DNA from: Rickettsiales bacterium
GTDB lineage: Bacteria; Pseudomonadota; Alphaproteobacteria; Rickettsiales; UBA1997
Reading direction: 5' to 3'
Length of the DNA stretch: 64,000 nt
Assembly: GCA_947442475.1 (NCBI GenBank)
Contig: CANEVP010000005.1
Coordinates: forward strand, 4,308 to 68,307
Translations under genes and position numbers: made by a program
Notes under the pieces: generated by a model
The model's input: only the letters and a program-made list of their open reading frames with translations
What the model was told of the DNA's origin: nothing
The model's database searches: none
Shown here: positions 1 through 64,000 of the stretch, piece after piece
Layout of the letters: each line of letters opens with the position of its first letter
Numbering within the stretch: the stretch's first letter is position 1

Positions 1-62
1 GACCCCTTCATTCGACGGGGTGAAAACTGAGAGCGAATTGCAACCAACAGCAAATTTTAAGC

Positions 63-107
63 AAAAAAAAGCCGGTGAGTTTTTTAAAAACTCACCGGCT
101 TTTTTTA
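63..107. terminator. Bidirectional rho-independent terminator downstream of pccB
   Basis: Perfect 11-bp stem agccggtgagt/actcaccggct (70-80 / 90-100) with a 9-nt loop. Flanked by an A8 run on the left and a T-run on the right. Lies just beyond the pccB stop (124). Confidence 0.75.
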
Positions 108-123
108 ATTTTTTTCCCTCAAC

Positions 124-1659
124 CTACATCGGCAAGTTGTCGTGCTTTTTCCAAGGCTTGATTACTTTTTTATTCTTCAAAATTTGCAAAGAAGCACAGA
201 TTCTTTTGCGAGTATTTTGCGGACGAATCACTTCGTCAATAAAACCGCGAGATGCTGCAACAAAAGGTGAAGCGAATTTCTCACGATATTCAGCAACACG
301 TTTTGCTTTGCTTTCTGGATTTTTCGCATCTTCGCGGAAGATAATTTCAACCGCACCTTCAGGGCCCATTACCGCGATTTCAGCGTTAGCCCAAGCGTAA
401 TTTACGTCACCTTTTAGGTGCTTTGAATTCATTACAATGTATGCACCGCCGTAAGCTTTGCGGGTAACAACAGTGATTTTTGGCACTGTCGCTTCACCGT
501 AAGCGTAAAGCAATTTTGCACCGTGTTTAATGATGCCAGCATGTTCTTGGTCGGTGCCGGGTAAAAATCCTGGAACGTCAACAAAAGTTAAAATCGGAAT
601 GTTAAAAGCGTCACAAAAGCGAATAAAACGCGCCGCTTTTTCACTGGCTTTAATGTCGAGACATCCCGCCAAATGCATTGGCTGGTTGGCCACAATTCCA
701 ATAGTTTCGCCTTCCAAACGCCCGAACCCAACCATGATATTTTTAGCGTAGTTGGGGTGAATCTCGAAAAAATCACCTTCGTCCAAAATTTTCTCAACTA
801 GCTCTGACATGTCGTAAGGCTGGTTGGTATTGTCTGGAATCAAAGTGTTTAGCGAAACGTCAACGCGATCAGCTTCGTCAACAGTTGGAATTTGCGGCGA
901 TGGCTTTTGGTTGGAAAGCGGCAAGAAATTAATCAAACGACGCGCTTGCAAAAGCGCTTCAATGTCGCTTTTGAAAGTTAAGTGAGCCACGCCACTTTTG
1001 CTGCCGTGAACTGAAGCTCCACCCAATTCTTCTTGAGTAACGTTTTCGTGAGTAACGGTTTTAACCACGTCTGGACCCGTCACAAACATGTAAGAAGAAT
1101 TTTCTACCATGATTGTGAAGTCAGTTAGTGCCGGTGAATAAACCGCACCCCCCGCGCAGGGCCCCATGATTAGAGAAATTTGCGGAACCACGCCACTGGC
1201 GTCAATATTTCGTTGGAAAATTTCGCCGTAGCCACCGAGTGAATCGACACCTTCTTGAATTCTGGCTCCGCCCGAATCGTTAATGCCAATTACGGGAGCG
1301 CCCACTTGCATGGCGCGATCTAAAACTTGGCAGATTTTTTTGGCGTGAGCTTCACCCAAAGATCCGCCCATTACGGTGAAATCTTGACTATAAACAAAAA
1401 CGAGGCGGCCATTGATGGTGCCTTGACCTGTAACGACGCCATCACCGGGATGCTTTTTGTCATCCATGTCAAAATCGGTGCAGCGATGTTCAACGTAAAG
1501 ACCATATTCTTCGAAAGAATCGGGATCCAAAAGAACCTCGATTCTTTCGCGAGCGGTTAATTTTCCTTTTGAATGCTGCAGGTCGATTCTTTTTTGACCG
1601 CCGCCGATTCTAGCTTCTTCGCGCTTTGAAGCTAGTTTTGCAATATTTGGAGAACGCAT
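124..1659 (-). CDS. pccB: Propionyl-CoA carboxylase beta chain (carboxyltransferase subunit)
   Basis: 511 aa. Full-length carboxyltransferase pattern: [72 protein letters not shown], and the C-terminal ANQP...AGCLD half. Confidence 0.9.
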
Positions 1660-1672
1660 GTTTTTTAAAAAA

Positions 1673-2347
1673 TTAGTTCAATTTCGCAATAATAGTTTCG
1701 CCGCCGATCATGGTTTGACCAATCAAAGATTTGATCGAAACATCTTCCGGCAAATAAATGTCAGCGCGGCTGCCAAAACGAATAATGCCGTAGCGATCAC
1801 CCATCGTAACTTCTTGGCCTTCTTTGATTTCAGAAACGATACGACGCGCCACTAATCCGGCGATTTGTACAAAGATTATTTCGGTGCCATTAGCAGTTTT
1901 TACAATCACTGAATTTCTTTCATTTTCGGCACTGGCTTCATCAGCATTGGCACTCAAAAATTTACCAGGTTTGTAACTAACTTTTGTTACGGTGCCGCTT
2001 ACAGGAACACGGTTTACGTGAACGTTAAATACGTTTAAAAACACGGTGATTTTGTTGAATTTTTTATTGCCGTAGCCCAAGTCGTCTGGGGCTTCAACTA
2101 AGTAATCAACGCGAGTAACAACACCATCCGCTGGGCTGATGATCACATTTTCTTCAACTGGCATAACTCTTTCGGGATCACGGAAGAAAAATACGCACCA
2201 CAAAGTTGCGACAAGTCCGATTAAGCCGAGAGTGTTGCTTAACATGGCAAGAAGCGCGGTTACTAAAGCGAAGATGATGATGAATTTGTAGCCTTCTTTG
2301 TGGATTGCAAAAGTGACTAATTTTAGAGCGTCTAGGAAGTGAGTCAT
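1673..2347 (-). CDS. psd: Phosphatidylserine decarboxylase proenzyme (short alphaproteobacterial type)
   Basis: 224 aa. N-terminal TM segments, [10 protein letters not shown] motif, and the RFGSR self-cleavage (G-S) site near the C-terminus. Confidence 0.85.
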
Positions 2348-2399
2348 AAAAAAATTTATTAAGATTAATTAGTGCTTGTGATCGATTAGTGCGGCGAGA

Positions 2400-2431
2400 C
2401 TCGTCATCCTAAAAAATTCGAGGATGACGAG
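2400..2431 (-). terminator. Hairpin between tig stop and psd start (possible attenuating terminator)
   Basis: 11-bp perfect stem ctcgtcatcct/aggatgacgag with a 10-nt A/T loop, 9 nt after the tig stop. No clear U-run on the minus strand, so only weak terminator support. Confidence 0.3.
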
Positions 2432-2439
2432 ATATTTAT

Positions 2440-3783
2440 TTATTCAACTTCGCTGGCTTTTTGCCAAAGCTTATCCAGCTCTTTTAGCGAAACTTTTTTC
2501 TTTTCCAGTCCAGAATTGCTCAAGATGAAATCGATAGTTTTTTCTTCAATGATTGAGCCACGAAGCTGTTGTACCGCGCTCGCATTTTTTTGGTAGTAAT
2601 CAAGGACGGCTTTTTCTTGGTTTGGGAAGCGCGCCAAGATTTTGCCGATTTCTTGGTTCAAATCGTCGTTAGTAACTTCAACTTTATTTTTTTGCGCCAA
2701 GTCAGAAAGGATCATTCCGCAACGGATCATGCGCTGGGCAATTTCGCGTTTTTTCTCTTTGGCTTTTTCTTTTTCTTTGTCGTTTTTGAATTTATTTGGA
2801 TTGGTTTTTAGCTCTTCTTCAGTTTCAGCCCAAAGGTTGGCAAGCTGCTCTTCAACAAGACCTGCTGGCAATTCGAAATCATGTTTTTTATTCAAGAAAT
2901 CGAAAAGTTCTTTTTTGAATAAGTTGCGTTCTATGCTTTGGTAATTGTCGGCAATTTGCTTTTTCACTGCTTCTTCAAGCTTAGCTTTGCTTTCTAGTCC
3001 GAAATTATTTTTGATAAATTCTTCGTTAATTTCTGGCATTTCAGCAGCTAAAACATCGTTGATTTTAACTTCAAATTCAGCGGCTTTTCCAGCGAATTCT
3101 TCTTTTTGATATTCTTTAGGAAATTTCACTTTTACGCGAACTTCGTCGCCGGCTTTTTTACCCACAAGCTGCTCTTCAAAATCATCGATGAAGCTTTTAC
3201 TACCAAGCTCTAGCTGATAACCTTTGGCAGCGCCTCCTTCGAATTCTACTTTGTCAATTCTGCCTAAATAATCGATGTTAACTGAGTCGCCCAATTTGGC
3301 TTTTTCAGACGCTGCCTTTGGATTCCATTTACGATAAAATTTTAACAATTTTGTTAAGGATTCATCGAGGTCAGCAGCAGAAATTTCTGAATCTCTTTTG
3401 ATGACTTTGATTTTGTTTAATTCCACTTCCGGCACTTGCGGGTAAAGTTCCATTACCGCTGTGAACTCAACATCTTTACCAGCCTCAAAAGTTTTGATGT
3501 CGATTTTTGGCGTAAGCGCCAGTTTGATATTGTTGTCGGTAACGATTTTTTTAACCGCGTCATTGATGATTTTGTCTGATTCATCAGCCATGATTGAGGC
3601 TTCGTATTTTTCTTTAATCACCGCAGCAGGAACTTGTCCTTTGCGGAAACCTTTTAGTGAAAAATTGCCACGAACTTTCTCGATATAATCGTTAACTTTT
3701 GTCTCGATTAATTGACGAGGAATTACGACGTGAAAATCTTTTTTAAGTTTTTTGTCGAAGGTATTTTTGATTTGTATTTCCAT
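2440..3783 (-). CDS. tig: Trigger factor
   Basis: 447 aa. N-terminal ribosome-binding signature GFRKGQVP, a central FKBP-like region (DSVNIDYLGRIDKVEFEGGAAKGY) and the C-terminal helical arm. Confidence 0.9.
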   Translation of the reverse strand: MEIQIKNTFDKKLKKDFHVVIPRQLIETKVNDYIEKVRGNFSLKGFRKGQVPAAVIKEKYEASIMADESDKIINDAVKKIVTDNNIKLALTPKIDIKTFEAGKDVEFTAVMELYPQVPEVELNKIKVIKRDSEISAADLDESLTKLLKFYRKWNPKAASEKAKLGDSVNIDYLGRIDKVEFEGGAAKGYQLELGSKSFIDDFEEQLVGKKAGDEVRVKVKFPKEYQKEEFAGKAAEFEVKINDVLAAEMPEINEEFIKNNFGLESKAKLEEAVKKQIADNYQSIERNLFKKELFDFLNKKHDFELPAGLVEEQLANLWAETEEELKTNPNKFKNDKEKEKAKEKKREIAQRMIRCGMILSDLAQKNKVEVTNDDLNQEIGKILARFPNQEKAVLDYYQKNASAVQQLRGSIIEEKTIDFILSNSGLEKKKVSLKELDKLWQKASEVE

Positions 3784-4155
3784 TGATAAAGCCTTGATTT
3801 GTAAGGATTGAAATAAGCTTGCGGTCAGATACGCAAAATGAACTTTAGTGATCTTTTTTCGAAGAAAAAATGAGGCGCGAATTTAAAAAGAAGTGATGAA
3901 AAATAGCAATCTGTTCGTGGCAAAATTGTGAAAAAAAATTGCTGATTTTTTTGGAAAAAAAAGAGGGGAGTTTGGTAAATTTACAAAGCTATTTACAAAG
4001 CTACTGGGGAAGTAAATTTGCGCCTTGTATCGAGATTGTCTCGAGAACCCTACTTCGCTATTCAGGCTACGGAGGGCATCCTTCACTCTAACACTCTCTG
4101 GCCTGACATTTCAGCTAAAGCGGGCCTGCTATCCGAAGCTCGTAAGAGCGAAGGA

Positions 4156-4240
4156 TGGTGCGGATAGAGGGACTTGAACCCACATGCCTTGCGGCGCTAG
4201 ATCCTAAGTCTAGTGCGTCTGCCAATTTCGCCATATCCGC
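4156..4240 (-). tRNA. tRNA-Leu (anticodon TAG), CCA encoded
   Basis: Hand-folded from the reverse complement GCGGATATGGCGAAATTGGCAGACGCACTAGACTTAGGATCTAGCGCCGCAAGGCATGTGGGTTCAAGTCCCTCTATCCGCACCA. 7-bp acceptor GCGGATA/TATCCGC, anticodon stem CTAGA/TCTAG with loop CTTAGGA, long variable arm (type II) and a TTCAAGT T-loop. One T-T mismatch in the T-stem. Confidence 0.85.
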
Positions 4241-4294
4241 ATATAAAAAGAGAAAGTCCGATTTGGCTAATCGGACTTTGGAAGATCTTTAGAA

Positions 4295-4555
4295 CTAACT
4301 TGCAGCAACTACGTCGATGAAAGTTCTTTTATTGTGAGCTGATTTTACAAAAGTCACGATGCCAGCAATTTTAGCAAAAATCGTGTGATCTTTGCCAATG
4401 CCAACATTTTTTCTTGGATGCCATTGAGTTCCTCTTTGGCGAACAATGATGTTGCCTGCGATTACTGCTTGACCACCGTATTTTTTAACTCCAAGTCTTC
4501 TACCAGCCGAATCACGGCCGTTTCTCGAACTACCACCAGCTTTCTTCGATGCCAT
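4295..4555 (-). CDS. rpmA: 50S ribosomal protein L27
   Basis: 86 aa starting [29 protein letters not shown]...[10 protein letters not shown], the canonical L27 sequence. Confidence 0.95.
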
Positions 4556-4610
4556 GGTTTCTCCTGATAATTATACAGAAACTTTGGGAACAAGCCCAAG
4601 CCCCGTACGG

Positions 4611-4925
4611 CTACGCCTTAATTGATAAAATTTTCAGCAATGTTTGTTGCTGACGATGACCTTGTTTTCTGCGAGAGTTTTGTCTTCTTCTTTTTTTGAA
4701 GATAATAACTTTGTCGTCTTTGAAAGTTTTTACGATTTCAGCTTCAACCTTTGCACCGGAAACCAGAGGGCTGCCGAAAGAGATTTCACCTGCATCAGAC
4801 TTAACTAACAAAACTTTGTCTATTGTAACTTTTGAACCGGCTTCGCCGATAAGTTTTTCAACAATAATTTTTTCATTGGCGCAAACGCGATATTGCTTTC
4901 CGCCAGTTTCGATAATAGCAAACAT
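4611..4925 (-). CDS. rplU: 50S ribosomal protein L21
   Basis: Canonical L21 start MFAIIETGGKQYRV at the internal Met (ATG at 4925-4923). The 23 extra N-terminal codons in the track ORF look spurious. Forms the usual rplU-rpmA pair. Confidence 0.9.
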   Translation of the reverse strand: MFAIIETGGKQYRVCANEKIIVEKLIGEAGSKVTIDKVLLVKSDAGEISFGSPLVSGAKVEAEIVKTFKDDKVIIFKKRRRQNSRRKQGHRQQQTLLKILSIKA

Positions 4926-5122
4926 AAGAGATTTAAAAATGAGAACAGCTTTAAAAAAGGTCGCGCAACTTATTTTTGGCGATCTGTTTGTCAATCATTT
5001 CTTTTTAGAGTGATTTTTGAACTGAATAAAAAATTCTAAAAATCTGTCGCTTGAAAAAATTTTATCGCCACCTAAAAACCGCCCACATTCCTTAAAAAAA
5101 CAACCCCAACCCGTATAAATTT

Positions 5123-5692
5123 ATGAAAAATCTTTTTAAAATTCTAACTTTCGTAACCTTAATTTTTTCTACCATGAGTCAAGCTTCTGCTGCTAAAGCA
5201 AGCACAAAAAACGATTTGGAAAACACTCTTTATATCGACCTTAAATATGGTCGCGTAGTAATTGAATTGCTACCACAAATTGCCCCGCAACATGTTGAGC
5301 GCATTAAAACATTAGCTCGCCAAAAGTTTTATGACGGCATTGTTTTTCACCGCGTAATTGACGGCTTCATGGCGCAAACTGGCGATCCTACAGGCACCGG
5401 CATGGGCGGCAGCAAATTGCAAGATTTAAGAGCTGAATTTTCTGATGAACCACACATTCGCGGCACTCTTTCAATGGCCCGCTCTTCTGCTCCAAACAGC
5501 GCCAATAGCCAATTTTTTATTGTGACTAGCGATTCAAGATTTTTGGATAATCAATATAGTGTTTGGGGACGCGTGATTAAAGGCATGGAGTTCGTCGATA
5601 AAATCAAAAAAGGCGCTGGACGTGACGGTAAAGTTATTGAACCAGATGTTATGCTAAAAGTTCGCGTTGCTGCTGACGCTGAGAAAAAATAA
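5123..5692 (+). CDS. Peptidyl-prolyl cis-trans isomerase, cyclophilin type, secreted
   Basis: 189 aa. N-terminal signal peptide (…SQASAAKA). Cyclophilin motifs FHRVIDGFMAQTGDP and SMARSSAPNSANSQFFI. Confidence 0.9.
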   Translation: MKNLFKILTFVTLIFSTMSQASAAKASTKNDLENTLYIDLKYGRVVIELLPQIAPQHVERIKTLARQKFYDGIVFHRVIDGFMAQTGDPTGTGMGGSKLQDLRAEFSDEPHIRGTLSMARSSAPNSANSQFFIVTSDSRFLDNQYSVWGRVIKGMEFVDKIKKGAGRDGKVIEPDVMLKVRVAADAEKK

Positions 5693-5695
5693 TCT

Positions 5696-6052
5696 ATGAT
5701 TTACGACTCAAACAACGTTTTTGCTAAAATTATTCGCGGCGAAATTCCGGCGCAAAAAGTTTACGAAGACGAAAAAGTTTTAGCCTTTCACGATATTTCA
5801 AAAACTGCTCCACTTCACGTTTTAGTAATTCCAAAAGGTGAATATTTAGATTTTTCTGATTTTGCCTCAAAGGCAAAATCAGAAGAAATTTCCCACTTTT
5901 TTCAAAAAGTTGACGAAGTTGTAAAGCTGGCGGGAGCCAAAAAATCGGGCTTTCGCTTGATTTCAAATGTGGGCTTAGATGCCAATCAAAGCGTGTCACA
6001 TTTTCATGTGCATATTTTGGCAGGCAAAAACTTAGGACCATTAATTGCGTAA
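5696..6052 (+). CDS. HIT family nucleotide hydrolase (HinT-like)
   Basis: 118 aa with the histidine-triad motif SVSHFHVHILAG and the N-terminal FAKIIRGEIPA. Confidence 0.85.
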   Translation: MIYDSNNVFAKIIRGEIPAQKVYEDEKVLAFHDISKTAPLHVLVIPKGEYLDFSDFASKAKSEEISHFFQKVDEVVKLAGAKKSGFRLISNVGLDANQSVSHFHVHILAGKNLGPLIA

Positions 6053-6069
6053 TTTTAATCGAGGTAAAA

Positions 6070-7269
6070 ATGGATAAAAAAATGCACGAAGCCACTCGCG
6101 TTGTTCACGCGGGACGCAATCCAAAAGAGCAAGGCTGGATGGTTAATCCGCCGATTTATCAAACCTCAACCATCGTTTTTCCAACGCTAAAAGACTTGAT
6201 TTACGCTGAGCGCGGCTATTCCAACAATGATTTAGTTGAGCCTTACGAATTAAAATATGGTCGCTACGGCACCCAAACCAATTTCGCTCTAGAAAAAGCC
6301 ATCGCCGAAATCGATGGCGGATATAATTCTTTCGTAACTTCTTCTGGAGCTGCGGCAATTAACACCGCTTTAGTCGCTTTTTTAAAGCAAGGCGACCATA
6401 TGTTATTGGTTGATAATGTTTACTCTCCAACTCGCAGTTTTGCTGATAAATTTTTGAAAAAACTGGGCATCGAAACCACTTACTACGATCCATTGATTGG
6501 CGAAGATATTAAAAAACTGATCAAGAAAAATACTAAAGTGATTTTCATGGAAAGCCCTGGCTCTCTAAGCTTTGAAGTGCAAGACGTTGCGGCGATTTGC
6601 AAAGTGGCTAAAAAACATGGCGTCACAACAATTGTTGATAACTCTTGGGCTAGTGGCATTTACTTTAAACCACTTGAACATGGCGCTGATGTTGTGGTGA
6701 CGGCACTTACCAAATATATCAACGGACATTCCGACGTGATGATGGGCGCAATTACCGTTCAAGAAAAAGATTTTCGCGTGATGTATGAAGCTTTTAGATA
6801 TATGGCTGTAACTGCTGCTCCATTTTCTTCTTACATGGTGCAACGCGGTCTTCGCACTTCCAAAATTCGTATGGATCACTGCGCCAAAACAGCGCTTGAA
6901 TTAGCACAGTGGCTTGAATCAAGATCGGAAGTTTCGAAAATTCTTTATCCAGCTTTAGAATCAGACGCTGGTCACAAGCTGTGGAAACGTGATTTCACTG
7001 GTGCTGCTGGCTTATTCACGATTATCTTGGATCGCAAATATTCCAACGAATCTCTGGCTCGAATGGTTGATAAACTTCACTATTACAGCATGGGCTATTC
7101 TTGGGGTGGCTACGAATCACTGATTCTTCCAATTGATGCAACCCATGTCAGAAGCGTCACCAAATGGCCTTATGGCGACAAGACTTGCCTTAGAATCAAT
7201 ATTGGCTTGGAAGATATCGAAGATTTGAAATCTGACCTAGAAGCCGGCTTTAAAAGGCTGAGAAAATAA
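6070..7269 (+). CDS. metC: Cystathionine beta-lyase (PLP-dependent)
   Basis: 399 aa, colinear with the E. coli MetC pattern: YGRYGT, ESPGS, the TKY(I/L)xGHSD PLP-lysine motif, FWKRDFTGAAGLF, YSWGGYESLI and RI(N/H)IGLED. Confidence 0.85.
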   Translation: MDKKMHEATRVVHAGRNPKEQGWMVNPPIYQTSTIVFPTLKDLIYAERGYSNNDLVEPYELKYGRYGTQTNFALEKAIAEIDGGYNSFVTSSGAAAINTALVAFLKQGDHMLLVDNVYSPTRSFADKFLKKLGIETTYYDPLIGEDIKKLIKKNTKVIFMESPGSLSFEVQDVAAICKVAKKHGVTTIVDNSWASGIYFKPLEHGADVVVTALTKYINGHSDVMMGAITVQEKDFRVMYEAFRYMAVTAAPFSSYMVQRGLRTSKIRMDHCAKTALELAQWLESRSEVSKILYPALESDAGHKLWKRDFTGAAGLFTIILDRKYSNESLARMVDKLHYYSMGYSWGGYESLILPIDATHVRSVTKWPYGDKTCLRINIGLEDIEDLKSDLEAGFKRLRK

Positions 7270-7328
7270 TACAAAAAATCAAAATATCGCAAGCCGCAGA
7301 ATAAGATTTCAATAAGGTTTACGATATT

Positions 7329-7739
7329 TTGATGTATGAGGCGGTTAATCCTTTCATAAATTATCCGGTGCTCAGTAAGGATGATTTTCAAGAAATATGG
7401 CGTGATATTTTTAACCTCCTGCATCTTTGGAGGGATGAAGATGAAGTGCTAGGCTTAGTAGTAATTAGCACAGGCACCCACCGCATAAAACACATCGCCT
7501 ATCTGGATAAATTAGCGATTAATCAATCTCTCGAACAGAGAAAAGGCCTAGGCACAATTTTTTTCCAAGAAATCTTTTCTTCTTTGCACACCGAAGGCTT
7601 TACCAAAATTGAGCTCGGCGCTGAAGTGGATAATAAACGCGCAATTTCTTTCGGCTTTGTTATTGAAGGTGTGCAAAAAAACCTCTTAAACCGCGAAGAT
7701 GAATTTGTAGATAATTACTACATGGCGAAGATGTTGTAA
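7329..7739 (+). CDS. GNAT-family acetyltransferase-like protein, short or possibly degenerate
   Basis: 136 aa. Has a Q/RxxGxG-like acetyl-CoA motif (QRKGLGTIFFQE) and a C-terminal GFVIEGV...F block. The N-terminal part of a normal GNAT fold seems to be missing, and the start is a TTG/ATG doublet. Confidence 0.45.
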   Translation: MMYEAVNPFINYPVLSKDDFQEIWRDIFNLLHLWRDEDEVLGLVVISTGTHRIKHIAYLDKLAINQSLEQRKGLGTIFFQEIFSSLHTEGFTKIELGAEVDNKRAISFGFVIEGVQKNLLNREDEFVDNYYMAKML

Positions 7740-7755
7740 CTCTCCCCCCTAACTC

Positions 7756-7855
7756 TATAGGTCCCTGAGCAAAGCACGTAGTGCGTCGTCGAAGGGCCGG
7801 AACACCTAGTTTCAGGCCCTTCGACGACGCACTACGTGCTTTGCTCAGGGACCTA
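7756..7855. repeat. 100-bp perfect palindromic element, copy 1 (REP/RPE-like)
   Basis: 42-nt left arm (7756-7797) is the exact reverse complement of the right arm (7814-7855); 16-nt loop ggaacacctagtttca. Sits between convergent genes. A second copy lies at 63068-63162. Confidence 0.9.
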
Positions 7856-7882
7856 TGACTACTTTAACCCCAAACACAAAAA

Positions 7883-7912
7883 AGCCGGCCCTTCTTTTTA
7901 GAAGAGTCGGCT
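7883..7912. terminator. Hairpin terminator between GNAT-like gene and rpmB
   Basis: Imperfect stem agccggcccttc / gaagagtcggct, preceded by an A-run and followed by a T-run (…ggctttttaaat). Confidence 0.5.
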
Positions 7913-7939
7913 TTTTAAATTTGTACCAGAAAGCGATCT

Positions 7940-8302
7940 TTAAGCAGCAGCTTTAACTACTTTTGCTTTGATTGGGGCTTTCTTTTCTTTAACTGTTTGC
8001 ACTTCGCTTAGAGTGCCAGACTTGATCAATTTTTTCTTGATTTGTCTTCTAAGTTTTTGAGCAGATTCAGTAAGCTTAGAGTAACGATAATTTACCAAAA
8101 AATTATCAATATTTCCGAACTTATTAACTGTTCTAAGAGTTGAAGCGGCAATCTTTAGAGAGATATCTGCTCCAAGAGTTTCGCTCTTGAAAGAGAGTGT
8201 TTTTAAATTTGGTAAAAATCTTCTTCTTGTTTTGCGGTTAGAGTGAGAAACCTTGTTTCCACTCATCACGCCAACAGAAAGTAATTCGCATTTTCTAGAC
8301 AT
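7940..8302 (-). CDS. rpmB: 50S ribosomal protein L28 with Lys-rich C-terminal tail
   Basis: 120 aa starting MSRKCELLSVGVMSGNKVSHSNRKTRRRFLPNL, the canonical L28 N-terminus. About 20 extra Lys/Ala-rich residues at the C-terminus. Confidence 0.9.
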   Translation of the reverse strand: MSRKCELLSVGVMSGNKVSHSNRKTRRRFLPNLKTLSFKSETLGADISLKIAASTLRTVNKFGNIDNFLVNYRYSKLTESAQKLRRQIKKKLIKSGTLSEVQTVKEKKAPIKAKVVKAAA

Positions 8303-8320
8303 TTGTGAGAAGTAATAAAA

Positions 8321-8674
8321 TTATATACAGTTGTAAGCGCCTTCACCAGAGATGGCGGCTACGATTGTTGGAGCGCCAAACATTGCAGCAATACCCATTG
8401 CAACACCGATCATCAAACCCCAAGAAACTTTACCTGTGAAGAAACCGATACCAACTGAGATAATTGCAAAAGCCGCGAAAGCTTTACCGCCGTTACCAGT
8501 AACAATTTTAAGTGCGTTACACATGGTGTAAACAAGAACGTTAGAGTTAACATCATTAGGAGCAGTTGCAGCAAAAGCGTCAGATGACAAAACCGGTACA
8601 ATCGCCGGGGCAACTGCTAAAAAGATAAAAGACAGAAGAGCTGCTTTCACCAAAAAAGAAGAAAGTTTTTTCAT
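8321..8674 (-). CDS. virB2: TrbC/VirB2-like type IV secretion pilin candidate
   Basis: 117 aa. Long signal-like leader ending SDAFA|A, then two hydrophobic, Gly/Ala-rich segments separated by a short polar loop (FFTGKVSWG). This size and architecture are typical of VirB2 pilins. virB4 and virB6 are present elsewhere in the window. Confidence 0.5.
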   Translation of the reverse strand: MKKLSSFLVKAALLSFIFLAVAPAIVPVLSSDAFAATAPNDVNSNVLVYTMCNALKIVTGNGGKAFAAFAIISVGIGFFTGKVSWGLMIGVAMGIAAMFGAPTIVAAISGEGAYNCI

Positions 8675-8780
8675 AGTTTTTAATTTTGTTTAAAAGAGAG
8701 TAGAATCCAAAAATCTAATGATTTGTAAGGCGGGGCGCACCTTGTCGAAGTTGTTTTAAAATTGCAACAGGGAATTTTTA

Positions 8781-9665
8781 TCAGCCTATGATTTTTATTT
8801 CCCATTCCAAATTGACCCCAGATTTTTCTTTGACCAATTTTTTTACCTTATTTCCCAAATCAATTAAATCCTGCGCTGAAGCGCTTTTTTGATTAATCAT
8901 AAAGTTGCAATGCTTCTCAGAAATTTGGGCATCTCCATTAGTCATACCGCGACATCCCGCTTCGTCAATTAACTGCCAAGCTTTTAGATTTTCAGGATTT
9001 TTAAATGTGCTGCCGCCAGTTTTGGCACGAATTGGCTGCGCTTTTTCGCGCTGTTGATTTAGCTCAGCAATTTTTTCGGCGACAATTTCTACAGTGGATT
9101 TTTTACCTTTAAGCAAGGCTTCGACAAAAATAAAATTTTTAGAAATTTTATTGCCGCGATAATAAAATCCGAAATCAGAATTTTTTAATTCGATTAAATT
9201 TCCTTCAAAATCGAGCGCCTTGGCACTGACTAAAATTTGCGCCATCTCGGAGCCGTAACATCCACCATTCATGGCGATTGCGCCACCGATTGATCCCGGA
9301 ATTCCGCTTAAAAATTCTAATTCGGCCAAGGCTTCGTTTTTAGAAAATAAAGCAACATTACCGCATAAAGTTGCGGCCCCCGCTTTAATAAATTCACCGT
9401 CACAAGAAGTTTTGGCAAACTCGCCGCCAAGCCTAATTACGACACCTTTTACACCTTCATCACGAATGATTACGTTTGAGGCGGCACCCAAAATATTAAT
9501 TGGGATTTCCTTCGGATAATTTTTTAAAAAATCTTGTAAATCTGCAATGTCGGCTGGGCGAAACATAATTTCGGCTTTGCCACCAACATCAAACCAACTT
9601 TTTAATTCAGCGTTTTCGCGATAAATTCCGCGCACTTTTGGTAAAATTTTTAAGAGATCAGACAT
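8781..9665 (-). CDS. murB: UDP-N-acetylenolpyruvoylglucosamine reductase
   Basis: 294 aa. FAD-binding domain (ILGAASNVIIRDEGVKGVVIRL, GIPGSIGGAIAMNGG) and the C-terminal GSTFKNP...A(W/G)xLI(D/E)xxG motif. Confidence 0.9.
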   Translation of the reverse strand: MSDLLKILPKVRGIYRENAELKSWFDVGGKAEIMFRPADIADLQDFLKNYPKEIPINILGAASNVIIRDEGVKGVVIRLGGEFAKTSCDGEFIKAGAATLCGNVALFSKNEALAELEFLSGIPGSIGGAIAMNGGCYGSEMAQILVSAKALDFEGNLIELKNSDFGFYYRGNKISKNFIFVEALLKGKKSTVEIVAEKIAELNQQREKAQPIRAKTGGSTFKNPENLKAWQLIDEAGCRGMTNGDAQISEKHCNFMINQKSASAQDLIDLGNKVKKLVKEKSGVNLEWEIKIIG

Positions 9666-10353
9666 TGTGACTTAAATTAAAAATTACCGAAACGCGACCT
9701 TCGACCCCAGCCTTCTTTTGATATTTTGTTGTCACCCAATTGGCTGGAAAATTTTGCCAATCTTTTTTGGAATTAGCTTCCCACAAAAATTTCTTACTGC
9801 GCGAAATTTCGCATAAAATCCAAGTTTTGTAAGAGTCGTGATCGGTTGCAATTGTAAGATTGGCGCCAGATTTCATTTTTGGCGATAAAACTTCATCTAA
9901 AAATTCTGCAGTGATTAAGCGGCGTTTAAAATGACGAAATTTTGGCCAAGGATCGGGAAATAAAATAAAGATTTGGTCAAAATTTTTATCAGGAAATTTC
10001 GCAAGCAGAAGTCGCACATCTTCGCGCGAAACTTTTAAATTTGGCAGTGGCTCGGCTTCAAGTTTAGCTAGTAAATTTGCCACTCCGTTGACATGTGGCT
10101 CGGCGCCAAAAAAGAAAGTGTCGGGATTTGTTTTAGCTTTTTCAAAAAGAAAATCACCAAAACCAAAACCGATTTCAAGGCAGGTTTTTTGTGAGAGAGA
10201 TGCGAAGCTTTCGATCTCGTAACGCGGCAATAAATCTTCAAGCAGCGTGGTTTTGTGACCAGAAAATTTACGACTTTTAACGCGTCCGAAACTGCGAATT
10301 AAACGATTATTTGGAGAGTTTGGCAATTCTTGCTGCATGTCTTGCGCCTTCAA
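9658..10353 (-). CDS. trmB: tRNA (guanine46-N7)-methyltransferase
   Basis: 231 aa with LEIGFGFGDFL (SAM site), the FPDPWPK signature and TDHDSY. The true start is uncertain, because the track ORF overlaps the rpiB 3' end by 47 nt. Confidence 0.85.
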   Translation of the reverse strand: MKAQDMQQELPNSPNNRLIRSFGRVKSRKFSGHKTTLLEDLLPRYEIESFASLSQKTCLEIGFGFGDFLFEKAKTNPDTFFFGAEPHVNGVANLLAKLEAEPLPNLKVSREDVRLLLAKFPDKNFDQIFILFPDPWPKFRHFKRRLITAEFLDEVLSPKMKSGANLTIATDHDSYKTWILCEISRSKKFLWEANSKKDWQNFPANWVTTKYQKKAGVEGRVSVIFNLSHNV

Positions 10354-10771
10354 ATTCAGTGGAAAAAAAAGCTTTCACAATCGAAAGCGCAGATTTGTTT
10401 GTAATTACTCGCGCACCAAGACAAAGCACATTGGCATCATTATGAGCGCGCGCCAATTTTGTTGCTTTTACATCATGACAAAGCGCCGCTCTGATATGTT
10501 TAAAACGATTAGCGGCAATTGAAATGCCAATGCCTGAACCGCAAATTAAAATACCCTGAAGCTGATTCTTTTTGGTAATTTTTTTAGAAAGTTTTTGGGC
10601 GTAATCGGGATAATCCACCGATTTTTCAGCTGAGTCGCAACCGAGATCTAAAATCTCAAATTGTAATTTTTTTAATTCTTCGATGAGAAATTGTTTTAAA
10701 GCGAATCCGGCGTGATCGGAGGCAATGAGGATTTTTGGTAAATCTGTTTTCTTTGGGGGGGATTTTTTCAT
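10307..10771 (-). CDS. rpiB: Ribose-5-phosphate isomerase B
   Basis: 154 aa with IASDHAGFALK, ILICGSGIGISIAANR and ARxHNDANVLCLGARV, characteristic RpiB/LacAB motifs. Confidence 0.9.
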   Translation of the reverse strand: MKKSPPKKTDLPKILIASDHAGFALKQFLIEELKKLQFEILDLGCDSAEKSVDYPDYAQKLSKKITKKNQLQGILICGSGIGISIAANRFKHIRAALCHDVKATKLARAHNDANVLCLGARVITNKSALSIVKAFFSTEFEGARHAARIAKLSK

Positions 10772-10775
10772 CTCT

Positions 10776-10809
10776 ATAAAAAGTAAAGGCGACCCAAACT
10801 GGGTCGCCC
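10776..10809 (-). terminator. Rho-independent terminator after rpsI
   Basis: 8-bp GC stem ggcgaccc/gggtcgcc (10788-10795 / 10801-10808). On the minus strand it is followed by tttactttttat. Sits 8 nt after the rpsI stop. Confidence 0.7.
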
Positions 10810-10816
10810 ATACGAA

Positions 10817-11293
10817 TTATCTCTTACGGTAAGTCTGAGCTTTACGAGCTTTTTTCAAGCCATATTTCTTACGCTCAACCACACGTGAGTCACGAGTTAA
10901 GAACCCGCCATCACGAAGTGACTTGTGAGTTGTTGGGTCAAATGCAACTAGTGCTTTACTGATCCCATGTGCCAAGGCGCCAGCTTGTCCTGATTTTCCG
11001 CCGCCAGCAATTGTGGCAATAACATCAAATTTATTTTCATTTTTGGTAGTTCCAAAAGGAGCCACTGCAATGTTGAACAAGATTTCTCTGCCAAGATAAA
11101 TCTTAGCATCGCGATCATTAACCGTAACTTTGCCAGTTCCTTTTTTGATCCAAACGCGCGCCGCAGCATTTTTTCTTTTGCCAGTTCCGTAAGCGCGCCC
11201 TTGAGCGTCAACTTTACGCTCTCTTGGAAGAGCGGCAATTCCAGCTGGAATTTCTTTAACTTCGATGATTTTTTCTTTTACAACTGAAGACAT
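10817..11293 (-). CDS. rpsI: 30S ribosomal protein S9
   Basis: 158 aa ending in the canonical …RKKYGLKKARKAQTYRKR (S9 C-terminal KR). Also GTGKRKNAAARV and GGGKSGQAGA. Confidence 0.95.
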   Translation of the reverse strand: MSSVVKEKIIEVKEIPAGIAALPRERKVDAQGRAYGTGKRKNAAARVWIKKGTGKVTVNDRDAKIYLGREILFNIAVAPFGTTKNENKFDVIATIAGGGKSGQAGALAHGISKALVAFDPTTHKSLRDGGFLTRDSRVVERKKYGLKKARKAQTYRKR

Positions 11294-11301
11294 AGTTTTG
11301 A

Positions 11302-11769
11302 TTAGTTAGTTTTTGTATTTTTGCGATTCTTTGAAGCAATGTCCAAAACTTGTGGGTTTTGTGCTTGATGATTATGTACTGCGCCTTTGAAGATACGCAA
11401 TTTAGTCATAATATCGCGCTGCAATGGTCCGCGAGAAATCATGCGAGAAACTGCACTTTCCAAAATTCTTTCAGGAAATTTTCCTTCAATGATTTCGCGA
11501 GCTGTTCTTTCTTTGATTCCACCTGGGTGGCCAGTGTGCCAATAGTATTTTTTCTCGGCATATTTTTTGCCGGTCAATTTTACTTTCTCAGCATTAATGA
11601 TCACAACGTGATCACCGCAATCAAGATTCGGTGTGAATGTTGCTTTATGTTTACCGCGAAGCAAATTAGCAACAATCGTAGCAACTCTACCCAGAACTAG
11701 TCCCTCGGCATCAATCAACCACCATTTTCTTTCAATTTCGCTAGGTTTAGCGACGTAAGTTTTAAGCAT
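11302..11769 (-). CDS. rplM: 50S ribosomal protein L13
   Basis: 155 aa with [27 protein letters not shown] and [10 protein letters not shown]. Forms the usual rplM-rpsI pair. Confidence 0.95.
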
Positions 11770-11885
11770 AGAATATCCTTCTTCGAATTAAGCTGAATTT
11801 ATAAAAATATTTGGGAACACAAGCGGGAAAAGAGGCGGCGCATTAAAGTTAGCAAAAGCTAGAAGTCAAATTAAATTTTCTTATT

Positions 11886-12470
11886 CTAGCGCAAAAGCAC
11901 AAAATCACTTTTAAGCATACTGAACGCGCAAACATCAACATAGGCCCCGCGATGGTAACGATGTTGGCGCAAAATACCCTCCAAAACAAATCCGGTTTTT
12001 AACAAAAGATGTTTTGAAGTTTCATTATTTGTTGAAGCAAAAGCCTCAATTCTATTGACACGACCGTAATAAAAATTTTCAAAAGCATATTTTAACACTG
12101 CTTTAATCGCATTGGTCATAATGCCCCGACCCCAATATGCGCAGGCCAAATCGTAACTAATTTCAATTCTACTTTGGTAAGCATTGTAACTGGTAAGGCC
12201 AATTGAACCAATCATGCGACCAGTCGCTTTATCGCCGATAGCAAAGTAGATTCCGTCATTTTGGTAAAAGACGTTGCGCCAATAATGCAACTCTCTTCTA
12301 GCACTTTCTAAATCATGCGGAATCTCGCATAAAATAAATTTATTAACTTCGGGATCGGCGTAATAAGCAAAAAAATCTTCAACATCGGCGTCGCATTTTT
12401 CACGCAACACAAAATCACCCAAATCAATTATTGGAAAAACTTTTTGTGAATTTTGACTGTAATCTCGCAT
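11886..12470 (-). CDS. GNAT acetyltransferase, RimJ/RimL-like
   Basis: 194 aa. Has the pattern typical of ribosomal-protein N-acetyltransferases: IGSIGL…, WGRGIMTNA…, NRIEA…NxxSxxLLxKxGFxxEG. Confidence 0.65.
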   Translation of the reverse strand: MRDYSQNSQKVFPIIDLGDFVLREKCDADVEDFFAYYADPEVNKFILCEIPHDLESARRELHYWRNVFYQNDGIYFAIGDKATGRMIGSIGLTSYNAYQSRIEISYDLACAYWGRGIMTNAIKAVLKYAFENFYYGRVNRIEAFASTNNETSKHLLLKTGFVLEGILRQHRYHRGAYVDVCAFSMLKSDFVLLR

Positions 12471-13355
12471 CTAGCTTTTATCTAAAATTGAAATTTCTAC
12501 CAACTTCATCGAGCGACTATCGGCATCAATAATTTTAAAATTTAATCCGTATTTCTCAATTTCTTCATCAATTTCAGGAACACGCTTGAACAGCGCCATA
12601 ACTAAGCCGCCGATGGTGTGAAACTCGTCATCATCTTGCTTAATTTTGATCTGCAAAATCTCTTCGACTTTCTCAATATCAACTCGTCCGCCAAATTGAA
12701 AAACTTTGTCGTTAATTTTTTTGACTCGAAAAGAAAGGCTGTCCGATGGCAAATCATGCTCGTCTTCAATGTCGCCAACAATTTGTTCCATTAAATTTTC
12801 AATCGTCACAAAACCGTCAACGCCACCAAATTCATCCAAAACAATCGCCACATGAACTTGCGCCAAACGCATGCGGCGCATTACTTCAAGTAATTTCATT
12901 GAACCAGGAACGAATAAAATTTTACGCAAAACTTTCGCCACGCTAAATTGCTGATCTTCTTTACAAAGAAACTTCGCCAGATCTTTGCTGTGAATAAAGC
13001 CAATAATTTCGTCGAGATCTTCTTTAAAAACCGGAAGCCTGGTATGTCCGTCAGTTGTGATAATTTTTTTAACTTCTTCGAGTGTGGCATTGTGCTTAAT
13101 CGCAATCAAATCAGCTCTTGGGGTCATCACATTGCAAACTTTTTTGTCGCCAAAAGATGCAATATTTTTGAACATTTTTTTCTCTTCAGCGCTAATCAAA
13201 CCTTCTTTTTCATAATCTTCTAACAAGTGCGAAATAACGGAAAAAAATGACTTTTTGGTTTTTTTGCCAAAGAGATTAAGGAAAAAGCTTAATAATTTTT
13301 TAAAACGAGATTTGCCTTTAACAGCGCGAGCCTTCTTCTTCGACGAGCCTTCCAT
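12471..13355 (-). CDS. tlyC: CBS-domain / CorC_HlyC protein (TlyC/CorC family)
   Basis: 294 aa. CBS pair (VMTPRADL…, HTRLPV…) followed by the transporter-associated C-terminal domain (HTIGGLV…). Sits in a ybeY-tlyC arrangement. Confidence 0.8.
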   Translation of the reverse strand: MEGSSKKKARAVKGKSRFKKLLSFFLNLFGKKTKKSFFSVISHLLEDYEKEGLISAEEKKMFKNIASFGDKKVCNVMTPRADLIAIKHNATLEEVKKIITTDGHTRLPVFKEDLDEIIGFIHSKDLAKFLCKEDQQFSVAKVLRKILFVPGSMKLLEVMRRMRLAQVHVAIVLDEFGGVDGFVTIENLMEQIVGDIEDEHDLPSDSLSFRVKKINDKVFQFGGRVDIEKVEEILQIKIKQDDDEFHTIGGLVMALFKRVPEIDEEIEKYGLNFKIIDADSRSMKLVEISILDKS

Positions 13356-13358
13356 TGA

Positions 13359-13880
13359 TTAGTGATTTTGTTGATAGGGATTTTGAATTTTTAGCGTTTT
13401 CAAAATTTTTATTTCGAGATTTTCCATGATTTTTGCCATCTTTTCATCTTCGTGGTCAAAGCCGATCAAGTGCAAAATACTGTGCAAAATCAAGTGCGTC
13501 AAATGCTCATGAAATTTCTTTTTTTGTGCAAGGGATTCTTTTTTGACTGTTTCGTAAGCAATAACAATGTCGCCCAAAAGCAAATAGTTACAAGCCCCAA
13601 TCGCTTTTTTTAAACCGATCTGGCGAATTAAATTTTCATCCAAATTAGAAAATGACAAAACATCGGTGGCCTTATTTTTGTCACGAAATTGCTGATTTAT
13701 TTTTTTAATCTGCGCGTCTGAAACCAGAGAAACCGCAATTTCCAGCGTGAAATTTTTAGTCAAAAGTTTTTTTAAATCGGTGAGCGGAATAATTTTTTGG
13801 CAGATTTTTTCGACCAGTTCTTCGATGTTTTTTTCTTCATTCCATTTTTTGCTCTTTGTCTCCAAATCAATAAGAATCAT
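13359..13880 (-). CDS. ybeY: Endoribonuclease YbeY (rRNA maturation factor)
   Basis: 173 aa with the zinc site HLILHSILHLIGFDH. Confidence 0.9.
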   Translation of the reverse strand: MILIDLETKSKKWNEEKNIEELVEKICQKIIPLTDLKKLLTKNFTLEIAVSLVSDAQIKKINQQFRDKNKATDVLSFSNLDENLIRQIGLKKAIGACNYLLLGDIVIAYETVKKESLAQKKKFHEHLTHLILHSILHLIGFDHEDEKMAKIMENLEIKILKTLKIQNPYQQNH

Positions 13881-14971
13881 GCATCGCAGCTATTTGGATT
13901 AATGCAGAGCTTCATTTTTTTCGGGCAAATTCTTGCAGGCACTGGTCCAGAAAAAAATCCCAAATCGTCACTAGCATCAACTTTTTTACAAATCGCAACC
14001 AAGCTCTTAATAAAGTGCCCATCCATGTTTAATGCCGGCACGCGCAGATATTCTTCAATGCCAAATTTGTGCGCCAATTCTTTGTAATCGATGTCGAGTT
14101 CAACTAAAGTTTCTGAATGTTCTGACACAAAAGCAACCGGCACAATCACCGGAATTTTTTTATCCAAAGCCGCTCTTTTTATTTCTTGATCTAAACTCGG
14201 CGAAGTCCATTGCAATGGCCCTACTTTTGACTGGTAGCAAATTTGAAAATTAATTTCTTCTTCTTTAACCGCGCAAATTTCTGCTAAGTTTTCGACGATT
14301 TTTTTGGTAGTTTCGGCAACTTGAAAAACATAAGGATCGCCGCGATCAATTAGTTTTTGTGGCAAACCATGTGCCGAAAATAAAAAACGAAATTTCGTAA
14401 AATCAGCACTTGATTTCAAAATTGTTTGCTTAATCAAAAAGCCGTGCGACTTGATGAAATCAGGCTCAGTGGGATAACAGCACACTATTTTTGTCGCTAT
14501 ATTTTTTTCTGATTTTTTGCGGGAAATCTTGAACTTTTCAACAAAATCATCAATCGAAGATTCAGAAGTGGCACTAGAAAATTGGGGATAAAGCGGCAGT
14601 AAAATTAATTGATCGGGATCATATTTTCTAACTTCTTCAACCGCCTCTTCGGCAAAAGGCTTCCAGTAGCGCATCGCAACAAAAACTTTAAAGTTTCCCG
14701 AAAATGATAATTCTTTTTCCAGCTCATAAGCCTGAGCTAGGGTAAAATCCAAAAGCGGTGATTTGCCGCCAATTTGCGCGTAAATTGCTTGCGCCTTTTT
14801 CTCTCTTTTTGACGAAATCAATTTTGCTAAAAAATAACGAAATGGCTGCGGCAACCCAATAATGGCGTGGTCGTTAAATAAATTAAAAAGAAAAGGCTTA
14901 ACTGAAGTTGGTGCGTCAGGGCCACCTAAATTAAATAAAACTACGGCGGTTTTTTTGTTGAGATTTGTCAT
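13877..14971 (-). CDS. hemH: Ferrochelatase
   Basis: 364 aa with VVLFNLGGPD, LLPLYPQFS, FSAHGLP and SEHSETL motifs. Cys-containing C-terminal tail ICPKKMKLCINPNSC. Confidence 0.9.
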   Translation of the reverse strand: MTNLNKKTAVVLFNLGGPDAPTSVKPFLFNLFNDHAIIGLPQPFRYFLAKLISSKREKKAQAIYAQIGGKSPLLDFTLAQAYELEKELSFSGNFKVFVAMRYWKPFAEEAVEEVRKYDPDQLILLPLYPQFSSATSESSIDDFVEKFKISRKKSEKNIATKIVCCYPTEPDFIKSHGFLIKQTILKSSADFTKFRFLFSAHGLPQKLIDRGDPYVFQVAETTKKIVENLAEICAVKEEEINFQICYQSKVGPLQWTSPSLDQEIKRAALDKKIPVIVPVAFVSEHSETLVELDIDYKELAHKFGIEEYLRVPALNMDGHFIKSLVAICKKVDASDDLGFFSGPVPARICPKKMKLCINPNSCDA

Positions 14972-15759
14972 TTAAAAAAAATTTTTTTGAAGCCCAAGCT
15001 GCCGATAAAAATCAGCGAAAAAATTACCACAATTGCTGGGCTAATTGTTAAATCGTAAATTGTTGCAGCCTTGAATGAAAGCGCCGCAATCAATATTGCA
15101 ACTAGGGGGCTTAGCATCATCATCTGCTTGGCTGTACTTGAAAAAATTCGCGCAATTGCTGCTGGCAAAATCAAAAGGGCCGTCATTAAAAATACACCAA
15201 CAATACGCGCCGACAAGGCGATTGAAACTGAAAGCAAAATTAAAAAAGACAAATTCCACAGCTCAATTTTAACGCCCTCAATTTGTGCTAAATCTTGACT
15301 GGCATTAATTAGTAAAAGTTTTTTGAAGGCGAAAATAACGTAGAAAATTGTGACCAAGGTAATTATGGCAAGCGCCCAGATATCAAGGTTTACCACCGTT
15401 AGAACATCACCAAAAATGTAAGAAGTAAAAGAGAAGTTTTTTAGCCACAGATCATTTAGAATCAATGACGTGGCCACGCAAAAATAAGACAAAATCATCA
15501 CGATTACGTCTTTTGAAAAATAGCGATTTTGTGAAATCAAGCGCACCAAAAATGCGAAAACGCAGGCGAAAAAAATAATCGCAGAAATTTGATTCAATTC
15601 ACCAATCGCACCCAAAACTAACCCGAGCAAAATTGAGTGCGACAAGGCGTCGCCGAAATAAGATAATTTTTTCCACAAAACAAAAACGCCCAGTAGCGAC
15701 GAAGAAATTGCGATCAAAATTATGGCAAAAAAAGGATTAACCAGAAAAGCTTCAATCAC
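14968..15759 (-). CDS. znuB: ABC-3 family metal (Zn/Mn) transporter permease
   Basis: 263 aa polytopic membrane protein with the ZnuB-like pattern FFGDALSHS…LG near the N-terminus. No cognate ATPase or SBP is adjacent. Confidence 0.65.
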   Translation of the reverse strand: MIEAFLVNPFFAIILIAISSSLLGVFVLWKKLSYFGDALSHSILLGLVLGAIGELNQISAIIFFACVFAFLVRLISQNRYFSKDVIVMILSYFCVATSLILNDLWLKNFSFTSYIFGDVLTVVNLDIWALAIITLVTIFYVIFAFKKLLLINASQDLAQIEGVKIELWNLSFLILLSVSIALSARIVGVFLMTALLILPAAIARIFSSTAKQMMMLSPLVAILIAALSFKAATIYDLTISPAIVVIFSLIFIGSLGFKKIFFK

Positions 15760-15830
15760 TTGAGTTTTTGTTTTTTCAATTATTAGAATTTAGCGCCTAT
15801 CTTCCTTCTATCTTCAACAAAATTCGAACC

Positions 15831-16226
15831 ATGTCAGAAAAAACCAAAGAATCGCTTTCTGTTTTTATGAAAAAGCAAATCAGCGAAAAATCTAGCAAAA
15901 AAACTTTAGCCAAAAAGCTCAATGCCGCTGCCGCAAAAAATTTGCAACCTGGACAAGAAAAAGAAAAAGAGGGCGAAAGCCCCGAAGATGAAATGACTGA
16001 TGAAGAAAAATTAGAAGAAGCCAAAAAAGCGTCACGCAACAAAGCCGCCGGACAAGATCAAACTGAAATGTTGAAAAAACTTTTCATGGAGAATTGCGCT
16101 AAATATTTGCTGATGATTTCAATGCTGGTCGTGCTTTCGATTGGCGTGATTAAATTTGGACCAGCAATGGTTGCTACTTTAAACGGCTTAGTTACCAAAA
16201 TGATTCTTGGGTCTTTTGGAAAATAG
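15831..16226 (+). CDS. Hypothetical tail-anchored membrane protein with K/E-rich disordered N-terminus
   Basis: Start moved to the internal ATG (MSEKTKE…). Charged low-complexity N-terminal part and a single C-terminal TM. No recognisable family. Confidence 0.4.
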   Translation: MSEKTKESLSVFMKKQISEKSSKKTLAKKLNAAAAKNLQPGQEKEKEGESPEDEMTDEEKLEEAKKASRNKAAGQDQTEMLKKLFMENCAKYLLMISMLVVLSIGVIKFGPAMVATLNGLVTKMILGSFGK

Positions 16227-16313
16227 CTAAAAAACCCCTCGGTTTGACTTTTTATTTTGCCCAAATTACAAGTCCTAACCTTCATTTCTGGACTCAACCT
16301 ACCCCTCAAAAAA

Positions 16314-17321
16314 ATGGTCAAAAAATCTGACGTCAAGCTGTCGCACAACCTTTCTAAAGAAAAAGAATTTTCCAAAAAAGAGCTACTCGAATTTTACCGC
16401 GAAATGCTTTTGATCCGTCGCTTTGAAGAAAAAGCCGGACAACTTTATGGCATGGGATTGATCGCTGGATTTTGCCACCTTTACATCGGTCAAGAAGCAA
16501 TCGCCACCGGCATGCGCGCCACCATGAAAGATGGCGACAAAGTAATTACAACTTACCGCGATCACGGCCACATGATTTCAGTTGGCTCTGACCCAAAAAA
16601 AATTATGGCCGAACTTTTAGGGCGCCGCGACGGATCTTCTAAAGGCAAAGGCGGCTCGATGCATTTATTTGATTTAGAAAAACATTTTTACGGTGGCCAC
16701 GGCATCGTCGGTGCTTCTGTGCCAATTGGCGCCGGACTTGCATTTTCTGATAAATATCGCGGCAATGAAAATGTTACTTACTGCTATTTCGGCGACGGCG
16801 CGGCGCATCAAGGCCAAGTTTACGAATCTTTCAACATGGCCAAATTGTGGAATCTGCCGGTTCTTTTCATCATTGAAAATAACCATTACGCGATGGGAAC
16901 TTCTCTTGCTCGCTCTTCTTCAATTGACCAGCTGCATAAGCGTGGTATTGGCTTCAATATTCCCGGAGTAAAAATTAACGGGATGGATGTTTTTGATGTG
17001 ATTCGTGACGCCCAAAAATGTGTCGATTTCGTACGCTCTGGCAACGGTCCGATGATTCTGGAAATGGACACTTACCGTTATCGCGGACATTCAATGTCTG
17101 ATCCCGCCACCTACCGCAGCAAAGAAGAATTAAACGACAAAAAAGATTTAGATCCAATCGACTCTCTGCGCATCCACATCGAAAAAAATAAAATTGCTAG
17201 TGAAGCTGAAATCAAAAAAATTGACGACTCAGTTAAAAATGAAGTTAACGAAATCGTAGAATTTGCCAAAAACTCTCCAGAGCCGGATGAATCCGAGCTT
17301 TTAACTGAAATTTACAACTAG
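16314..17321 (+). CDS. pdhA: Pyruvate dehydrogenase E1 component, alpha subunit
   Basis: Motifs [28 protein letters not shown], the TPP site [15 protein letters not shown] and [11 protein letters not shown]. Start chosen at the internal ATG (MVKKSD…). Confidence 0.9.
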
Positions 17322-17323
17322 AC

Positions 17324-18310
17324 ATGCTTAGAAAAATTACCGTTCGCGAAGCTCTGCGTGAGGCAATGGCTGAAGAAATGAGAACCAATCCAGAAGTTTT
17401 CGTCATGGGCGAAGAAGTTGCCGAGTATAATGGCGCTTACAAAATCACCCAAGGCTTGCTTGCTGAATTTGGCGAAAAGCGCGTAATCGACACCCCAATC
17501 ACCGAGCAAGGTTTTGCTGGGATTGCAATTGGTGCGGCTTTTACCGGATTAAAACCAGTTGTTGAATTTATGACTTTCAACTTTGCCATGCAGGCAATTG
17601 ACCAAATCATTAACTCTGCCGCTAAAACCGGCTACATGTCGGGTGGACAAGTTCAATGCCCAATCGTGTTTCGTGGCCCAAATGGCGCGGCTTCTCGCGT
17701 TGGCGCTCAACACTCACAATGTTACGCTGCTTGGTACGGCGCAATTCCTGGATTAAAAGTTGTAGCTCCTTACTCAGCTGCTGATTGCAAAGGCTTACTT
17801 AAAGCTGCAATTCGCGATCCAAATCCGGTAGTGTTTTTAGAAAATGAAATCACTTACGGCATGTCTTTTGAAGAAGAATATGACGAAGATCATATTGTTG
17901 AAATCGGCAAAGCTGCCGTGCTTCGCGAAGGCAGCGATGTAACAATTATCGGCTTTTCTTTGGTGGTTAAATTTGCTCTTGAAGCCGCAGAAGAGCTGGC
18001 AAAAGAAGGTATTAGTGCCGAAGTAATCGACCTTCGCACTATTCGCCCAATTGACCGCGAAACAATTGTTAATTCAGTTAAAAAAACCAGCCGTTGCGTA
18101 ACGGTAGAAGAAGGTTTTCCATTTGCCTCAATCGGCAGTGAAATCGCTTCAATTTTAATGGAAAATGCTTTCGATTATTTAGATGCACCAGTAAAAAAAT
18201 TGGCCTCAGTTGATGCGCCGCTTCCTTACGCAGCAAATCTTGAAAGGCTATCCTTACCCAAAACTCAGAACATTATTGACGCGGTTCGGGAAGTTTGTTT
18301 TAAGAATTAA
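17324..18310 (+). CDS. pdhB: Pyruvate dehydrogenase E1 component, beta subunit
   Basis: 328 aa with [25 protein letters not shown] and NxAAxxGAQHSQ. Follows pdhA with a 2-nt gap. Confidence 0.9.
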
Positions 18311-18660
18311 TGAAAGAGAATTTTCTCTACAAATTTGTTAAGAAATACCAAATTTCCAAACCACTTTTTATCGGCTATTTTATTGCCGTATTTACGATTT
18401 TTTATTTCGGATTTTTTATTATTTTTGGCGACAAGGGCATAATTCAGCTCTTCGTTTTAAAGAAACAAATCGATAATAAAGAGGCAACCAAACAAGAAGT
18501 TTCAGGCAAAATGCAGGCCAAAGAAAACATGGTCAATGGCATGAAACCAGAGTCTCTCGACATTGATTTGTTAGACGAGCAAGCGCGAAAAGTTTTGGGA
18601 TATGCCGGAAAAAACGAAGTCGTAATTTATCACGATAAATCCAACAAATCAGACCAATGA
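18310..18660 (+). CDS. ftsB: Septum formation initiator (FtsB/DivIC family)
   Basis: 116 aa. One N-terminal TM, a coiled-coil segment and the C-terminal LDxDLLDEQARKVLGY…EVVI motif typical of FtsB. Confidence 0.65.
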   Translation: MKENFLYKFVKKYQISKPLFIGYFIAVFTIFYFGFFIIFGDKGIIQLFVLKKQIDNKEATKQEVSGKMQAKENMVNGMKPESLDIDLLDEQARKVLGYAGKNEVVIYHDKSNKSDQ

Positions 18661-19274
18661 ATTTACAGAACGAATTCTACCGCAAATGCCTTCACCTATT
18701 GCTGCTAGTGATTCCATTGACTTATCACTATTTAGGAAAATGGAAGGCTTTGATGATTTTTGCACCAATCACTTTGATTGTTGTTTGTCTTGATTTTGCT
18801 CGCCGCTATTCACCAAAAATTAAAAATATTTTCGCTAAAATTTTCGGACCCGTGCTTCGAGAACATGAACTTAACGGCAATAAACTTTGCGGCGCTAGTT
18901 TTGTTGGTTTGGCCACTTGCCTTAATTTTTCACTATTTAAACCCACAATCGCCATTTGCGGATTTTTAATTTTGGTAATCTCTGACACCGCAGCAGCCCT
19001 GATTGGAAAATCATACCCAAGCAAGCCATTTTTTGAAAAATCATCTGCCGGATCTTTGTCATTTTTTATTTTCGGATTATTAATTCTTTTTGGTTGTGGC
19101 GTCGGTTTTCACGAGGGTGCTTGGTTTTTTGTTTTTGGAATTTTTGCCGTTTTCTGCGTCACCATGTTTGAAGCGCGCCCAAGCATTTTCAACACTGACG
19201 ACAATTTTGTTATTCCGATTGGATTTTCAGTAATAATGACTTTTTTTGATCTAGTCTGGAATTACTCCTATTAG
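18657..19274 (+). CDS. Polytopic membrane protein, CTP-dependent polyprenol/phytol kinase-like (COG0170-like)
   Basis: 205 aa, 5-6 TM segments, with ISDTAAALIGK and KSSAGSLSFF motifs resembling the dolichol kinase / phosphatidate cytidylyltransferase superfamily. Confidence 0.4.
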   Translation: MNLQNEFYRKCLHLLLLVIPLTYHYLGKWKALMIFAPITLIVVCLDFARRYSPKIKNIFAKIFGPVLREHELNGNKLCGASFVGLATCLNFSLFKPTIAICGFLILVISDTAAALIGKSYPSKPFFEKSSAGSLSFFIFGLLILFGCGVGFHEGAWFFVFGIFAVFCVTMFEARPSIFNTDDNFVIPIGFSVIMTFFDLVWNYSY

Positions 19275-19281
19275 CTTTTTG

Positions 19282-21084
19282 ATGCACTTCCCCAAAGATT
19301 TTCCAGAAAAACTGCGCTCTAGCATCTTGACCTCGGAAGTCGTTGGCAAAAAAGTAAAATTAAAAGCCCGCGGCCATGAATTTCAAGGCCTCTGCCCCTT
19401 TCATAATGAAAAATCTCCGTCATTCACCGTTAACGATTTAAAAGGTTTCTACCACTGTTTTGGCTGCGCCGAACATGGCGACGTGATTAGCTTTGTCATG
19501 AAAGTTGACGGGCTCGAATACAAAGATGCAGTAGCAAAATTGGCCGAAGATTTTGGCATTCCAATTCCCAAAGTAATCTTCAACGAAGCCAAGGAAAACG
19601 CGCTTGAACGCGATTATTTAATTTTAGAAAAAGCCTGCCAATTTTTTGAAAAAAATTTATACACCCAACAGGGATCAGAAGCCAGATCTTACTTAAAAAA
19701 ACGAAATTTAAATTCTACCAGTGCCAAAAAATTTCGCCTTGGTTTGTCACTTAATTCTTACGAGGCACTCGCTGATTTTCTAAAATCCGAAGGATTCTCT
19801 GACTTAGAAATATCTCGCACCGGCGTAATTGGTCAAAATGACCGCAAAAAACTCTACGACAAATTCAGAAATCGCGTGATGTTTCCAATCACCGATAAAA
19901 AAAATCGCGTTATTGCTTTCGGCGGTAGGTCAATTGGCGATGAAATGCCAAAATATTTAAACTCGTCAGAAACCGAATTTTTCAAAAAAAACCAAACTCT
20001 TTACAATTTTTTCTTCGCCCGCAAAGCCATATTTTCAAAGGGTTTTGCTGTGGTGGTTGAAGGCTACATGGACGCAATTGCGCTTGCCGATAACGGCATT
20101 GAAAACGTCGTGGCGGGTCTTGGTACCGCGCTTGGCACTGAGCATTTAAAAGATTTATTTTACGCCACCGACAAAATTATCGTGTGCTTAGATGGCGACG
20201 AAGCTGGCATTCGCGCCGCTAAACGTGTTTCAGAAATTGCTTTGCCATTGATTAACGCCAAGAAAAATATCGCTTTCGCAATACTCCCAAACCGCATGGA
20301 TCCTGATGATTTCATTAAAGAGTTTGGCGCGCGCGAACTAGAAAAAGTTTTTGAAAATGCCACGCCTCTTTCTGAAAGTCTGTTTGACTTCGCACTAATG
20401 GAGCTTGGAATCGACAAAAACAAAAAAATTTCGGCAGAAAATAAAGCCAAAATCGAGGGCAATTTAACCACTAAAATCGAGGCGATTAAAGACCCTTCTT
20501 CCAAAAAATATTTTGCACTTTTTTTCAAAGATCTGCTGTTTTTGCTGGGCAAGAATTTTGGCAAGAATCAGCCGCAAATTATTACTGGCGGCTTGATTAA
20601 AAATTACGCCAAACCAGCTAGCAATTTGGCTGACGCAATCGCACGAAATATTATTTCATTTATCGTGAAATTTCCAGAGCTGGCGCAGTTTCGTGACGAT
20701 GATTTTGACGTGCGCGAACTGCATTTTAGCAATGAAAATCTGACCCATTTAAAAGAGCTGGTGATTGAGGCGATTGAAAATAATCAGGAAAATTTGCTCG
20801 AGCCCCTTGAAAATTCTGACTTCAGTAAAGATATCCTTGAAATCAAGAATACCCTTGCGCGTCTTGGCACGCCTGATTTAGACTCGGTTTTAATTAAATT
20901 TCGCATTCTGCTTCTGAAAGATTTACTGCTTCAGGTAGAGCTGCAATACAAAGATTCTCTAGGCAAAATCGATGAAATTGAAACTCATCAAACCGCAATT
21001 ACCAACCAAAAAATTCGAGAAATTTTCGACTACAAAAACTCTCTAGAACAAAGAATTTTGTCTTTGGAGAAGGAAATAATTTAG
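19282..21084 (+). CDS. dnaG: DNA primase
   Basis: Zinc-finger region [13 protein letters not shown]…[11 protein letters not shown] and the TOPRIM region [12 protein letters not shown]…LDGDEAG. Followed by rpoD, the conserved dnaG-rpoD order. Confidence 0.9.
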
Positions 21085-21119
21085 CACAATCCAACTTAGC
21101 AACAATTAACGAGGCAACA

Positions 21120-23549
21120 ATGGCGGCGAAGAAAAAACCAACTAAACCACTTAAAAAAATAGCGGCAAAAAAGCCGGCTGCAAAAAAAGTTGTTGCGAAA
21201 AAACCAGTTAAAAAAGTGGTTGCCACAAAAAGCAAAAAGCCGGCGGCGAAAGTTGTAAAGAAAGTTGCAAAGCCAGCTAAGCCCGTAAAAAAAGTTGCAG
21301 CAAAACCTGCAAAAAAAGCGGTAAAAATTGTAGTTAAGAAAAAAATTCAGCCAAAAAAAGTTGAGAAAAAAATCGAGAAAAAGTCAGCAAAAGCTGTGGC
21401 CAAAAAGCCGGTAAAAATTGTTGAAAAAGCTAAGAAAAAACCAGTCAAAGAAAAGCCAGTAAAGGTGAAGGCTAAAAAAGAACCAAAGCCAAAAAAAGAA
21501 AAAGTTAAGAAAGAACCTAAGCCAAAAAAAGAGAAAAAAGTAAAAGTTAAAATCCCGGTTAACGACAGAACTGTGGCTCTTGCCGAGAGATTTCAATTGA
21601 TTCAAGACGTGCGTTCAGCTTTGCAAAAAAAAGATGACGACGGCAAACAATTTTCAAATGATCTCGCTGACAAGTTAAAAAAACTTTTAGCACTTGGCAA
21701 AACTCAAGGCTTTTTGACTCACGAACAAATCAACGAAACCATCGATTCTGACATCGATCCGCGTAAGCTTGATCGTATCTTGGATATTTTGGGCGAGTTC
21801 AAAATTTTGATCGTCGAAAAAGAAGACGATCTCGACAAATTAGCTGAAGAAGGTCAAGCCGCTAAAGACGAAGAAAAAAGCCAAAAGCGTTCGGAAGATT
21901 CAGTTAAAACCTACCTCAAATCAATGAGCACGGTGAAACTTTTGACTCGTGAAGACGAAGTTTCAATCGCCATGCGAATTGAAGAAGGCCGCAACAAAAC
22001 CGTAAAATCACTTTACCAAAGCCCACTAATCATGCGCCACTTTATTGAGTGGTACAATGGCTTGGCGAACGGCACGATTCTTTTGCGCGACATCATTCGT
22101 ATTGACGAAACCTACAACGCCGAGCTTGAAGAAATTATCCGTAACAACGATTTGCAAGCAGCCGAAGCTGAGGCCGAAGCGCAAGCAAATTCCGAAGAAG
22201 ATGTAACTGCAATCATTAACCAACAAGTTGATGCGGCAGAAGCTTCAGAAGAGTCTTTGTTTGAAGATGAAAACTTGGATGAAATTGACGAAAGTGTGGT
22301 GTCATTCGTTTCAATGGAACGTATTTTGATGCCGAAAATGTTGGATCTTTTCCAAAAAATTTCGCACGTCTGCCAAAAAATAATCGACAAGTCGAACAGC
22401 CGCACTTACGAGCAAATCAAAACTGATAAAGATATTTTGAAGCTAAAAGGCGATTTCGAAAAACTTTTGCTCGAAGTAAGTTTCAATGATTCATTGATTA
22501 AAGCTCTAGTTGAGCAGCTTTACGAAGCTCAGCAAAAACTTTTAAGCATTGAAATTGATTTGCTGCGCACCGCACAAAGCCACGGCATCGACAAAACAGA
22601 TTTCTTGAAAAACTACCCAGGAGTTGAGACCGGCGAAGAATGGCTGAAAAAAATCGCCGCTTTGAAAGATAAAAAATGGCATGTTTTTGCTTCAGAAAGC
22701 CGTGAAAAAATTATCGAAATTCAAGGCCGAATTGCCAAGTTCACCAAAATCATGGGGCTTGCAGTTGCGGACTTCAAAGTGCTAATCAACACACTGCGTC
22801 GCAGCCAAGAAGAAGAATTAAAAGCTAAAAAAGAAATGATTGAAGCCAACCTGCGTTTGGTGGTTTCGATTGCAAAAAAATACACTAACCGCGGTTTGCA
22901 ATTTTTGGATTTGATCCAAGAAGGAAATATCGGCCTAATGCGCGCTGTGGATAAATTTGAATATCGCCGTGGTTACAAGTTCTCAACTTACGCTACTTGG
23001 TGGATCAGACAAGCCATTACTCGCGCTATTGCCGATCAATCTCGCACCATCCGTATTCCAATTCACATGGTTGAGACGATTAACAAAATCGTTAAAACTT
23101 CTCGCCAACTAACTCAAGAACTAGGTAGAACCCCCGACGCGCAAGAAATTGCTGATCGTTTGTTAATGCCAGTAGATAAAGTTAGAAAAGTTTTGAGAAC
23201 TTCGAAAGATCCGGTGAGCCTTGAATCTCCTGTCTCTGGAGACGATGATGACAGCGTGCTTGGTGACTTCATTGAAGACAAAACCGCCGTTCTTCCCTTT
23301 GACGCCGCCTCACACTCTAAATTGAAAGAAGTTACCGCCCAAATGCTTTCATCTTTGACGCCTCGTGAAGAACGCGTGCTTAGAATGCGCTTTGGTATTG
23401 GCATGGTGACCGATCACACTTTGGAAGAAGTGGGCAAACAATTTTCAGTAACGCGTGAACGGATCAGACAAATTGAAGCGAAAGCTTTGAAGAAGTTGCA
23501 ACATCCAAAAAGAGCGAAGTTGTTGAAGAGTTTTTTGAATGATATTTAA
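21120..23549 (+). CDS. rpoD: RNA polymerase sigma-70 factor RpoD with Lys/Ala/Pro-rich N-terminal extension
   Basis: 809 aa. Regions 2-4 are canonical: [72 protein letters not shown] and [24 protein letters not shown]. The first ~145 aa are KKPAAKK/KPKKEK repeats. Confidence 0.95.
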
Positions 23550-23651
23550 AAAACTAATACCGAATTCTGCTCACAACGTCCCCCGTCATTCGACGGGGCG
23601 ACAAGCTGGAAGATGCAGTCAAAGGTTACGAACTCATTTCCAAGAAATATT

Positions 23652-24101
23652 ATGAAAGGAAAATTTCTAGCGGCATTTTTTTTATTGAGTTCGACAATTT
23701 TTTTTACAAATTCCTACGCCAAGCAAACTGAAATTGCTGACGACAATGCTGTTCTTGAATACAGATCAGAAGGCCGAGGGTCAAAACAAGAGGTCTTGAT
23801 CCAAAAGAATAAAATCTTCACTAAAACAAGAGATTTGGCAATCTATAATCAGAAAGAAGCCGTCATTTCACAAAAAGATTGGGAGGAATTGATTGCTCTT
23901 TTGCACAAAATCGACATAAAAAAAATTCCTAGCTTCAAAGCCCCAACCGATGAGCGAGCCCTCGACGGAGCTCAATACGCCTATTTTAAAGTTATTTACC
24001 AAAATAAAACTTACGAAACTAAAGACTTCGACAACGGCCACCCTCCATTAGAAATCGAGGAGTTAATTAAAAAAATTACTTCTCTGGAAAGCCATAATTA
24101 A
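23652..24101 (+). CDS. Hypothetical secreted protein
   Basis: Start at the internal ATG (MKGKFLAAFFLLSS…SYA|K signal peptide). No recognisable domain. Confidence 0.45.
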   Translation: MKGKFLAAFFLLSSTIFFTNSYAKQTEIADDNAVLEYRSEGRGSKQEVLIQKNKIFTKTRDLAIYNQKEAVISQKDWEELIALLHKIDIKKIPSFKAPTDERALDGAQYAYFKVIYQNKTYETKDFDNGHPPLEIEELIKKITSLESHN

Positions 24102-24152
24102 AAAAATCCGTCACTCTGTCGAACGAAGAGTCCATCTCGTAACAAATATACA

Positions 24153-24722
24153 CTACTGGCTTCTCTTCAAAAACTCGCGAATCTCATCCATCGAAAACTC
24201 CTGCAAATTGCCCTTAAACCGCAAAACAACATTACCCCTTTTATCCACGATCAAAGTTTCCGGCACCGCTTCTAGGCCAGTTATTTTGGTGAATAATCCA
24301 CGACTATCTTTGGCGACTTTTTTGTAAGGATTACCCGCCTCTTCCAAATATTTTTTTGTATTGTCGTCAATGTCGCGCCAAGCCACACCGTAAATATCAA
24401 CGATTCCCTCGCTTTTTAAACGCAACAAAATGTCATGTTCGGCCCGACAAGTTGTGCACCAAGAAGCGAAAAAATTTATCACAGAATATTTACCAATTAG
24501 ATCTTTTTTGGAAAATTCTTCGCTCTCGTTAAAGAGATCCGGCAAAGAAAATTCCGGCAAAGAAATGTTGGTTTTTGCGAAGCGCATTTCTGAAGGTTGC
24601 GATGCCTCACCAGCGCTTGGCAATTCTTGCTCTACCGCCTCTTTCTTATTTAGATTGTAGGTCGAAATTCCAATTAAGCTGACCAAAAAAATCAGCGTTA
24701 AAAATGGTAAAAATTTTTTCAT
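24153..24722 (-). CDS. ccmG: Thiol:disulfide interchange protein, CcmG/DsbE (TlpA-like thioredoxin)
   Basis: 189 aa. N-terminal membrane anchor, the redox motif [14 protein letters not shown], and the downstream GNPY…D…G…G…PET pattern typical of CcmG. Confidence 0.8.
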
Positions 24723-24725
24723 AAA

Positions 24726-25844
24726 ATGCAGATGATTAGAGATTTTTCGTTCAAATTAAAAAGCAGTCAAAAGAAAGCAAGGCGTGGCGAAGTGACCACA
24801 GCTCACGGCAGCATACAAACGCCAGCTTTTATGCCTGTAGGCACTGCAGCCACTGTAAAAGCAATGAAATTTGTGGATGTAAAAAATTCTGGCGCTGAAA
24901 TTATTTTGGGTAATACTTACCACCTCATGCTGCGCCCAACAGCCGAGCTAATTTTTGAGCTTGGAGGTTTGCACAAATTTATGAATTGGGACAAGCCAAT
25001 TCTCACCGACTCGGGCGGATTTCAAGTAATGTCACTTTCCAAAATCAGAAAAATTTCTGACGCCGGAGTAGAGTTTTCGTCGCATCTCGACGGCTCAAAA
25101 CATTTTGTGAGCCCTGAGCGTTCAATTGAAATTCAGCATTTACTAGGCTCTGACATTACAATGATTTTTGATGAATGTGTGCAATTTCCTGCGACTTTTC
25201 AACAAGCCAAAGATGCGATGGATCGTTCTTTGCTTTGGGCTGCGCGCTCAAAAAACGCTTTTAAAAAACGTGACGGCTACGGAATTTTTGGAATTGTTCA
25301 GGGTTCAACTTTCAAAGATCTGCGCGAAATTTCTGCCGCAAAATTAATTGAAATCGGCTTTGACGGCTACGCGCTGGGAGGCCTCGCCGTTGGCGAAGGA
25401 CAAGAAGAAATGTTTGCCGTGCTTGATTACGCACCAGATTTATTGCCGCAAGACAAGCCGCGCTACTTGATGGGAGTAGGCAAACCCTCCGACATTGTTG
25501 GCGCTGTCGCTCGCGGCATTGACATGTTTGACTGCGTAATGCCAACTAGATCGGGCCGCACCGGACAAGCATTTACGCGCCTTGGTGCCATTAACATTAG
25601 AAATGCCAAATACAAAACCGACGAAAAACCACTCGACGAAAAATGCGCCTGCTACGCCTGCAAAAACCACAGCCGCGCCTATTTGCACCACCTAGACAAA
25701 GCGCAAGAAATGCTGGCGCCAATGCTGCTTTCTGAGCACAATATTTTTTACTACCAAGATTTAATGAAAGACATCCGAGCCGCCATTGAAGAGGGAAATT
25801 TTGAAGAATTTGCACGCGGTTTTTTTGCAAAAAAAGAGGAGTAA
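24726..25844 (+). CDS. tgt: Queuine tRNA-ribosyltransferase (tRNA-guanine transglycosylase)
   Basis: 372 aa with [46 protein letters not shown] and the Zn site CxCxxC…H ([16 protein letters not shown]). Confidence 0.92.
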
Positions 25845-25863
25845 AATTTAGAGTTTTTTTGAG

Positions 25864-25891
25864 CAATTTTGAACCACGTGGTTCAAAATTG
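25864..25891. promoter_or_regulatory. 28-bp perfect palindrome (candidate operator, or a terminator without a U-run)
   Basis: caattttgaaccac|gtggttcaaaattg is its own reverse complement. Lies 20 nt after the tgt stop and 44 nt upstream of the nuclease-fusion ORF. Confidence 0.4.
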
Positions 25892-25934
25892 AGCAACACG
25901 TTACCAAACCACTAAATTCAAAGCTTGAGGTCAG

Positions 25935-26921
25935 ATGGAAATTAGCCTAAATAATTACGAAAATTTGCTTTTTCTGGTTCAAAAAACCATTCAAAAAACC
26001 GAGCAAAATATTGTTAAAAGTGTCAACCGACAAAAAGTGGTAATGAGTTGGGAGTTAGGAAAAATACTCGACAAACACTTGGTGCAAAACAACCGCACCA
26101 AATACGGTGAAAAATTAATTGCCCAGCTTTCGCAAGACATTTCGATTTCAGAGAGAATTCTCTACCAAATGCGCGCCTTCTACAAAACCTATCCGACTCT
26201 GCCAAACGAGGAAGCATCTTTGAGTTGGAGTCACTACCGCAATTTAATTTCAGTTGGCAGCGACAGTAAAAGAAAATATCTCGAAGATTTAACTCTGAGA
26301 AAAAAACTAGATTCAGCGCAACTTCAGAAAAAAATTTCTCATTCTCACGCCACTAAAAAACCCAAAAAATCCGTCCCATTTAGCGTCACACGCGGACAGC
26401 TTTATGCCTACAAACTTGTAACTTTTGCCGATTCTTCAGAGCGCTTTGTTGATTGCGGATTTAATGTTTTTGTTAAGGTAAAAACTTCGCTTGCAGGTGA
26501 GGGGCAAATTGTTGAATCGGTGAAAAAAGGTGCAGATTTTGGCTGCAAAAAATCCAACAAAAAACCGGCCGAAATTCACACCTACAAAGCCAAACTAGAG
26601 CGCGTGGTTGACGGCGACACTATTCACGTGACGCTGGATTTAGGATTTGACATTCGCCACAAGGAAATTTTGCGTTTGGCAAAAATTAATGCGCCGGAAA
26701 TGACGACGTTAGCGGGGAAAAAGAGCGCGGAAGTTTTGCAAAATATTTTGAAAAATGTCTCGGCTTTGGTGATTAAAACTAACAAGACAGACATTTACGG
26801 GCGCTACATTGCTGATATTTTTTTTAGTGCAAGCGGTGAAACAGATTTGCAGAAGATTGCGGATGAGGGAGCTTATTTGAATCAGATGTTGTTTGATTTG
26901 GGAGCAGTTGAGGAGTATTAA
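25935..26921 (+). CDS. DUF1016(YhcG)-N-terminal domain fused to a staphylococcal-nuclease (SNase/thermonuclease) domain
   Basis: 328 aa. The N-terminus matches the YhcG N-terminal helical domain pattern (WELGKIL…YGEKLIAQLSQDI…YQMRAFYKTYP…LSWSHYRNLI). The C-terminal ~110 aa have the SNase pattern (RVVDGDTIHV…LRLAKINAPE…DIYGRYIADIF). Confidence 0.6.
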   Translation: MEISLNNYENLLFLVQKTIQKTEQNIVKSVNRQKVVMSWELGKILDKHLVQNNRTKYGEKLIAQLSQDISISERILYQMRAFYKTYPTLPNEEASLSWSHYRNLISVGSDSKRKYLEDLTLRKKLDSAQLQKKISHSHATKKPKKSVPFSVTRGQLYAYKLVTFADSSERFVDCGFNVFVKVKTSLAGEGQIVESVKKGADFGCKKSNKKPAEIHTYKAKLERVVDGDTIHVTLDLGFDIRHKEILRLAKINAPEMTTLAGKKSAEVLQNILKNVSALVIKTNKTDIYGRYIADIFFSASGETDLQKIADEGAYLNQMLFDLGAVEEY

Positions 26922-27056
26922 AATTAGTTAATTATTCACGAACTCAAACTCATTTTGACCCAAATCCAGAAAACCAATTGCTTGAAAAAATCACAACCCT
27001 ATCCCAAGCCCCAGCCGTTTTTTAAGGGCTAAAACTTTTAACAAATTCTCAAATTT

Positions 27057-27584
27057 ATGAAAAAACTTTTTACCTCTTTCGTCCTTGCAGCGCTTTGCTC
27101 TTTGCCAGTAAATGCTCAAGAAGCTCCTGCCAGTTCAACTGCAACTCAACCTGCAACAATTGCGTCTGGAAAAAATCAGCCTCCTGTAAAGAAAAATCTT
27201 TCGACCGAAGAAAGAATTAAAATGAAAGACACCAATGCTGCAAAATTGCAAAGCGCCTCTCCAGAAGAAAAACAAAAAATGATGGAGCACCGCGAAAAAG
27301 CAGAAAACATGAGCCCAGAAGAACGTGAAAAAATGAAAGCCCAAAAAATGGAAAAGAAAGAACTTAGAGAAGAGAAAAAAGAAGCCAGACAAGAAAAATA
27401 CAACAACGCTTCACCGGAAATGAAAGCCAAAATGGATGAGAACCGCGCCGTAATGGAAAAACTTTCTCCTGAAAAAAGAGAAGCAGCAAAAGCTGAAATG
27501 AAACGCCACCGCGAAGCAATGAAAGCAATCACTGGCGTTGAATTGCCAATGCCTCCACAACCAAATACTAACCAACAACACTAA
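27057..27584 (+). CDS. Secreted K/E-rich repeat protein (Spy/CpxP/ZraP-like composition)
   Basis: 175 aa. Signal peptide (…LPVNA|QE), then four iterations of an (A/M/L)SPE(E/M/K)-K/R-x-K/A-M-K helical motif and a Pro/Gln tail. Family assignment not secure. Confidence 0.5.
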   Translation: MKKLFTSFVLAALCSLPVNAQEAPASSTATQPATIASGKNQPPVKKNLSTEERIKMKDTNAAKLQSASPEEKQKMMEHREKAENMSPEEREKMKAQKMEKKELREEKKEARQEKYNNASPEMKAKMDENRAVMEKLSPEKREAAKAEMKRHREAMKAITGVELPMPPQPNTNQQH

Positions 27585-27621
27585 TCTCTTGCGACTCGTC
27601 TCACCCACGCGAGTCCTACTA

Positions 27622-27777
27622 CTACTTCTTGCTGCCCTCATTGTAGTGAAAAGCCTTCTTGGCAATCGTCCCCAGCACCTTCACTTTCCGCGACTCTTCC
27701 GTGAGGTAATCCTTAGCCTTATTAAAAAAAGGAATCGCCAACATGATTAAGACGATGATTAAAATGATGCGAAACAT
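27622..27777 (-). CDS. Possible small single-TM membrane protein
   Basis: 51 aa from the internal Met (MFRIILIIVLIMLAIPFF…), with a basic C-terminal half. No recognisable family; could be non-coding. Confidence 0.25.
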   Translation of the reverse strand: MFRIILIIVLIMLAIPFFNKAKDYLTEESRKVKVLGTIAKKAFHYNEGSKK

Positions 27778-27829
27778 TGGCGTTTTTAAAGATTGGAAAT
27801 TGACATTTTTTCTCACGAAAGAAAACTAA

Positions 27830-29155
<1,326 letters not shown>

Positions 29156-29163
29156 AACAACGC

Positions 29164-30006
29164 ATGTCTCGCATCAGCTACTTAAACGGTGAATTTTTGC
29201 CTCACGAAAATTGCTTGGTTCACATTGAAGATCGAGGCTTTCAATTTGCCGACGGGGTTTACGAGGTTACGCTTTTTAAAAATGGCAAATTAATCGACGG
29301 CGAGCCTCATTTAGAAAGGCTTTTTAGAAGTTTACGCGAGATGAAAATTGAGCATGATTTTAAAAAAGAAGATTTGCGCAAAATGCAAATTGAACTTTTC
29401 GCCAAAAACCAAATGAGTGAAGGAATTTGCTACCTGCAAATCACGCGCGGCGCGACAAATCGCGTGCCGTTTTTTCCAAAAAATTTAACTCCGACAATTT
29501 CAGCAACTGTTGCTTTGGGCAAAAAATTAACAGAAGAAGAATTTGAAAAAGGCGTTTCAGTAATGACCCACGAAGACATCCGCTGGAAGCGCTGCGACAT
29601 TAAATCTATCGCACTATTTGCTTCGAGTTTTCTAAACCAAAAAGCCAAAGATCTTGGTTTTGACGACGCAATTTTTGTGCGTGACGGCGTTGTAACGGAA
29701 GGAAGTTTTGCTAATGCTTTTATTGTTGATGCGGCGGGAACCGTTGTTACCAGAGGTGCTGACAATTTAATTCTTTGCGGCATTACCAGAAATCGCCTAA
29801 TTGAATTTGCTAAAGCGGCTAAAATAAAAGTTGAAGAAAGAGATTTCGACGTTGCTGAGTTAATGACGGCGCAGGAAGTGTTTTTGACTAGTTCAAGCTT
29901 GATTGTGCGTCCGGTTACGAAGGTAGATGGGAAAGTTGTAGGAACGGGAAAAGCAGGAAAAGTTGCGCGGGTTTTGAGCGAGTCTTACAAGAACTTTATT
30001 GGGTAA
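29164..30006 (+). CDS. dat: Class IV aminotransferase, D-amino-acid transaminase-like
   Basis: 280 aa with EDRGFQFADGVYEV, YLQITRG and EGSFANAF motifs of fold-type IV PLP enzymes. The D-Ala versus branched-chain choice is not resolved. Confidence 0.7.
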   Translation: MSRISYLNGEFLPHENCLVHIEDRGFQFADGVYEVTLFKNGKLIDGEPHLERLFRSLREMKIEHDFKKEDLRKMQIELFAKNQMSEGICYLQITRGATNRVPFFPKNLTPTISATVALGKKLTEEEFEKGVSVMTHEDIRWKRCDIKSIALFASSFLNQKAKDLGFDDAIFVRDGVVTEGSFANAFIVDAAGTVVTRGADNLILCGITRNRLIEFAKAAKIKVEERDFDVAELMTAQEVFLTSSSLIVRPVTKVDGKVVGTGKAGKVARVLSESYKNFIG

Positions 30007-30051
30007 AAAAGAAATCGAGTTTGGAATGGCTGTTAGCAAGTACTTACTAAA

Positions 30052-30918
30052 TTAAGAAATCGTAAGATTATATTTCTGACCCAAATAAGTCTCCACCACC
30101 TGACGTTCCGTTGTTTGCAGCGCGCGGCTAAAGATGATTATTTCAGCAATGTCGCCATTTAAATAATGAGTTAAATATCTGCCAATCGCAGCTCCCGAAT
30201 AAGATGTTAAAGCTGAGTTAAACCCAACTCCAGCATCGTCCGCAGTGCCTCCACCATTGATCCAATATTTTTGACCAGCAGCCACATTAAACCAGAAGGT
30301 GTGAATTCTTGGCGTCGGGCTGGAATAAGCAGCGAGGGTAAAATCATTAAAAACACCGCTGGAATGAGCTTGAGTAATTGTGGTGTCTGAGCGGTAGCCT
30401 AAATGTAAATTGCCATTTGCAGCAGCGCTGTCGCCTCCCAAAAACATCATTTGACTGGTACTTGCTCTTCTTTGCTCGACCACAAAAATTGTGTAGGAAG
30501 AGCCAATTAGGGATGAGCCGTCAAAAGTTAAAAAATCATTAACTCCGTCAAATCTAATGGCCGGAAGCGATTCATTGAAAACTTTTTCGTAAAATTTTGG
30601 CTTACTGCTTGCGCTGGTTTGCGTCGCATTATTTTTAGATGCGGCATTTGAGCTATTGTCTTGCCAGACGCTGATTGAGCCGCCGTCAACTTGTTCTGAG
30701 AAAAGGAAGGAGCTTTCCAACGCGGTTTCGTACCAAATCGCCAAGTCGGCAATATCTTTCACTGAAGAATTTTGGGTAATGGTTTGAGCCGTTGAAAGTC
30801 GAGCCTTTAGAAACATCGCCTGCGACTTTATCACCCCAGCCACAATGGCAGCAATGATTGCCAAAACGACCGAGATTTCGACCAAGGAAAAGGCCGTGCG
30901 CAGAGATTTTTTTGGCAT
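30052..30918 (-). CDS. Modular type IV pilin-like protein: prepilin-type N-terminus plus LamG/concanavalin-like lectin module
   Basis: 288 aa. The N-terminus MPKKSLRTA|FSLVEISVVLAIIAAIVAGV fits the class III signal / N-methylation consensus except for Ala instead of Gly at -1. The C-terminal ~190 aa have the LamG_3 pattern (IRFDGVNDFLTF…YTIFVV…GDIAEIIIFSRALQTTERQVVETYLGQKY). Confidence 0.7.
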   Translation of the reverse strand: MPKKSLRTAFSLVEISVVLAIIAAIVAGVIKSQAMFLKARLSTAQTITQNSSVKDIADLAIWYETALESSFLFSEQVDGGSISVWQDNSSNAASKNNATQTSASSKPKFYEKVFNESLPAIRFDGVNDFLTFDGSSLIGSSYTIFVVEQRRASTSQMMFLGGDSAAANGNLHLGYRSDTTITQAHSSGVFNDFTLAAYSSPTPRIHTFWFNVAAGQKYWINGGGTADDAGVGFNSALTSYSGAAIGRYLTHYLNGDIAEIIIFSRALQTTERQVVETYLGQKYNLTIS

Positions 30919-30919
30919 T

Positions 30920-31684
30920 TTATTTAGCTAAAAAATTAATCGGACCCGTAGCGTGACCGTGAATAAATTGGTCGAGATAGGCGTTTCCTGAGGAGTACAT
31001 GTCTTTGACATCGCCAAACCAAATGATTCTACCTTCATAAAGCATGGCGATTTTATCAGCGATTTTGCGCGCTGAATTCATGTCGTGAGTAATGGTGATT
31101 GTGGTGGCACCCAGATGTTTCGAGTTCGAAATGATTAAGTCATTAATCACGTCCGCCATGATTGGATCGAGACCAGTTGTTGGCTCGTCGAAGAAAATAA
31201 TTTCAGGATTACTCGCAACGGCGCGCGCTAAAGAGGCGCGTTTTTGCATGCCGCCGGAAAGTTCTGACGGATAAAGATCGGCAACTTTTTCGCTCAAACC
31301 GACATCTTTTAATTTTGAAATGGCGATTTCGCGTGCTTCTTTTTTGTTGATTTTTTTGTGATTGAGCAAGCGGAACGCAACATTTTCCCAGATCGGTAAT
31401 GAATCAAATAAAGCGCCGCCCTGAAATAAAAATCCGAATTTCTCCATTAACTTGTCACGCTCTTTGTCGTTAAGACGCGAAACTTCAACATCGTCAATTT
31501 TAATGCTGCCAGAAGTTGCCTCTATTAGACTGGCAATGGTTTTAATTAGAACCGATTTGCCAGAACCCGAGCCGCCTAAAATGACAACTGACTCACCTTT
31601 ATTAACCACAAAATCAACGCCTTTGAGAACCTGCTTTTCGCCGAAATTTTTAGTGAGATTTGAAACGGTTAATTTTGTGGTCAT
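30920..31684 (-). CDS. mlaF: ABC transporter ATP-binding protein, MlaF-like
   Basis: 254 aa. Walker A GGSGSGKS, signature LSGGMQKR, Walker B IIFFDEPTTGLD, and the MlaF-like C-terminal tail YLDQFIHGHATGP. Its stop is 1 nt from the pilin ATG. Confidence 0.75.
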   Translation of the reverse strand: MTTKLTVSNLTKNFGEKQVLKGVDFVVNKGESVVILGGSGSGKSVLIKTIASLIEATSGSIKIDDVEVSRLNDKERDKLMEKFGFLFQGGALFDSLPIWENVAFRLLNHKKINKKEAREIAISKLKDVGLSEKVADLYPSELSGGMQKRASLARAVASNPEIIFFDEPTTGLDPIMADVINDLIISNSKHLGATTITITHDMNSARKIADKIAMLYEGRIIWFGDVKDMYSSGNAYLDQFIHGHATGPINFLAK

Positions 31685-31696
31685 TTTAATTTTTAT

Positions 31697-32476
31697 TTAT
31701 TTCTTCTCTGCCAATTTTTTTTCGATCAATTTCTTAAGTGTCACGTAATCAACATATCCTTCAGAAATTTCGCCATTTACGAAGAAAGTCGGCGCTGATT
31801 TAATTTGCAGAACTTTTGCTACTTCCATTCTTGCGGTAAGGATTTTTTCTTGCAGAGCTTTGTCAGCAAGACAGCTTTTGAATTTTGCTGAACTCATGCC
31901 GTCAAGGCTGGCAATTGCTTCTAATTTATCAGCAAATTTTTCGTCAAAAGCCCAAGCATCTTGGGTTTTAAAAAGAGCTTTTACCGTAGCGTAATATTTG
32001 CTGGTGGCTTCGGCTTTATTTTCATTAGCTTGGCAGTAAGCAAACATCGCACCAACCAAAGCAGATTGATTTAATGGAAAGTTACGGAAAGCGAATTGCA
32101 CTTTGCCAGTGTCGATAAATTCAGTTTTTAATTTTTCGAAAGATTCGCGAGTGAAAGCCGCACAGTGCGGGCAAGAAAGTGAAGCATATTCAACCATCAC
32201 AACCGGCGCAGATCTTTCGCCCAAAACATAATCAGAAGCAGAGATTTTTAAGATCTCGCTATTTTTGCGAGTTTCTTCCAAAGCAGCGGCATCAGCATTA
32301 ACTGCGGCGTTAACGGAATCTTGCTCATGTTGCTTGGGCGCTTCTACTGCAGCAGCTTGATCGTTATATTTTTCAGAAGTTTTGTTCTTATAATTGTGGG
32401 TCACCAGAGCGGCAAGGCCAACAAGAACAAGGACAGAAACAGCAATAGCGGTGCGCTTTTTAGATTGTTTTTGCAT
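31697..32476 (-). CDS. dsbA: DsbA-family thiol:disulfide oxidoreductase (Com1-like), membrane anchored or secreted
   Basis: 259 aa. N-terminal hydrophobic anchor and the thioredoxin-fold active site EYASLSCPHCAAF. Confidence 0.8.
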   Translation of the reverse strand: MQKQSKKRTAIAVSVLVLVGLAALVTHNYKNKTSEKYNDQAAAVEAPKQHEQDSVNAAVNADAAALEETRKNSEILKISASDYVLGERSAPVVMVEYASLSCPHCAAFTRESFEKLKTEFIDTGKVQFAFRNFPLNQSALVGAMFAYCQANENKAEATSKYYATVKALFKTQDAWAFDEKFADKLEAIASLDGMSSAKFKSCLADKALQEKILTARMEVAKVLQIKSAPTFFVNGEISEGYVDYVTLKKLIEKKLAEKK

Positions 32477-32565
32477 ATGAATTTTGATTTTGAAGTTGAC
32501 TGACAGAGGGACGAAATTGATGATTTGTTAAAGAAACTTTTTCTTGAAAAAAAATCAATCAATTT

Positions 32566-33345
32566 ATGCAAACTCCGATCTCAGTTTTCATCATTACTAA
32601 AAATGAAGAAGATCGAATTTTAGATGTGATTAATGCTGTAAAAACAATCGCCGATGAAATTTTGGTAATTGATTCTGGCAGCAGTGATAAAACCTGCGAA
32701 ATCGCCACTCGCGCTGGAGCAAAAGTGATGTTTAATGCTTGGCAAGGTTTTGGTTGGCAAAAAATTTTCGGTGAAAATCAATGTCGCAATAAATGGATTT
32801 TAAACATCGATGCCGATGAAGAAGTTTCACCAGAATTATGCGCCGAAATTAAAACAATTTTTACTAAAAACTCTCAGGAAGATTTTTACGGATTTCGCAT
32901 CAAAATTGTGAATCGCTTTCGCTTCGAAAAGCATCCCCACAAATATGCTTATTTTTACAATCAACTGCGTCTTTACAATAAAGATTACGCTGGCTTTAAA
33001 AATAGCACAGTACACGATTCCGTTGAGTTGCGTGACGGCGCCCTCGACAAAGTTGGTCAGTTAAAAAATATTATTTTTCACCAATCTTTCCGCTCATTTT
33101 CGCATTGGATCGAGAAAATAAATTTCTACTCGCAGATGCAAGCGCAAGATTCTTTTAGCAAGGGTAAATGCCCTTCAATTGCCAAAGTTTTGTTTGTTTC
33201 ATCCGTGGCATTTTTTAAAGCATACTTTGTGCGTCGCTATTGCATTTATGGTTTTAATGGTCTGACTTACAGCTACCTATTTGCCTTCTCGCGCTTTGCG
33301 AAAGCAATCAAAACGCGCGAGCTTTTCCAAGAAAAAAATCAGTAA
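32566..33345 (+). CDS. Family 2 glycosyltransferase
   Basis: 259 aa with ISVFIITKNEEDRI…, VIDSGSSDKT and NIDADE (DxD) motifs, plus a C-terminal TM region. Resembles LPS-core GT2 enzymes. Confidence 0.75.
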   Translation: MQTPISVFIITKNEEDRILDVINAVKTIADEILVIDSGSSDKTCEIATRAGAKVMFNAWQGFGWQKIFGENQCRNKWILNIDADEEVSPELCAEIKTIFTKNSQEDFYGFRIKIVNRFRFEKHPHKYAYFYNQLRLYNKDYAGFKNSTVHDSVELRDGALDKVGQLKNIIFHQSFRSFSHWIEKINFYSQMQAQDSFSKGKCPSIAKVLFVSSVAFFKAYFVRRYCIYGFNGLTYSYLFAFSRFAKAIKTRELFQEKNQ

Positions 33346-33347
33346 AT

Positions 33348-33908
33348 ATGCAGAAAATATTTTTAATTTTGCTCGCCGCTTTTTTGGTTTCTTGCGGTCC
33401 GTCAAAAGAAAGTCCGGTGATTTATTTTAGTAATGGCAGCCTTGCGCCAGTTAGAGATATTCAATGCAACTGGGCGGGAAATAATGCTCTAACTTTGCCA
33501 TTGTTAAACCCCGGTGACAGCCAAAGTCAGTCTTTTTACATGCACAGCATGTCTGATTTTTTTGGCACAGTGACGATTAATTGGCGTAATGATCGTGGTG
33601 AAAGAATTCAGCGCGAATTTGTTTTTCGCCGCAACCACTTGCCTAGCATTGAGGACACTACAACTTACAACTACGTACAATTTTATTTAGATCAGGAAGA
33701 GTTGGAACTAGTTAGCAGCGATGCTCCCGACCTAAGCGGCAAAACTCGCAAAATGGAAAGAATGTTGGCACAAATGAAGCAGGCTTACCTCAATATTCAT
33801 AGTCCCGATTCAATTCCAACCAGTGAAACTTCACTTATTCGAGTGCAACATATTGACCCGCAAAAAGATAGGTCGGTGCCTTACTGGGAGAATAGCAACT
33901 CACTGTAA
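33348..33908 (+). CDS. Hypothetical lipoprotein
   Basis: 186 aa with the lipobox FLVSC|G after a short hydrophobic leader. Coupled to the GT2 gene by a 2-nt gap. No recognisable domain. Confidence 0.5.
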   Translation: MQKIFLILLAAFLVSCGPSKESPVIYFSNGSLAPVRDIQCNWAGNNALTLPLLNPGDSQSQSFYMHSMSDFFGTVTINWRNDRGERIQREFVFRRNHLPSIEDTTTYNYVQFYLDQEELELVSSDAPDLSGKTRKMERMLAQMKQAYLNIHSPDSIPTSETSLIRVQHIDPQKDRSVPYWENSNSL

Positions 33909-33912
33909 TTTC

Positions 33913-34074
33913 TTAATTCTGCAAACTACTTCTAACATTGGATTCAATTATCTTAGTAACCTTCTTTTCATCAATATAAGCCGAGGCAATCGCGGCTATG
34001 ATTGCTGTTACAACAAGCACAGCAATCATAAATCCACTAAAACTAAAGGCTGATTTTGGTGTTTTGAAACTCAT
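33913..34074 (-). CDS. Unannotated 53-aa mini-pilin-like ORF (below the ORF-track cutoff)
   Basis: My own translation of the minus strand gives MSFKTPKSAFSFSGFMIAVLVVTAIIAAIASAYIDEKKVTKIIESNVRSSLQN*. It shares the K-S-A-F-S leader junction and the following hydrophobic helix with the two larger pilin-like genes, but has Gly instead of Glu at +5. Confidence 0.35.
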   Translation of the reverse strand: MSFKTPKSAFSFSGFMIAVLVVTAIIAAIASAYIDEKKVTKIIESNVRSSLQN

Positions 34075-34167
34075 AACAAAAATTTTACGCTAAAGGATTA
34101 TCTAAGATAAAGTTGTGGCGAAGCTTAATGAGTGATTAAACTACTAATTTTCTAAGAAATAATCTGT

Positions 34168-34201
34168 AAGGAGAGGTGAGTTTTTAAGCTTACCTCTCCT
34201 T
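34168..34201. terminator. Hairpin downstream of the giant pilin gene
   Basis: Stem aaggagaggt(gag)/(ctt)acctctcctt, 10-13 bp, 30 nt after the stop at 34232, with T-rich flanks on both strands. Confidence 0.4.
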
Positions 34202-34231
34202 TTAATTTATTGGCCATGGCGAGATAATTCG

Positions 34232-36496
34232 CTACTGGTTACACTTATAGACTAGATAATTCCCTGATGAGTTAACTTGCCGACCACAGTTAGCAGTAGT
34301 GCAATAAGATGTTAGCCACGCGGTTATATCCCAAGCATTTAAAGTTGATCCAGAAAGTGAATATACCGGACTCTGCACCAAAGCATAATGTCCACTATGT
34401 CCGCTACAGTTTATTGTTGAAAGGTGGAGCTGAGGACTTCCGACCCATCCGCTTCCACCTCTTCCTACTGAAGAAACAAGTGTCCAAGTAGTATTAGATG
34501 GGGCATATACCGAGCAAGATCCACTGGTGCTAGCAGCACCAGTTGCTGTACAAGTATAGTTTTTGGTTCCGGTGTAGCCTGTAGCATCACAAGCAAAGGT
34601 ACCACTGCCACCAGCAGCGTAAGCCAATCCGGTTTTAGCGGTCCAGCCGGTTCCAGCTGCTGCAGTGCAAGTGATTGCAGAACAAGTGCCGCCAGTAATG
34701 GTTGCAGCACCTGACGCCGTACAAGTGTAGTTTTTAGTTCCAGTGTAACCAGTGGCATTGCAAGAAAAAGTACCACTACCACCAGTAGCATAAGCCAATC
34801 CGGTTTTAGCGGTCCAGCCGGTTCCAGCTGCTGCAGTGCAAGTGATTGCAGAACAAGTGCCGCCAGTAATGGTTGCAGCACCTGACGCCGTACAAGTGTA
34901 GTTTTTAGTTCCAGTGTAACCAGTGGCGTCACAAGCAAAACTGCCGCTGCCACCAGCAGCGTAAGCAAGTCCAGATTTAGCATTCCAACCAGTTCCAGAC
35001 GCTGCGGTGCAAGTTATCGGACTACAAGTTCCACCAGTTATAGTTGCAGCACCTAAAGCATCGCAAGTGTAGTTTTTAGTTCCAGTATAACCAGCGGCAT
35101 TGCAAGAAAAAGTACCACTGCCACCAGTAGCATAAGCAAGTCCAGATTGAGCTTCATAGCCAGTTCCAGATGCTGCGGTGCAAGTTATCGGACTACAAGT
35201 TCCACCAGTTATAGTTGCGTCAGCGCCATCTGTGATACAAGTGTAGTTTTTAGTTCCGGTGTAGCCTGCAGCGTCACAAGTAAAAGTACCACTGCCATCA
35301 GCAGCGTAAGCAAGGCCAGATTTAGCGCCGTAACCAGTTCCGGCCGTTGCAGTACAAAAAACCTGAGTACATGTTCCAGCAATTGATGCCGCACCCGGCG
35401 TAATGCAAGTGTAAGTTGGAGAACCTACATATCCGGCTTGGCAAGGAGAGTTAATAGCCGTAGCGCTTGTTTTGTAAGCAAGCCCGGTTTTATTATTGAA
35501 ACCAGACACACCAGTAATTGAGCAAGTTGTTGCCACGCATGATGATCCCGACAAATAATATCCAGAATTACAATCGCAAGATCCGCTATTATAGGTATAC
35601 ACTTTACTTCCCGAACAACTGTAGTTTATTGAATCGGAACTGTCGAAATTAGAAGCGTTGCAAGCAAGATTTTGGTTAATGCCTTGATTCACTTTTGCAC
35701 CGCTATTAATTCCAATGGTAGTTGGAACATCGCATTGCACCACGCAATCTCCACCAACTCTAGTGTAACCAGTAGTACATCCAACCAAGTTTTGATCTTG
35801 AAGCGTAGTCAAATTAGCATCAGCTAAGAAATATTTTTTGTTTTTGAAAAAAACCAAATCGTCAAAAGTAGTGCCACTGCGATTGGTACCCGAAATTAAA
35901 TTAGCATCAGATCCTGATGGCATATTTTCAAGTTCATCAACATCAGTTGGAGCATTGATTTCCGTAGTTGCAAGAGACGAAACCGCACCTCTTTGATTTT
36001 TGCCACGACTAATAACTGCAAAAATTGCATTAGATTCTTCCACACCCAAAGATGATGAATATCTACTAACAACAATGTCGCCTTCCTGATCTACAAACTT
36101 GCTGGGAGTTGTCGCAACAGTGAAAGTTGAATCAATCACGTAAACCAATTTATTGCCGTAATCATCTTCGGCAAAAGCAGCAGCAAGATTTAAATCTTTA
36201 ACCGGCAACATACCATAAACCACAGTATCAGCAGCGCAGGAAATTTCACTGCCGTAAGTAGCGTCATTTTTAGGAATAGCAATTGAGGCAGGACAAGGAA
36301 GTCTCTTGTGAGCGCCGGAGTAAACTTTTAAAGCTTTATAAATTTGCCCAATGCGATCGTTGGTGACTTTAATTTTATTGGTAGAATTGCTACTGGTTTG
36401 AACCGATAAAATTCCAACTAGCACGGCGGAAGCAACAAGCACAACTACGGAAAGTTCAGTTAAGCTGAACGCCGATCTCAATTTTTTAAATTTCAT
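34232..36496 (-). CDS. Giant modular type IV pilin-like protein with Cys-rich tandem repeats
   Basis: Start placed at the internal ATG (36496): MKFKKLRSA|FSLTELSVVVLVASAVLVG, a prepilin-type N-terminus with Ala at -1. A region of about 230 aa follows, then an EGF-like Cys-rich region (CDCNSGYYLSGSSC), six 56-57-aa four-Cys repeats and a 95-aa C-terminal domain. Confidence 0.7.
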   Translation of the reverse strand: MKFKKLRSAFSLTELSVVVLVASAVLVGILSVQTSSNSTNKIKVTNDRIGQIYKALKVYSGAHKRLPCPASIAIPKNDATYGSEISCAADTVVYGMLPVKDLNLAAAFAEDDYGNKLVYVIDSTFTVATTPSKFVDQEGDIVVSRYSSSLGVEESNAIFAVISRGKNQRGAVSSLATTEINAPTDVDELENMPSGSDANLISGTNRSGTTFDDLVFFKNKKYFLADANLTTLQDQNLVGCTTGYTRVGGDCVVQCDVPTTIGINSGAKVNQGINQNLACNASNFDSSDSINYSCSGSKVYTYNSGSCDCNSGYYLSGSSCVATTCSITGVSGFNNKTGLAYKTSATAINSPCQAGYVGSPTYTCITPGAASIAGTCTQVFCTATAGTGYGAKSGLAYAADGSGTFTCDAAGYTGTKNYTCITDGADATITGGTCSPITCTAASGTGYEAQSGLAYATGGSGTFSCNAAGYTGTKNYTCDALGAATITGGTCSPITCTAASGTGWNAKSGLAYAAGGSGSFACDATGYTGTKNYTCTASGAATITGGTCSAITCTAAAGTGWTAKTGLAYATGGSGTFSCNATGYTGTKNYTCTASGAATITGGTCSAITCTAAAGTGWTAKTGLAYAAGGSGTFACDATGYTGTKNYTCTATGAASTSGSCSVYAPSNTTWTLVSSVGRGGSGWVGSPQLHLSTINCSGHSGHYALVQSPVYSLSGSTLNAWDITAWLTSYCTTANCGRQVNSSGNYLVYKCNQ
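34520..35545 (-). repeat. Six tandem 171-bp (57-codon) coding repeats inside the giant pilin gene
   Basis: Protein repeat unit: C-TAA(S/A)GTG(Y/W)xAK(S/T)GLAYAxGGSG(T/S)F(S/A)C(D/N)A(A/T)GYTGTKNYTCxxxGAATITGGTCSxIT. At DNA level the string aagccaatccggttttagcggtccagcc… recurs at 34621 and 34792 (171-bp period) with long identical runs. Confidence 0.9.
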
Positions 36497-36595
36497 CTCA
36501 GTTTTATGTAGCTTTAGGAATGAGGTCAAAGAGTGATGATTCATCAAAAGATAGCTACCGCATCATTGCAATAGTATTTTGTCGATTTTTTTAGA

Positions 36596-37636
36596 TTAAT
36601 TTTTAGTCCCAAAAAGCAGCGAGCTATCTCCATAAGAATAAAAACGATATTGCTGCGAGATAGCGTGATTGTAAATTTCAAAGGCTTTTTCTTGACCAAC
36701 AAATGCACAAATTAACATGAACAAAGTTGATTTTGGCAGATGAAAATTAGTCATCAAAATATCCGCGGTTTTAAATTTATGTGGCGGATAAAGAAAAATT
36801 TCAGTGCTTGCAGTTGTAGGTTTAATCATGCCATTTTCGTCACAGCTCGATTCTAAAACGCGCAGCGAAGTTGTACCGATTGCGACAATTTTTCTGCCAT
36901 TTTTTTTGGCTAAATTAATTTCTTTTGCCGCTTCTTTTGAAATTGAAAAAGACTCGCGATGCATTTTGTGATCTTTCAAAAAATCAGCACGAACCGGTAA
37001 AAACGTGCCTGCACCAACATTTAAAGTGACAAAAACTTTTTTAATTTTTTTAGCGTCAAGCGCGGCAAAAATTTCTTCGTTAAAATGCAATCCAGCAGTT
37101 GGCGCTGCAACTGCGACACCTTTTTTTGCGTAAATTGTTTGATAATTTTTTTGATCTTGCTCGTTTTTTTCTTCTCTTTTTATGTAGGGCGGAAGTGGAA
37201 TGGAGCCGTATTTTTCAAGCTTTGCCAGCAATTCATCACCAACGCAATCAAATTTGATTTTGATAAATCCGTCGTCAGTTTTTTCTAAAACTTGGGCAAA
37301 AAAATCGGGCGCCATTTCTAGCTCATCACCCGCTTTTACTTTTTTTACAGGCTTACACAAGGCATTCCAAATCCCTTGATTTTCTTGGTCCAAATTGAAT
37401 TGAAGCGCTGCTAAATTTCGTAAAATTTTCGCTGACAATTTCGCCTTAATTACGCGCGCGTCATTAAAAACCAACACATCGCCTTCTTGCAAAAAATCGG
37501 TGAGGTTGATTACTTGTCGGTCACAAATAGTGTCGCCGTCAAAGACCAACATCTTAGTTTTTTCGCGCGGAAAAAATGGCGCCTGCGCAATTAAATCGGC
37601 AGGCAAATCAAAATTAAAATCGGAAGTTTTTAGCAT
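36596..37636 (-). CDS. queA: S-adenosylmethionine:tRNA ribosyltransferase-isomerase
   Basis: Start at the internal ATG (37636) gives MLKTSDFNFDLPADLIAQAP, the canonical QueA N-terminus. Also PLPPYI, VAAPTAGLHF and GTTSLR motifs. Confidence 0.9.
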   Translation of the reverse strand: MLKTSDFNFDLPADLIAQAPFFPREKTKMLVFDGDTICDRQVINLTDFLQEGDVLVFNDARVIKAKLSAKILRNLAALQFNLDQENQGIWNALCKPVKKVKAGDELEMAPDFFAQVLEKTDDGFIKIKFDCVGDELLAKLEKYGSIPLPPYIKREEKNEQDQKNYQTIYAKKGVAVAAPTAGLHFNEEIFAALDAKKIKKVFVTLNVGAGTFLPVRADFLKDHKMHRESFSISKEAAKEINLAKKNGRKIVAIGTTSLRVLESSCDENGMIKPTTASTEIFLYPPHKFKTADILMTNFHLPKSTLFMLICAFVGQEKAFEIYNHAISQQYRFYSYGDSSLLFGTKN

Positions 37637-38396
37637 GAGAGAAGATAAAACACATTTTGGATTTAAGCAGGTAGATCGTGAAGACAAGGCCGGCCTTGTC
37701 AAAGAAATTTTTTCAGGGGTTGCCAAAAAATATGACCTGATGAATGACTTGATGAGCGGCGGAATTCACCGTTTGTGGAAAAATAAAATGGTCGAACAAA
37801 TTAATTTTCCCGATTCCACAAAATCTTACCAAACCATTGATTTGGCGGGCGGAACCGGTGATGTCGCTTTTCGCATAGCCAAAAAAGCGCGCTTAAAAAA
37901 TGTAAAATGTAAAATTGATGTCGTTGATATTAACCAAGAAATGCTTGATGTCGGCAAAGATCGCGCTGTCGATTTGAATCTTTTTTCTGATCTAAGTTTC
38001 ACTTGCTGCGACGGCGAAAAACTTTGTTTTGAAAATGAATCTTTCGATTTTTTTACCATCGCTTTCGGCATCAGAAACTTCACCAACATAGATTTGGCGT
38101 TAGCCGAAGCCCACCGCGTTTTAAAGCCAGGTGGAAAATTTTTGTGCTTAGAATTTTCGAAAGTTAACGATTATTTTTTGCAAAAAATTTACGACGCTTA
38201 TTCATTTAAAGTGATCCCAAAAATCGGCGAAGTGATTTTAAAAGATCGCGCCTCTTACCAATATTTAGTTGAAAGTATTCGCAAATTTCCGACGCAAGAT
38301 GAGTTCAAAAAAATGATCGAAACAGCAGGATTTAAAAACGTTTCTTACCAAAATTTATCTTTTGGCGCTGCGGCAATTCACGCGGGGATTAAATGA
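37635..38396 (+). CDS. ubiE: Ubiquinone/menaquinone biosynthesis C-methyltransferase
   Basis: Start at the internal ATG (37635) gives MREDKTHFGFKQV…VFSGVAKKYDLMNDLMSGGIHRLWK, the canonical UbiE N-terminus. SAM motif DLAGGTGD and the C-terminal GAAAIHAG. Confidence 0.9.
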   Translation: MREDKTHFGFKQVDREDKAGLVKEIFSGVAKKYDLMNDLMSGGIHRLWKNKMVEQINFPDSTKSYQTIDLAGGTGDVAFRIAKKARLKNVKCKIDVVDINQEMLDVGKDRAVDLNLFSDLSFTCCDGEKLCFENESFDFFTIAFGIRNFTNIDLALAEAHRVLKPGGKFLCLEFSKVNDYFLQKIYDAYSFKVIPKIGEVILKDRASYQYLVESIRKFPTQDEFKKMIETAGFKNVSYQNLSFGAAAIHAGIK

Positions 38397-38677
38397 AAAA
38401 ATTATCTCTGATTTTACTTTTGCTGACCAGCGCTTGTTACGAAATTAATGGCAATTACTGCGCCCAGCCCAGCGAATATGATCGTAGCACCGCTCAATCT
38501 TATTACGAAAGTTTTGGCAGCAGTCGCGAACGCATGTCTGACGAAAAAGCGAAAAAACTATTTGGCTGCAACTTTCACAAAACCACTGATTACATTTATT
38601 CTTTCAGCACTCTTTGGGGAAAGAAGTTTATCTTAGTGCGCTACGATAATGCGGTAACTTACGCAGAGGAAAAATAG
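38393..38677 (+). CDS. Hypothetical small lipoprotein
   Basis: 94 aa with the lipobox LLTSAC|Y. Overlaps the ubiE stop by 4 nt. No recognisable domain. Confidence 0.4.
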   Translation: MKKLSLILLLLTSACYEINGNYCAQPSEYDRSTAQSYYESFGSSRERMSDEKAKKLFGCNFHKTTDYIYSFSTLWGKKFILVRYDNAVTYAEEK

Positions 38678-38679
38678 CA

Positions 38680-39695
38680 TTAATATCTGCTAAACATTTC
38701 TTTGATTTCTTCAATATTCGAAGTTTTGGTGAGAGCCATCATTGTCAAAATTCTAGATTTTTGCGGGCTCAAATTATCCGCCGTTACAAAACCTAATTCA
38801 CTGTCATTTAACTCAACATTTGGCACCACTAAACCTGCTCCAACTCTAGTGCTTCTAACAATCACTACGCCTTTTTTTCTAGCTTCAATTAATCTTTCCA
38901 AGCTGGCTTTGTTCAGATTGCCATCACCAACACCTGCGATAACGATTGCTTTTGATCCCGACTCAACCAAGCGATCAATCACGCTAGGCTCTTGTCCTGC
39001 ATGAGCGTAGATGATATCAACCTTTGGCAAATCTTCTGACTTTTTAATATTGAAAATAGTTTCTGCGGTGTGAGTTCTGATTGGCTCATAATAAATTTCT
39101 GGCTTGCCGTAATAGACATATCCGATCGGGCCAGAGTTATTTGCTTTAAATGAGTTAACTTGAATCGTACTGGTTTTTGAAACATCGCGAGCAGCCAAAA
39201 TATCGTCGTTCATCAACACCAATACACTTTTGCCATAAGCAACTTTGCTGCTGGCAAGCGCTACAGCATTATATAAATTGAGAGCTCCATCAGCGCTTAA
39301 AGAAGTTGCTGGACGCATCGCTCCAACCACCACAACTGGCTTTTGGCTTTTAACAACTAGGTTCAGGAAATAGGCCGTTTCTTCTAAGGTGTCGGTACCG
39401 TGAGTGATAACAATTCCATCAACTGAACGCTTGGCTAAAAGCTCATTTACTCTTTTGGCAATTTTAAGCCAAACAGCATTATCGATCTCTTGGCTTGAGA
39501 TTTGAATTAATTGCTCAGCGTCAATATCAGCTAATTTTTCAATACCGGGAACGGTTTTAATGATTTTTGCGATATCAATTTTGATGCGAAATATTTAGAG
39601 CCAACCGAAGAATCTCCAGCGCCAGATATGGTGCCCCCAGTTGCAAGAATAAAAATATTTTTGGCTTTAGCATGAGCGTTGCAAGAAATTGCCAC
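38680..39695 (-). pseudogene. ansB: L-asparaginase (type II family), disrupted by a frameshift and lacking room for a signal peptide
   Basis: Downstream frame (38680-39594): KIDIAKIIKTVPGIEKLADIDAEQL…GIVITHGTDTLEETAYFLNL…KPVVVVGAMRPATSLSADGALNLYNAV… Upstream frame (39531-39695): …KNIFILATGGTISGAGDSSVGSKY, which holds the catalytic TGGT motif. The homology jumps frame at about 39584-39597. The upstream end abuts tRNA-Thr at 39704. Confidence 0.7.
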
Positions 39696-39703
39696 GCAGA
39701 AAA

Positions 39704-39778
39704 TGGTGCTATCGACTGGAATCGAACCGGCGACCTCTTCATTACCAATGAAGTGCTCTACCCCTGAGCTACGATAGC
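39704..39778 (-). tRNA. tRNA-Thr (anticodon GGT), CCA encoded
   Basis: Hand-folded from the reverse complement GCTATCGTAGCTCAGGGGTAGAGCACTTCATTGGTAATGAAGAGGTCGCCGGTTCGATTCCAGTCGATAGCACCA. Acceptor GCTATCG/CGATAGC, D-arm GCTC/GAGC, anticodon stem CTTCA/TGAAG with loop TTGGTAA, and T-loop TTCGATT. One C-A mismatch in the T-stem. Confidence 0.8.
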
Positions 39779-39811
39779 AATTTGGAAACTGCGGAAAAAG
39801 AAGGGGCGCGC

Positions 39812-39839
39812 ATTAAAAGCGCGAGATGATAATTGTCAA
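39812..39839 (-). promoter_or_regulatory. Candidate sigma-70 promoter for tRNA-Thr
   Basis: On the minus strand, TTGACA (39839-39834), a 16-nt spacer, then TTTAAT (39817-39812), about 34 nt upstream of the mature tRNA 5' end. Confidence 0.35.
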
Positions 39840-39901
39840 ACGACTCTGAGAGCTTTTTTGCAAAAGAATTCCATTATACCCCCCAGGAACAAAACATATT
39901 A

Positions 39902-42900
39902 TTACTTAGAATCGCCGCCTTCGTCACCGCCTCCATCGCCTCCACCAGCTTCATCACCGTCAGCACTACTTTTAGATTGATCTCCGCCAGCATCGCCATC
40001 GCCACCACCTTTGCTGCCACCTTTATTTCCAGCCTTACCTATTGCCTCTCGAGTTTTGGCAGCTTTTTCCAATCCTTTGTTACCTAATTTTTTACTGGCA
40101 CCAGCGGCACGTTTTTGTATTGACGCCAAAACACCCTTGACTTTGCTCATCATTTCAAGTGGATCGGCATTTCCACCATCCAACTTTGATCCACCGACTA
40201 ATAGTGCAGCCATTCCTGAAATTTCGTTCATGAATTTATAAAGCAAGAACATCACCATCGCACCCTTCAAAATGGTGAGAACCTTGATCTGCCCATTTTC
40301 GCCAAAAATATTCATTAAAATTGGAATGCTCAAACCAATCATTTCAAGACCCGGCATCGTACCAAAATCATCCAGATTTATTAGACAGGCAACACTATCA
40401 CTCATTGGATCCAATATTTTATCTCCGGTATCATCGCAGTCAGGGAGTTTACCATTAACATATGGATCAATTGAGCCGTCCAAGTTTTTACAAATTTTAG
40501 AGCAAGAAATTGTTTTAGATGGAGCCTGTCCAGAGAAGGTGGCGCTACCAATCATGGTTTTATCCATGATTGTTACAAATAATGCGATATAGGCAAAAAG
40601 TATCATAGGCTGCAAGCAGTATCCTATTAACTCTGTCACCCATTTTTTGAAAATATCAGACGTCTTACTAAACATCGCTGTGGGTATAATCACTGGCGAG
40701 ACGAAGACTAAAATAATAATACCTGCCGCCGAAGCCAAAAAAATATGCAAAGCGCGTAAGGTAGCTGCTAAAAAGAAGAAACCGAAGAACATTACGGCAA
40801 TGGCAAAATAAATTCCTACCCCCGTGGAACTAACTCCCGCAATGTTGAAGCTGAAATATCCAGCAAAAATTAATGACGCAATATTGGCAACACTGACCTC
40901 TGGACCATAGCCCAAATAGCGCATCATTTTACAATCAAGCGTATCCCACAAAGCCAAATATTCTTTGCCAGAAGGATAGGTGCGACCAGAAGAAACTTGC
41001 GAACCATCCGGCAATGAAATCATCCCAAATTGACAGCCATCCCTTTGAGACTCAGATTGCTGAGAGCTAATTTTAAAGACCATCTGCGAAAACTCTGTCG
41101 AGGCGCCGTAAACTCCCTTGAAGAAGAAACCTTGCCACGCATCGCCCGTAGCAAAAAAAAGCACCAAGGTAATTTTGAGCAGATACATTAGGATGTCTTT
41201 TTTCTCTCCGATATTCGCCTTACCCAGCAAGATGTTCATGCCGTAGAACATAATCGATAAAGTCAGAACCATCTTCACCGAATCCTTCATAGTGTTTTGC
41301 ACTATTGAGAAAAATGAAGTCTCTTTCACCGTATTGCCTTTTTGATAAATGAAGTTGCCGTTTACTTTGTAATTACCACTTGGACAAGATCCATCTGGAG
41401 ACGGATATTCATTTGCGTTAGCGCATTTACTGTGACCCGCAACGTTGTAGAAAAGATTTTCTAAAGTTTCTTTCACGCATTGCGCAATTGGCGCCGAAAA
41501 GTGCTTCTGACTATTTAGAATAAAGCTGCCGCCGTAGGCGGTTTGGTTTTGAGAGTCACCGACAAAATTCAAGCAAGCATCTGAGAAATAAGGCGATCCT
41601 AAATTGGTTTCATATTGATAATCTGCTAAACTGGTGACAGTGCAGTGAGTTAAATATTGGCAATAATTTTTACATTTGCCCGCCTTTGCATTGTAGGAAC
41701 AATCACTATTTCTGATTTCACTTTTTGAAGAGCAATTGCCTGCCTTAACGTCATCTTGAGTGATCATGGTCCATCTTCCATTGGAGTATTTTCCATCTTG
41801 GTAATAATCACAATATTCCGAACCCCCACCAACAGCAAAGTTATAAGGGCATAAGCTGTAGGTTTGGGCGCAAATTAAACTACCATTGTCGAGTGATTTG
41901 GTTGAGAAGGTGATGCCTTCCACATTGCATAATTGACCAACTTTACAAAAAGTTTTAACGCCTGTTACCGGATTACTCGCCACATCACCGCCGCCAGAAA
42001 GGCCCGATGCTCCATTTAAGCCACTAGTAACGCCCCCGGTAACCACGCCAACGCTGCTCGAAAGCGCTGTATAATTTAAACAAATAAATTCGGCGCTGCG
42101 TTTTTTACAGCAGGCATAGGCATTTTGTAATTCAACAATTCTTGCGGCAGTGACGGGAGCATTAGTTAAGGGGTCCATATTGCCCGGAACTAAATTATAT
42201 TTCTTACAGTTATAATTACCTGCCGCAGTGCCTCTCATGTAATATTTCTGCTTCGGATATTTGCCATTCACCCTCTGCGTCACGTCGTAACAGCTTTGGT
42301 AACCTCCATCGGGATTATCCTCTACCTCTTCACCGCCGTAATACCATTCGCGATAAGTTTTATCTCCTGAGGCTTCGAGAGTTAATTTTGAGGTTTGTCC
42401 GTCGCGAATATAGCCCTCAACCGCATCTTTTACTTTCTGCTTTTTATTCGGAGCACTGATATCATATGTTAAAGGATTTGCCGTCACCCATTGCGCACCA
42501 CAAACTTCAGTATGATTATAAGTGTTAAGGGCAATTCCGTAAATTATGGCAAGCTGGGCAATCGCGATACCCCAGCTCGCAGTGGCCACAGCAACAGCTG
42601 CACCACATGAATAATTTTGCTGGAGGAGAGCTCTTTTCACTCCCTCAATGGCTCCTCTAGTCAGATCGTAAGCGTCTAGAAGTGGAACTGGAAGTATTCT
42701 AGGAATTATGCTTCCAGTTGAGCATATGCCATTCATCGCGGCAATCGAGGTTTTTACTGCCACATATGTTGTCAATATTACGGTGAAGCATACTGGATTT
42801 GACAAAACAAATTCCGCGTCCTTACCGGCATTTGTCATGTCAAAATTTAAGGTATCTGGAACGCCACTAGAGCTGCAACTGCGGGTTCTACCAACGCCAT

Positions 42901-43021
42901 AATCAGTTGCGCTTTCCGCGTAAGAACCTTGTAGAGAAGTAACAAAAAAACAGCAAAAAACACCGACAGCAAGCAGCAAACGCGAAGCTCTTCTAAAAAA
43001 TGTTTGCTGAAAAATTATCAC
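39902..43021 (-). CDS. virB6: Giant VirB6/TrbL-like type IV secretion inner-membrane protein
   Basis: 1039 aa, immediately downstream of virB4 (21-nt gap). Signal/TM at the N-terminus, a Cys-rich soluble region of about 330 aa, then a block of at least 6 predicted TM helices (residues ~570-900) as in VirB6/TrbL, and a Gly/Asp/Lys-rich acidic tail (…GGGDGDAGGD…GGGDGGGDEGGDSK). Large VirB6 paralogs after virB4 are typical of Rickettsiales rvh systems. Confidence 0.6.
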   Translation of the reverse strand: MIIFQQTFFRRASRLLLAVGVFCCFFVTSLQGSYAESATDYGVGRTRSCSSSGVPDTLNFDMTNAGKDAEFVLSNPVCFTVILTTYVAVKTSIAAMNGICSTGSIIPRILPVPLLDAYDLTRGAIEGVKRALLQQNYSCGAAVAVATASWGIAIAQLAIIYGIALNTYNHTEVCGAQWVTANPLTYDISAPNKKQKVKDAVEGYIRDGQTSKLTLEASGDKTYREWYYGGEEVEDNPDGGYQSCYDVTQRVNGKYPKQKYYMRGTAAGNYNCKKYNLVPGNMDPLTNAPVTAARIVELQNAYACCKKRSAEFICLNYTALSSSVGVVTGGVTSGLNGASGLSGGGDVASNPVTGVKTFCKVGQLCNVEGITFSTKSLDNGSLICAQTYSLCPYNFAVGGGSEYCDYYQDGKYSNGRWTMITQDDVKAGNCSSKSEIRNSDCSYNAKAGKCKNYCQYLTHCTVTSLADYQYETNLGSPYFSDACLNFVGDSQNQTAYGGSFILNSQKHFSAPIAQCVKETLENLFYNVAGHSKCANANEYPSPDGSCPSGNYKVNGNFIYQKGNTVKETSFFSIVQNTMKDSVKMVLTLSIMFYGMNILLGKANIGEKKDILMYLLKITLVLFFATGDAWQGFFFKGVYGASTEFSQMVFKISSQQSESQRDGCQFGMISLPDGSQVSSGRTYPSGKEYLALWDTLDCKMMRYLGYGPEVSVANIASLIFAGYFSFNIAGVSSTGVGIYFAIAVMFFGFFFLAATLRALHIFLASAAGIIILVFVSPVIIPTAMFSKTSDIFKKWVTELIGYCLQPMILFAYIALFVTIMDKTMIGSATFSGQAPSKTISCSKICKNLDGSIDPYVNGKLPDCDDTGDKILDPMSDSVACLINLDDFGTMPGLEMIGLSIPILMNIFGENGQIKVLTILKGAMVMFLLYKFMNEISGMAALLVGGSKLDGGNADPLEMMSKVKGVLASIQKRAAGASKKLGNKGLEKAAKTREAIGKAGNKGGSKGGGDGDAGGDQSKSSADGDEAGGGDGGGDEGGDSK

Positions 43022-43042
43022 CGAATTCTGATTTTTTTTAAA

Positions 43043-45430
43043 TTATTTAGGACGGCTGCGTTCGTAATAAATTGGCAACCAATCGTCAGGATCTTCGCCA
43101 ACCTCGTCAATGATTTCATCCATTAGAATCACGGTGTCAATACGAGCAGAAAGAACACGAATTACGTCATCCATTCCACCCAAATCAATGCGCGCAATTA
43201 CGCCGTCATTATCTTGTTTTACGAGGAAGAAACGCGTTGAAGGATCTGTCGTTTTTACCAAGTTAAATTCGCGCTCACTCAACATGAAAACTTCGCGATA
43301 AAGTATCGTAGCTTTCAAGTTTGGCAGAAAAATCTGCGTTGAGGTTTGTTGCACCAAAGTGTCGGAAATACTACTTTTGGCCGCGTCTTCCACCGATTGC
43401 GTCGCAAATACTACAAAGGTGTTAAGTTTTCTTAAAACTTTGAGCCAGTCTTTAATTTTTGGCGCAAAAACTGGGTTTCCAATCAAGGCCCAAGCTTCAT
43501 CGAGAACGATCATGGTTGGCGAACCATCAAGCGAACTTTGAATACGATGAAATAAATAAAGCAGCACCGGACCAATAGAGGCCTTATCTTGCAAGATGTG
43601 CGACATTTCAATTCCGAAAGAGCGCGCCGACGTGAAATCGATCATGTCATCTTCATTATCAAACAACTTGGCGTGCGAACCTGTTGTATGCCACATGGCT
43701 AATCTACCAGCTAAAGTTCCTGGACCGCCCAAGCCCATGAAAGGCGCGATATTTCGGATTCTTCTTTGTTCTTTCGGCAGTTTGTAATTTCCTTTTACCG
43801 CTTCGTTAATGCGCTCAATTTCGTGAGCTGGCAAAGCCACGTCGCCAACCATTACCAGTGCCTTCATGAAGTCGATTAAGAATGAGCGATTTTCAGCAGT
43901 ATCTTCGAGTTGAAATGGATTAAAGCCGGAAGTTTTTGCCGCATCCGGAATCATGTAACGGCCACGAATCGCGCGAATAAAAATTTCTGCACCACGATCT
44001 TTATCAAAGAAAAATAAACGGCCGTTAAATTTTTGCGCCTGCGCGCAAAGGAAGTTTAGCAATACCGTTTTACCCGCACCAGTCGGCCCGATAATCATAC
44101 TGTGACCAACGTCACGCACGTGAAAACTGAAAAAATAAGGCGTGCCCGAAACGGTGTTAAGCACCGTCACCGCGTCACCCCAGTGATTTTTCTTTCTTTT
44201 GCCTGACGGATAATTGTGAAAAGAGGCAAAAGCCGCGATATTTAAAGTGTTCACCGTACTGCGGCGCGCCATAAACTCAGCATTGCCGGGTAGTTGCGCC
44301 CAATAAGCTGGCTCCAAATTCATTTTCTCGCGAGCACCGGTAATACCAGTGTTTGAAAGCTCAACTACTGCAAGCGACAAAGCGCTTTCCAAAGCTTTTG
44401 GCGATTCTTCAATACATAAAACTGACATGTGATGCAAGCCAAAACCAAACTCACCACTCATCGCTGAATCTAGCGCCGAGTCAATTTCTTGGATTTGCGA
44501 AACCGCAACGTCTTCCGACTGAATCAAGCGCCGTTGTTGCAACTGCATCGAACTAATCGCCACCATGCGATTAATAAAAGAAAATGATTGGCTGATAATG
44601 AGCTCAAAAGGCATCTGCATAAAACCATCAAAAACTCCGGCGTGAGTTGATGGGCGGTATTCTTTAATTGAAACCATGCCGGCATATTTGGCGCCAGTTG
44701 GGTGATGAACTTCAACTGATTTATTGCCGAAATAAAGTCGACTAATTGGCAAGTGATGCGAGATTTGACCCAAGGGAATTGTCATTGGTTGCGAGTGACC
44801 GCAATTAACCAAGCGCGAGAAAAATTCTAGAATTTCTGAAGTAACGCCATCCTCGCTTTCATTAATGCCTAAAACGCGCGGACCGTAATTGCCGTAACCA
44901 TTTAAAATACGCTCAGTCATCTCATCAAGTTCGTCAAAAGCTTCGCGCATGTAATTTTCCCACGAAGATTTATCAGCGCGATGCTGCAATTTTTTCGCCA
45001 TATGTTCCAGCACCGCAGCACCCGAAGTGTCAGCTCCACGAATAATCGTGAAATAATGTTCATTAATAAAACTTCTGGTGCCTGAGTGCTTTTTTTCCCA
45101 TTCACTATTAACGCGCGCCGAAAATAAATCAGGCATTTCGCCATCAGGAAAACCTTTTTCTTTGCGACGAATGGTGTGAAAATAAAGCGAAAAATTGCCT
45201 GACGCCATACCTTTCAAAAGGTTGTTTCTGGCATTTTTTTTGAGATCAATATCAGCGTCATCAGCGGTCTCGAAGGCGAATCCTTTAATTTTAATAACAC
45301 GAACTAACTCTTCTTTGTGAGTTAAAATCGTGTCTGAATTCCAATGGCATTTATAAGGAATAAAATACGCCGCCGAAACCTCTCCCTTGGTGACTTTTTC
45401 TTTTGCTGGCTTAACGGTTGAAAGACGCAT
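43043..45430 (-). CDS. virB4: Type IV secretion system ATPase VirB4
   Basis: 795 aa. N-terminal CagE/TrbE/VirB4 pattern (YFIPYKCHW…, VIKIKGFAFETADD), Walker A GPTGAGKTVLLNFL, Walker B MIVLDEAW and the C-terminal FATQS motif. Confidence 0.9.
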   Translation of the reverse strand: MRLSTVKPAKEKVTKGEVSAAYFIPYKCHWNSDTILTHKEELVRVIKIKGFAFETADDADIDLKKNARNNLLKGMASGNFSLYFHTIRRKEKGFPDGEMPDLFSARVNSEWEKKHSGTRSFINEHYFTIIRGADTSGAAVLEHMAKKLQHRADKSSWENYMREAFDELDEMTERILNGYGNYGPRVLGINESEDGVTSEILEFFSRLVNCGHSQPMTIPLGQISHHLPISRLYFGNKSVEVHHPTGAKYAGMVSIKEYRPSTHAGVFDGFMQMPFELIISQSFSFINRMVAISSMQLQQRRLIQSEDVAVSQIQEIDSALDSAMSGEFGFGLHHMSVLCIEESPKALESALSLAVVELSNTGITGAREKMNLEPAYWAQLPGNAEFMARRSTVNTLNIAAFASFHNYPSGKRKKNHWGDAVTVLNTVSGTPYFFSFHVRDVGHSMIIGPTGAGKTVLLNFLCAQAQKFNGRLFFFDKDRGAEIFIRAIRGRYMIPDAAKTSGFNPFQLEDTAENRSFLIDFMKALVMVGDVALPAHEIERINEAVKGNYKLPKEQRRIRNIAPFMGLGGPGTLAGRLAMWHTTGSHAKLFDNEDDMIDFTSARSFGIEMSHILQDKASIGPVLLYLFHRIQSSLDGSPTMIVLDEAWALIGNPVFAPKIKDWLKVLRKLNTFVVFATQSVEDAAKSSISDTLVQQTSTQIFLPNLKATILYREVFMLSEREFNLVKTTDPSTRFFLVKQDNDGVIARIDLGGMDDVIRVLSARIDTVILMDEIIDEVGEDPDDWLPIYYERSRPK

Positions 45431-45652
45431 TAATTGGGGAAAGTTTGAAGTAAATTTGAATTTTTTTTGAAGTTATTTTTGCATCAAAAAAAGTAAAGGC
45501 GAGAGTTGGATCAGGATCGCTTTTATTACAAGCTGCCTCGATTATTTTTTTCTTGAGTCTTGCTTACCTCATTCCTAAATTGCGCCGCGATCATGAAGTC
45601 CGCTCCACCACTTTTCAAAACATCCATTTTAAATATTTTTAGAGGTTAACCC

Positions 45653-46108
45653 ATGTCCATTAACAAAGTGATTTTAGTTGGTAATGTTGGCCAAGCTCCT
45701 GAATTTCGCTTAACCCAAGATGGTCGCGAAATTGCCAATTTTTCTCTCGCAACTTCTGAAAGCTGGAAAGACAAAAGCTCTGGCGAGAAAAAAGAAAAAA
45801 CTGAATGGCACCGCGTCGCAATTTTCTCTCCTGGCCTTATTAACATCGTAAAAAGTTACGTAAAAAAAGGTTCAAAAATTTACCTTGAAGGGTCGCTGCA
45901 AACCAGAAAATGGACTGATGCGCAAGGTCTTGAAAAATCCACCACCGAAATCGTTTTGCAAAATTTCAATTCAACTTTGCAAATTCTTGACTCACGAGAT
46001 CGCCCAGCTGGCGGCGCTTCTGATTCTTATTCTTCTGGCTCATCTTCTTCTCGCCCAAGCAATAACAATGTTGCAGTTGAAGAGCATGACGATGAAATTC
46101 CATTTTAG
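45653..46108 (+). CDS. ssb: Single-stranded DNA-binding protein
   Basis: 151 aa starting MSINKVILVGNVGQAPEFR…, with TEWHRV, a Gly/Ser-rich linker and the canonical acidic tip DDEIPF. Confidence 0.92.
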   Translation: MSINKVILVGNVGQAPEFRLTQDGREIANFSLATSESWKDKSSGEKKEKTEWHRVAIFSPGLINIVKSYVKKGSKIYLEGSLQTRKWTDAQGLEKSTTEIVLQNFNSTLQILDSRDRPAGGASDSYSSGSSSSRPSNNNVAVEEHDDEIPF

Positions 46109-46198
46109 TTAAAAAAATTTAGCGCATCTGACTTAAAAAAGTTGGATGCGCTTTTTTTTGTTTTTTTTAAGTTTTTATTTTTCTCTTCTTCCCTACTC

Positions 46199-48229
46199 AT
46201 GCCTACAGTTACAATCAACGGTAAAGAAACTTTAGTTCCAGATGGAATTACAATTATTCAAGCTTGCGAAATCGCTGACGTTGAAATTCCGCGTTTTTGC
46301 TACCACGAAAGATTAGCTATTGCCGGAAATTGCCGCATGTGTTTAGTTGAAGTTGAAGGCATGCCACCAAAGCCCGTAGCCTCTTGCGCCATGCCTGCAA
46401 CTGAAGGCATGAAAATTCACACCGACACCCCAATGGTGAAAAAAGCCCGCGAAGGTGTGATGGAATTTTTACTCGCCAATCACCCGCTTGATTGCCCAAT
46501 TTGCGACCAAGGTGGCGAATGCGATTTACAAGATCAGGCCTTTCAATATGGCGGCGGCAAAAGTCATTACCACGAACATAAACGTGCGGTAAAAGACAAA
46601 AATATGGGCCCACTTGTTAAAACCCAAATGACGCGCTGCATTCACTGCACACGTTGCGTACGCTTTATGGAAGATGTTGCCGGCACCACAGAAATGGGCG
46701 CTGCGGGACGCGGCGAAACCATGGAAATTACCACTTATCTTGAGCAAAATTTAAAATCAGAATTGTCGGGAAATATCATCGATCTTTGCCCAGTTGGCGC
46801 TTTAACTTCCAAGCCTTACGCCTTTAAAGCCAGAAGTTGGGAATTAAGAAAAACCGAAACAATTGACGTGATGGATGCAGTTGGCAGTAACATCCGCATC
46901 GATTCTCGCGGAGTTGAAGTGATGAGAATTTTGCCACGTTTAAACGAAGAAATTAACGAAGAATGGATCTCAGACAAAACTCGTTTTTGCTACGATGGTC
47001 TAAAATATCAACGCCTCGACAAGCCTTACGCCAAGCGCGACGGCAAGCTTTCAGAAGTTAATTTCGAAGAAGCTTTAACTGAAGTTGCCAATAAAATTAA
47101 AAGCCTGCAAGCCTCTGAAATCGCAGCTTTAACTGGTCAACTTTCAGCCTCTGAAGAAATTTTTGCGCTAAAAAAATTGCTCGAAAAATTAGGCGTCAAA
47201 AATTTTGACTGCCGCTTGAAGGGCGAAAAACTCGAGTCGACAGATCGCGCCTCTTACCTTTTTAACAGCACAATTGCCGGAATTGACGTGGTAGATGCTT
47301 GTTTGTTAATTGGTGTAAATCCTCGCAAAGACGCGCCAATTCTAAACGCCCGCATCAAAAAAAGATCTCTTTCTAAAAAATTAAAAATTGCCTCAATTGG
47401 CAGCGATACTGATTTGACCTACTCGCACAAGCATTTGGGCGATGATGTTGAAATTCTAAAAAATATCTTAGAAGGCAAATCAGAATTTTCTGAGATTTTG
47501 CAAAAAGCTGAGAAGCCAATGCTGATCTTGGGTCACGACATCTTAAGTCGCGAAGATGGCGCGGTGATTTTGAACTACGCCAAAAAAATTGCTGAGAAAT
47601 TTAACCTAATTTCTGACGGTTGGAACGGCTTTAATTTCTTGTCGAAATCAACCGGACTTCTAAATGGTTTGGAGCTTGGATTTATAGGATCCTCAACTGC
47701 TGAAGAAATTTTGGACAAAGCCGAAAAAGCCGAAATCAAAATGATAATTTTGCACGGAGTTGACGATGATTTGGATTTTGCCAGATTAAAAGATTCTTTT
47801 GTTGTTTACATCGGATCTCACGGCGACCAAGGCGCGCACTTTGCTGATGTAATTTTACCAGCAACTGCTTACAGCGAAAAAAATGCAATTTACGTTAACT
47901 TGGAAGGCCGCCCGCAAAGCACAACTCACGCTGCTTTTGCGCTTGGACAAGCCAAAGAAGATTGGAAAATTATTGCTGAATTAGCTGAAAAACTTGGCAT
48001 TGATTTGGGCTTTTCTAACCTTGCTGAAATTAGAAAATCATTAGCTCAAACCAATGCGATTTTCGCTAATTTAGAAAAAATTTCTAAAGCTAATTGGGTG
48101 AAATCTGGTGAAATCAAAGACGATTTTGCCGATAAGAAATTATTGGCTAAAGAATTTGATTTTTATCTGACCAATCCAATCGCGCGGGCTTCTCGCACTC
48201 TCAATAAATGCAGCGTTGAATTGTCTTAA
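46199..48229 (+). CDS. nuoG: NADH-quinone oxidoreductase subunit G (75-kDa subunit)
   Basis: Start at the internal ATG (MPTVTINGKE…). 2Fe-2S and 4Fe-4S motifs: RFCYHERLAIAGNCRMCLVEV, HPLDCPICDQGGECDLQD and RCIHCTRCVRF. Followed by the molybdopterin-like domain. Confidence 0.92.
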   Translation: MPTVTINGKETLVPDGITIIQACEIADVEIPRFCYHERLAIAGNCRMCLVEVEGMPPKPVASCAMPATEGMKIHTDTPMVKKAREGVMEFLLANHPLDCPICDQGGECDLQDQAFQYGGGKSHYHEHKRAVKDKNMGPLVKTQMTRCIHCTRCVRFMEDVAGTTEMGAAGRGETMEITTYLEQNLKSELSGNIIDLCPVGALTSKPYAFKARSWELRKTETIDVMDAVGSNIRIDSRGVEVMRILPRLNEEINEEWISDKTRFCYDGLKYQRLDKPYAKRDGKLSEVNFEEALTEVANKIKSLQASEIAALTGQLSASEEIFALKKLLEKLGVKNFDCRLKGEKLESTDRASYLFNSTIAGIDVVDACLLIGVNPRKDAPILNARIKKRSLSKKLKIASIGSDTDLTYSHKHLGDDVEILKNILEGKSEFSEILQKAEKPMLILGHDILSREDGAVILNYAKKIAEKFNLISDGWNGFNFLSKSTGLLNGLELGFIGSSTAEEILDKAEKAEIKMIILHGVDDDLDFARLKDSFVVYIGSHGDQGAHFADVILPATAYSEKNAIYVNLEGRPQSTTHAAFALGQAKEDWKIIAELAEKLGIDLGFSNLAEIRKSLAQTNAIFANLEKISKANWVKSGEIKDDFADKKLLAKEFDFYLTNPIARASRTLNKCSVELS

Positions 48230-48881
48230 TTCTACTATTTTTACAACTTGGCGCCACAAACTAGTCTTTTTATTTCTAGCTGTAGCCTTTGTGATTTGTT
48301 GCAGCATTGGCTTGTCTTTTTACGTCGCATATTTTTCAAAAAAATGTCTTACGCTGAGTAATGAAAATCAATATGAGCAAGTGATCTCCAAGTGTGCTTT
48401 ATTTTCTGCAGCAGTTAATTCTGATTTAAATTTCATCGTCGGAGAATCTTACTACCGCCTGCAAGATTACAGCCGAGCCACAACAAAGTTCGAAAATGTT
48501 TTAGGAGTCGACGCACAAAAAGCTCACTACTTTCTCGCCCTAATTGAAATTAATAATAAAAATTACACCACAGCTTTTAACCGCGCTTTGCAAGACGGCA
48601 GTGATGTTTTGATGTTAAATATTTTTTCAATGGTCTTCGTCGCTAGATTTAATCAATCCAGCCAAATTAAAGACTTGATCAAGGGATATGCTTATTCAAA
48701 AGCTATTTCGGAACTTATCGTCGATTATCCTCAAGCAACTCTCAATGAAAAATCCTTGCTCAAAACAGTAACTGATTTTCACGAAGAGGTCAGCGATTTA
48801 GCCAGATCTTCCATGTCGCAAGAGCAATTCCAACAAGCCAACACACTGGCGAAAAGTCTGATGAATAAATTAGTTGCATAA
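48216..48881 (+). CDS. Hypothetical membrane-anchored protein with TPR-like helical repeats
   Basis: 221 aa. One N-terminal TM, then helical repeat-like sequence (GESYYRLQDYSRATTKFENVL…AHYFLALIEINNKNY). Overlaps the nuoG stop by 14 nt. Confidence 0.4.
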   Translation: MNCLNSTIFTTWRHKLVFLFLAVAFVICCSIGLSFYVAYFSKKCLTLSNENQYEQVISKCALFSAAVNSDLNFIVGESYYRLQDYSRATTKFENVLGVDAQKAHYFLALIEINNKNYTTAFNRALQDGSDVLMLNIFSMVFVARFNQSSQIKDLIKGYAYSKAISELIVDYPQATLNEKSLLKTVTDFHEEVSDLARSSMSQEQFQQANTLAKSLMNKLVA

Positions 48882-48956
48882 AAACTTTGCATAAGTAGCT
48901 TGCGCCGCTCCTCAGAAGTCGGCTAAGTGTCATTTAAGTTAAATCAAAACAAACAA

Positions 48957-49412
48957 ATGTTAAAAATTCGTCTATCTCGCGGCGGAAGAACTAATCTTCC
49001 TTTTTACCGTATCCTTGTTACCAACATCACTTCTCCAAGAGATTCTAAATTTCTTGAAAAGATCGGCACCTACAACCCGTTGCTTGCAGATGACAAAGAA
49101 AATCGCGTCACTGTTGATAAAGAACGCGCCGAATATTGGCTTTCAGTTGGTGCTCAACCAACCGAAAAAGTTGCTAAATTTTTAGTAGCTCTTGGTGTTA
49201 AAGGTTCTGAAAAATACGCTCCAAATTTCAAACCAAAAAACAAAGGTGAAGGCCTAAAGAAAAAAGCTTTAGATAAATTAGCTAAAGAAAAAGAAGCTGC
49301 TGTTGCAGCTGAAGAAGCTGCGGCATCTGCAATTGCTGCAGAAAAAGCTGCTGCAGCGCATGTCTCTGAAGTAGCTGTTGAAGCTCCAGCAACCGAAGAA
49401 TCTGCTGCGTAA
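48957..49412 (+). CDS. rpsP: 30S ribosomal protein S16 with Ala/Glu-rich C-terminal extension
   Basis: The internal ATG gives MLKIRLSRGGRTNLPFYRILV…YNP, the canonical S16 sequence. About 60 extra residues follow, rich in K, then A/E (…AAVAAEEAAASAIAAEKAAAAHVSEVAVEAPATEESAA). Confidence 0.9.
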   Translation: MLKIRLSRGGRTNLPFYRILVTNITSPRDSKFLEKIGTYNPLLADDKENRVTVDKERAEYWLSVGAQPTEKVAKFLVALGVKGSEKYAPNFKPKNKGEGLKKKALDKLAKEKEAAVAAEEAAASAIAAEKAAAAHVSEVAVEAPATEESAA

Positions 49413-49422
49413 CTCATAAGAA

Positions 49423-49466
49423 AACGCCGCAAACATCTTAAAAATGTTTGCGGCGTTTTTGTTTTT
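49423..49466 (+). terminator. Rho-independent terminator after rpsP
   Basis: 14-bp perfect stem aacgccgcaaacat/atgtttgcggcgtt with a 7-nt loop, followed by tttgttttt. Confidence 0.8.
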
Positions 49467-49470
49467 AAAG

Positions 49471-50097
49471 ATGCCCCCAATGTTTTCTTGCCCTAAAAAA
49501 CTGCTGATTGCCACTAATAATAAAGGAAAGTTTTCCGAAATCGAATCACTCTTAAACAACATAAATATTGAAGCGGTTCCAACCTTTCAATTTAACCTCA
49601 CTGAGCCGGAAGAAACTGGATTAACTTTCGCCGCCAATTCACTTTTAAAAGCCAAATATTACGCCGCAAAAACCGGTCTAGTTGCACTTGCCGATGACTC
49701 AGGATTATGCGTTGAAGCCATGAATGGGGAGCCTGGAATTTACTCAGCACGCTTTGCCAAAAATGCTTTGGGCGAAAATGATTTTAATACAGCTTTCGAG
49801 AAAATTTTTTCTGAAATCAAAAAAAATTCTCCACAAAATCTGCGCGCTTTTTTCATCTGTAATTTATCAATTTTTGATCCAAAAACTAATTTCGAAATTT
49901 CTTTTGAGGGCCGCGTTGACGGCAATTTAATCTTCCCATCTCGCGGCGATAAAGGCTTTGGCTATGATCCGATTTTTATTAAAAACGGCATGGAAAAAAC
50001 TTTTGGCGAAATTTCTGCCACAGAAAAAGATCAAATCTCGCATCGCGGCGACGCCTTTGCAAAATTGGTTAAATGGCTAAAAAACGACAGCTTGTAA
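49471..50097 (+). CDS. rdgB: dITP/XTP pyrophosphatase (RdgB/HAM1 family)
   Basis: Motifs LLIATNNKGKFSEI, ADDSGLCVEA(L/M)NGEPGIYSAR, GFGYDPIF and ISHRG. Start moved downstream of the rpsP terminator (ATG 49471; 49480 also possible). Confidence 0.85.
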   Translation: MPPMFSCPKKLLIATNNKGKFSEIESLLNNINIEAVPTFQFNLTEPEETGLTFAANSLLKAKYYAAKTGLVALADDSGLCVEAMNGEPGIYSARFAKNALGENDFNTAFEKIFSEIKKNSPQNLRAFFICNLSIFDPKTNFEISFEGRVDGNLIFPSRGDKGFGYDPIFIKNGMEKTFGEISATEKDQISHRGDAFAKLVKWLKNDSL

Positions 50098-50152
50098 AAG
50101 CGATTTTGGAAATTATCTAAAACCAATTCCTTGAAAAAAATTTTTCACTAAA

Positions 50153-51289
50153 ATGAGCAAAAGAGACTATTACGAAATTCTTGGCGTTGCAAAAAGCGCC
50201 TCAGCTGAAGAAATCAAAAAAGCCTACCGCGCCTTGGCGATGAAGCATCACCCAGATCGCAATCCCGGAAACAAAGAAGCTGAAACCAAATTCAAAGAAG
50301 CCACCGAGGCTTACGAAGTTTTAAAAGACGATCAAAAAAAAGCAGGCTACGACCAATATGGCCACGATGCCGCACAAGGTGGCGGACGTGGTGGATTTGG
50401 CGGCGGCGGAGCGGATGGCTTCGACTTCAACGATATTTTCAGTAATTTCTCTGATATTTTCGGCGACATGGGCGGACGTCAGCAAACCAAAAAACGTAGC
50501 TCCGCACAGCGGGGTTCTGACATTCGCTACAATTTAGAAATCTCTCTCGAAGAAGCGTTTCGCGGCACCGCTGAAAAAATTTCTTTCACCATTCCTTCTG
50601 CTTGCGAACCTTGCAACGGCAGCGGCGCGCAAAGCGGCGAAAGGCCAGTTGATTGCGCAACTTGCAAAGGCAGCGGTAAAATTCGCGCCCAGCAAGGATT
50701 TTTCATTGTTGAACGCACTTGCACAACTTGCGGAGGCATTGGCCAAACCATCAAAAATCCGTGCAAAACTTGTCGCGGCGAAGGACGCGTTAATAAAGAA
50801 AAAACTTTGTCAGTTAAAATTCCGGCGGGCGTCGAAGAAGGAAATAGAATTCGCTTAAGTGGTGAAGGCGAAGCCGGTCAGCGCGGGGGTCCGACAGGGG
50901 ACTTGTATGTTTATCTTTCAATCAAAAAACATCAGTTTTTCACGCGCAAGGGCGATGATATTCACTTCGAAATTCCATTAAAATTCACTACCGCAGCACT
51001 TGGCGGCGCAATTGAAATTCCTACAATTGACGGCACAAAAGCCGCTTTAAAAATTCCCGAAGGCGCCCAAAACCACGATCAATTTCGCTTAAAATCGCGC
51101 GGCATGAGCGTAATTAATTCAGGCGGCAGACGTGGCGACATGTTTGTAAAAATTAACATTGAAACGCCGGTAAAGCTTTCAAGCGAAGAGCGCGAGCTTT
51201 TGATGAAGTTGGATAAGTTGATGAGCGGAAAATCGAGCAATCCGAAATCAGAAAGTTTCTTTAAAAAAGTTGGGGATTTGTTTGCTTAG
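50153..51289 (+). CDS. dnaJ: Chaperone DnaJ
   Basis: 378 aa. J-domain (DYYEILGV…HPDRNPG), a G/F-rich region and four CxxCxGxG zinc-finger repeats ([32 protein letters not shown]). Confidence 0.95.
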
Positions 51290-51418
51290 GAATTTAACGA
51301 TAAATTGATCTCCCCTCAACACTTCCTTGAAAAGGGAGAAAATAGCCTAAACGGCTATTTTCGGCGAGTGCTCACGATCTTGGTCTAAGGTTGCAGGCGT
51401 TTATTTGCGAATACAAAA

Positions 51419-52495
51419 TCAGCTTTTATTTCTCCTCTCACGCTCCGACTCCGACTTCAACTGCCCACAAGCCGCAAGCACATCCTCACCCCTCGTCTTC
51501 CTAATTGGCGAAATCACGTTTGAATTTTTCAAAATCTGCTGAAATTTTAAAATTTGTTCAATGTCGCTGCGACCATATTCACAAGACTCCCACGGGTTAA
51601 ATGGGATCAGATTTATTTTCACATTCACATTGGCGCGATTAATCAAATTAATTAACTCGCGTGCGTGAAGCTCTTGGTCATTGACGCCTTTTAGCATCAC
51701 ATATTCGAAAGTGATTTTTTGGTTGGGATTTTTCGTGTTGTAAACTTTGCAAGCAGCAAGCAAATCTTTGAGCGGATATCTTTTATTAATCGCCATAATA
51801 TCGGTGCGCAGCTTGTCGTTTGTAGCATGCAGCGAAATTGCTAAATTAGTTTTAAGCTCGTCAGCGCAGCGTAAAATTTCTGGAACCAAGCCTGACGTTG
51901 AGATAGTTATTTTGCGATTTGAGAAATCTAATCCTTCAGCGTCATTTAAAACTTTCACCGCTTTTGCGACATTTTCGTAATTAAAAAATGGCTCGCCCAT
52001 GCCCATGAATACTATGTTGGTGAGTTTGCGATTATTTTTATCCCAATCCGAAAGATGATCTTTGGCGATTAAAATTTGCGCGACAATTTCGTGAAATTCT
52101 AAATTGCGAACCAACGTTTGCGTGCCGGTATGGCAAAATTTGCAAGCCAAGGTGCAGCCGACTTGCGACGAAATGCACAGAGTGCCACGGGTTTCTTCTG
52201 GTATAAAAACCACTTCAACTTCTTTGCAATCTGAAAAACGCACCAACCATTTTCTGGTGCCGTCACTGGATAAAATATCTTTAGAAATTTGCGGGCGATC
52301 TAGTGAAAAATTTGTCGCCAAAACTTCGCGCATCTCTTTTGAGGCGTTGCTCATTTCTGCAAAAGATTTAACGCCGCGCGCAAAAATCCAATTCCAAATT
52401 TGTTTAGCGCGAAATGGCTTTTCTCCAAGCACCACAATCTCTGCAAGAAGTTGTTCTTTTGTTAAATGGGTAAGGTTTTTTTTAATTTCGATCAC
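51419..52495 (-). CDS. rlmN: 23S rRNA/tRNA (adenine-C2)-methyltransferase, radical SAM
   Basis: 358 aa with FRAKQIWNWIF, the radical-SAM cluster motif GCTLACKFCHTG, MGMGEP and the C-terminal ACGQL. Confidence 0.9.
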   Translation of the reverse strand: MIEIKKNLTHLTKEQLLAEIVVLGEKPFRAKQIWNWIFARGVKSFAEMSNASKEMREVLATNFSLDRPQISKDILSSDGTRKWLVRFSDCKEVEVVFIPEETRGTLCISSQVGCTLACKFCHTGTQTLVRNLEFHEIVAQILIAKDHLSDWDKNNRKLTNIVFMGMGEPFFNYENVAKAVKVLNDAEGLDFSNRKITISTSGLVPEILRCADELKTNLAISLHATNDKLRTDIMAINKRYPLKDLLAACKVYNTKNPNQKITFEYVMLKGVNDQELHARELINLINRANVNVKINLIPFNPWESCEYGRSDIEQILKFQQILKNSNVISPIRKTRGEDVLAACGQLKSESERERRNKS

Positions 52496-52500
52496 AATTT

Positions 52501-53586
52501 TTAAATCTGATTGTCAGTGACATGCTTAACGCTAGCTACATTGGTTAGAGCCGCGCTAGTTGAAGGTTTTTCGGTATAAGCCAAACTTAACAAACGACGC
52601 GTGTCTAATAAATTTTTAAAAGGAACGCCAACTTGATCTCTGCCATGAAGCTGACTTTTCAAGCACAAAACATCCATGTCGCCGATATGATATTCGGTGA
52701 GTTTGTTTTGGTGATAAATATCTAAAATTGTGCTTTTTATATTTTCTATCGCCGACTCAATTTCATTATGAGTAATGGTTTTATCTCTGAGATATTTTGT
52801 ATCGACGCTCCATGCTCGATCACTAACTTCAGTTGAAAAATTGATATCGTAATTGCCTTTGCCGCGATCAATCAAGATTGGTTGAGGTTTGTAATTTAGC
52901 CAAAAATCTTGAAAGATTGGCTCTTGCAGAACTGCTTTCGATCTTTCTGACAAGCCATCAACCACATCTTTGTGATTAATAATATAGGTTCGATAATTTT
53001 TCGAAGGGGCCTCAATACCCAAAAAAGCCAAAAATTTTAACGGCCTGTCATCGGCGAACAAATCATCAACATGGGGAAGCAATCTTGTACTAATGCTTTC
53101 TGTTCCATCTTCATGCTTTATTCTGGTGCAGATCTCGATGGCATTTTCTTCCGACTGAGGAACGTAGCCTGCAATATTGGCAGTCATATTGCTTAAAAAT
53201 GATAAAAACTCCACTCCCTCTTCCTCACTTTGGAAGAGACTTTTTTTTACTCCTTGAAAGAAAATTGATTCGGCATTGGTTTCATTAAATTTAGCCAAAG
53301 ATCTTAAATAAAGACTGAGATCATCACTACTATTTTGGGCCTTGCCAATTAAATGAGGAAAATAGTTTTGCGCCAAAGCGCTAATGTCTTCTTCGCTGCG
53401 CGCTTGCTTAATCAATTCGCGATTTTGCAGAAAGAAATCTACCACCTCTTTGGGAGTTGGAGCAACCAAAGCAGAAAAACATCTGATTTTGGTTTGAGAC
53501 TTAGACAGCCCTGGAATCAAGTTATTTCTTAAATTTAAAAATCTTCGACTAGCTGACAACATCAATTGCTTTTTTTTGAAGTTCAA
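52501..53586 (-). CDS. Hypothetical protein, possible Fe(II)/2-oxoglutarate-dependent oxygenase (TauD/clavaminate-synthase-like)
   Basis: 361 aa. Candidate facial triad: LLPHVDD (HxD) about 165 residues upstream of IGDMDVLCLKSQLHGRD, which resembles the GDxxxxDNxxxxHGR pattern of the family. Motif recognition only. The 5' end overlaps the rph 3' end. Confidence 0.35.
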   Translation of the reverse strand: MNFKKKQLMLSASRRFLNLRNNLIPGLSKSQTKIRCFSALVAPTPKEVVDFFLQNRELIKQARSEEDISALAQNYFPHLIGKAQNSSDDLSLYLRSLAKFNETNAESIFFQGVKKSLFQSEEEGVEFLSFLSNMTANIAGYVPQSEENAIEICTRIKHEDGTESISTRLLPHVDDLFADDRPLKFLAFLGIEAPSKNYRTYIINHKDVVDGLSERSKAVLQEPIFQDFWLNYKPQPILIDRGKGNYDINFSTEVSDRAWSVDTKYLRDKTITHNEIESAIENIKSTILDIYHQNKLTEYHIGDMDVLCLKSQLHGRDQVGVPFKNLLDTRRLLSLAYTEKPSTSAALTNVASVKHVTDNQI

Positions 53587-54265
53587 AAATTTCTTTCGCT
53601 GCAGCTTTAGCTAATTCATACATTTGAGAAATCTGCTCAAAGCTCATGGCTCTTTGTTCTGCGGTGCCTTGAATTTCAATTAAATTGAAATCTTGGTTGA
53701 TGACAAAATTGGCATCAACGTCGCATTTGCTGTCTTCGGCGTAATCTAAATCTGCCACAACTTGGCCTTCGAAAATTCCGCAAGAAAGCGCGCAAACTGA
53801 GCCAATTAGCGGGTTTTGTTTGAGCAAACCTTGGCTCATGATTTTTTTCACCGCAATTGCCAAAGCAACGTAGCCACCCGTAATTGCGGCGCAGCGTGTG
53901 CCGCCATCAGCTTGAATCACATCGCAATCAATAATGATTTGGCGTTCTCCCAATTTTTTTACATCAATTACCGAGCGCAGTGAGCGACCAATTAAACGCT
54001 GAATTTCAATCGAGCGACCATTTGGTTTCATTGGGTCGCGACTGTTTCTTTGGTGAGTTGAGCGCGCCAGCATGGCGTATTCGGCAGTGACCCATCCGCT
54101 ATTTTTGCCGCGTAAAAATGGCGGAACTTTTTCGTCAATTGACGCGGTGCATAAAACGTGAGTGTCACCGAATTTTACTAAGCATGAACCTTCAGCGTAT
54201 TTATTAACGTTGGTTTCTAGTGATACTTCGCGGATTTGATTGGGAGTTCTTTTTGATGGGCGCAT
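53549..54265 (-). CDS. rph: Ribonuclease PH
   Basis: 238 aa starting MRPSKRTPNQIR, with GSCLVKFGDTHVLC, RSIEIQRLIGRSLR and DCDVIQADGGTR. Confidence 0.95.
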   Translation of the reverse strand: MRPSKRTPNQIREVSLETNVNKYAEGSCLVKFGDTHVLCTASIDEKVPPFLRGKNSGWVTAEYAMLARSTHQRNSRDPMKPNGRSIEIQRLIGRSLRSVIDVKKLGERQIIIDCDVIQADGGTRCAAITGGYVALAIAVKKIMSQGLLKQNPLIGSVCALSCGIFEGQVVADLDYAEDSKCDVDANFVINQDFNLIEIQGTAEQRAMSFEQISQMYELAKAAAKEIFELQKKAIDVVS

Positions 54266-54298
54266 GGGGGAGGGAATTTGCAGGGGGAATAAAACTTC

Positions 54299-54334
54299 AA
54301 TTCCTCTCTCGGCAACAAAGCCAAGAGAGGAATT
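54299..54334 (-). terminator. Hairpin after typA
   Basis: 11-bp stem aattcctctct/agagaggaatt with a 14-nt loop, 15 nt after the typA stop. Moderately T-rich trailing sequence on the minus strand. Confidence 0.4.
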
Positions 54335-54349
54335 CGCGGAACTTTTTAA

Positions 54350-56197
54350 TTATTCTTCTTGTACAAAATCAAACTTAGCTTCTTTGCTTCTGCCTAGACG
54401 TTTTCTGTCGTTAGAATCTAAGAATTTTTTACGTAAGCGTAGTGACTTTGGTGTCACTTCCACCAATTCATCTTCGCCAACGTAAGTAATCATGTCTTCC
54501 AGAGTAAGTTCTCTTGGTGGAATTAGGCGAATCGCTTCGTCAGTTCCAGAGGCGCGAACGTTGGTTAATTGTTTTCCTTTCAAAACGTTAATTTCCAAAT
54601 CGCCTTGTTTTGAGTTTTCGCCAATCACCATTCCTGAGTAAACTTTTTGCTGAGGTTTGATGAACATGGTACCACGATCTTGCAAGTTCCAAAGCGCGTA
54701 AGCTACTGCTTCACCAGCTTCAGTTGCAATCAAAGCACCGTTTTTCTTGTAAGCGATTTCACCTTTGTAAGGCACGTAAGCGTGGAAGATTCTGTTCAAA
54801 ACACCCGAACCTTTAGTGTCAGTTAAGAACTCGCTTTGGTAGCCGATAAGACCACGTGAAGGCACGTAGAATACCAAACGATTTTTGCCGCCCGAAGATG
54901 GTTTCATTTCGATCATTTCACCTTTGCGTGAAGAAAGTTTTTCAACTACCACACCACTAAAAGCTTCATCAACGTCAACTACAACTTCTTCAACTGGTTC
55001 CAACATGTCGCCATTTGCTTCTTTTTTGAAAAGAACGCGAGGTCTTGAAACTGAAAGCTCAAAGCCTTCACGACGCATGTTTTCGATCAACACACCAAGT
55101 TGTAATTCTCCACGTCCACCAACTTCGAAAGCGTCTTTGGCGTCAGATTCTTTAACTTTGATTGCAACGTTAGTTTCAGCTTCAGCAAACAATCGCTCAC
55201 GGATCATGCGTGAAGTAACTTTAGTTCCTTCAAGACCAGCAAGAGGCGAGTCATTTACGCTGATGGTGATGGCCATTGTAGGCGGATCAATCGGCGTAGA
55301 TTTGATCGGTTCAGAAACCGAAATGTCGCAAAGCGTGTCAGAAACTGAAGCTTTTTCGAGACCCGCAATTGAAACGATGTCACCTGCTTGGGCTTCATCA
55401 ACCGGAACTTTATCAACGCCGCGAAATACGTGTAGCTTGGTTAGACGACCTTGCTCAACAACTTCACCTTTAAGGTTAATTGCTTTGAAGCTCATCAAAT
55501 TTTTAGCTTTTCCAGAATAAATACGACCAGTCAACATACGGCCGAAATAAGGGCTGCGGTCAAGCAAAGTAGCCAACATTTTAAACGGAGCATTCTCGTC
55601 AAATTTTGGTGGATTTACGTGAGAAACAATCAAATCAAAAAGTGGTGACAAATCTTTGCGCTCGTCTTTTTCCATGTCAGCAACGCACCAGCCGTCGCGG
55701 CCCACAGCGTAGAGAACTGGAAAATCTAACTGTTGTTCATTGGCGCTAAGAGAAACGAAAAGATCAAAAATTTCGTTCAAAACTTCATCGGGGCGAGCAT
55801 CACCGCGATCAATTTTATTAATGATTACAATCGGCTTCAAACCAAGAGCCAAAGCTTTTGAAAGCACGAATTTGGTTTGTGGCATTACGCCTTCAGCAGA
55901 ATCAACCAAAAGCAAAGTAGAGTCAGCCATTGAAAGAACGCGCTCAACTTCACCACCGAAATCGGCGTGGCCAGGAGTATCGATTACATTGATTTTATTG
56001 TCTTTCCACATCAAGGAAGTGCATTTCGCCAAAATTGTAATGCCGCGCTCTTTTTCCAAATCATTGGAATCCATTACGCGAGTTTCAACTTGTTGGTTAG
56101 CACGGAAAGTGCCGCTTTGATGCAACATGGCATCGATCATTGTAGTTTTGCCATGGTCAACGTGAGCAATGATGGCAACGTTTCTAAAGGTAGTCAT
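54350..56197 (-). CDS. typA: Translational GTPase TypA/BipA
   Basis: 615 aa with RNVAIIAHVDHGKTT, DTPGHADFGGEV and NKIDR, plus the BipA-specific C-terminal domain. Confidence 0.92.
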   Translation of the reverse strand: MTTFRNVAIIAHVDHGKTTMIDAMLHQSGTFRANQQVETRVMDSNDLEKERGITILAKCTSLMWKDNKINVIDTPGHADFGGEVERVLSMADSTLLLVDSAEGVMPQTKFVLSKALALGLKPIVIINKIDRGDARPDEVLNEIFDLFVSLSANEQQLDFPVLYAVGRDGWCVADMEKDERKDLSPLFDLIVSHVNPPKFDENAPFKMLATLLDRSPYFGRMLTGRIYSGKAKNLMSFKAINLKGEVVEQGRLTKLHVFRGVDKVPVDEAQAGDIVSIAGLEKASVSDTLCDISVSEPIKSTPIDPPTMAITISVNDSPLAGLEGTKVTSRMIRERLFAEAETNVAIKVKESDAKDAFEVGGRGELQLGVLIENMRREGFELSVSRPRVLFKKEANGDMLEPVEEVVVDVDEAFSGVVVEKLSSRKGEMIEMKPSSGGKNRLVFYVPSRGLIGYQSEFLTDTKGSGVLNRIFHAYVPYKGEIAYKKNGALIATEAGEAVAYALWNLQDRGTMFIKPQQKVYSGMVIGENSKQGDLEINVLKGKQLTNVRASGTDEAIRLIPPRELTLEDMITYVGEDELVEVTPKSLRLRKKFLDSNDRKRLGRSKEAKFDFVQEE

Positions 56198-56447
56198 TGG
56201 TAAGTTTTTAAAGTTTTAGGAAAGAGGGGATTCTTGAGAGACAGCCAACAGCGTGTCAAAAAGGAGGGCGCAAAGTAGGAAGAAAAATTAAGCTGTCAAT
56301 TTTTAAGACCAAACCAGCACAAGTCAGACCAGCATACTTCGCAAAAAACATGACAGATTTTTTTTTAAAAAAAGATTTCAAAACTCTTTTTTTCACAAGT
56401 GACCCTGCTTAGAGGCTTGATTTTGCTGTATTTATAAAAAACCCAAC

Positions 56448-56471
56448 ATTCCTGCCGCCGGCGGCAGGAAT
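56448..56471 (-). terminator. Rho-independent terminator after panB
   Basis: Perfect 12-bp palindromic GC stem attcctgccgcc/ggcggcaggaat, 12 nt after the panB stop. On the minus strand it is followed by gttgggtttttta. Confidence 0.7.
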
Positions 56472-56483
56472 TCAAAAAATCAC

Positions 56484-57272
56484 CTAAACTAAATTCTCTT
56501 TTGCCGGAAATTTTTTCGATTTCACATCAGAAGAAAAATTCTCAACAGCGCGCGAAATTTCTGCGGCCAAATTAGCGTAATATTTGACAAATCTTGGTTT
56601 GAATTCTTGGTTTAATCCGAGCAAATCGTCGATTACCAAAACTTGTCCGTCGCACTCGCTTGATGCTCCAATGCCAATTGTCGGAATTTGAATTGAGTGC
56701 GAAATTTCTGTCGCCAATTTTTCTGGCACCGCTTCAATCACCATGCAAAAAGCGCCAGCTGCTTCCAATAATTTTGCCGTTTCTAAAATTTCTGCCGCAG
56801 CTTCCTCGCTGCGTCCTTGATATTTGTAGCCACCGATTTTGCGTACGCTTTGCGGTAAAAGTCCGACATGCGCCATGACGTTGATTTTATTTTCGACTAG
56901 AAATTTTACGGTTAAAACTAAATCGCGCGAAGTCTCAATTTTAATGGCGTGGCATCCGGTTTGCGCAATTACTTTTTGCGCTGATTCTAGGGCTTGCTCT
57001 TTTGAGTTTTCGTAAGTTCCAAAAGGCAAATCCACCACCACAAAAGTTTTTTTCACAGCGCGCATCACTGCTTTGCCGTGATTAATCATCATTTCTAAAG
57101 TTACATCAACCGTGTCGGCAAGTCCGTAAACAACCATTCCTAAAGAATCTCCAACTAAAATCACGTCGCAATATTCATCTAAAATTTTCGCCATCGGAAA
57201 AGTGTAAGCGGTTAGGCAAACTATTTTTTCGCGATTTTTTTTCTGTAAAATTTGGGCAACTGAAGCTGTCAT
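56484..57272 (-). CDS. panB: 3-methyl-2-oxobutanoate hydroxymethyltransferase
   Basis: 262 aa with LTAYTFPMAK, ILVGDSLGMVVYG, GCHAIKIE, HVGLLPQS, YKYQGR and IGIGAS…DGQVLV. Confidence 0.9.
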   Translation of the reverse strand: MTASVAQILQKKNREKIVCLTAYTFPMAKILDEYCDVILVGDSLGMVVYGLADTVDVTLEMMINHGKAVMRAVKKTFVVVDLPFGTYENSKEQALESAQKVIAQTGCHAIKIETSRDLVLTVKFLVENKINVMAHVGLLPQSVRKIGGYKYQGRSEEAAAEILETAKLLEAAGAFCMVIEAVPEKLATEISHSIQIPTIGIGASSECDGQVLVIDDLLGLNQEFKPRFVKYYANLAAEISRAVENFSSDVKSKKFPAKENLV

Positions 57273-60200
57273 TTAGCGGATGAAAATTGGTTGAAGCATT
57301 TGTGATTTTGCCTGATTAGAGAAAGATTCTTGCGAATTTTGTTCTTGCGAATTTTGAGCTGCTTTTGCCTGATCTAAAAGCGATGATTTAACCACCTCTT
57401 CTTCCTTAGGCGCCGCGGGTTTAGTCAAGCCAAGATATTGCTTCACCTGATCTAAATTTGTGGTTTGCGAAAGCCCATCAAAAGAGCCATTAATGTTAGT
57501 TGCAATGTTGATTGGCGTTTGTTTTGCGCGCGTTCCAGTTAAGAAAATTACATTGAACAAACTATTCACCGTGTTTTTAGACAAGTTAACTGTGCCCGTC
57601 AAAACCCCGTTAATTGCGGTGCCAGAGATGTTGGCACTAATTTTTCCATCAGTTGCACCGTTAATTTTGATCGAACCGATTGCTTGCTTGAAAGCAGTAG
57701 AGCTTTCGGGATTTAACAAAACTTTCTCCGGCTCAAGCAAATCTTGCGCATTGGTTTTTGGCGCAAACATTTTTTTAACCAAGTCATCCAAACCGTATCC
57801 CTCAACTGTGGGCGCAACAGAGCCAAATTTTATTTCGCTAATTAGAGATTGTGCAAACTCCTCTTTCTTAGTTGCACTTGCCGTAACGTTAGCAGAAATA
57901 TTAGCAATTCCCGAAACATTGTTGATGCCCAAAATGTCAGGTAAAAATTCTTTCAAAGCCACATTTTTAAAAGTGATATTACCATTGATCACCTTGCTTA
58001 AACCAATGCCGATCAGACCTTTGTAATTAAATTTTCCGCCATACGTCTCGCTGCTAAATTCTGCATTTTTAATGCTTCCTGCTGACAATCTGCCCGCCAG
58101 TTTGAAATTTTTTAACTCGACATTGTCCAATTTTAAATTGGCAAAATTCAAACCAATCTGTCCGTTAAATCCTTCAAGTGAAGGCATGGCAAAAAACTGA
58201 TCGAAGAAATTTTGTTTCTTTGATTTTTTATCATCAATTTTATCGGGATTTTGCACCGTTTCGTAATGAAATTTTTCCGCCGCCACGTTGATCATGAAGC
58301 GCGGAGATTTGTCGCTAATATCCACCAACATGTCAGCGGTTAAGTCGGTGATTTCTGATTTTAATTTTAGATTTTCAATTTGAATGTAACCGCGGCCAAA
58401 GCTTATTTTCATAGATTGGTCAGCAAATTCTTCGCCGCCGTAAATCAACTTGTCGAAGCCCAAATCAAACTGAGCATTTGCAGAAATATCATTGAGCCAC
58501 AGTAATTTTCTAATCAACATTCCGGGTGAAAAATAGAGATTGTGATTCGAGGTTAAAAAATAGTCGTCAATGTTGAATCTATTGCTGCTAAAACGACTTT
58601 TAAGATTTGTTACTTTGTCGGTATTATCGATTGTGATCTCGCCCAAAAACTCGCTATTATCCGTATTTAAATTCAGATAAAAATTGCTGAGTTTGGCAAT
58701 GTTGGGAACCAAGAAAATGTCCGAGTAAATGTTGTATTCTTTGAGATTGTCGAATTTCAAATTTTGCGATTCGATTTTCAGCCACGTAAAAATATCTTTT
58801 AAGCTCTTGCCGCTAACATCAAATTTACCAATAAATTTCGGCGCATTGCCACTATTATCAACCACGCCACTAACTCTAAATAAGCCATCTCCAGGAATTC
58901 TAAAAGTCAGCGGCGAAATCATAACCTCACCTTCGTGAGAAATTGTGGCATAAAGACTGGCATCCTTAATTTCGCCTTCGAAATATTTTATATTATTGAT
59001 TTGTATTTCAGCGGTGAGATCGAAATCTTTGATTTTTTTGACTAAACTTAGATCAATTTTCTTCGCAGCTTCTTCAGCTTTTTTTTCTTCTTCGGTTTTA
59101 ATGATTGTTGATTTTGTCTGTTCGCCACTTTCAGGAAGAGGCGGCAAAGTTTCAACCGTATCATCCAAAGATTCTGCCGCACTTGGTTTCTCGCCAATGT
59201 CAGCCGCAGCAACAGCCACTGAGTCTGGCGACAAAATATTATCCAGATCAAGATTTTCCAAAGCCAAGCTCACATCAATATTTGGCATTTCGTCAGTAAA
59301 ACTTAGATCAATTTCACCTTTGCCATTAACCAAACTGGAATTGATTAACAAATTTGCCACAGCAATTTCTTTTGCCTTACTTGCAACATCCGCACTGATT
59401 TTAATTGGCGTGCCGTTTAATTTAAATTTTTCCGAAAGCACACTTTCGCCACCAATGTAGCTTTTGTAAAAAGTTTTGAATTCAGCAATTTCCACTTCCA
59501 GCTTGCCGTTAAAATCGCTGGCAAAAACTCCTAAATTGTCTGAGGTAAAATTTCCTTTCACGCTAATTTGCAGAGCCTGAGAACTCAACTCCAAGAAGGA
59601 GTCTGGCTTTTTATTTTGTGAATTAAATTTGGCGTTAATTTTAAAATTACTGAGAATTTTTTCTGAGATAAAATTTCCCTCCGCAAACATTTTTTTTGCA
59701 CCAACTTGCATCTCGGCATTGATTGTCTTCACTTCTTTTTTCTTATCAAAAGCATCGTAAGAAATCAGTGCACTATTTTTTATTACAATACGCGGAGTGT
59801 TTCTGGGATTAACTTGCGAACTCTCCACATCAGCAACCGAAAATAATTTTGCGCTAATTTGCGAGCTATTTTTTTTGGTCTCAGTTGCGGCATTTTTTAA
59901 CAACTCTCCAGACAGCGTTGTAAAAGCATCGTCACGCACCAGGAACTGCCCTCTATCTTGATAAGATTGCAGCACCGCTTTGGTAAAAATTATTTTTCTA
60001 ATTGCCGAATCTTTTGCAAATTTAAAAACAGTTAATTTGATTTGAGCCTTTCTAGCGTAAAGATTGTAGACTTTTTCAGGAGCATTTTCTTCCGATTTAA
60101 TCCGGTAATTTTGCAGCAAAACATCATGCATCGTGATGGTTGGAGTGGGCAAAAAAGAAACTTTTACATCACCTAAAATAGCAAAATTAGCGCCAGAAAT

Positions 60201-60386
60201 TTGGCTAACTTTTTGCGAAATTTGAAATTTTAACGCTGCGTTATTGAAGAGAAATGGTACCAAACCCAAAAGCAAAAATAACCCAAAAAACACCGCAGCG
60301 CCGATACGCATAGCCTCTGACTTGAAGATGCGATTTTTGATTTTTTCAATAAATTGCGCTGTGGGAGTTTTTTCAGTTTCGCTCAT
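57273..60386 (-). CDS. AsmA-family large envelope protein
   Basis: 1037 aa. A single N-terminal TM (AAVFFGLFLLLGLVPFLF), then long beta-rich, low-Cys sequence typical of AsmA/TamB-like proteins. Family call is by architecture only. Confidence 0.45.
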   Translation of the reverse strand: MSETEKTPTAQFIEKIKNRIFKSEAMRIGAAVFFGLFLLLGLVPFLFNNAALKFQISQKVSQISGANFAILGDVKVSFLPTPTITMHDVLLQNYRIKSEENAPEKVYNLYARKAQIKLTVFKFAKDSAIRKIIFTKAVLQSYQDRGQFLVRDDAFTTLSGELLKNAATETKKNSSQISAKLFSVADVESSQVNPRNTPRIVIKNSALISYDAFDKKKEVKTINAEMQVGAKKMFAEGNFISEKILSNFKINAKFNSQNKKPDSFLELSSQALQISVKGNFTSDNLGVFASDFNGKLEVEIAEFKTFYKSYIGGESVLSEKFKLNGTPIKISADVASKAKEIAVANLLINSSLVNGKGEIDLSFTDEMPNIDVSLALENLDLDNILSPDSVAVAAADIGEKPSAAESLDDTVETLPPLPESGEQTKSTIIKTEEEKKAEEAAKKIDLSLVKKIKDFDLTAEIQINNIKYFEGEIKDASLYATISHEGEVMISPLTFRIPGDGLFRVSGVVDNSGNAPKFIGKFDVSGKSLKDIFTWLKIESQNLKFDNLKEYNIYSDIFLVPNIAKLSNFYLNLNTDNSEFLGEITIDNTDKVTNLKSRFSSNRFNIDDYFLTSNHNLYFSPGMLIRKLLWLNDISANAQFDLGFDKLIYGGEEFADQSMKISFGRGYIQIENLKLKSEITDLTADMLVDISDKSPRFMINVAAEKFHYETVQNPDKIDDKKSKKQNFFDQFFAMPSLEGFNGQIGLNFANLKLDNVELKNFKLAGRLSAGSIKNAEFSSETYGGKFNYKGLIGIGLSKVINGNITFKNVALKEFLPDILGINNVSGIANISANVTASATKKEEFAQSLISEIKFGSVAPTVEGYGLDDLVKKMFAPKTNAQDLLEPEKVLLNPESSTAFKQAIGSIKINGATDGKISANISGTAINGVLTGTVNLSKNTVNSLFNVIFLTGTRAKQTPINIATNINGSFDGLSQTTNLDQVKQYLGLTKPAAPKEEEVVKSSLLDQAKAAQNSQEQNSQESFSNQAKSQMLQPIFIR

Positions 60387-60884
60387 TTAAGAATCGATAT
60401 TTTCTAGTTCGAAAACCAAATTTTTATTAGTGATTAAACCACCATTACTTTCGAAAGAATTGTAGAGAGAAAGCAGCACCAAAAATAATAAAATTGAGAT
60501 CAGTAGAAAATTAAAAAAACTATCTTTGCTTGGCGTAACAGCTGGATTCTCGCCAATATTAATGAGCAGGTGATTTTTATTGTCGGTGTTAGATTTAACC
60601 GACAAAAGTTTGATTTTTTCTTCGATTATTTTCGCGTCAATTTTCAGAAATTTTGCGTAAGAGCGAATCAATCCCAAAACGTAAATATGTTTGGTGACGC
60701 CTTCCAAATCGTCATTTTCAATCGCCTCGATATCGGCAGCTTTCACTTTTAAATAGGCGCAGATTTCGGCAGTTTCGATTTTTAAATCCTGCTTTTTTTC
60801 TCTTAAAATTTGACCAATAGATTGTGCTTCAACCAAGATTGGCGGAACTTCTGCAATTTGTTGATTTTTTTCTGGCTCGGTCAT
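60387..60884 (-). CDS. rodZ: RodZ-like HTH (XRE-type) membrane protein
   Basis: 165 aa. N-terminal HTH (IGQILREKKQDLKIETAEICAYLKVKAADIEAIEND) followed by one TM, the truncated RodZ architecture. Confidence 0.55.
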   Translation of the reverse strand: MTEPEKNQQIAEVPPILVEAQSIGQILREKKQDLKIETAEICAYLKVKAADIEAIENDDLEGVTKHIYVLGLIRSYAKFLKIDAKIIEEKIKLLSVKSNTDNKNHLLINIGENPAVTPSKDSFFNFLLISILLFLVLLSLYNSFESNGGLITNKNLVFELENIDS

Positions 60885-62038
60885 TTTGCTAATTCTGCGA
60901 GATTTTTTGTTGCATCTAAAACCGCCAAATCAGCGGCATTTTCCGACATTTTCTTTAGAGTGCTTGGACTATCAATTAGATTCTTCAGCAGCTCGTTGAT
61001 TTTGTTAATCGTGAATTCACTTTCGGTAACCACAATCGCCGCGCCGTTTTTTTCTAAATAACGCGCATTTTTTTCTTGGTGATTGTCTGTAGCAACAGCA
61101 AATGGCACTAAAATCATCGGCTTTTTTGCCGCACAAAATTCAAAAATCGAAGATGATCCCGAGCGAGCAATAACAAGGTGTGAGGCTTCAATTAATTCTG
61201 CCATATTTTCAAAAAATGCATCGATGATGATGTTGACATTAAACGAGCGGTAACTGTCGAAAGTTTCTTTCATCAACTCTCTACGACATTGCTGAGTTAC
61301 TTGAATATGCTCTTTGAAACTTTCGCTCAAATTGAAAAAAGCTTTGGGCAAAATTTCGCTAAAAATTCTCGCGCCACCCGAACCACCAATGACTAAAATT
61401 TTGAAAAGATTTTTTGGCTTTGGCTCTTCATAAAAATCAGACGCCAAAAGCAAATCGTAACCCATTTTATTGTCTTTGTTAATCTGAGCTTCTTCGTTGA
61501 CTGGCAAGACGTAAGGCAGTTTGTGCAAAGTCAAAATTTCATCACGCACCAGATTGCCGACAAAAAAACATTTGGGTAAATTTTCTTTCAAAATTCCGTC
61601 AGTTTGAGCAAAAGAAAGTGCAATTTTTTTGGCGTATTTGGCAAAAATTCGATTCACTTTTCCAAGATGCGCATTTTGCTCGTGAAGAATAATATCGGTT
61701 TTAGTGATAATTGCCGCGATCAATATTGGAAAGGTCGCGTGCCCCCCAAAAGCAAAAACGCATTTCGGGCGCATCGTCAAAAAAAGATGCAAAGATTGTA
61801 AAATTCCAAAACCAATTTTGAATACCGCTTTCACCAAAAAAATCGGCGATTTTTTAATTTGCGAAGAGCTGATTATTTTTGATTTAAATTTGTCTTCGGC
61901 CTTAATGTAGCTTTGATATTTGGCATCTGCCAAAACTAGAACTTCCGCACCATTTGCCGAGAAATACTCGGCCAAACAGCGCGCAGGAATAATGTGACCG
62001 CCAGTTCCGCCACTGGCGATGAAAATTTTTTGAGACAT
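60881..62038 (-). CDS. murG: UDP-GlcNAc:lipid I N-acetylglucosaminyltransferase
   Basis: 385 aa with IASGGTGGHIIPA, EQNAHLGKVNR, VIGGSGGA, ARSGSSSIFE and H(Q/E)xKNA motifs. Confidence 0.9.
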   Translation of the reverse strand: MSQKIFIASGGTGGHIIPARCLAEYFSANGAEVLVLADAKYQSYIKAEDKFKSKIISSSQIKKSPIFLVKAVFKIGFGILQSLHLFLTMRPKCVFAFGGHATFPILIAAIITKTDIILHEQNAHLGKVNRIFAKYAKKIALSFAQTDGILKENLPKCFFVGNLVRDEILTLHKLPYVLPVNEEAQINKDNKMGYDLLLASDFYEEPKPKNLFKILVIGGSGGARIFSEILPKAFFNLSESFKEHIQVTQQCRRELMKETFDSYRSFNVNIIIDAFFENMAELIEASHLVIARSGSSSIFEFCAAKKPMILVPFAVATDNHQEKNARYLEKNGAAIVVTESEFTINKINELLKNLIDSPSTLKKMSENAADLAVLDATKNLAELAK

Positions 62039-62137
62039 TTCAAGTTATTAAAATTAGTGATCTTGACAAATGGGAGTTGCTTCCTACCTTCGCCCGCTTT
62101 CCCGAAATTTTCAAAACATTTTTGGTCACAAGCTAAA

Positions 62138-63064
62138 ATGACAAAACACTTCATCGACTTAGATAAAATAGAAGCCAAGGAATTACTCAAAATTCTGGCG
62201 CTAGCTAAAAAACTAAAAAAAGAAAACAACCCCGCCAAACAAGCAAAATTGTTGCCGCACAAAAATCTCGCGATGATTTTTGAAAAAACTTCAACCCGCA
62301 CTCGCGTGTCATTTGAAGTGGGCATTAACCAACTTGGTGGTCACGCCGTTGTGATGAATAAAAGCGACATGCAACTGGGCAAAGGTGAGTCGGTTGAAGA
62401 CACTGCCAAAGTTTTGTCGCGCTTTGTTGATGCAATCATGATTCGCTCCAATTCACATCACACAATTTTAGAATTGGCCAAACATGCTTCAGTTCCTGTA
62501 ATTAATGCGCTTTCTGATTTTTCTCATCCTTGCCAAATTATCGCCAGCATCCTGACCATCGAAGAACATTTAGGCAAAATCGCCGGCAAAAAATTAGCTT
62601 GGTTTGGAGATGCCAACAATGTTTTAAATTCTTACATTCACGCTGCGAAAGCTTTTGGTTTTGAGCTTGCGATTGCAACTCCCCAAGAATTTGATTTTTG
62701 CAATGCCGAAATCAAAAAAGCCAAAAAATTGGGCGCGAAAATTTCTTATTTTTCTGATGCTAAAAAAGCCGCTAAAGATGCAGATGTGTTGATTTCAGAC
62801 ACTTGGTTTTCAATGGGAGATGAGACTGAAAAAGATGACGCTGCAAGACAGAAAAAAATTAATCTTTTGATGCCATTTCAGGTGAATTCAAGCTTGATGA
62901 AACTAGCAAAAAAATCAGCGATTTTCACGCATTGCTTGCCAGCTTATCGTGGGTTTGAAGTTACGACTGAGGTAATTGATTCAAAAAAATCGGTAATTTT
63001 CGATGAGGCTGAAAATCGTTTGCATGCGCAGAAGGCGATTTTGGTTTGGGCTTTAAAAGAATAG
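62138..63064 (+). CDS. argF: Ornithine carbamoyltransferase
   Basis: Start at the internal ATG (MTKHFIDLDK…). Carbamoyl-phosphate site STRTRVSFE, HPCQ, DxWxSMG (DTWFSMG) and HCLPA, which indicates OTCase rather than ATCase. Confidence 0.85.
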   Translation: MTKHFIDLDKIEAKELLKILALAKKLKKENNPAKQAKLLPHKNLAMIFEKTSTRTRVSFEVGINQLGGHAVVMNKSDMQLGKGESVEDTAKVLSRFVDAIMIRSNSHHTILELAKHASVPVINALSDFSHPCQIIASILTIEEHLGKIAGKKLAWFGDANNVLNSYIHAAKAFGFELAIATPQEFDFCNAEIKKAKKLGAKISYFSDAKKAAKDADVLISDTWFSMGDETEKDDAARQKKINLLMPFQVNSSLMKLAKKSAIFTHCLPAYRGFEVTTEVIDSKKSVIFDEAENRLHAQKAILVWALKE

Positions 63065-63067
63065 TTT

Positions 63068-63162
63068 ATAGGTCCCTTGAGCAAAGCGTAGCGTCGTCGA
63101 AGGGCCTGAAACTGAGGTGTTCCGGCCCTTCGACGACGCTACGCTTTGCTCAAGGGACCTAT
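63068..63162. repeat. 95-bp perfect palindromic element, copy 2 (REP/RPE-like), inverted relative to copy 1
   Basis: 39-nt arms (63068-63106 / 63124-63162) are exact reverse complements. The loop tgaaactgaggtgttcc is the reverse complement of the copy-1 loop with one extra base. Starts 4 nt after the argF stop, between convergent genes. Confidence 0.9.
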
Positions 63163-63168
63163 TTAGTT

Positions 63169-63978
63169 TTAACCACGCCACTCCCCTAAAAACTCCGCAA
63201 AGTGCGGTTTTTCTTTCGAGTTATTTTCTAAAAACTCCGCCAAGTTTTCTTTGCATTTAGCAAAAGACTCTTTGGTGATCGTGCCGTTGTGATGCTGGTA
63301 AACCAAGTAAAGTAGGTAAGTATTTAACACATCCGTTTCGCAGTAATTTCTAATTTCTTGCAAACGTCCTTGATCAAAAAAATCTGTCACCATCGAGCCA
63401 TCAATTCCTATTTTTCCAGGCAGCCCAAAAGCAGCGCAAAGTTCATTCATTTTCACTTTTGCTGAGGCGCCAAAATCAGAAAAAGCTTCTGCCAAATCGC
63501 AGTGCCAGTCAAGGCTGTAGCGCTGGCTGTAGTTGTTCCATTTGTCGCCAGTTTTGTAAAGCCAAGCTGCTTCAACTTCATGTTTCATTGCGGCGTATTT
63601 TAGCACCGGCATGTCAAAATTTTTGCCGTTAAAACTAACCAAACGCGACAGGTTTTTTTTCAGATGCGAGAAAAATCCTTTAACCAAATCAGCTTCGGTT
63701 GCAGCTAAATCGCCGCCCGAGCGAATATTGATTATTTTGTAAAATTCGCAGCCGCTAAAATCGCGCACGATTTCTGCTTCCAAAAAACTAATCGTAATTA
63801 CTTGGTGAAAAGGTTGACGCAAAAAAGAATTTTTGCCGTCGGTTAAATCTAAATGATATTTTGTTAAAGCCTGACGAAGCTCTGGGGCTGAACCATCTGC
63901 AATATTTAGCAAATTTTTTGCCGCAGTTAAATCAGGAATTGTTTCAATGTCGAAAACGAAGAGATTTTGATGTTGCAT
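63169..63978 (-). CDS. 3'-5' exonuclease related to the PolB exonuclease domain (DEDD, COG3298-like)
   Basis: 269 aa beginning MQHQNLFVFDIETIPD (ExoI DxE), with FNGKNFDMPVL and a later YCETDV motif. The family is common in Rickettsiales-like genomes. Confidence 0.6.
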   Translation of the reverse strand: MQHQNLFVFDIETIPDLTAAKNLLNIADGSAPELRQALTKYHLDLTDGKNSFLRQPFHQVITISFLEAEIVRDFSGCEFYKIINIRSGGDLAATEADLVKGFFSHLKKNLSRLVSFNGKNFDMPVLKYAAMKHEVEAAWLYKTGDKWNNYSQRYSLDWHCDLAEAFSDFGASAKVKMNELCAAFGLPGKIGIDGSMVTDFFDQGRLQEIRNYCETDVLNTYLLYLVYQHHNGTITKESFAKCKENLAEFLENNSKEKPHFAEFLGEWRG

Positions 63979-64000
63979 TTGAGGTGGGGTTTGTTTGGAA

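Follow-up and report, generated by a model that had tools for sequence, protein, structure and literature searches.

Textbook sigma-70 factors, which are among the best-studied of bacterial proteins, have no basic DNA-binding arm ahead of their acidic region 1.1. A locus from an uncultured freshwater Rickettsiales bacterium (genome of 1.68 Mb and 40% GC, available as a MAG-type assembly in 64 contigs) raises the question of whether a primary sigma factor can carry such an arm and, if so, how it came about and what it might do. The window analyzed here, a stretch of 64,000 nucleotides, contains on its plus strand a gene (21120..23549) for a protein of 809 amino acids, which an earlier note on this DNA had taken for the housekeeping sigma factor RpoD with a long N-terminal extension. 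Profile searches bear this out. The product scores 695.4 bits against the RpoD equivalog NF004208 (cut-off 555), with the match confined to residues 169-807, and the Pfam families PF03979, PF00140, PF04546, PF04542, PF04539, and PF04545 are all above their cut-offs. On the plus strand, these place sigma-70 region 1.1 at residues 184-254 (21669..21881; PF03979, E 2e-11), region 1.2 at residues 260-291 (21897..21992; PF00140), the non-essential region at residues 302-540 (22023..22739; PF04546), and regions 2, 3, and 4 at residues 573-795 (22836..23504; PF04542, PF04539, and PF04545). Thus, all of the sigma-70 regions begin from about residue 169, with residues 1-147 as an extra stretch in front of them. 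The gene also stands in the classic dnaG-rpoD order: dnaG, encoding the DNA primase (19279..21084, plus strand; Pfam Zn_ribbon_DnaG, DNAG_N, and Toprim), adjoins it on the 5' side, with its stop codon at 21082-21084 and the rpoD ATG 35 nt further on. The product of 21120..23549 is a group 1 (primary) sigma-70 factor and a bona fide RpoD. The other two of the three sigma-70-family genes in the genome lie in frames of 321 aa and 177 aa, which are too short for a primary sigma factor; RpoD is hence the sole one, and all housekeeping transcription must go through the tailed protein.

The tail itself (residues 1-147; 21120..21560, plus strand) is strongly polycationic. It consists of 43.5% Lys, 16.3% Val, 14.3% Ala, and 11.6% Pro, with 5% Glu, so that the earlier description of it as roughly half lysine is right in kind and slightly overstated in the fraction. 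Its net charge of +56 compares with -12 for the rest of RpoD, -9 for region 1.1, and -19 for the non-essential region. An AlphaFold2 model built from a 41-sequence alignment gives residues 1-149 a pLDDT of 29-41 without any secondary structure, as against 76-79 for region 1.1 at residues 180-232; the tail is accordingly predicted to be an intrinsically disordered polycationic region. Between the two, the model places a helix at residues 151-168 (21570..21623, plus strand; pLDDT ~63), and the invariant alignment columns in or near it are N148, D149, L154, E156, L160-Q162, V164, and A167. This helix motif is near-invariant in the genus and is found in only a part of its own family (f1); it is missing from most other families of the order. 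At the DNA level, Tandem Repeats Finder places a tandem duplication of 33 bp at 21471..21537 (plus strand; period 33, 2.0 copies, 88% matches), which encodes two 11-residue copies and substantiates the direct repeat that had been reported at about 21478-21545. The 33-bp unit occurs in a single copy in the close relative P0005 and in two copies in P0001, P0002, and P0004. All tandem repeats found in the tail by this program have only 2-3 copies, with units of 7-33 nt. Opposite the tail, the minus strand has two Phe-rich open reading frames (20999-21235, 78 aa, and 21384-21605, 73 aa), which are artefacts of the lysine codons as read from the opposite strand and not genes.

Translation very probably starts at the ATG at 21120 and so takes in the tail, as judged from the behavior of the reading frame here and in relatives. 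The tail DNA remains without an in-frame stop in 1 of 20,000 mononucleotide shuffles, and the other two plus-strand frames across it contain 9 and 12 stops; the open frame is therefore not due to chance. The GAGG noted earlier ahead of the ATG, a Shine-Dalgarno-like motif read from the sequence, is indeed present at 21111..21114 (plus strand) with a spacing of 5 nt. The further contention that no alternative start would skip the tail before residue ~300 proved wrong: no in-frame ATG follows the start before residue 269, but GTG152, TTG160, GTG164, and TTG168 are all possible in-frame starts that would give an RpoD of normal length. The case for 21120 is instead backed by comparative evidence, in the form of indels that occur in frame only and of a common N-terminus. 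The indels are seen in strain-level variants from separate NCBI, ENA, and JGI contigs, which were compared as proteins only: P0001, P0049, and P0050, which belong to the same 90%-identity cluster, and P0002, which lies just outside it. Across the 665-aa core these differ by 5-7 substitutions, and across the tail by 6-11 substitutions and 2-4 indels, which add or remove 1-8 residues and always keep the frame. Among the tailed relatives the extreme N-terminus is common (MAAKKK, MATKK, MASKK, or MAKK, with nearly all conforming to MA-KK or MAxKK), and it resembles the MATK start of the tail-less alphaproteobacterial RpoD proteins. Given this resemblance, the tail seems to have expanded just downstream of the ancestral start codon. 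Rough dN/dS ratios (Nei-Gojobori) are 0.14-0.68 for the tail and 0.03-0.10 for the core, and they are indicative only, because synonymous sites are saturated and the low-complexity alignment is unreliable in a way that flatters dN/dS.

These data also bear on two ways in which the tail might be illusory. If the start had been mis-called, translation would begin at one of the four alternative codons to give an RpoD of ~650 aa, leaving the A-rich stretch as a leader. The presence of such in-frame codons speaks for this reading; however, none of the four has a clear Shine-Dalgarno sequence, and GTG152 is not conserved, being replaced by Gly in L002 and L005. Moreover, an untranslated stretch of 441 nt would not be expected to stay open, as the shuffles indicate, yet it does so in dozens of genomes with indels in frame only, and the deposited protein models (757-833 aa) include the tail in all 47 of the 47 relatives retrieved. 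We therefore hold a mis-called start to be highly improbable. An assembly or binning artefact would be a natural suspicion for A-rich, low-complexity DNA with a tandem repeat in a MAG-type assembly that comprises 64 contigs. Yet near-identical genes lie on separate ENA, JGI, and NCBI contigs, homologous tails are present in many further genomes of the order, and the dnaG-rpoD synteny is intact, so that we give this explanation next to no credence.

The next issue is whether the tail belongs to a recognizable class of basic proteins. The C-terminal domain of histone H1 consists of about 40% Lys. That domain of the eukaryotic linker histones, Hc1 of Chlamydia, and AlgP of Pseudomonas are, like the RpoD tail, rich in Lys, Ala, and Pro, highly basic, and disordered, and the earlier note had pointed to this likeness. 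The likeness holds for composition and does not extend to family membership: the tail alone matches no family in Pfam at E-values up to 10, the linker-histone and Hc1 families included, and no PDB chain at E-values up to 1. Unlike linker histone H1, it has no winged-helix globular domain, and residues 1-147 contain no match to the [ST]PKK motif; it differs from Hc1 in lacking a match to the Hc1 Pfam family; and it differs from AlgP in that Tandem Repeats Finder detects no regular KPAA-type tandem array, AKKP occurring three times.

Closer parallels come from the housekeeping sigma factors of other bacteria. In a study of the lysine repeats that stabilize the complex of Streptomyces TopA with DNA, such repeats were found to be overrepresented in DNA-binding proteins, HrdB among them, and to be associated with GC-rich genomes; they were also noted in the RpoD of Bordetella pertussis (PMC5714199). 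Since lysine repeats on HrdB and B. pertussis RpoD have thus been published, the Rickettsiales tail is a further case of a known, little-studied feature. The comparison is one of presence and not of position: in each case a Lys-rich low-complexity stretch is borne by the housekeeping sigma factor, and in each case other DNA-binding proteins of the same genome (e.g., TopA, for which DNA binding was demonstrated) have like stretches. However, the HrdB and B. pertussis repeats are rich in Lys and Ala, whereas the present tail has 14% Ala, 16% Val, and denser Lys in a genome of 40% GC. Under the published definition (at least five repeats of 1-3 K/R with 2-9 neutral residues between them, at least 10% Lys, and at least 27% Ala; PMC5714199), its Lys content of 43.5% is sufficient, but its Ala content of 14.3% is too low and its lysines are mostly 1-3 residues apart, so that it falls outside. 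Another long, disordered N-terminal extension on an essential primary sigma factor, which is likewise invisible in structures, is that of SigA from Mycobacterium tuberculosis, shown by truncation mutants to be critical for function (PMC10011835). SigA comes from a different phylum and no sequence kinship is seen, and the tail described here is the more Lys-rich and charged of the two. Basic low-complexity modules have also been attached to other proteins of the transcription machinery, such as the DksA-like DdbA of Streptomyces, whose H1-like domain was shown in vitro to bind DNA and to condense it (PMC3643593), and the myxobacterial CarD, which binds DNA via an HMGA-type domain (PMC2919716). 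These modules differ in being placed on accessory RNA-polymerase-binding factors rather than on sigma, and the CarD of Myxococcus uses AT-hooks; the CdnL of the present genome, which is considered below, has a tail comparable to them.

The tail, at first taken as a peculiarity of one gene, turns out to be anything but that. Among 79 alphaproteobacterial rpoD loci, an extended Lys-rich sequence before region 1.1 is found only in Rickettsiales MAGs (L001-L014 and L055), and in the RpoD proteins of Rhodospirillales, Acetobacteraceae, Sphingomonas, and Caedimonas region 1.1 is typically preceded by 9-14 residues. Within 301 genomes of the same GTDB order, many more families match from query residues 2-30, in frames of 780-990 aa. 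With one representative per family, and a tail defined by a length of at least 60 aa and a Lys content of 19% or more, 15 of the 37 sampled families bear one, our own family counted. The tails in the order span 60-332 aa (maximum of 258 aa among the family representatives), with 19-38% Lys. Tail-bearing representatives have a median genome size of 2.0 Mb and a median GC content around rpoD of 0.49, as against 1.55 Mb and 0.35 in the tail-less ones: tails are missing in the small, low-GC lineages of the order. Because tails go with higher GC, they cannot be put down to AT-rich mutation pressure, and AT-richness was rejected as their cause. Length varies just as widely at shallower depths. In our own family the extremes are 1 and 227 aa, and several genera whose genomes measure 0.7-1.2 Mb have no tail; within other families we find pairs of 32 and 243 aa, 0 and 207 aa, and 118 and 332 aa. 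In the RpoD tree the outgroups nest inside, leaving no useful root; judged from these lengths, the tail is an evolvable element that was repeatedly expanded and lost. Having been lost or shortened many times, it is evidently dispensable in some lineages.

The genome offers a second view of the same phenomenon. When it is scanned in windows of 60 residues, nine open frames reach at least 33% Lys, of which RpoD is the most extreme, and the others include topoisomerase I, ribosomal protein S2, a CopG-like protein, ComEC, and a CdnL/CarD-family protein. The last of these (394 aa; contig C2:37860-39041, minus strand) has the domains CarD_TRCF_RID at residues 174-232 and CarD_C at residues 240-325. 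Within the ~170 residues ahead of the RID domain it has a Lys-rich N-terminal extension, and its C-terminus is a run of ~40 Asp/Glu residues that ends in KPKKGRRR. This layout of basic, RNAP-binding, and acidic parts recalls the myxobacterial CarD, but it arose inside the Rickettsiales. Across the order, 20 of the 35 genomes whose RpoD is tailed also have a tail on CdnL, as compared with 1 of the 20 whose RpoD is not (Fisher p ~1e-4; Spearman rho 0.44), where kinship is ignored, CdnL tail length is taken from the length of the open frame, and two RpoD tail lengths are approximated. An ordinary HU gene (90 aa) is also present in the genome, and a missing HU was accordingly rejected as a reason for the tail. 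As for the remaining Lys-rich frames, topoisomerase I (contig C52, plus strand, frame from 492, 843 aa) has an insert rich in K, E, and A (…KAKEKEEKAKLKKPSKAKVKVKKAVEKPAKKPKVKKPKR…) that separates the zinc ribbon from the C-terminal repeats and recalls the lysine repeats of actinobacterial TopA. A frame of 322 aa on contig C33 (plus strand, from 403), which by eye we take to be ribosomal protein S2, has a Lys-rich C-terminal extension. On contig C16, a CopG-antitoxin-like protein of 98 aa (plus strand, from 18869) has a Lys-rich N-terminus of 45 residues, and on contig C13 a large membrane protein of 875 aa (minus strand), presumably ComEC from its appearance by eye, has two loops of the (KKKKP)n type.

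How might such a tail have arisen, and to what end? On balance, we think it reasonably probable that a 147-residue tail grew behind the ancestral start codon, is translated, and serves RpoD as a sequence-independent, electrostatic DNA-binding arm. The growth would have taken place between the ancestral N-terminus (MAAKK, compare MATK in the RpoD of other Alphaproteobacteria) and region 1.1, and both this growth and the continuing change in length could be attributed to in-frame duplication and slippage of Lys-rich codon blocks. By analogy with the lysine repeats of Streptomyces TopA and the H1-like or HMGA-like domains of DdbA and CarD, its charge would let the tail bind DNA independently of sequence, keep free sigma and the holoenzyme on the nucleoid, and add contacts with flanking DNA during promoter search and open-complex formation. 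It may also modulate the acidic region 1.1, because it is directly attached to it. In this genome, as in many relatives, a tail of this kind is also found on CdnL, which likewise belongs to the initiation complex, and this suggests a role shared in the promoter complex. Tethering to the nucleoid and counteraction of region 1.1, as the earlier note had proposed, are plausible candidate functions of the tail. The expectation of DNA binding comes from charge and analogy, and RNA, polyphosphate, or acidic proteins could equally well be its partners. A bolder proposal, which we offer tentatively and consider doubtful as it stands, is that in the environmental Rickettsiales with larger genomes the RpoD and CdnL tails together form a tunable DNA tether of the initiation complex, i.e., a nucleoid-associated holoenzyme, which the small-genome, low-GC lineages would have shed as their genomes shrank.

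Two other readings of the tail deserve to be weighed against the DNA-binding arm. It could be a neutral low-complexity expansion, produced by slippage of Lys codons behind a permissive N-terminus, with selection acting on frame and solubility only. Much in the local evolution of the tail would fit this: its sequence is conserved among close relatives only, its length varies between 1 and 332 aa and it was lost repeatedly, the strain-level indel polymorphism and the recent 33-bp duplication point to slippage, and its dN/dS is several-fold above that of the core. However, purely neutral growth sits poorly with a Lys-rich, positively charged composition that is kept over family-level distances and over a range of 22-59% GC around rpoD, with the enrichment of tails in GC-richer genomes, where mutation bias does not favor Lys codons, with the co-occurrence of a similar tail on CdnL, and with the observation that the Lys-rich stretches of this genome are mostly on nucleic-acid-binding proteins. 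An avoidance of long A-runs, which would have pointed to selection against slippage, is not significant in the tail: its longest run is 7, and 8% of Lys-codon permutations have none above 7 (P ~0.08). We consider the neutral explanation unlikely on the whole. Alternatively, the tail might work mainly through partners other than duplex DNA, whether by acting in cis on region 1.1 or the non-essential region, by binding RNA, polyphosphate, or an acidic protein such as the C-terminal tail of CdnL, by forming condensates, or as a target of lysine acetylation. Its direct fusion to region 1.1 and the negative charge of both that region and the non-essential region would favor such action, as would the acidic run at the end of CdnL, and lysine acetylation is reported to control how tightly the lysine-repeat protein HupS binds DNA (PMC11229371). 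Yet the body of RpoD amounts to only -12 against the +56 of the tail, a mismatch that fits badly with simple charge compensation of the acidic sigma body, which we rejected, and this second alternative strikes us as rather improbable.

A literature search found no published account of RpoD tails in Rickettsiales. What may be new is the order-wide distribution, with its loss in the small-genome, low-GC lineages, as well as the co-occurrence of the RpoD tail with a tailed CdnL. For the single gene described here the gain is modest, being one more well-documented example. In a wider frame, some 40% of the families sampled in the order have basic arms before region 1.1, and the literature adds cases from the Actinobacteria and Bordetella. 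If it is true that these arms tether sigma or the holoenzyme, then promoter search, sigma competition, and nucleoid organization would differ across much of bacterial diversity, and the RpoD tail together with the tailed CdnL makes a concrete pair of proteins for testing this.

Finally, in three relatives within the order the match to RpoD runs across stop codons at its 5' end: G294:C24:9268-11457 (four TAG and one TAA), G081:C73:1138-3426 (three TGA and eight TAA), and G118:C206:1118-3370 (three TGA and six TAA). Either the alignment extends there into a non-coding remnant of a decayed tail that still resembles Lys codons, or the tails are in the course of being lost through pseudogenization of the 5' part of the gene.

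Follow-up and report, generated by a model that had tools for sequence, protein, structure and literature searches.

Three minus-strand open reading frames (ORFs), P1 (30052-30918), P3 (33913-34074), and P2 (34232-36496), lie in the window, i.e. the whole 64-kb stretch of DNA that was analysed. We consider it reasonably likely that they encode modular type IV pilin-like adhesins, exported and assembled by machinery located elsewhere in the genome. All three start with [KR][ST]A↓FS[LF] (the arrow denotes the predicted cleavage site) followed by a hydrophobic helix, and are present with near-identical N-termini as a first-pass annotation of this DNA had described. A six-frame translation of the window contains the hexapeptide [KR][ST]AFS[LF] three times, compared to 0.17 expected occurrences (mean of 200 second-order Markov shuffles, maximum 2), and all three matches lie 6-9 residues past a start codon, ahead of a hydrophobic stretch of ~20 residues. 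The residue at position +5 is glutamate in P1 and P2 and glycine in P3, in agreement with the earlier remark that two of the proteins fit the class III consensus, which includes Glu+5. The host is an uncultured freshwater member of the Rickettsiales, and its lineage is probably Ca. Gamibacteraceae.

The assignment of these N-termini to the class III (prepilin-type) signal peptides, as had been claimed, is supported by their sequences. P1 only just reaches the cut-off of TIGR02532 (16.6 vs. 16.3 bits) and with 15.6 bits stays under that of the Pfam model N_methyl, which is passed by the G-type and some of the A-type relatives; P2 and P3 match none of the pilin models in Pfam and NCBIfam. Among 49 diverse relatives with an otherwise ~49% sequence identity, Glu+5 never varies and the conservation of Ala-1, Phe+1, and Ser+2 reaches at least 90%, a pattern not expected for a plain membrane anchor. 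In a comparison with PDB sequences, the A1 profile retrieved only type IV pilins (geopilin, PilA, and MshA; E 0.05-0.24), and the AF2 models of P1 and P2 both contain an N-terminal helix of 38-52 residues.

Alanine at position -1 is the rule for the whole expanded family (110 of 113 relatives of P1, and 26/32), with glycine kept in some paralogue groups. Both residues alternate inside single tandem arrays (L047, L049, L050, L057, and L063), and at least 10 changes between them are found on a tree of 108 paralogues. This coexistence and the repeated interchanges point to a prepilin peptidase that would accept both residues, and the previously proposed lineage-wide switch with a co-adapted peptidase is thus wrong. 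Calling the leader non-canonical was also too strong, as the accepted definition of class III leaders already allows "Gly or Ala" at their end (PMC8179133; PMC3244431). Known prepilins with Ala-1, including those with archaeal FlaFind-type sites, share the small residue before the cleavage site and the F/x/x/x/E pattern preceding a hydrophobic helix; however, alanine is exceptional there, whereas it is the rule across the expanded family described here.

P1 (288 aa; minus strand, 30052..30918) has the N-terminus MPKKSLRTA↓FSLVEISVVLAIIAAIVAG, with a nine-residue leader and a predicted cleavage site between A9 and F10. According to its AF2 model (pLDDT 93.6), P1 is a pilin alpha-1 helix (residues 12-49) fused to a ConA/LamG-type lectin beta-sandwich, with a C-terminal helix at residues 269-283. 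Foldseek matched the model to trans-sialidase lectin domains, CBM40, BoNT Hc, and the minor pilin PilC of S. sanguinis (7oa7/7oa8, E ~4e-6). There are at least 226 homologue clusters of P1, some of them with PF13385 or PF07963. Because the modelled protein carries a ConA-like lectin fold, the adhesin role suggested by the first-pass annotation is plausible for P1. In S. sanguinis, PilC (7OA7/7OA8; PMC8179133, PMC9934059) likewise combines a class III leader and alpha-1 with a ConA-like lectin module, and glycan-binding adhesion on a type IV filament is the role proposed for both. In contrast to PilC, P1 derives from a diderm alphaproteobacterium, shares an identity of only ~11-13% with it, contains Ala instead of Gly at -1, and belongs to multi-copy tandem families distant from pil operons. 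A separate small pilin module or linker is not evident in P1 either, since the sandwich directly continues the helix. Modular pilins that carry ConA-like lectin modules occur widely (PMC8179133) and form a described class, and relatives of the proteins studied here are already auto-annotated as prepilin-type proteins, some of them named PulG or ComGC by JGI; the earlier suggestion of an undescribed system therefore does not hold.

P2 is a giant pilin-like protein of 754 aa (minus strand, 34232..36496) that starts with MKFKKLRSA↓FSLTELSVVVLVASAVLVG. The longest ORF begins at TTG 36547, but ATG 36496 is the preferred start because homologues begin with MKFRSL/MKLRKAF. Judged from its sequence, P2 is composed of a pilin-like N-domain and Cys-rich, Sushi-like 57-aa repeats. 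The conserved N-domain (~235 aa) contains an RLPCPA motif in the N-domain alignment and is followed by Cys-rich modules, including 4.6 tandem 57-aa four-Cys units, and by a unique C-terminal domain of ~110 aa. On the DNA level, TRF detected the tandem array of these Sushi/CCP-like modules at 34533..35327 (minus strand; 4.6 copies of a 171-bp unit, 84% identity), and short-read contigs break at this array. The 57-aa units are in register with a Pfam-significant Sushi domain of the homologue P0159. The 40 P2 homologues have A↓F or G↓F N-termini, and some relatives possess glycine-rich (PF21722) ends. The AF2 model (pLDDT 75.7) consists of a helix at residues 12-63 plus a beta-sheet, and type IV pilins top the Foldseek list for the N-domain, none of them significantly (best E 0.13); the closest of these non-significant matches is an ETEC type IVb pilin. 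A pilin N-terminus with extra bulky domains is also found in the large pilins ETEC CofB and T2SS GspK, which are thought to be placed at the tip. However, P2 has no sequence relationship to these proteins, and its extra part consists of Sushi-like four-Cys repeats.

P3 (53 aa; minus strand, 33913..34074) is located 157 bp downstream of P2, and the gene calls of ENA and Logan contigs include it. Its N-terminus is MSFKTPKSA↓FSFSGFMIAVLVVTAIIAAIA, and apart from the pilin-like leader and the hydrophobic helix it comprises a polar tail of ~20 residues and thus little beyond the alpha-1 helix. Between the two genes, a terminator scan identified a hairpin (34168..34201; 15-bp stem), which is probably an intrinsic terminator; P2 and P3 would then be transcribed separately. 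It is possible, if rather doubtful, that P3 alone is not a functional gene but the decaying remnant of a pilin 5' end, or an ORF that arose from one by chance. The window copy has lost Glu+5, P3 has no family match in Pfam or NCBIfam, and it is only 54% identical to its orthologue although the flanking genes are 92-98% identical. P3 is also genus-restricted, and an exhaustive search recovered only itself and one 59-aa relative (two clusters among 1.84 billion representatives). Several features argue against this: the leader and hydrophobic helix are kept, P3 has an intergenic region of its own, delimited by the probable terminator, and an intact ORF of 53-63 aa occupies the same site downstream of a P2 homologue in two further assemblies outside the window's own lineage (L003 and the contig of P2 homologue P0122, where the ORF has 53 aa). 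L004 also encodes a P3-like ORF on a contig that stops before P2. The orthologues in sister genomes contain KAA↓FSIVEF with Glu at +5, and the 63-aa orthologues in L003 and L004 retain A↓FSIVE.

Upstream of P1, Pfam and NCBIfam identified genes for an MlaF-like ABC ATPase (30920-31684) and a DsbA-like thioredoxin (31697-32476) on the minus strand. The P1 start codon lies 1 nt past the stop codon of the ABC ATPase gene, and both genes are probably co-transcribed with P1. This ABC ATPase/DsbA synteny is found in ~17 loci, and in L072 these two genes, the GT2, and the lipoprotein occur without a pilin. The ABC ATPase is 77-87% identical between loci, the other neighbours (dsbA, GT2, lipoprotein) down to 44-49%, and the pilin 42-65%. 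Based on gene order, these four genes are conserved housekeeping synteny rather than demonstrated pilin accessories. Their proposed function in disulfide formation, glycosylation, or anchoring is not supported, given their better conservation than that of the pilin, the pilin-less locus L072, and the lack of cysteine in P1.

No pil, gsp, or tad genes were found in the part of the window (~2-62 kb) that matches identical contigs with Pfam annotation, and neither the window nor 1.18 Mb of related loci contained a prepilin peptidase, PilC, or secretin. Scans of the window and these loci other than L080 yielded no A24 peptidase motif, and the T2SSE ATPase Walker-A motif only in an ORF annotated as VirB4; of the T2SS and tad components, these scans cover the ATPase and the peptidase. 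The absence of nearby machinery noted previously thus stands for the window, but not beyond it. In L080, a PilB-type ATPase gene (T2SSE E 2e-122, plus MshEN) is followed after 20 bp by a family member, and the confamilial MAG GCA_017999675.1, with a syntenic P1 orthologue (L006), encodes a PilB that is solitary among housekeeping genes. For the MAG RIFCSPLOWO2_01_FULL_40_26 (L013/L032), which shares the syntenic locus and has pilins with Ala-1, one pilB, one pilC, two pilD, and one mshL-like secretin are tabulated, the secretin orthogroup being 90% KEGG mshL (PMC9352585 Suppl. Data 4). In basal Rickettsiales, T4P/T2SS genes occur widely (PMC10847448). With the MshEN and T2SSE domains of the ATPase, the mshL-type secretin, and the weak match of the A1 profile to MshA and PilA N-termini, the lineage resembles the MSHA-type type IVa pili (MshE ATPase, MshL secretin) of Vibrio and relatives. 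In contrast to these, there is no msh operon here but single genes dispersed between housekeeping genes, and the pilin-like proteins, with their lectin or repeat modules, exceed MshA in size by a factor of 2-5.

An alternative is that the proteins are not assembled into a filament at all. The pilin-like N-terminus, cleaved or not, might serve as an inner-membrane anchor for lectin or repeat domains in the periplasm or on the envelope, with Ala-1 lowering or abolishing processing; in P. aeruginosa, Strom and Lory reportedly observed only partial processing of Ala-1. We regard this as unlikely. Most family members do lack machinery nearby and have enolase/aminotransferase or dsbA/ABC genes as neighbours, P1 probably shares a transcript with the MlaF-like ATPase gene, and the methylation-motif HMM scores are marginal, but an invariant Glu+5 and a near-invariant Phe+1 throughout the family are typical of filament assembly and not of anchoring. 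Gly-1 and Ala-1 paralogues furthermore alternate in the same arrays, one family member adjoins pilB, and confamilial MAGs retain pilB, pilC, pilD, and a secretin but few other recognised pilins. Quite unlikely, in our view, is that the proteins serve as pseudopilins in an endopilus like that of type II secretion and not as subunits of an external adhesive pilus, in which case PilB, PilC, PilD, and the secretin would act as a secretion piston. The bulk of the 288- and 754-aa subunits with their lectin or repeat modules far exceeds that of GspG-K, the scans of the loci for T2SSE ATPases and A24 peptidases gave no peptidase and no ATPase other than the PilB and VirB4 types, and MshEN on the ATPase and the mshL assignment indicate an MSHA-type pilus. 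For such a piston speak the partial scoring of the secretin orthogroup as T2SS_gspD and of PilB, PilC, and PilD as GspE, GspF, and GspO, the lack of a recorded PilT in Gamibacteraceae (all PMC9352585 Suppl. Data 4), and the JGI names of some relatives.

Against the favoured reading speak the lack of a prepilin peptidase, PilC, or secretin in the window and the 1.18 Mb of related loci, the marginal TIGR02532 and sub-threshold N_methyl scores of P1, the absence of pilin-model matches for P2 and P3, the direct fusion of alpha-1 to the lectin domain in P1, with no small pilin module in between as in PilC, the P2 fold matches with E of at least 0.13, and the poor conservation of P3 and its missing Glu+5. 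The pilin genes are scattered among housekeeping genes, like the machinery genes of the lineage.

Under the favoured reading as modular pilin-like adhesins, cleavage, methylation, and filament incorporation of P1-P3 are inferred. Each pre-protein would enter the inner membrane via its hydrophobic alpha-1N segment, and a prepilin peptidase of the PilD family, encoded at another site in the genome and tolerating both Ala and Gly at -1, would cut the 8-9-residue leader after Ala-1 and probably N-methylate Phe+1. A PilB (MshE-like)/PilC motor may then build a type IV filament from the mature proteins, which would leave the cell via an MshL-like secretin. P1 would expose its ConA/LamG lectin head to bind glycans, and P2, with its long stalk of disulfide-rich Sushi-like modules, would sit at the filament tip because of its bulk. 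Such modular-pilin adhesins could fix the bacterium to host or particle surfaces.

Three minus-strand ORFs of the window share an N-terminal leader of the form [KR][ST]A/FS[LF] (the slash marks the cleavage position), as the first-pass annotation had proposed: translating the window in all six frames yields three copies of the hexapeptide versus 0.17 expected from Markov shuffles, each just after a start codon and ahead of a hydrophobic stretch of ~20 residues. P1 (30052-30918, minus strand, 288 aa) starts with MPKKSLRTA/FSLVE, P2 (34232-36496, minus strand) with MKFKKLRSA/FSLTE, and P3 (33913-34074, minus strand, 53 aa) with MSFKTPKSA/FSFSG; P2 is 754 aa long from the ATG used by its homologues, the mechanical ORF extending to a TTG at 36547. 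We compared the family with type IV pilins and their class III signal peptide (TIGR02532, IPR012902), whose leader ends in Gly or Ala. All three leaders (MPKKSLRTA, MKFKKLRSA, and MSFKTPKSA) end accordingly, and P1 (FSLVE) and P2 (FSLTE) combine Phe+1 with Glu+5, a pairing missing from P3 (FSFSG). The alpha-1 helix of pilins (~21 hydrophobic residues in a ~50-residue helix) has its counterpart in the AF2 helices of P1 (residues 12-49) and P2 (residues 12-63). P1 scores 16.6 bits with TIGR02532 (cut-off 16.3) and 15.6 with Pfam N_methyl (cut-off 21.2), a threshold that several relatives pass, and P2 and P3 match neither model. We consider it fairly probable that P1-P3 are modular type IV pilin-like adhesins, served by an Ala-accepting PilD and a dispersed MSHA-like PilB/PilC/secretin assembly system.

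The P1 family comprises at least 226 clusters, and many of its members already bear the name 'prepilin-type N-terminal cleavage/methylation domain-containing protein'. When 49 diverse members are aligned (mean column identity 49%), Glu+5 (E14) is invariant, with Ala-1, Phe+1 (F10), and Ser+2 conserved to 90% or more. The AlphaFold model of P1 (pLDDT 93.6) consists of the N-terminal helix, a beta-sandwich, and a C-terminal helix; as modelled, the first helix appears to run almost directly into the sandwich, with no separate alpha/beta pilin head evident. Foldseek searches against the PDB retrieved ConA-type lectin modules (trans-sialidase lectin domain, CBM40, and botulinum/tetanus Hc) and also the modular minor pilin PilC of S. 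sanguinis (7oa7, 7oa8; E ~4e-6), while the PDB sequence matches of the family profile are confined to pilin N-termini (geopilin, PilA, and MshA). In the sense of Raynaud et al. 2021, a modular pilin joins a pilin motif to a domain that is not specific to type IV pili, a short linker connecting a distinct small pilin module to the extra one; in P1 the extra domain is the ConA/LamG fold, recognized as Laminin_G_3 (PF13385) in some relatives. P1 would present this lectin, presumably for ligand binding.

The second architecture is represented by P2, which has 40 detectable relatives, 13 of which share a ~235-aa N-domain (motifs RLPCPA and FDD.V.FK) with either A/F or G/F at the cleavage position. 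As modelled (pLDDT 75.7), this domain has the long helix packed on a sheet ahead of the repeats, and type IV pilins top its Foldseek list, none of them significantly (best E 0.13). Beyond this domain, P2 is rich in Cys and contains a tandem array (4.6 units of 171 bp), each unit encoding 57 aa with four Cys. These units were assessed as possible Sushi/CCP domains (PF00084) by the Pfam cut-off and by the presence of four Cys with C1-C3/C2-C4 spacing within ~60 aa. They can be aligned in phase with the Sushi domain that Pfam detects significantly (E 1e-11) in the P2 homologue P0159, and P2 itself has no Pfam match even at E<=10, PF00084 included. The sole PDB sequence match of the repeats, to a Kelch propeller of designed origin (7onh, E 1e-9), is regarded as a compositional or repeat artefact. 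Other P2 relatives carry a glycine-rich PF21722 C-terminal end, or repeats joined to a P1-type LamG N-domain, indicating that modules are shuffled among pilin-like carriers. With its Cys-rich repeats, and with PF21722 or PF00084 in its relatives, P2 likewise has the composition of a modular pilin, and it would form a stalk of Sushi-like repeats at the filament tip. That P2 differs in length among close relatives (754, 896, and 680 aa) suggests a varying number of repeats, as is typical of surface adhesins. ENA and Logan short-read contigs stop inside the 171-bp repeats (34533-35327). On the contig of the P2 homologue P0122 (JGI 3300059473), a Transposase_mut (PF00872) gene lies upstream of the homologue, between it and queA, and is absent from this position in the window.

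P3 consists of little beyond leader and helix. Its orthologue in sister genomes (63 aa, MQNHKISKAA/FSIVEF) retains Glu+5, and another relative has a 53-aa ORF after its P2 homologue. Among 1.84 billion representatives, searched exhaustively, only one further relative was found, so P3 does not define a wider family. An assignment to Flp/Tad pilins, which have a G/xxxxEY motif and tad linkage, was also rejected: P3 reads A/FSFSGF, and no Tad system is reported for Gamibacteraceae in the literature. Either a mini-pilin specific to the genus or a fragment in decay may be represented by P3; on a bolder and doubtful reading, it could serve as an alpha-1-only core subunit analogous to Geobacter PilA-N. 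We give a non-functional remnant a smaller though appreciable probability, the narrow distribution and missing Glu+5 speaking for it and the retained leader and helix, with intact ORFs of similar size at the same position in relatives, against it. A hairpin with a perfect 15-bp stem (34168-34201) separates the P2 stop codon from the P3 start and is likely a bidirectional terminator.

Ala at -1 predominates, being found in 110 of 113 P1-family matches and 26 of 32 P2 matches; the N-termini in 79 genomic loci comprise 100 Ala and 22 Gly. The first-pass annotation had called the leader non-canonical and raised a lineage-wide switch to Ala. A clean switch does not fit the data, as both forms alternate within single tandem arrays (A,G,G,G in L047; A,G,A,G in L049; A,A,G,A,G in L063) and at least 10 changes between Ala and Gly are needed on a neighbour-joining tree of 108 paralogues. 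This pattern of leader sequences argues for a single processing system accepting both residues. Nor is the residue itself exceptional: only its frequency is unusual, since the class III leader is already defined as ending in 'Gly or Ala' (PMC8179133; PMC3244431). The Ala-dominant cleavage site nevertheless provides a natural data set on prepilin-peptidase specificity. In five loci from other Rickettsiales MAGs (L047, L049, L050, L057, and L063), 3-5 LamG pilin-like paralogues stand in tandem directly after enolase and D-aminotransferase genes, ~10 kb into the locus, a set size that recalls minor-pilin tip complexes. Paralogues of the same group across arrays (e.g. the last gene of each) retain the same -1 residue, be it Ala or Gly.

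The genes surrounding the pilin-like ORFs had been suggested to supply disulfides, glycosylation, or anchoring, a role that we reject. The order lipoprotein-GT2-DsbA-ABC ATPase-pilin-(aminotransferase, enolase) is kept in ~17 loci; the ABC ATPase resembles MlaF, and the DsbA and GT2 proteins are of generic types. These neighbours are far better conserved than the pilin, with identities across loci of 77-87% for the ABC ATPase and down to 44-49% for the others vs. 42-65% for the pilin. They also occur without a pilin in locus L072, where mdh is next instead, and in other MAGs they are missing from the pilin arrays that come after enolase-aminotransferase. Furthermore, P1 contains no cysteine. 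As the P1 ATG lies 1 nt after the ABC ATPase stop, P1 probably rides on the dsbA-ABC transcript.

The window is otherwise an ordinary Rickettsiales chromosome with housekeeping and rvh type IV secretion genes (VirB6/TrbL, VirB4, TrbC), and it contains no pilus gene. The Rickettsiales vir homologues encode a VirB6/TrbL-like protein (1039 aa, 39902-43021, minus strand), VirB4 (795 aa, 43043-45430, minus strand), and a small TrbC/VirB2-like protein (~8321-8653, minus strand); the VirB4-VirB6 pair also precedes the pilin locus in the relatives L009, L035, and the P0122 contig. Additional genes of the window encode an AsmA-family protein (1037 aa, 57273-60386, minus strand) and a Lys/Glu-rich secreted protein (175 aa, 27057-27584, plus strand) with a faint DUF3106 match. 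A DUF1016 (YhcG-like, PF17761) gene (25935-26921, plus strand) lies ~3 kb from P1; such a gene (L084, 1178-2176) is also found directly beside LamG pilin-like genes ~8 kb from pilB in GCA_017999675.1, a proximity that may be coincidental synteny.

Neither G.GD.K motifs nor phmmer with a P. aeruginosa PilD query revealed a prepilin peptidase in the window and 81 related loci (1.18 Mb). That the proteins stay unprocessed or unassembled, anchored in the membrane, is an alternative that we regard as unlikely in view of the machinery present elsewhere in the family. In locus L080, a family member follows 20 bp after a PilB-type ATPase gene (T2SSE E 2e-122 plus MshEN). In the confamilial MAG GCA_017999675.1, home also to a syntenic P1 orthologue (L006), the same ATPase gene stands alone, flanked by gltX and apaG, and it recurs in other assemblies. 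Literature tables, our only source for pilC, list pilB, pilC, pilD (1-2 copies), and an mshL-like secretin in all four Gamibacteraceae MAGs of Schön et al. 2022 (Suppl. Data 4; PMC9352585), two of the four having two pilD paralogues. One of them, 'BfRick' (RIFCSPLOWO2_01_FULL_40_26), is the source of L013/L032, a syntenic locus with Ala-1 pilins. The total absence of peptidase and ATPase, which the first-pass annotation would have taken as fatal to a filament system, is therefore contradicted, at the family level only. A further PilB (P0185), sharing 87% identity with that of GCA_017999675.1, is encoded in ERZ27277814 (ENA) and additional assemblies and is absent from ERZ27280195, the only ENA assembly found with the window sequence; no link of this contig to the window's own population was established. 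An endopilus resembling a T2SS appears unlikely as well. PulG comes only 18th in the fold list of the P2 N-domain (E 9.5), P1-P3 have no Gsp family matches, and the Pfam-annotated window and four annotated relative loci contain no gsp genes, so an assignment to the pseudopilins GspG-K was rejected. Under the preferred pilin-like reading, a PilD accepting Ala-1 would cleave and presumably methylate the pre-proteins, and the dispersed MSHA-like PilB/PilC/secretin system would assemble them.

P1 relatives come almost only from freshwater or groundwater MAGs labelled Rickettsiales or Alphaproteobacteria. GCA_017999675.1, GCA_903837365.1, and GCA_903959715.1 are assigned to Ca. Gamibacteraceae in the tables of Castelli et al. 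2024, as is RIFCSPLOWO2_01_FULL_40_26 in those of Schön et al. 2022. Many of these lake MAGs (those of L010, L020, L036, and others) are deposited as 'Rickettsia typhi', 'Rhizobium sp.', or 'Lentimonas sp.'; these names are wrong, and a Rickettsiales-type synteny is common to them. The first-pass annotation had seen in the system a candidate for something undescribed, yet its kind is known: modular pilins with lectin modules, Ala or Gly at -1, and type IV pili in basal Rickettsiales have all been described, and the relatives are already annotated automatically. Our current understanding of type IV filaments is unchanged, and the novelty is modest, lying in an Ala-dominant, expanded lectin-pilin family in Gamibacteraceae, pilins with Sushi-like repeats, and a possible alpha-1-only mini-pilin.

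Gamibacteraceae are an uncultured sister group of the ectosymbiont Deianiraea, and it has been suggested that the first host-associated Rickettsiales attached by means of type IV pili (PMC9352585). Published gene tables for the family record the machinery with very few pilins; for the four MAGs of Schön et al. 2022, just 0-4 pilins and no pilT are recorded (PMC9352585). The LamG-type and Sushi-repeat pilin-like proteins are present in several copies per genome, and standard pilin HMMs miss or barely catch them because of Ala-1 and their atypical heads. Proteins of the P1-P3 type may thus be the 'missing' pilins of the Gamibacteraceae type IV pili, and they offer concrete candidates for adhesive subunits and for their ligands (glycans). 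A bolder proposal, which we advance tentatively and consider doubtful, is that most pilins of Gamibacteraceae-type Rickettsiales belong to this expanded, fast-diversifying Ala-1 family with lectin heads or Sushi repeats, processed by an Ala-adapted peptidase. If true, this would account for surveys of Gamibacteraceae in which pilB, pilC, pilD, and a secretin turn up yet almost no pilins, and such pilins would constitute the organelle by which the ectosymbiotic ancestor of host-associated Rickettsiales is postulated to have attached to its host.

What the first reader, a model, noticed from the sequence alone, without database searches (positions are those of the whole stretch)
30052..32476. 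dsbA - mlaF-like ATPase - LamG-module pilin form a translationally coupled operon
dsbA stops 12 nt before the ABC ATPase ATG, and the ATPase stop is 1 nt before the pilin ATG. The pilin carries a C-terminal LamG/concanavalin-like lectin module (…FDGVNDFLTF…GDIAEIIIFSRALQTTERQVVETYLGQKY). It is therefore a modular pilin of the kind described for the Streptococcus sanguinis minor pilins, where a lectin or vWA module is grafted onto a pilin. I am not aware of this being characterised in alphaproteobacterial endosymbiont-like genomes. The MlaF-like ATPase lacks its usual MlaE permease partner here, so its coupling to a pilin gene is unexplained.
Basis: partly seen in the sequence, partly recalled or inferred. 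Interest (0 to 1): 0.65.

Follow-up and report, generated by a model that had tools for sequence, protein, structure and literature searches.

The report
Lectin-headed pilin behind two housekeeping genes
A pilus-subunit-like protein with a sugar-binding-type head lies directly behind two unrelated housekeeping genes in the compact genome of a freshwater Rickettsiales relative; this protein architecture is already known and the tight gene spacing is normal for this genome.

Summary
Three minus-strand genes, DsbA-like (31697-32476), MlaF/MceG-type ABC ATPase (30920-31684) and a 288-aa prepilin-like protein (30052-30918), are separated by 12 nt and 1 nt.

The LamG call holds, though not by the test proposed. 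The window protein gets no Pfam PF13385 hit, but 17 of 43 relatives do. A confident AlphaFold model (pLDDT 90.9) shows one long N-terminal helix followed directly by a concanavalin-A-like beta-sandwich.

The operon reading is weaker. In this window 19 of 44 same-strand gene pairs are 12 nt apart or less, mostly unrelated genes. The whole ~30-kb block is syntenic across freshwater Rickettsiales MAGs that include named Gamibacteraceae members. The pilin has no cysteine, so it does not need DsbA. About 40 paralogous pilin loci lack the DsbA/ABC neighbours.

The three genes are probably co-transcribed but functionally unrelated. mlaE/mlaD lie outside the window; the whole genome could not be searched.

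N_methyl+PF13385 is a published, frequent modular-pilin architecture, and type IV pilus components are reported for this clade.

The modest new point is a lineage-wide, multi-copy family of lectin pilins. Some members are fused to Cys-rich Sushi-like repeats. They are plausible host-attachment adhesins.

The parts
31697..32476 (-). DsbA-like periplasmic thiol:disulfide oxidoreductase, 259 aa, with an N-terminal signal anchor. The CPHC active site is at residues 102-105 (nt 32162-32173).
   Evidence: PF13462 at 5.3e-39 and PF01323 at 8.5e-07. The best PDB matches are 3f4r/3f4s/3f4t at 2e-29, which to my knowledge are Wolbachia alpha-DsbA1. CPHC position.
31685..31696 (-). 12-nt spacer between the dsbA stop and the ABC ATPase start.
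   Evidence: Sequence read. There is no SD motif. In relatives this gap ranges from -14 to 136 nt.
30920..31684 (-). MlaF/MceG-type ABC transporter ATP-binding protein, 254 aa. Walker A GGSGSGKS is at residue 37, the LSGGM signature at 142 and Walker B IFFDEP at 163. The C-terminal tail reads ...DQFIHGHATGPINFLAK.
   Evidence: PF00005 at 5.6e-32. The MlaF equivalog model scores 169 bits, below its cutoff of 441. It is 34% identical to E. coli MlaF. The best full-length single-NBD PDB hits are 8fed MceG and MlaF entries 7d06, 6z5u, 7ch8 and 6xbd, all aligned through residue 251. JGI names homologs 'phospholipid/cholesterol/gamma-HCH transport system ATP-binding protein'.
30919..30919 (-). 1-nt spacer between the ATPase stop (TAA, 30920-30922) and the pilin ATG (30916-30918).
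   Evidence: The junction is conserved at -4 to +18 nt in 12 distinct related contigs.
30052..30918 (-). Prepilin-like protein with a ConA/LamG-like head, 288 aa, no cysteine.
30892..30918 (-). Predicted class III leader peptide MPKKSLRTA (residues 1-9). The predicted cleavage site lies between Ala9 and Phe10.
   Evidence: TIGR02532 matches residues 9-29. A9, F10 and S11 are nearly invariant and E14 is invariant in 43 relatives.
30772..30885 (-). Alpha-1 helix, residues 12-49. Its hydrophobic N-terminal half is FSLVEISVVLAIIAAIVAGVI (residues 10-30).
   Evidence: AlphaFold model secondary structure.
30073..30744 (-). Single ConA/LamG-like beta-sandwich (strands between residues 59 and 263) plus a C-terminal helix at residues 269-282.
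   Evidence: Model pLDDT is 90.9. Foldseek matches the trans-sialidase lectin domain, BoNT/NTNH Hc-N, CBM40, AbnA domain 4 and S. sanguinis PilC 7oa7. PF13385 hits 17 of 43 relatives. The same roughly 210-aa module (residues ~75-286) recurs 3-14 times in giant proteins of other phyla, one of which has three PF13385 hits.
34232..36496 (-). Second prepilin-like gene of the neighbourhood, 754 aa from the likely start MKFKKLRSA|FSLTE, with 38 Cys. It has a long alpha-1 helix and then Cys-rich ~57-aa repeats. It is not part of the three-gene string but belongs to the same modular-pilin repertoire.
33913..34074 (-). 53-aa ORF with a pilin-like N-terminus (KSA|FSFSGF...) that has Gly in place of Glu at +5. 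It is conserved in close relatives.

Best explanation
The three genes form a transcriptionally linked but functionally mixed string in a compact genome (about 92% coding). The organism is a freshwater Rickettsiales relative. Its synteny is shared with MAGs that include RIFCSPLOWO2_01_FULL_40_26, a named member of Gamibacteraceae.

dsbA encodes a housekeeping periplasmic oxidoreductase of the alpha-DsbA1 type.

The ATPase is the nucleotide-binding subunit of an MCE/Mla-type lipid transporter. I infer that its permease (MlaE) and MCE (MlaD) partners are encoded elsewhere in the genome.

The third gene encodes a type IV pilin-like subunit. After removal of a 9-residue leader by a prepilin peptidase, its hydrophobic alpha-1 helix would insert into a type IV pilus, or a T2SS-like pseudopilus. 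That would display a ConA/LamG-type beta-sandwich, most likely at the filament tip, as a glycan-binding adhesin.

The pilin gene has no room for its own promoter outside the ATPase coding sequence. It is therefore probably expressed by read-through from the upstream housekeeping genes.

Shown here: the gene identities, the fold, the junctions, the conservation of the arrangement and the absence of partner genes nearby. Inferred: co-transcription, leader cleavage, filament incorporation, glycan binding, and the location of mlaE/mlaD elsewhere.
For: Family-level LamG and N_methyl hits come, and module recurrence in unrelated giant proteins.

The genome is compact and mixes functions. 19 of 44 same-strand pairs are 12 nt apart or less, including PanB-AsmA (0 nt), YbeY-ferrochelatase-ABC-3 permease (4-nt overlaps) and MurB-TrmB (8-nt overlap) (annotations). 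No promoter-like or terminator-like site lies at either junction, and the site counts in the region are no higher than shuffled sequence gives.

The block VirB4-VirB6-...-QueA-[variable]-lipoprotein-GT2 | DsbA-ABC-pilin(1-2 copies)-[variable] | aminotransferase IV-enolase-TGT is syntenic across many MAGs.

The ATPase is 76-98% identical across genomes in which the pilin drops to 37-52%. That is housekeeping-like constraint beside a fast-evolving surface protein.

The pilin has 0 Cys, and 32 of 43 family members have none. About 40 other pilin loci lack DsbA and ABC neighbours; 14 of them sit behind an unrelated class-IV-aminotransferase-like gene.

The ABC-3 permease at 14968-15759 also lacks an adjacent ATPase or binding protein. 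A secretin gene lies among housekeeping genes in a related MAG that carries two of these pilins (L053).

Literature: type IV pilus components are present in the Deianiraeaceae/Diomedesiaceae/Gamibacteraceae clade and are proposed to serve host attachment (PMC10847448; PMC9352585). Family UBA1997 cells are epibionts on cryptophytes (bioRxiv 10.1101/2023.01.31.526412).
Against: The ABC-to-pilin junction stays tight in every genome that keeps the arrangement. This is what a functional operon would also look like.

No mlaE or mlaD was found in the 64-kb window or in about 865 kb of related loci. 'Partner elsewhere' is therefore assumed, not shown.

The window protein itself misses both Pfam thresholds: N_methyl scores 15.6 against 21.2, and there is no PF13385 hit. 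The -1 residue is Ala, not the canonical Gly.

No prepilin peptidase, PilB/GspE or PilC/GspF gene was seen in any sequence I could examine.

The model shows no separate pilin globular domain. Assembly competence is therefore unproven.
Confidence: 0.65

Rival explanations
1. The three genes form a true functional envelope operon. DsbA folds the pilin, and the MlaF-like ATPase, with an unknown membrane partner, contributes to pilin or pilus biogenesis or to remodelling the outer membrane around the pilus.
For: The order is conserved and the ABC-to-pilin junction is very tight in 12 distinct related contigs, despite strong pilin divergence. All three products act in the cell envelope. The divergent neighbours are a GT2 glycosyltransferase and a lipoprotein. 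A Cys-rich pilin-like protein that would need DsbA lies 1.8 kb upstream of dsbA on the same strand.
Against: The LamG pilin has no cysteine, and the family has no conserved cysteine. ABC NBDs need a transmembrane partner, and none is nearby. Known type IV pilus and T2SS systems are powered by GspE/PilB-type ATPases, not ABC proteins (established knowledge). Most paralogous pilin loci have no DsbA or ABC gene. Equally tight junctions join clearly unrelated genes throughout the window. The entire roughly 30-kb region is syntenic, so conserved adjacency is not specific to these genes.
Confidence: 0.1
2. The 288-aa protein is not a filament subunit. Its N-terminal hydrophobic helix works as an uncleaved signal anchor or as a T2SS-type pseudopilin stub. 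This would hold a LamG domain in the periplasm or at the inner membrane, for example as a polysaccharide- or peptidoglycan-binding factor.
For: It scores below the Pfam N_methyl threshold and has Ala at -1. The alpha-1 helix is shorter than usual, about 40 mature residues, with no pilin beta-sheet module. No pilus machinery was found in the window or the sampled loci, apart from one secretin.
Against: Phe+1 is nearly invariant and Glu+5 is invariant across 43 relatives. 28 of 43 relatives hit N_methyl at E<=0.01, and TIGR02532 passes its cutoff. Some family members have the canonical Gly at -1 (L029, NG|FTLLE). Ala at -1 is tolerated by prepilin peptidases (my knowledge of P. aeruginosa PilD mutagenesis, not checked here). 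Type IV pilus components are reported in this clade (PMC10847448). Fusions with Sushi-like repeats and Gly_rich_2 domains suggest extracellular display.
Confidence: 0.2
3. The ATPase is not an Mla/MCE component but the missing NBD of another importer whose genes are scattered, for example the ABC-3 (ZnuB-like) permease at 14968-15759.
For: That permease has no adjacent ATPase. NCBIfam scores for MlaF (169 bits) are no better than for ProV, PhnT2 or GlnQ (170-179 bits), and all are below their cutoffs.
Against: The only PDB proteins aligned end-to-end, including the C-terminal extension to residue 251, are MceG and MlaF. JGI's KO assignment for many homologs is K02065. No ZnuC-type model is among the top 25 NCBIfam hits.
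Confidence: 0.05

Closest known systems
[quoted passage not shown] 2021 (PMC8179133)
   Same: A class III signal peptide-like N-terminus is followed by a ConA/LamG-type carbohydrate-binding-like module. The predicted role is ligand binding presented by a type IV filament.
   Different: The window protein itself falls below both Pfam thresholds. The module follows the alpha-1 helix directly. The family is Cys-free and has Ala at -1 in most members. The host lineage is Rickettsiales-related MAGs, and the architecture is multi-copy per genome.
Streptococcus sanguinis minor pilin PilC (PDB 7OA7/7OA8; PMC9934059)
   Same: It is a pilin carrying a ConA-like lectin module. Foldseek aligns the model to 7oa7 (E 5.5e-6, TM 0.46 normalised to the query). 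It is a glycan-binding adhesin proposed to sit at the pilus tip.
   Different: PilC is 52.8 kDa, with a short pilin moiety, an Ig-like module and then the lectin module. It comes from a monoderm and sits inside a dedicated 22-kb pil locus. The protein here is 288 aa with a single beta-sandwich, comes from a diderm, and is embedded among housekeeping genes. It ranks only 50th among structural matches, and no sequence similarity was detected.
MlaF (E. coli, A. baumannii, P. aeruginosa) and MceG (Mycobacterium) ATPases of MCE-type lipid transporters
   Same: A single NBD of about 255-270 aa with a C-terminal extension. These are the best full-length PDB matches. It is 34% identical to E. coli MlaF.
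   Different: It is not adjacent to mlaE, mlaD, mlaC or mlaB, whereas E. coli has mlaFEDCB as one operon. It scores far below the NCBIfam MlaF equivalog cutoff.
Wolbachia alpha-DsbA1 (PDB 3F4R/3F4S/3F4T)
   Same: It is the best solved-structure match of the DsbA-like protein (E 2e-29). Both have the thioredoxin/DsbA fold with a CXXC site.
   Different: The active site here is CPHC. No functional data exist. That these entries are Wolbachia alpha-DsbA1 rests on my memory of the depositions; the PDB molecule name reads only 'putative uncharacterized protein'.

Membership tests
Type IV pilin / class III signal peptide proteins | Profile match to the prepilin N-terminal cleavage/methylation motif | tested here: inconclusive
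   TIGR02532 scores 16.6 bits against a cutoff of 16.3, a pass. Pfam N_methyl scores 15.6 bits against a gathering score of 21.2, a fail. 28 of 43 relatives hit N_methyl at E<=0.01, best 2e-6.
Type IV pilin / class III signal peptide proteins | Short basic leader, Gly at -1, Phe/Met at +1, Glu at +5, about 20 hydrophobic residues | tested here: inconclusive
   The leader MPKKSLRT is basic, Phe+1 is present, Glu+5 is present and invariant in 43 sequences, and a 21-residue hydrophobic stretch follows. These four features are met. The -1 residue is Ala rather than Gly in the window protein and in at least 90% of relatives. Some paralogs have Gly.
Type IV pilin / class III signal peptide proteins | Long N-terminal alpha-1 helix packed on a globular alpha/beta pilin domain | tested here: inconclusive
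   The model has a helix at residues 12-49. It is followed by one ConA-like sandwich and no separate four-stranded pilin sheet. Model coordinates could not be inspected for helix packing.
Type IV pilin / class III signal peptide proteins | Cleavage and N-methylation by a prepilin peptidase, and polymerisation by a PilB/GspE-PilC/GspF machinery encoded in the same genome | not testable with these tools
   None of these genes is in the window or in about 865 kb of related loci, apart from one secretin in L053. The whole genome was not available. The literature reports type IV pilus components in the clade (PMC10847448).
Laminin_G_3 / concanavalin A-like lectin-glucanase superfamily | Pfam PF13385 match above threshold | tested here: not met
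   The window protein has no PF13385 hit at E<=0.1. At family level, 17 of 43 relatives match, best 9.6e-8. Fused relatives P0244 and P0256 pass the gathering score at 35 bits against 27.6.
Laminin_G_3 / concanavalin A-like lectin-glucanase superfamily | Two-sheet jelly-roll beta-sandwich fold | tested here: met
   The AlphaFold2 model has pLDDT 90.9 and pTM 0.87. Foldseek finds 211 PDB matches at E<=1e-3, led by ConA-like domains: a phage tailspike, the trans-sialidase lectin domain, clostridial neurotoxin Hc-N, AbnA domain 4, CBM40 and PilC.
Laminin_G_3 / concanavalin A-like lectin-glucanase superfamily | Carbohydrate binding | not testable with these tools
   This needs glycan arrays or binding assays. 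No binding-site residues were analysed.
Modular pilin sensu Raynaud/Pelicic (pilin module + linker + functional module) | A recognisable functional module that also exists independently of pilins | tested here: met
   Residues ~75-286 match 3-14 tandem copies in giant proteins of 1.3-6.5 kaa from other phyla, including Bacteroidetes and Thermoguttaceae MAGs. One of them has three PF13385 hits. Within the lineage the module is also fused to Cys-rich repeats.
Modular pilin sensu Raynaud/Pelicic (pilin module + linker + functional module) | A complete pilin module separate from the grafted module | tested here: not met
   Only the alpha-1 helix precedes the sandwich, and there is a 9-residue connection between residues 49 and 59.
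MlaF (Mla phospholipid transport ATPase) | Equivalog-level profile score | tested here: not met
   NF008809 scores 169 bits against a cutoff of 441.
MlaF (Mla phospholipid transport ATPase) | MCE-transporter-type NBD with a C-terminal extension, closest to MlaF/MceG | tested here: met
   The full-length single-NBD PDB hits are 8fed (182 bits), 7d06/6z5u (164), 7ch8 (156) and 6xbd (137.5), all aligned to residue 251. Homologs carry the K02065 name.
MlaF (Mla phospholipid transport ATPase) | Genomic or physical association with the MlaE permease and the MlaD MCE protein | tested here: not met
   Nothing within the 64-kb window matches by Pfam. tblastn and phmmer with E. coli MlaE, MlaD, MlaC and MlaB found nothing in the window or the related loci. 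Presence elsewhere in the genome could not be tested.
DsbA family | Thioredoxin fold with a CXXC site and export signal | tested here: met
   PF13462 at 5.3e-39 and PF01323 at 8.5e-7. CPHC is at residues 102-105. The N-terminal hydrophobic segment is visible.
Operon with translational coupling | Same strand, spacers too short for a promoter or terminator, conserved in relatives | tested here: met
Operon with translational coupling | A single transcript, with downstream translation dependent on upstream translation | not testable with these tools
   This needs RNA-seq or RT-PCR and reporter fusions. Short spacers are the genome-wide norm and SD motifs are rare (5 of 42 genes). The sequence alone therefore cannot separate coupling from plain compaction.

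The most novel reading that the evidence does not exclude
This Cys-free 'helix plus LamG head' pilin family, together with its fusions to Sushi-like Cys-rich repeats, is the lineage-specific adhesin repertoire of Gamibacteraceae/UBA1997-type Rickettsiales. These epibiotic bacteria would use it, displayed on their retained type IV pili, to bind surface glycans of cryptophyte or ciliate hosts. Multi-copy paralogs and shuffled modules would provide host-range or antigenic variation. Wiring one copy behind dsbA-mlaF would ensure constitutive expression.
Probability: 0.3. Interest if true: 0.55.

Novelty: new member of a known kind. Interest (0 to 1): 0.3.

Why it matters
As an operon the finding is ordinary. 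It illustrates that in reduced, compact genomes, tight or overlapping junctions and conserved adjacency do not indicate shared function.

The pilin family is the useful part. Comparative studies propose that extracellular Rickettsiales relatives attach to protist or algal hosts through type IV pili, but they name no adhesin. A widespread lectin-headed pilin family gives concrete candidates for that attachment step. The family has at least 479 representatives (one per 50%-identity cluster) at E<=1e-30 and 1-5 copies per MAG. That step is relevant to how host association evolved in Rickettsiales.

Tried and rejected
1. A direct Pfam scan of the window pilin for PF13385 found no hit. A profile of the family against PDB sequences found only weak pilin N-terminus matches (E 0.03-0.2) and no LamG entry.

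2. I looked for mlaE, mlaD, mlaC and mlaB. Pfam scans covered 47 of the window's roughly 59 ORFs, including every ORF not already annotated in the contig look-ups. tblastn and phmmer with the E. coli proteins searched the window and about 865 kb of related loci. Nothing was found. E. coli queries may be too distant for MlaD and MlaC, and the loci sample only about 20 kb per genome, so this does not show absence from the genome.

3. I looked for the type IV pilus or T2SS machinery (GspC/D/E/F/G/L/M/O, HofB/C, PpdD) in the same sequences. Only one secretin turned up, in L053.

4. The promoter and terminator scan of 29800-32700 gave nothing above the shuffled expectation and nothing at the junctions. 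This is uninformative.

5. The contig look-up for a window protein at 9658-10353 was not on record. The look-up for VirB4 returned only a 6.8-kb contig. Window annotation therefore had to be done by Pfam scans.

6. I considered the ATPase as the partner of the stranded ABC-3 permease and rejected it on the PDB and KO evidence.

7. I considered DsbA as the pilin's foldase and rejected it because the pilin has no cysteine.

8. Literature searches for LamG pilins in Deianiraea or Rickettsiales found no paper describing them.


Full report
**Observation**

- 31697-32476: 259 aa.
- 30920-31684: 254 aa.
- 30052-30918: 288 aa.

The first stop (TAA, 31697-31699) lies 12 nt upstream of the second ATG. 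The second stop (TAA, 30920-30922) lies 1 nt upstream of the third ATG. The quoted peptide motifs are present.

**Gene identities**

The first protein matches Thioredoxin_4 (PF13462, 5.3e-39) and DSBA. It has an N-terminal hydrophobic anchor and a CPHC site at residues 102-105. Its best solved relatives are 3f4r/3f4s/3f4t at E 2e-29. To my knowledge these are Wolbachia alpha-DsbA1.

The second protein is a single ABC nucleotide-binding domain (PF00005, 5.6e-32).
- NCBIfam does not discriminate: ProV 179 bits, GlnQ 170, MlaF 169, all far below their cutoffs.
- The only PDB proteins aligned end-to-end, including the C-terminal tail to residue 251, are the MCE-transporter ATPases. These are MceG (8fed, 182 bits) and MlaF of A. 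baumannii, P. aeruginosa and E. coli.
- It is 34% identical to E. coli MlaF.
- JGI names many homologs 'phospholipid/cholesterol/gamma-HCH transport system ATP-binding protein'.

'MlaF-like' is therefore fair.

The third protein starts MPKKSLRTA|FSLVEISVVLAIIAAIVAGVI.
- TIGR02532 just passes (16.6 bits against 16.3). Pfam N_methyl just fails (15.6 against 21.2).
- In an alignment of 43 relatives Glu+5 is invariant, and Ala-1, Phe+1 and Ser+2 are nearly invariant.
- 28 of the 43 relatives hit N_methyl.

**The LamG question**

Three other lines of evidence support the assignment.
- 17 of 43 relatives hit PF13385, best 9.6e-8.
- An AlphaFold2 model built on that alignment is confident (pLDDT 90.9, pTM 0.87). 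It shows a helix at residues 12-49, a single beta-sandwich from residue 59 to 263, and a C-terminal helix at 269-282.
- Foldseek against the PDB returns 211 matches at E<=1e-3, led by ConA/LamG-type domains. These are the trans-sialidase lectin domain, clostridial neurotoxin and NTNH Hc-N, AbnA domain 4 and CBM40. S. sanguinis PilC (7oa7) ranks 50th at E 5.5e-6.

An exhaustive phmmer search of 1.84 billion representatives found 479 proteins at E<=1e-30.
- Most of the top 150 are pilin-type proteins of 275-310 aa.
- Residues ~75-286 also occur as 3-14 tandem copies in giant proteins of unrelated phyla. One of these, from a Thermoguttaceae MAG, has three PF13385 hits.

The C-terminal body is therefore a discrete LamG_3-type module.

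The protein differs from PilC. There is no separate pilin globular domain and no Ig-like linker module. The alpha-1 helix runs almost directly into the sandwich (PilC architecture from PMC9934059).

**Is the operon meaningful?**

The Pfam scans and contig look-ups show a mixture of unrelated housekeeping genes at about 92% coding density. They include ribosomal proteins, MurB, MurG, ferrochelatase, PDH E1, DnaG, RpoD, enolase, QueA, UbiE, NuoG and DnaJ. The Rickettsiales-type T4SS genes virB4 and virB6 are also present.

Of 44 same-strand neighbour pairs, 19 have gaps of 12 nt or less and 11 have gaps of 1 nt or less. Examples:
- PanB-AsmA: 0 nt.
- YbeY-ferrochelatase-ABC-3 permease: 4-nt overlaps.
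- MurB-TrmB: 8-nt overlap.
- Enolase-aminotransferase IV: 8 nt.

Only 5 of 42 genes have a Shine-Dalgarno motif. The consensus scan gives no promoter or terminator at either junction, and nothing above the shuffled expectation.

The three genes are thus very likely co-transcribed. In this genome that says little about function.

**Conservation**

I fetched 59 loci encoding relatives of the pilin from GTDB species genomes. Almost all are freshwater 'Rickettsiales' or 'Alphaproteobacteria' MAGs.

Ten of them, plus contigs L064/L065 and a 434-kb JGI contig, keep DsbA-ABC-pilin.
- The ABC-to-pilin junction is always between -4 and +18 nt.
- Pilin identity falls to 37%, while the ATPase stays at 76-98%.

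The conserved unit is much larger than these three genes. The order is VirB4, VirB6, (asparaginase), UbiE, QueA, [variable], lipoprotein, GT2. DsbA, ABC and one or two pilin copies follow on the opposite strand, then a second variable region. Aminotransferase IV, enolase and TGT come last, back on the first strand. Adjacency is therefore not specific evidence for coupling.

About 40 other pilin loci have no DsbA or ABC gene within reach. Fourteen of them sit directly behind an unrelated class-IV-aminotransferase-like gene. Several are tandem arrays of 2-5 paralogs.

The pilin contains no cysteine, and 32 of 43 relatives have none either. It is not a DsbA substrate.

The window contains a second stranded ABC component, the ABC-3 permease at 14968-15759, which overlaps ferrochelatase. 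Dispersed transporter genes are therefore normal here.

No MlaE, MlaD, MlaC or MlaB was found in the window or in about 865 kb of related loci. I could not search a whole genome. 'Partners elsewhere' remains an inference.

**Lineage and literature**

Two of the MAGs that carry these pilins are named members of Gamibacteraceae (bioRxiv 10.1101/2021.08.31.458344).
- RIFCSPLOWO2_01_FULL_40_26 (L009/L025) shows the same DsbA-ABC-pilin synteny.
- UBA2645 (L060) carries pilin paralogs.

Another locus is from 'Rickettsiales bacterium UBA1997' (L021). Members of family UBA1997 were shown by CARD-FISH to be epibionts on freshwater cryptophytes (bioRxiv 10.1101/2023.01.31.526412).

[quoted passage not shown] They are proposed to mediate extracellular attachment to hosts (PMC10847448; PMC9352585).

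I found one secretin gene (PF00263, 9e-36) among housekeeping genes in a related MAG with two LamG pilins (L053). I found no peptidase, assembly ATPase or platform gene in the sequences available.

[quoted passage not shown] I found no paper describing such pilins in Rickettsiales.

**Mechanism proposed**

Shown here: the identities, the fold, the junctions and the synteny.

Inferred:
- A dsbA-ATPase-pilin transcript is made from a promoter upstream of dsbA or within the upstream genes.
- The prepilin is inserted in the inner membrane, cleaved after Ala9 and N-methylated on Phe10 by a prepilin peptidase encoded elsewhere.
- It is incorporated through its alpha-1 helix into a type IV pilus, most likely at the tip because of its bulky head.
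- There the LamG sandwich binds a glycan on a host or prey surface.
- DsbA and the MlaF-type ATPase carry out their usual envelope functions independently.

**Rivals**

- A true functional envelope operon (0.1).
- A membrane-anchored periplasmic LamG protein that is never polymerised (0.2).
- An ATPase belonging to another scattered importer (0.05).

**Side observations**

The neighbourhood holds two more pilin-like genes.

The first is a 754-aa protein (34232-36496, minus strand, MKFKKLRSA|FSLTE) with 38 Cys.
- Its model has a canonical-length alpha-1 helix (residues 12-63) and then beta-rich repeats at pLDDT about 85.
- The best plausible structural matches for those repeats are strings of complement-control (Sushi) modules, and the match is weak (E about 2e-3, probability 0.9).
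- The repeats are a recent 171-nt x 4.6 tandem array with 84% matches.
- Its roughly 40 homologs combine N_methyl with LamG_3, Gly_rich_2, or in single cases Sushi or B_lectin domains.

In contigs L046 and L048 the LamG pilin and the Cys-rich repeats are fused in one protein of 596 or 707 aa. The lineage therefore shuffles modules on a prepilin N-terminus.

The second is a 53-aa ORF (33913-34074) with a pilin-like N-terminus that lacks Glu+5.

**Verdict**

The domain calls are essentially right. The functional operon reading is not supported, and the 'unexplained' coupling is explained by genome compaction and block synteny. The pilin is a new member of a known kind. Its modest value is as a candidate host-attachment adhesin family in extracellular Rickettsiales relatives.

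Noticed in passing
window 34232-36547 (-), likely start at 36496: A 754-771-aa prepilin-like protein (MKFKKLRSA|FSLTE) with 38 Cys. The AlphaFold model has a helix at residues 12-63 and then beta-rich ~57-aa repeats. Foldseek weakly matches these to complement-control (Sushi) module strings. The DNA shows a 171-nt x 4.6 tandem repeat at 34533-35327 with 84% matches. The window protein has no Pfam hit. About 40 homologs combine N_methyl with LamG_3, Gly_rich_2, Sushi or B_lectin.
   Followed up: partly
L048 226-2349 (+) and L046 3882-5672 (+): In two related MAG contigs the LamG pilin is fused in one ORF (707 and 596 aa) to the Cys-rich repeats and C-terminal domain. In the window those parts belong to the separate 771-aa protein. 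This is module shuffling on a prepilin N-terminus.
   Followed up: partly
window 33913-34074 (-): A 53-aa ORF with a pilin-like N-terminus (MSFKTPKSA|FSFSGFMIAVLVV...) that has Gly instead of Glu at +5. It is conserved at 54% identity in close relatives (L003, L004). Its function is unknown; it could be a degenerate pilin or a small membrane protein.
   Followed up: no
window 14968-15759 (-): An ABC-3 family (ZnuB/MntB-like) permease overlaps ferrochelatase by 4 nt and has no adjacent ATPase or binding protein. It is a second example of a stranded ABC transporter component.
   Followed up: no
window 38680-39333 (-) and 39531-39695 (-): The asparaginase appears split. A 54-aa N-terminal fragment (…ILATGGTISGAGDS…) and a 217-aa C-terminal ORF are separated by about 200 nt with no continuous frame. 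The ortholog in L064 is intact at 348 aa. This is a probable pseudogene or an assembly error.
   Followed up: partly
L012, L013, L015, L017-L019, L021, L022, L024, L027-L030, L055 (e.g. L029 9128-11846): In another subclade the orthologous LamG pilin lies directly downstream of, and co-directional with, a class-IV-aminotransferase-like gene that is 23-31% identical to the window's gene at 29164-30006. A more divergent second LamG pilin of about 310 aa follows. The L029 copy has the canonical Gly at -1 (NG|FTLLE).
   Followed up: partly
window 39902-45430 (-): The Rickettsiales-type T4SS genes virB6-like (1039 aa, TrbL domain) and virB4 (795 aa) lie 7 kb from the pilin genes. The same linkage appears in relatives (the 434-kb JGI contig, L064, L065), some of which also carry TrbC/VirB2-like genes nearby.
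   Followed up: no
whole window: Only 5 of 42 genes checked have a GGAG, GAGG or AGGA motif at positions -20 to -4. Upstream regions are A/T-rich, which suggests largely SD-independent initiation.
   Followed up: partly
search of representatives with window 30052-30918: The ~210-aa LamG-like module recurs 3-14 times in giant proteins (1,300-6,500 aa) from other phyla, for example Bacteroidetes and Thermoguttaceae MAGs. In several of these Pfam does not annotate the matching stretches.
   Followed up: partly

What the first reader, a model, noticed from the sequence alone, without database searches (positions are those of the whole stretch)
34232..36496. ~750-aa pilin-like protein carrying eukaryote-like four-cysteine repeats (sushi/CCP- or EGF-like) and a distinct C-terminal domain
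Behind the prepilin N-terminus and a region of about 230 aa (with an RLPCPA motif) come three parts. First, an EGF-like Cys-rich stretch (GCTTGYTRVGGDCVVQC…CDCNSGYYLSGSSCV). Second, six 56-57-aa repeats, each with 4 Cys and the pattern C…G(Y/W)…GLAY…G(T/S)FxC…GYTGTKNYTC…GGTC. The spacing (F/Y-x-C-x2-GY-x-G-x4-C) is reminiscent of complement-control/sushi modules. Third, a 95-aa Trp/Cys-containing terminal domain. By my count there are more than 35 cysteines, which fits the dsbA gene in the locus. A filament-anchored stalk of disulfide-locked modules ending in a putative binding domain looks like a host-cell adhesin.
Basis: partly seen in the sequence, partly recalled or inferred. Interest (0 to 1): 0.75.

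Follow-up and report, generated by a model that had tools for sequence, protein, structure and literature searches.

The report
Modular type IV pilin with cysteine-module stalk
This gene of a freshwater Rickettsiales-like bacterium encodes a pilus subunit that carries a long stalk of seven disulfide-type beta modules and an unknown end domain, most likely a pilus-tip adhesin; the design principle is known, but the stalk and end domains are new and rare, and a sushi or EGF origin could not be shown.

Summary
Window 34232-36496(-) is an intact 754-aa ORF with 38 Cys. It has a prepilin-like N-terminus, an RLPCPA head, 4-Cys repeats and a 93-aa Trp/Cys end domain.

The N-terminal 235 aa belong to a real type IV filament subunit family. 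A profile of that family matches alpha1 of solved pilins (E 6e-9). Cargo-free members close MSHA-like pilus operons.

There are seven 4-Cys modules, not six. The "EGF-like stretch" is one more module flanked by two short CxCxxGY hairpins.

The modules have sushi-like Cys spacing and a confident all-beta model, but sushi membership was not shown:
- they lack the conserved Trp;
- Pfam Sushi matches 2 of 70 modules, best E 0.02;
- hhalign against real CCPs gives 11% probability;
- Foldseek ranks CCP proteins first, but not significantly.

The modules are a rare family of their own, with 217 hits among 1.84 billion representatives. The end domain matches nothing.

Near-identical pilin modules in related strains carry different cargo: 10 modules, or a glycine-rich tail. 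The same cargo also occurs on VirB2 pilins.

Best reading: a modular, tip-displayed type IV pilin adhesin, a new variant of a known kind. Filament assembly and the ligand are untested.

The parts
34232..36496 (-). Whole CDS: 754 aa plus stop. A modular type IV pilin-like protein.
   Evidence: identical to database protein P0001.
36401..36496 (-). aa 1-32. Class III signal-peptide-like leader MKFKKLRSA, then FSLTELSVVVLVASAVLVGILSV (Phe+1, Glu+5, hydrophobic alpha1-N). Ala, not Gly, at -1.
   Evidence: TIGR02532 scores 11 bits against a cut-off of 16.3. Homologues pass N_methyl/TIGR02532. Family profile matches alpha1 of solved pilins at E 6e-9. Ala at -1 in 77 of 96 modular relatives.
35792..36400 (-). 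aa 33-235. 'RLPCPA' pilin head module. Invariant in the family: LPCPA...G.E..C...G..P...Y...G...FDD.
   Evidence: Alignments A2 and A4. Stand-alone 213-270-aa members match the GspG profile to position 103-105 of 134, below cut-off, and lie in MSHA-like or T4P clusters.
35744..35779 (-). aa 240-251. Hairpin 1, CTTGYTRVGGDC.
   Evidence: Read from the sequence; recurs in homologues.
35576..35740 (-). aa 253-307. 4-Cys module, subtype a.
   Evidence: counted among the 7 module stretches of P0001.
35537..35578 (-). aa 307-320. Hairpin 2, CDCNSGYYLSGSSC. Fits C-x-C-x2-G-Y-x6-C, the EGF_2-type pattern as I recall it.
   Evidence: Sequence. Weak EGF_Teneurin and EGF_laminin hits in homologues only.
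35369..35530 (-). aa 323-376. 4-Cys module, subtype b.
34514..35362 (-). aa 379-661. Five tandem 4-Cys modules, subtype c, 55-57 aa each.
   Evidence: Tandem repeat scan; identity matrix; AF2 single module pLDDT 89.7, five strands.
34235..34513 (-). aa 662-754. C-terminal Trp/Cys beta domain with 4 Cys, ending ...VYKCNQ. Candidate ligand-binding head.
   Evidence: Conserved in 13 relatives (A5). Modelled as beta strands, block pLDDT 69-86. No PDB sequence hit at E<=10 and no significant fold match.
34168..34201 (.). 15-bp perfect hairpin, 30 nt after the stop, between convergent genes. Likely a bidirectional terminator.
30052..30918 (-). Second prepilin-like gene, 288 aa. RTA|FSLVE N-terminus plus a LamG-like head. 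A likely partner subunit of the same filament system.
   Evidence: 33% identity, E 9e-44 to P0016, which carries Laminin_G_3 and N_methyl (N_methyl just under Pfam's cut-off).
31697..32476 (-). DsbA-like thioredoxin-fold protein, a possible oxidase for the 19 putative disulfides. Heads a tight trio with an ABC ATPase (30920-31684) and the second pilin.
   Evidence: Thioredoxin_4 E 5e-39, DSBA E 8.5e-7. Gene spacing.

Best explanation
The gene encodes a modular type IV pilin.

Shown or strongly supported: the first ~235 residues are a type IV filament subunit module, with a class III-type leader, Phe+1, Glu+5, a hydrophobic alpha1 helix and a conserved globular head with an LPCPA...C disulfide motif. 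The remaining ~520 residues are cargo. The cargo is seven tandem ~55-aa all-beta modules with four invariant Cys each, two short Cys hairpins, and a 93-aa Trp/Cys beta domain.

Inferred mechanism:
1. The protein is inserted into the inner membrane by its N-terminal helix.
2. A DsbA-type oxidase forms up to 19 disulfides in the periplasm.
3. A prepilin peptidase removes the leader.
4. The pilin module is incorporated at the tip of a type IV filament. A 520-aa appendage cannot be packed in the shaft.
5. The modules then form a semi-rigid stalk of roughly 20-30 nm. That figure assumes each module is as long as a CCP (about 4 nm, from my recollection of CCP dimensions) and was not measured on the models. 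The stalk holds the end domain away from the filament to bind a ligand on a host, prey or surface.

Cargo is swapped and the module number changes between closely related strains on a nearly constant pilin module. This fits a receptor-recognition role under diversifying pressure.
For: Pilin module:
- The A2 family profile hits alpha1 of solved T4 pilins and GspG (E 6e-9 to 1e-3).
- Relatives pass Pfam N_methyl or TIGR02532 cut-offs, including ones with Ala at -1.
- Cargo-free homologues are the last gene of an MSHA-like operon in Methylovorus mays: MshL secretin above cut-off, an MshE-type ATPase with a c-di-GMP motif, and a GspF-like platform.
- Other homologues lie within 10 kb of PilB/PilC/PilT-like genes in 8 more loci.

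Lineage: homologues occur in MAG UBA6187, which is reported to encode type 4 pili and the rvh T4SS (PMC9352585). The window carries rvh-type VirB4 and VirB6.

Cargo:
- 774 module instances in 213 proteins. Of 578 full-length instances, 550 have all four Cys, and most of the rest are cut alignment ends.
- AF2 pLDDT 89.7 for one module and 81.7 for two modules plus the end domain, all beta.

Variation on a constant carrier:
- P0002 is syntenic, 76% identical, and has 10 modules.
- L004 has an 89%-identical N-domain but 3 modules plus a Gly_rich_2 tail, then a second interrupted copy of the pilin module.
- Other family members end in LamG, B_lectin or Sushi domains.
- The same cargo is also fused to TrbC/VirB2 pilins, so it behaves as a filament-displayed cassette.

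Precedent: modular pilins PilB and PilC of S. sanguinis are tip-located adhesins (PMC8179133, PMC9934059).

Context: a second LamG-type pilin and a DsbA-like gene lie 1.8-4 kb away.
Against: - No prepilin peptidase, assembly ATPase, platform or secretin is in the 64-kb window. None lies within 10 kb of any Rickettsiales-like homologue. Whether this genome has the machinery is unknown.
- The cleavage site has Ala instead of the canonical Gly at -1, and the curated prepilin HMM is below cut-off in this protein.
- The globular part of the pilin module was not modelled.
- Nothing shows binding, surface exposure or expression.
- The end domain has no recognisable relative, so 'binding head' rests on position and analogy only.
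Confidence: 0.6

Rival explanations
1. Membrane-anchored periplasmic or cell-envelope protein. The pilin-like N-terminus serves only as a signal-anchor (or the protein is a pseudopilin-like part of a secretion or competence apparatus). The Cys modules span the periplasm or decorate the cell surface without being part of an extended pilus.
For: The gene is an orphan among housekeeping genes, with no pilus genes within 10 kb here or in Rickettsiales-like relatives. Ala at -1 and a sub-threshold prepilin HMM score. Stand-alone relatives resemble GspG-type pseudopilins.
Against: Phe+1 and Glu+5 are conserved across the family, which matters for filament assembly rather than for a plain anchor. A stalk estimated at 20-30 nm is longer than a periplasm needs. 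The cargo is shared with VirB2 pilins and ends in lectin-type domains. Scattered minor-pilin genes are common.
Confidence: 0.22
2. The modules are true sushi/CCP domains taken from a eukaryote and used for host mimicry. They have diverged beyond profile detection.
For: Cys spacing, 4-residue linkers and the core F-x-C-x2-3-GY-x-G-x4-C resemble CCPs. Sushi is the only Pfam family hit by more than one module (2 of 70, E 0.02), and a P0011 module scores E 0.011. The PDB profile search gives DAF/CD55 CCPs at E 0.018-0.4. hhalign aligns C2 and C3 in register (P 0.0026). The top-ranked Foldseek hits are beta2-GPI, Crry, factor H and MASP-1. P0039 has a bona fide Sushi next to such modules.
Against: None of these reaches significance: hhalign probability 11.5%, Foldseek E >= 0.13 with probability <= 0.15, and zero hits for the single-module model. 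The hallmark Trp between C3 and C4 is absent. The exhaustive profile search finds 217 proteins, where eukaryotic sushi proteins, if recognised, should add many thousands. Disulfide pairing could not be tested.
Confidence: 0.12
3. Assembly artefact or decaying gene. The repeat array is a collapsed or chimeric assembly of paralogues and the ORF is not a functional gene.
For: Repeats break assemblies. L004 shows a stop-interrupted second copy and a contig end right after it. An IS-type transposase neighbours the orthologues. The neighbouring asparaginase gene of the window looks frameshifted.
Against: The ORF is uninterrupted for 754 codons. The repeats are 72-87% identical at DNA level, diverged enough to assemble. 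All 28 module Cys are kept. A syntenic 896-aa orthologue is intact. A clean hairpin follows the stop.
Confidence: 0.04

Closest known systems
Modular type IV pilins: Streptococcus sanguinis PilB (pilin + vWA) and PilC (pilin + Ig-like + ConA-like lectin). Raynaud et al. 2021 (PMC8179133); Shahin et al. 2023 (PMC9934059).
   Same: An N-terminal class III signal and pilin module carries non-pilin modules at the C-terminus. Inferred tip display and adhesion. The PF13385 lectin architecture listed there also occurs in this family (P0004, P0005, P0016) and in the window's second pilin.
   Different: The cargo here is a seven-module Cys-rich stalk plus an unknown end domain, neither covered by any Pfam or NCBIfam model. 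The host is a diderm Rickettsiales-like MAG. The residue at -1 is Ala. The gene is an orphan. Nothing has been tested experimentally. No Sushi or Rickettsiales entry was found in the supplementary files of PMC8179133 that are held.
Large minor pilins of T4b pili (CofB/TcpB), as summarised in PMC8179133.
   Same: A pilin module is followed by a linker, a beta-repeat region and a terminal beta domain. It is thought to cap the pilus and mediate binding.
   Different: No sequence or fold match was detected. CofB has no Cys-module array. Trimerisation is unknown here.
Sushi / CCP / SCR modules (PF00084), for example factor H, CR1, CR2, DAF, beta2-GPI.
   Same: About 55-60 aa, four Cys with similar spacing, short linkers, beads-on-a-string arrays, a beta-rich fold, and a GY-x-G core after C2.
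   Different: No conserved Trp, usually no C-x-x-P, below every curated or statistical threshold, and a separate rare family in the profile search.
GspG / MSHA-type (pseudo)pilins.
   Same: Stand-alone relatives of the N-terminal module match the GspG profile over ~105 of 134 positions and sit in MshL-MshE-GspF-like operons.
   Different: Scores are far below the GspG equivalog cut-off (33-44 bits against 88.85). The LPCPA/SHG.NG/FDDLV motifs define a distinct subfamily. The window protein adds 520 aa of cargo.

Membership tests
Type IV pilin / type IV filament subunit (class III signal peptide; PF07963, TIGR02532) | Short basic leader followed by Phe(+1), Glu(+5) and ~20 hydrophobic residues | tested here: met
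   MKFKKLRSA|FSLTELSVVVLVASAVLVGILSV. The same layout holds throughout alignments A2 and A4.
Type IV pilin / type IV filament subunit | Gly at position -1 of the prepilin peptidase site | tested here: not met
   Ala at -1. Ala is the majority residue in modular relatives (77 Ala, 18 Gly, 1 Ser). Short relatives mostly have Gly (21 Gly, 11 Ala). From my recollection of P. aeruginosa pilin mutagenesis, Ala is the one tolerated substitute; I did not check this.
Type IV pilin / type IV filament subunit | Curated HMM above cut-off | tested here: not met
   TIGR02532 11 bits against 16.3, and no Pfam N_methyl hit for this protein. Met in relatives: P0013 at 24-26 bits; P0049-P0054 at 22-26 bits against 21.2.
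Type IV pilin / type IV filament subunit | Long alpha1 helix homologous to that of solved pilins | tested here: met
   The A2 profile against PDB gives Geopilin, PilA, GspG, PilE and TcpA at E 6e-9 to 1e-3 over profile positions 13-70/86.
Type IV pilin / type IV filament subunit | Globular alpha-beta pilin fold after alpha1 | tested here: inconclusive
   The only evidence is a partial GspG profile match to position ~105 of 134 in stand-alone relatives.
Type IV pilin / type IV filament subunit | Same genome encodes a prepilin peptidase and assembly machinery | not testable with these tools
   Absent from the 64-kb window. Relatives lie in MSHA-like or T4P clusters. The related lineage UBA6187 is reported to have T4P (PMC9352585).
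Modular pilin (sensu Raynaud et al. 2021) | Pilin module fused at its C-terminus to one or more modules that are not part of pilus biogenesis | tested here: met
   aa 1-235 are the pilin module and aa 240-754 are cargo. The cargo is exchangeable between relatives and also occurs on VirB2.
Sushi / CCP (PF00084) | Four conserved Cys in ~60 aa with CCP-like spacing and short linkers | tested here: met
   C-x25/26-C-x11/12-C-x11-13-C with 4-residue linkers. All four Cys are present in 550 of 578 full-length instances.
Sushi / CCP (PF00084) | Conserved Trp between C3 and C4 | tested here: not met
   No Trp column in alignment A1. The segment reads TASGAATITGGTC.
Sushi / CCP (PF00084) | Profile match at the curated or a significant level | tested here: not met
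   Pfam gives 0 hits for the protein and 2 of 70 modules at best E 0.02. hhalign against 14 real CCP sequences gives probability 11.5%. The PDB profile search gives a best CCP E of 0.018.
Sushi / CCP (PF00084) | CCP beta-sandwich fold | tested here: inconclusive
   For the two-module model, CCP proteins rank 1-4, 7, 10 and 11, but at E 0.13-1.4. The single-module model gives no hit at E<=10.
Sushi / CCP (PF00084) | C1-C3 and C2-C4 disulfide pairing | not testable with these tools
A natural Cys-loss test was uninformative because all four Cys are almost always kept.
EGF-like domain | Six Cys forming three disulfides in ~40 aa; profile match | tested here: not met
   Only 2-3-Cys hairpins are present (aa 240-251 and 307-320). 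There is no Pfam EGF hit in this protein. The fibrillin match is E 1.2. Homologues give weak EGF hits below cut-off.
Kelch-type beta-propeller (raised by the PDB hit to a designed SAKe protein) | ~47-aa blades with the Kelch signature, without Cys | tested here: not met
   The match (E 1.2e-9) rests on the repeated GL.YA.GG string across repeats. The period is 57 aa with 4 Cys, and the AF2 model shows separate elongated beta modules.

The most novel reading that the evidence does not exclude
The Cys-module stalk and its interchangeable end domains (Trp/Cys domain, Gly_rich_2, lectins, Sushi) form a portable display cassette. Aquatic Rickettsiales-like bacteria graft it onto two unrelated filament subunits, type IV pilins and T4SS VirB2 pilins, and reshuffle it between strains. 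This would give them a reprogrammable receptor-binding system analogous to phage tail-fibre swapping. It would be the first case of VirB2 pilins carrying large adhesin modules.
Probability: 0.3. Interest if true: 0.8.

Novelty: new variant of a known kind. Interest (0 to 1): 0.6.

Why it matters
Type 4 pili have been proposed as attachment devices of basal and extracellular Rickettsiales, and as a trait present before obligate intracellular life (PMC9352585, PMC10847448). No adhesin on them has been named. This family offers concrete candidates: pilins with long disulfide-type stalks and swappable heads that differ between near-identical strains. It also defines two uncharacterised domain families, the 4-Cys module and the Trp/Cys end domain. 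It extends the catalogue of modular pilins to a lineage and a cargo type not listed before. If the modules prove to have a CCP fold, they would be an unusual bacterial radiation of that fold. If the VirB2 fusions are real surface structures, they would change how T4SS pili are thought to contact targets.

Tried and rejected
- Pfam and NCBIfam on the whole protein gave nothing usable.
- phmmer against PDB gave a designed Kelch-like SAKe protein at E 1.2e-9. I rejected it as a repeat-composition match.
- The module profile against PDB gave only weak DAF hits mixed with spurious nanobody framework hits.
- Foldseek of the two-module plus end-domain model gave no hit at E<=1e-3 against PDB or BFVD. 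Foldseek of the single module gave no hit at all.
- The end-domain profile against PDB gave zero hits.
- hhalign of the modules against CCPs harvested from real PDB alignments gave 11.5% probability.
- I tried to infer disulfide pairing from natural loss of Cys pairs. It was uninformative, because the Cys are almost never lost.
- The look-up of encoding contigs for the window protein itself found no record.
It worked with the narrower A4.
- A search of the held supplementary files of PMC8179133 for Sushi, EGF or Rickettsiales architectures found nothing.
- A literature search for sushi domain + pilin in bacteria found nothing relevant.
- tblastn for PilB, PilC and PilT near Rickettsiales-like homologues found none within 10 kb.
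Full report
1. OBSERVATION

The ORF 34232..36547(-) is open for 771 codons. The ATG at 36496 gives 754 aa beginning MKFKKLRSAFSLTELSVVV. Close homologues start at the same place.

The protein has 38 Cys and 7 Trp. Tandem Repeats Finder reports a 171-nt unit x 4.6 copies at 84% identity (34533-35327).

Anatomy, in residue numbers of the 754-aa protein:
- 1-32: leader plus hydrophobic helix.
- 33-235: head with RLPCPA at 65-70.
- 240-251: hairpin CTTGYTRVGGDC.
- 253-307: 4-Cys module 'a'.
- 307-320: hairpin CDCNSGYYLSGSSC.
- 323-376: module 'b'.
- 379-661: five 'c' modules.
- 662-754: end domain with 4 Cys and 4 Trp.

The c modules are 72-87% identical at DNA level and 68-87% at protein level. 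Module b is 39-44% identical to them. So the array is old enough to be assembled reliably.

A 15-bp perfect hairpin follows the stop codon.

The 'EGF-like stretch' hides a seventh module of the same family.

2. SURROUNDINGS

The window is ordinary chromosome of a Rickettsiales-like alphaproteobacterium. queA and ubiE flank the gene. VirB6-like and VirB4 genes of an rvh-type T4SS lie at 39902-45430, and a plain VirB2 lies at 8321-8674. The rest is ribosomal proteins, pdhAB, rpoD, dnaG, tlyC-like and similar housekeeping genes.

No pilus assembly gene is present.

A DsbA-like gene (31697-32476) exists, but two opposite-strand genes separate it from the target. It forms a tight trio with an ABC ATPase and a second prepilin-like gene at 30052-30918. 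That gene encodes 288 aa with RTA|FSLVE and is 33% identical (E 9e-44) to the LamG-bearing head of P0016.

3. THE N-TERMINAL MODULE IS A TYPE IV FILAMENT SUBUNIT

In this protein the curated prepilin model is sub-threshold (11 bits against 16.3), and the residue at -1 is Ala. The family evidence is nevertheless strong.

- Relatives pass N_methyl or TIGR02532, including ones with Ala at -1.
- The domain recurs as stand-alone proteins of about 205 to 360 aa, including one named as a Sideroxydans MAG, and in loci of Azonexus and Methylovorus. Invariant positions include LPCPA, G, C, G, P, Y, G and FDD.
- A profile of that alignment hits the alpha1 helix of solved pilins and of GspG at E 6e-9 to 1e-3.
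- In Methylovorus mays the stand-alone homologue is the last gene of an operon. The operon has an MshL secretin above cut-off, a TPR protein, an MshE-type ATPase with the c-di-GMP motif, and a GspF-like platform.
- Eight other loci show PilB, PilC or PilT homologues within 10 kb.
- Phe+1 and Glu+5 are kept.

Among modular relatives Ala at -1 is the rule (77 Ala, 18 Gly, 1 Ser).

4. THE CARGO MODULES

I extracted 125 distinct modules from the family by their Cys pattern and aligned 70 of them (A1). C1 to C4 and a Tyr before C3 are invariant there, though the extraction pattern itself required them. The independent check is the HMM search below. Consensus: xTCxxxxxTGxxxxxxLxYAxxxxxxxxCxxxGYxGxxxYTCTxxGxATxxxGxC.

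Tests for a sushi relationship:
- Pfam on the whole protein: no hit.
- Pfam on 70 single modules: Sushi for 2 of them, best E 0.02. It is the only family hit more than once.
- A1 profile against PDB sequences: DAF/CD55 CCPs at E 0.018-0.4, mixed with nanobody frameworks.
- hhalign of A1 against 14 authentic CCP sequences taken from the printed PDB alignments: probability 11.5%, P 0.0026, 24 columns aligned with C2 and C3 in register.
- AF2 of one module with the 70-sequence alignment: pLDDT 89.7, five strands. Foldseek against PDB gives no hit at E<=10.
- AF2 of two modules plus the end domain: pLDDT 81.7, all beta. In Foldseek, ranks 1-4, 7, 10 and 11 are CCP proteins (beta2-GPI, Crry, factor H, MASP-1), but at E 0.13-1.4 and probability <= 0.15.

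The conserved CCP Trp is absent.

An exhaustive HMMER search of A1 against 1.84 billion representatives returned only 217 proteins at E<=1e-3. The profile therefore does not recognise the large eukaryotic sushi family.

A local HMM search found 774 module instances in the 213 family proteins held. Of 578 full-length instances, 550 have all four Cys, so Cys pair loss could not be used to infer pairing.

Verdict on the modules: sushi-like in pattern, and a distinct rare family by every statistical test. The fold relationship is open.

One relative, P0039, carries a genuine Sushi domain after such modules (Pfam E 1e-11; strong matches to CR1, CR2 and factor H). So true CCPs do occur in this protein family.

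The two hairpins fit the C-terminal half of an EGF signature, but there is no six-Cys EGF domain.

5. THE END DOMAIN

Thirteen relatives share the end domain. Its pattern is W.LV ... C.SS..GKY ... SG ... C.C ... C ... VY.C (A5). It is modelled as beta strands with block pLDDT of 69-86. It has no PDB sequence match at E<=10 and no significant fold match in PDB or BFVD. Its function is inferred only from its distal position.

6. THE FAMILY AND ITS VARIATION

The first search found 40 proteins. Their N-terminus is either the RLPCPA head or a LamG head (PF13385). Their C-terminus is the Trp/Cys domain, Gly_rich_2 (PF21722) or B_lectin.

P0002 is the syntenic orthologue, with gene order VirB4, VirB6, asparaginase, ubiE, queA, transposase, pilin. 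It is 76% identical over the first ~664 aligned residues and has 10 modules.

The nearest species representative in GTDB is a Lake Erken MAG (L004), whose N-domain is 89% identical. Its gene is 639 aa with three modules and a Gly_rich_2 tail. A second pilin-module copy with an in-frame stop follows it, and an IS-type transposase precedes it.

P0003 (70% identical over the first half) also ends in Gly_rich_2. A nearly constant carrier thus bears different cargo in close relatives.

Most are freshwater MAGs labelled Rickettsiales, Micavibrio or Alphaproteobacteria, often with several paralogues per genome. Cargo ranges from none to more than 2,500 aa.

Two of these loci are from UBA6187, an Athabascaceae MAG reported to encode type 4 pili and the rvh T4SS (PMC9352585). 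Type 4 pili have also been proposed to mediate attachment in Deianiraea-like Rickettsiales (PMC10847448).

7. AN UNEXPECTED EXTENSION

Among 175 module-bearing proteins, 93 have a type IV pilin N-terminus. Another 22 are fragments of pilin heads.

Seven have a TrbC/VirB2 N-terminus instead. P0117, P0150 and P0182 pass the Pfam TrbC cut-off. P0117 continues with a laminin-type EGF domain, and P0150 and P0182 end in Gly_rich_2; all three carry the 4-Cys modules. P0182 is present on six contigs in a housekeeping context.

The cargo therefore behaves as a cassette for display on filaments of two unrelated kinds.

8. MECHANISM

Shown:
- the domain order;
- pilin-family membership of the carrier;
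- conservation of all Cys;
- the beta-rich modular models;
- cargo variation.

Inferred:
- Sec-dependent insertion by alpha1-N;
- DsbA-type oxidation to as many as 19 disulfides;
- leader removal by a prepilin peptidase that accepts Ala at -1;
- incorporation at the filament tip, as proposed for the modular pilins PilB and PilC of S. sanguinis (PMC8179133, PMC9934059);
- a stalk of roughly 20-30 nm that presents the end domain to a ligand.

Rivals are an anchor-only envelope protein, true eukaryote-derived CCPs used for mimicry, and an assembly artefact. They are scored in the rival section.

9. COMPARISON AND NOVELTY

The design principle of modular pilins is published. The lectin-bearing LamG subtype of this family, including the window's second pilin, matches one of the commonest published architectures.

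New here:
- the 4-Cys module family and the end domain, neither in Pfam nor NCBIfam;
- their occurrence in Rickettsiales-like lineages;
- strain-level cargo exchange;
- the sharing of cargo with VirB2.

I file it as a new variant of a known kind.

10. LIMITS

- The pilin head was not modelled.
- Disulfide topology, surface exposure, processing and ligand are all untested.

Noticed in passing
window 30052-30918 (-), with 30920-31684 and 31697-32476: A second prepilin-like gene: 288 aa, RTA|FSLVE, with a LamG-like head. It is 33% identical (E 9e-44) to P0016. It is the last gene of a tight minus-strand trio, after a DsbA-like gene and an ABC ATPase (gaps of 12 and 1 nt). Pfam finds nothing in it.
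   Followed up: partly
P0115, P0117, P0149, P0150, P0182, P0192, P0204; locus L073 10001-12217: The same 4-Cys modules are fused to TrbC/VirB2 T4SS pilin N-termini in proteins of 650-1168 aa. Three were scanned and pass Pfam's TrbC cut-off; one of them also has a laminin-type EGF domain and the other two end in Gly_rich_2. P0182 is on six contigs among housekeeping genes, with a 292-aa LamG_3 protein nearby. I know of no described VirB2 with large C-terminal modules.
   Followed up: partly
L004 8648-12705: In the nearest species representative (a Lake Erken MAG) the syntenic pilin has a different cargo: 639 aa with a Gly_rich_2 tail. About 200 nt downstream lies a second copy of the pilin module with an in-frame stop, just before the contig end. 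An IS-type transposase lies directly upstream, as on the P0002 contig. This hints at cassette exchange or assembly breakage at this locus.
   Followed up: partly
L026 (2479 aa, 86 Cys), L041 (>2761 aa, 92 Cys), L038, L052, L043: The RLPCPA-type pilin module is a general carrier. Its cargo ranges from none (213 aa, Methylovorus) to more than 2,500 residues of other Cys-rich sequence in Pseudomonadota MAGs.
   Followed up: no
P0105, P0128, P0146, P0172, P0194: Giant proteins of 3.6-4.1 thousand residues carry 7-11 copies of the module. P0105 has a SUEL-lectin match just under the Pfam cut-off. Three of the five start with a signal-like hydrophobic stretch rather than a recognisable pilin motif; the other two do not.
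   Followed up: no
window 38680-39695 (-): The asparaginase gene looks disrupted. The N-terminal fragment with ILATGGTISG (39531-39695) and the 217-aa C-terminal ORF (38680-39333) are in different frames. The orthologue on the P0002 contig is intact at 350 aa. This is a pseudogene or a sequencing frameshift.
   Followed up: partly
window 39704-39778 (-) and 4156-4240 (-): tRNA-Thr(GGT) lies between the VirB6-like gene and the asparaginase remnant. tRNA-Leu lies near rplU.
   Followed up: no
P0049-P0054, P0022, P0036 (C-terminal ~100 aa after the pilin head): The closest short relatives add one Cys-rich extension with a ...KKCG..G.W......C ending, which keeps a Trp as in sushi or HRM-type domains. 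The only Pfam hint is HRM at E 0.2-0.4.
   Followed up: partly
window 34168-34201: A 15-bp perfect inverted repeat lies between the convergent lipoprotein gene (33348-33908, +) and the pilin gene. It is probably a bidirectional terminator.
   Followed up: no
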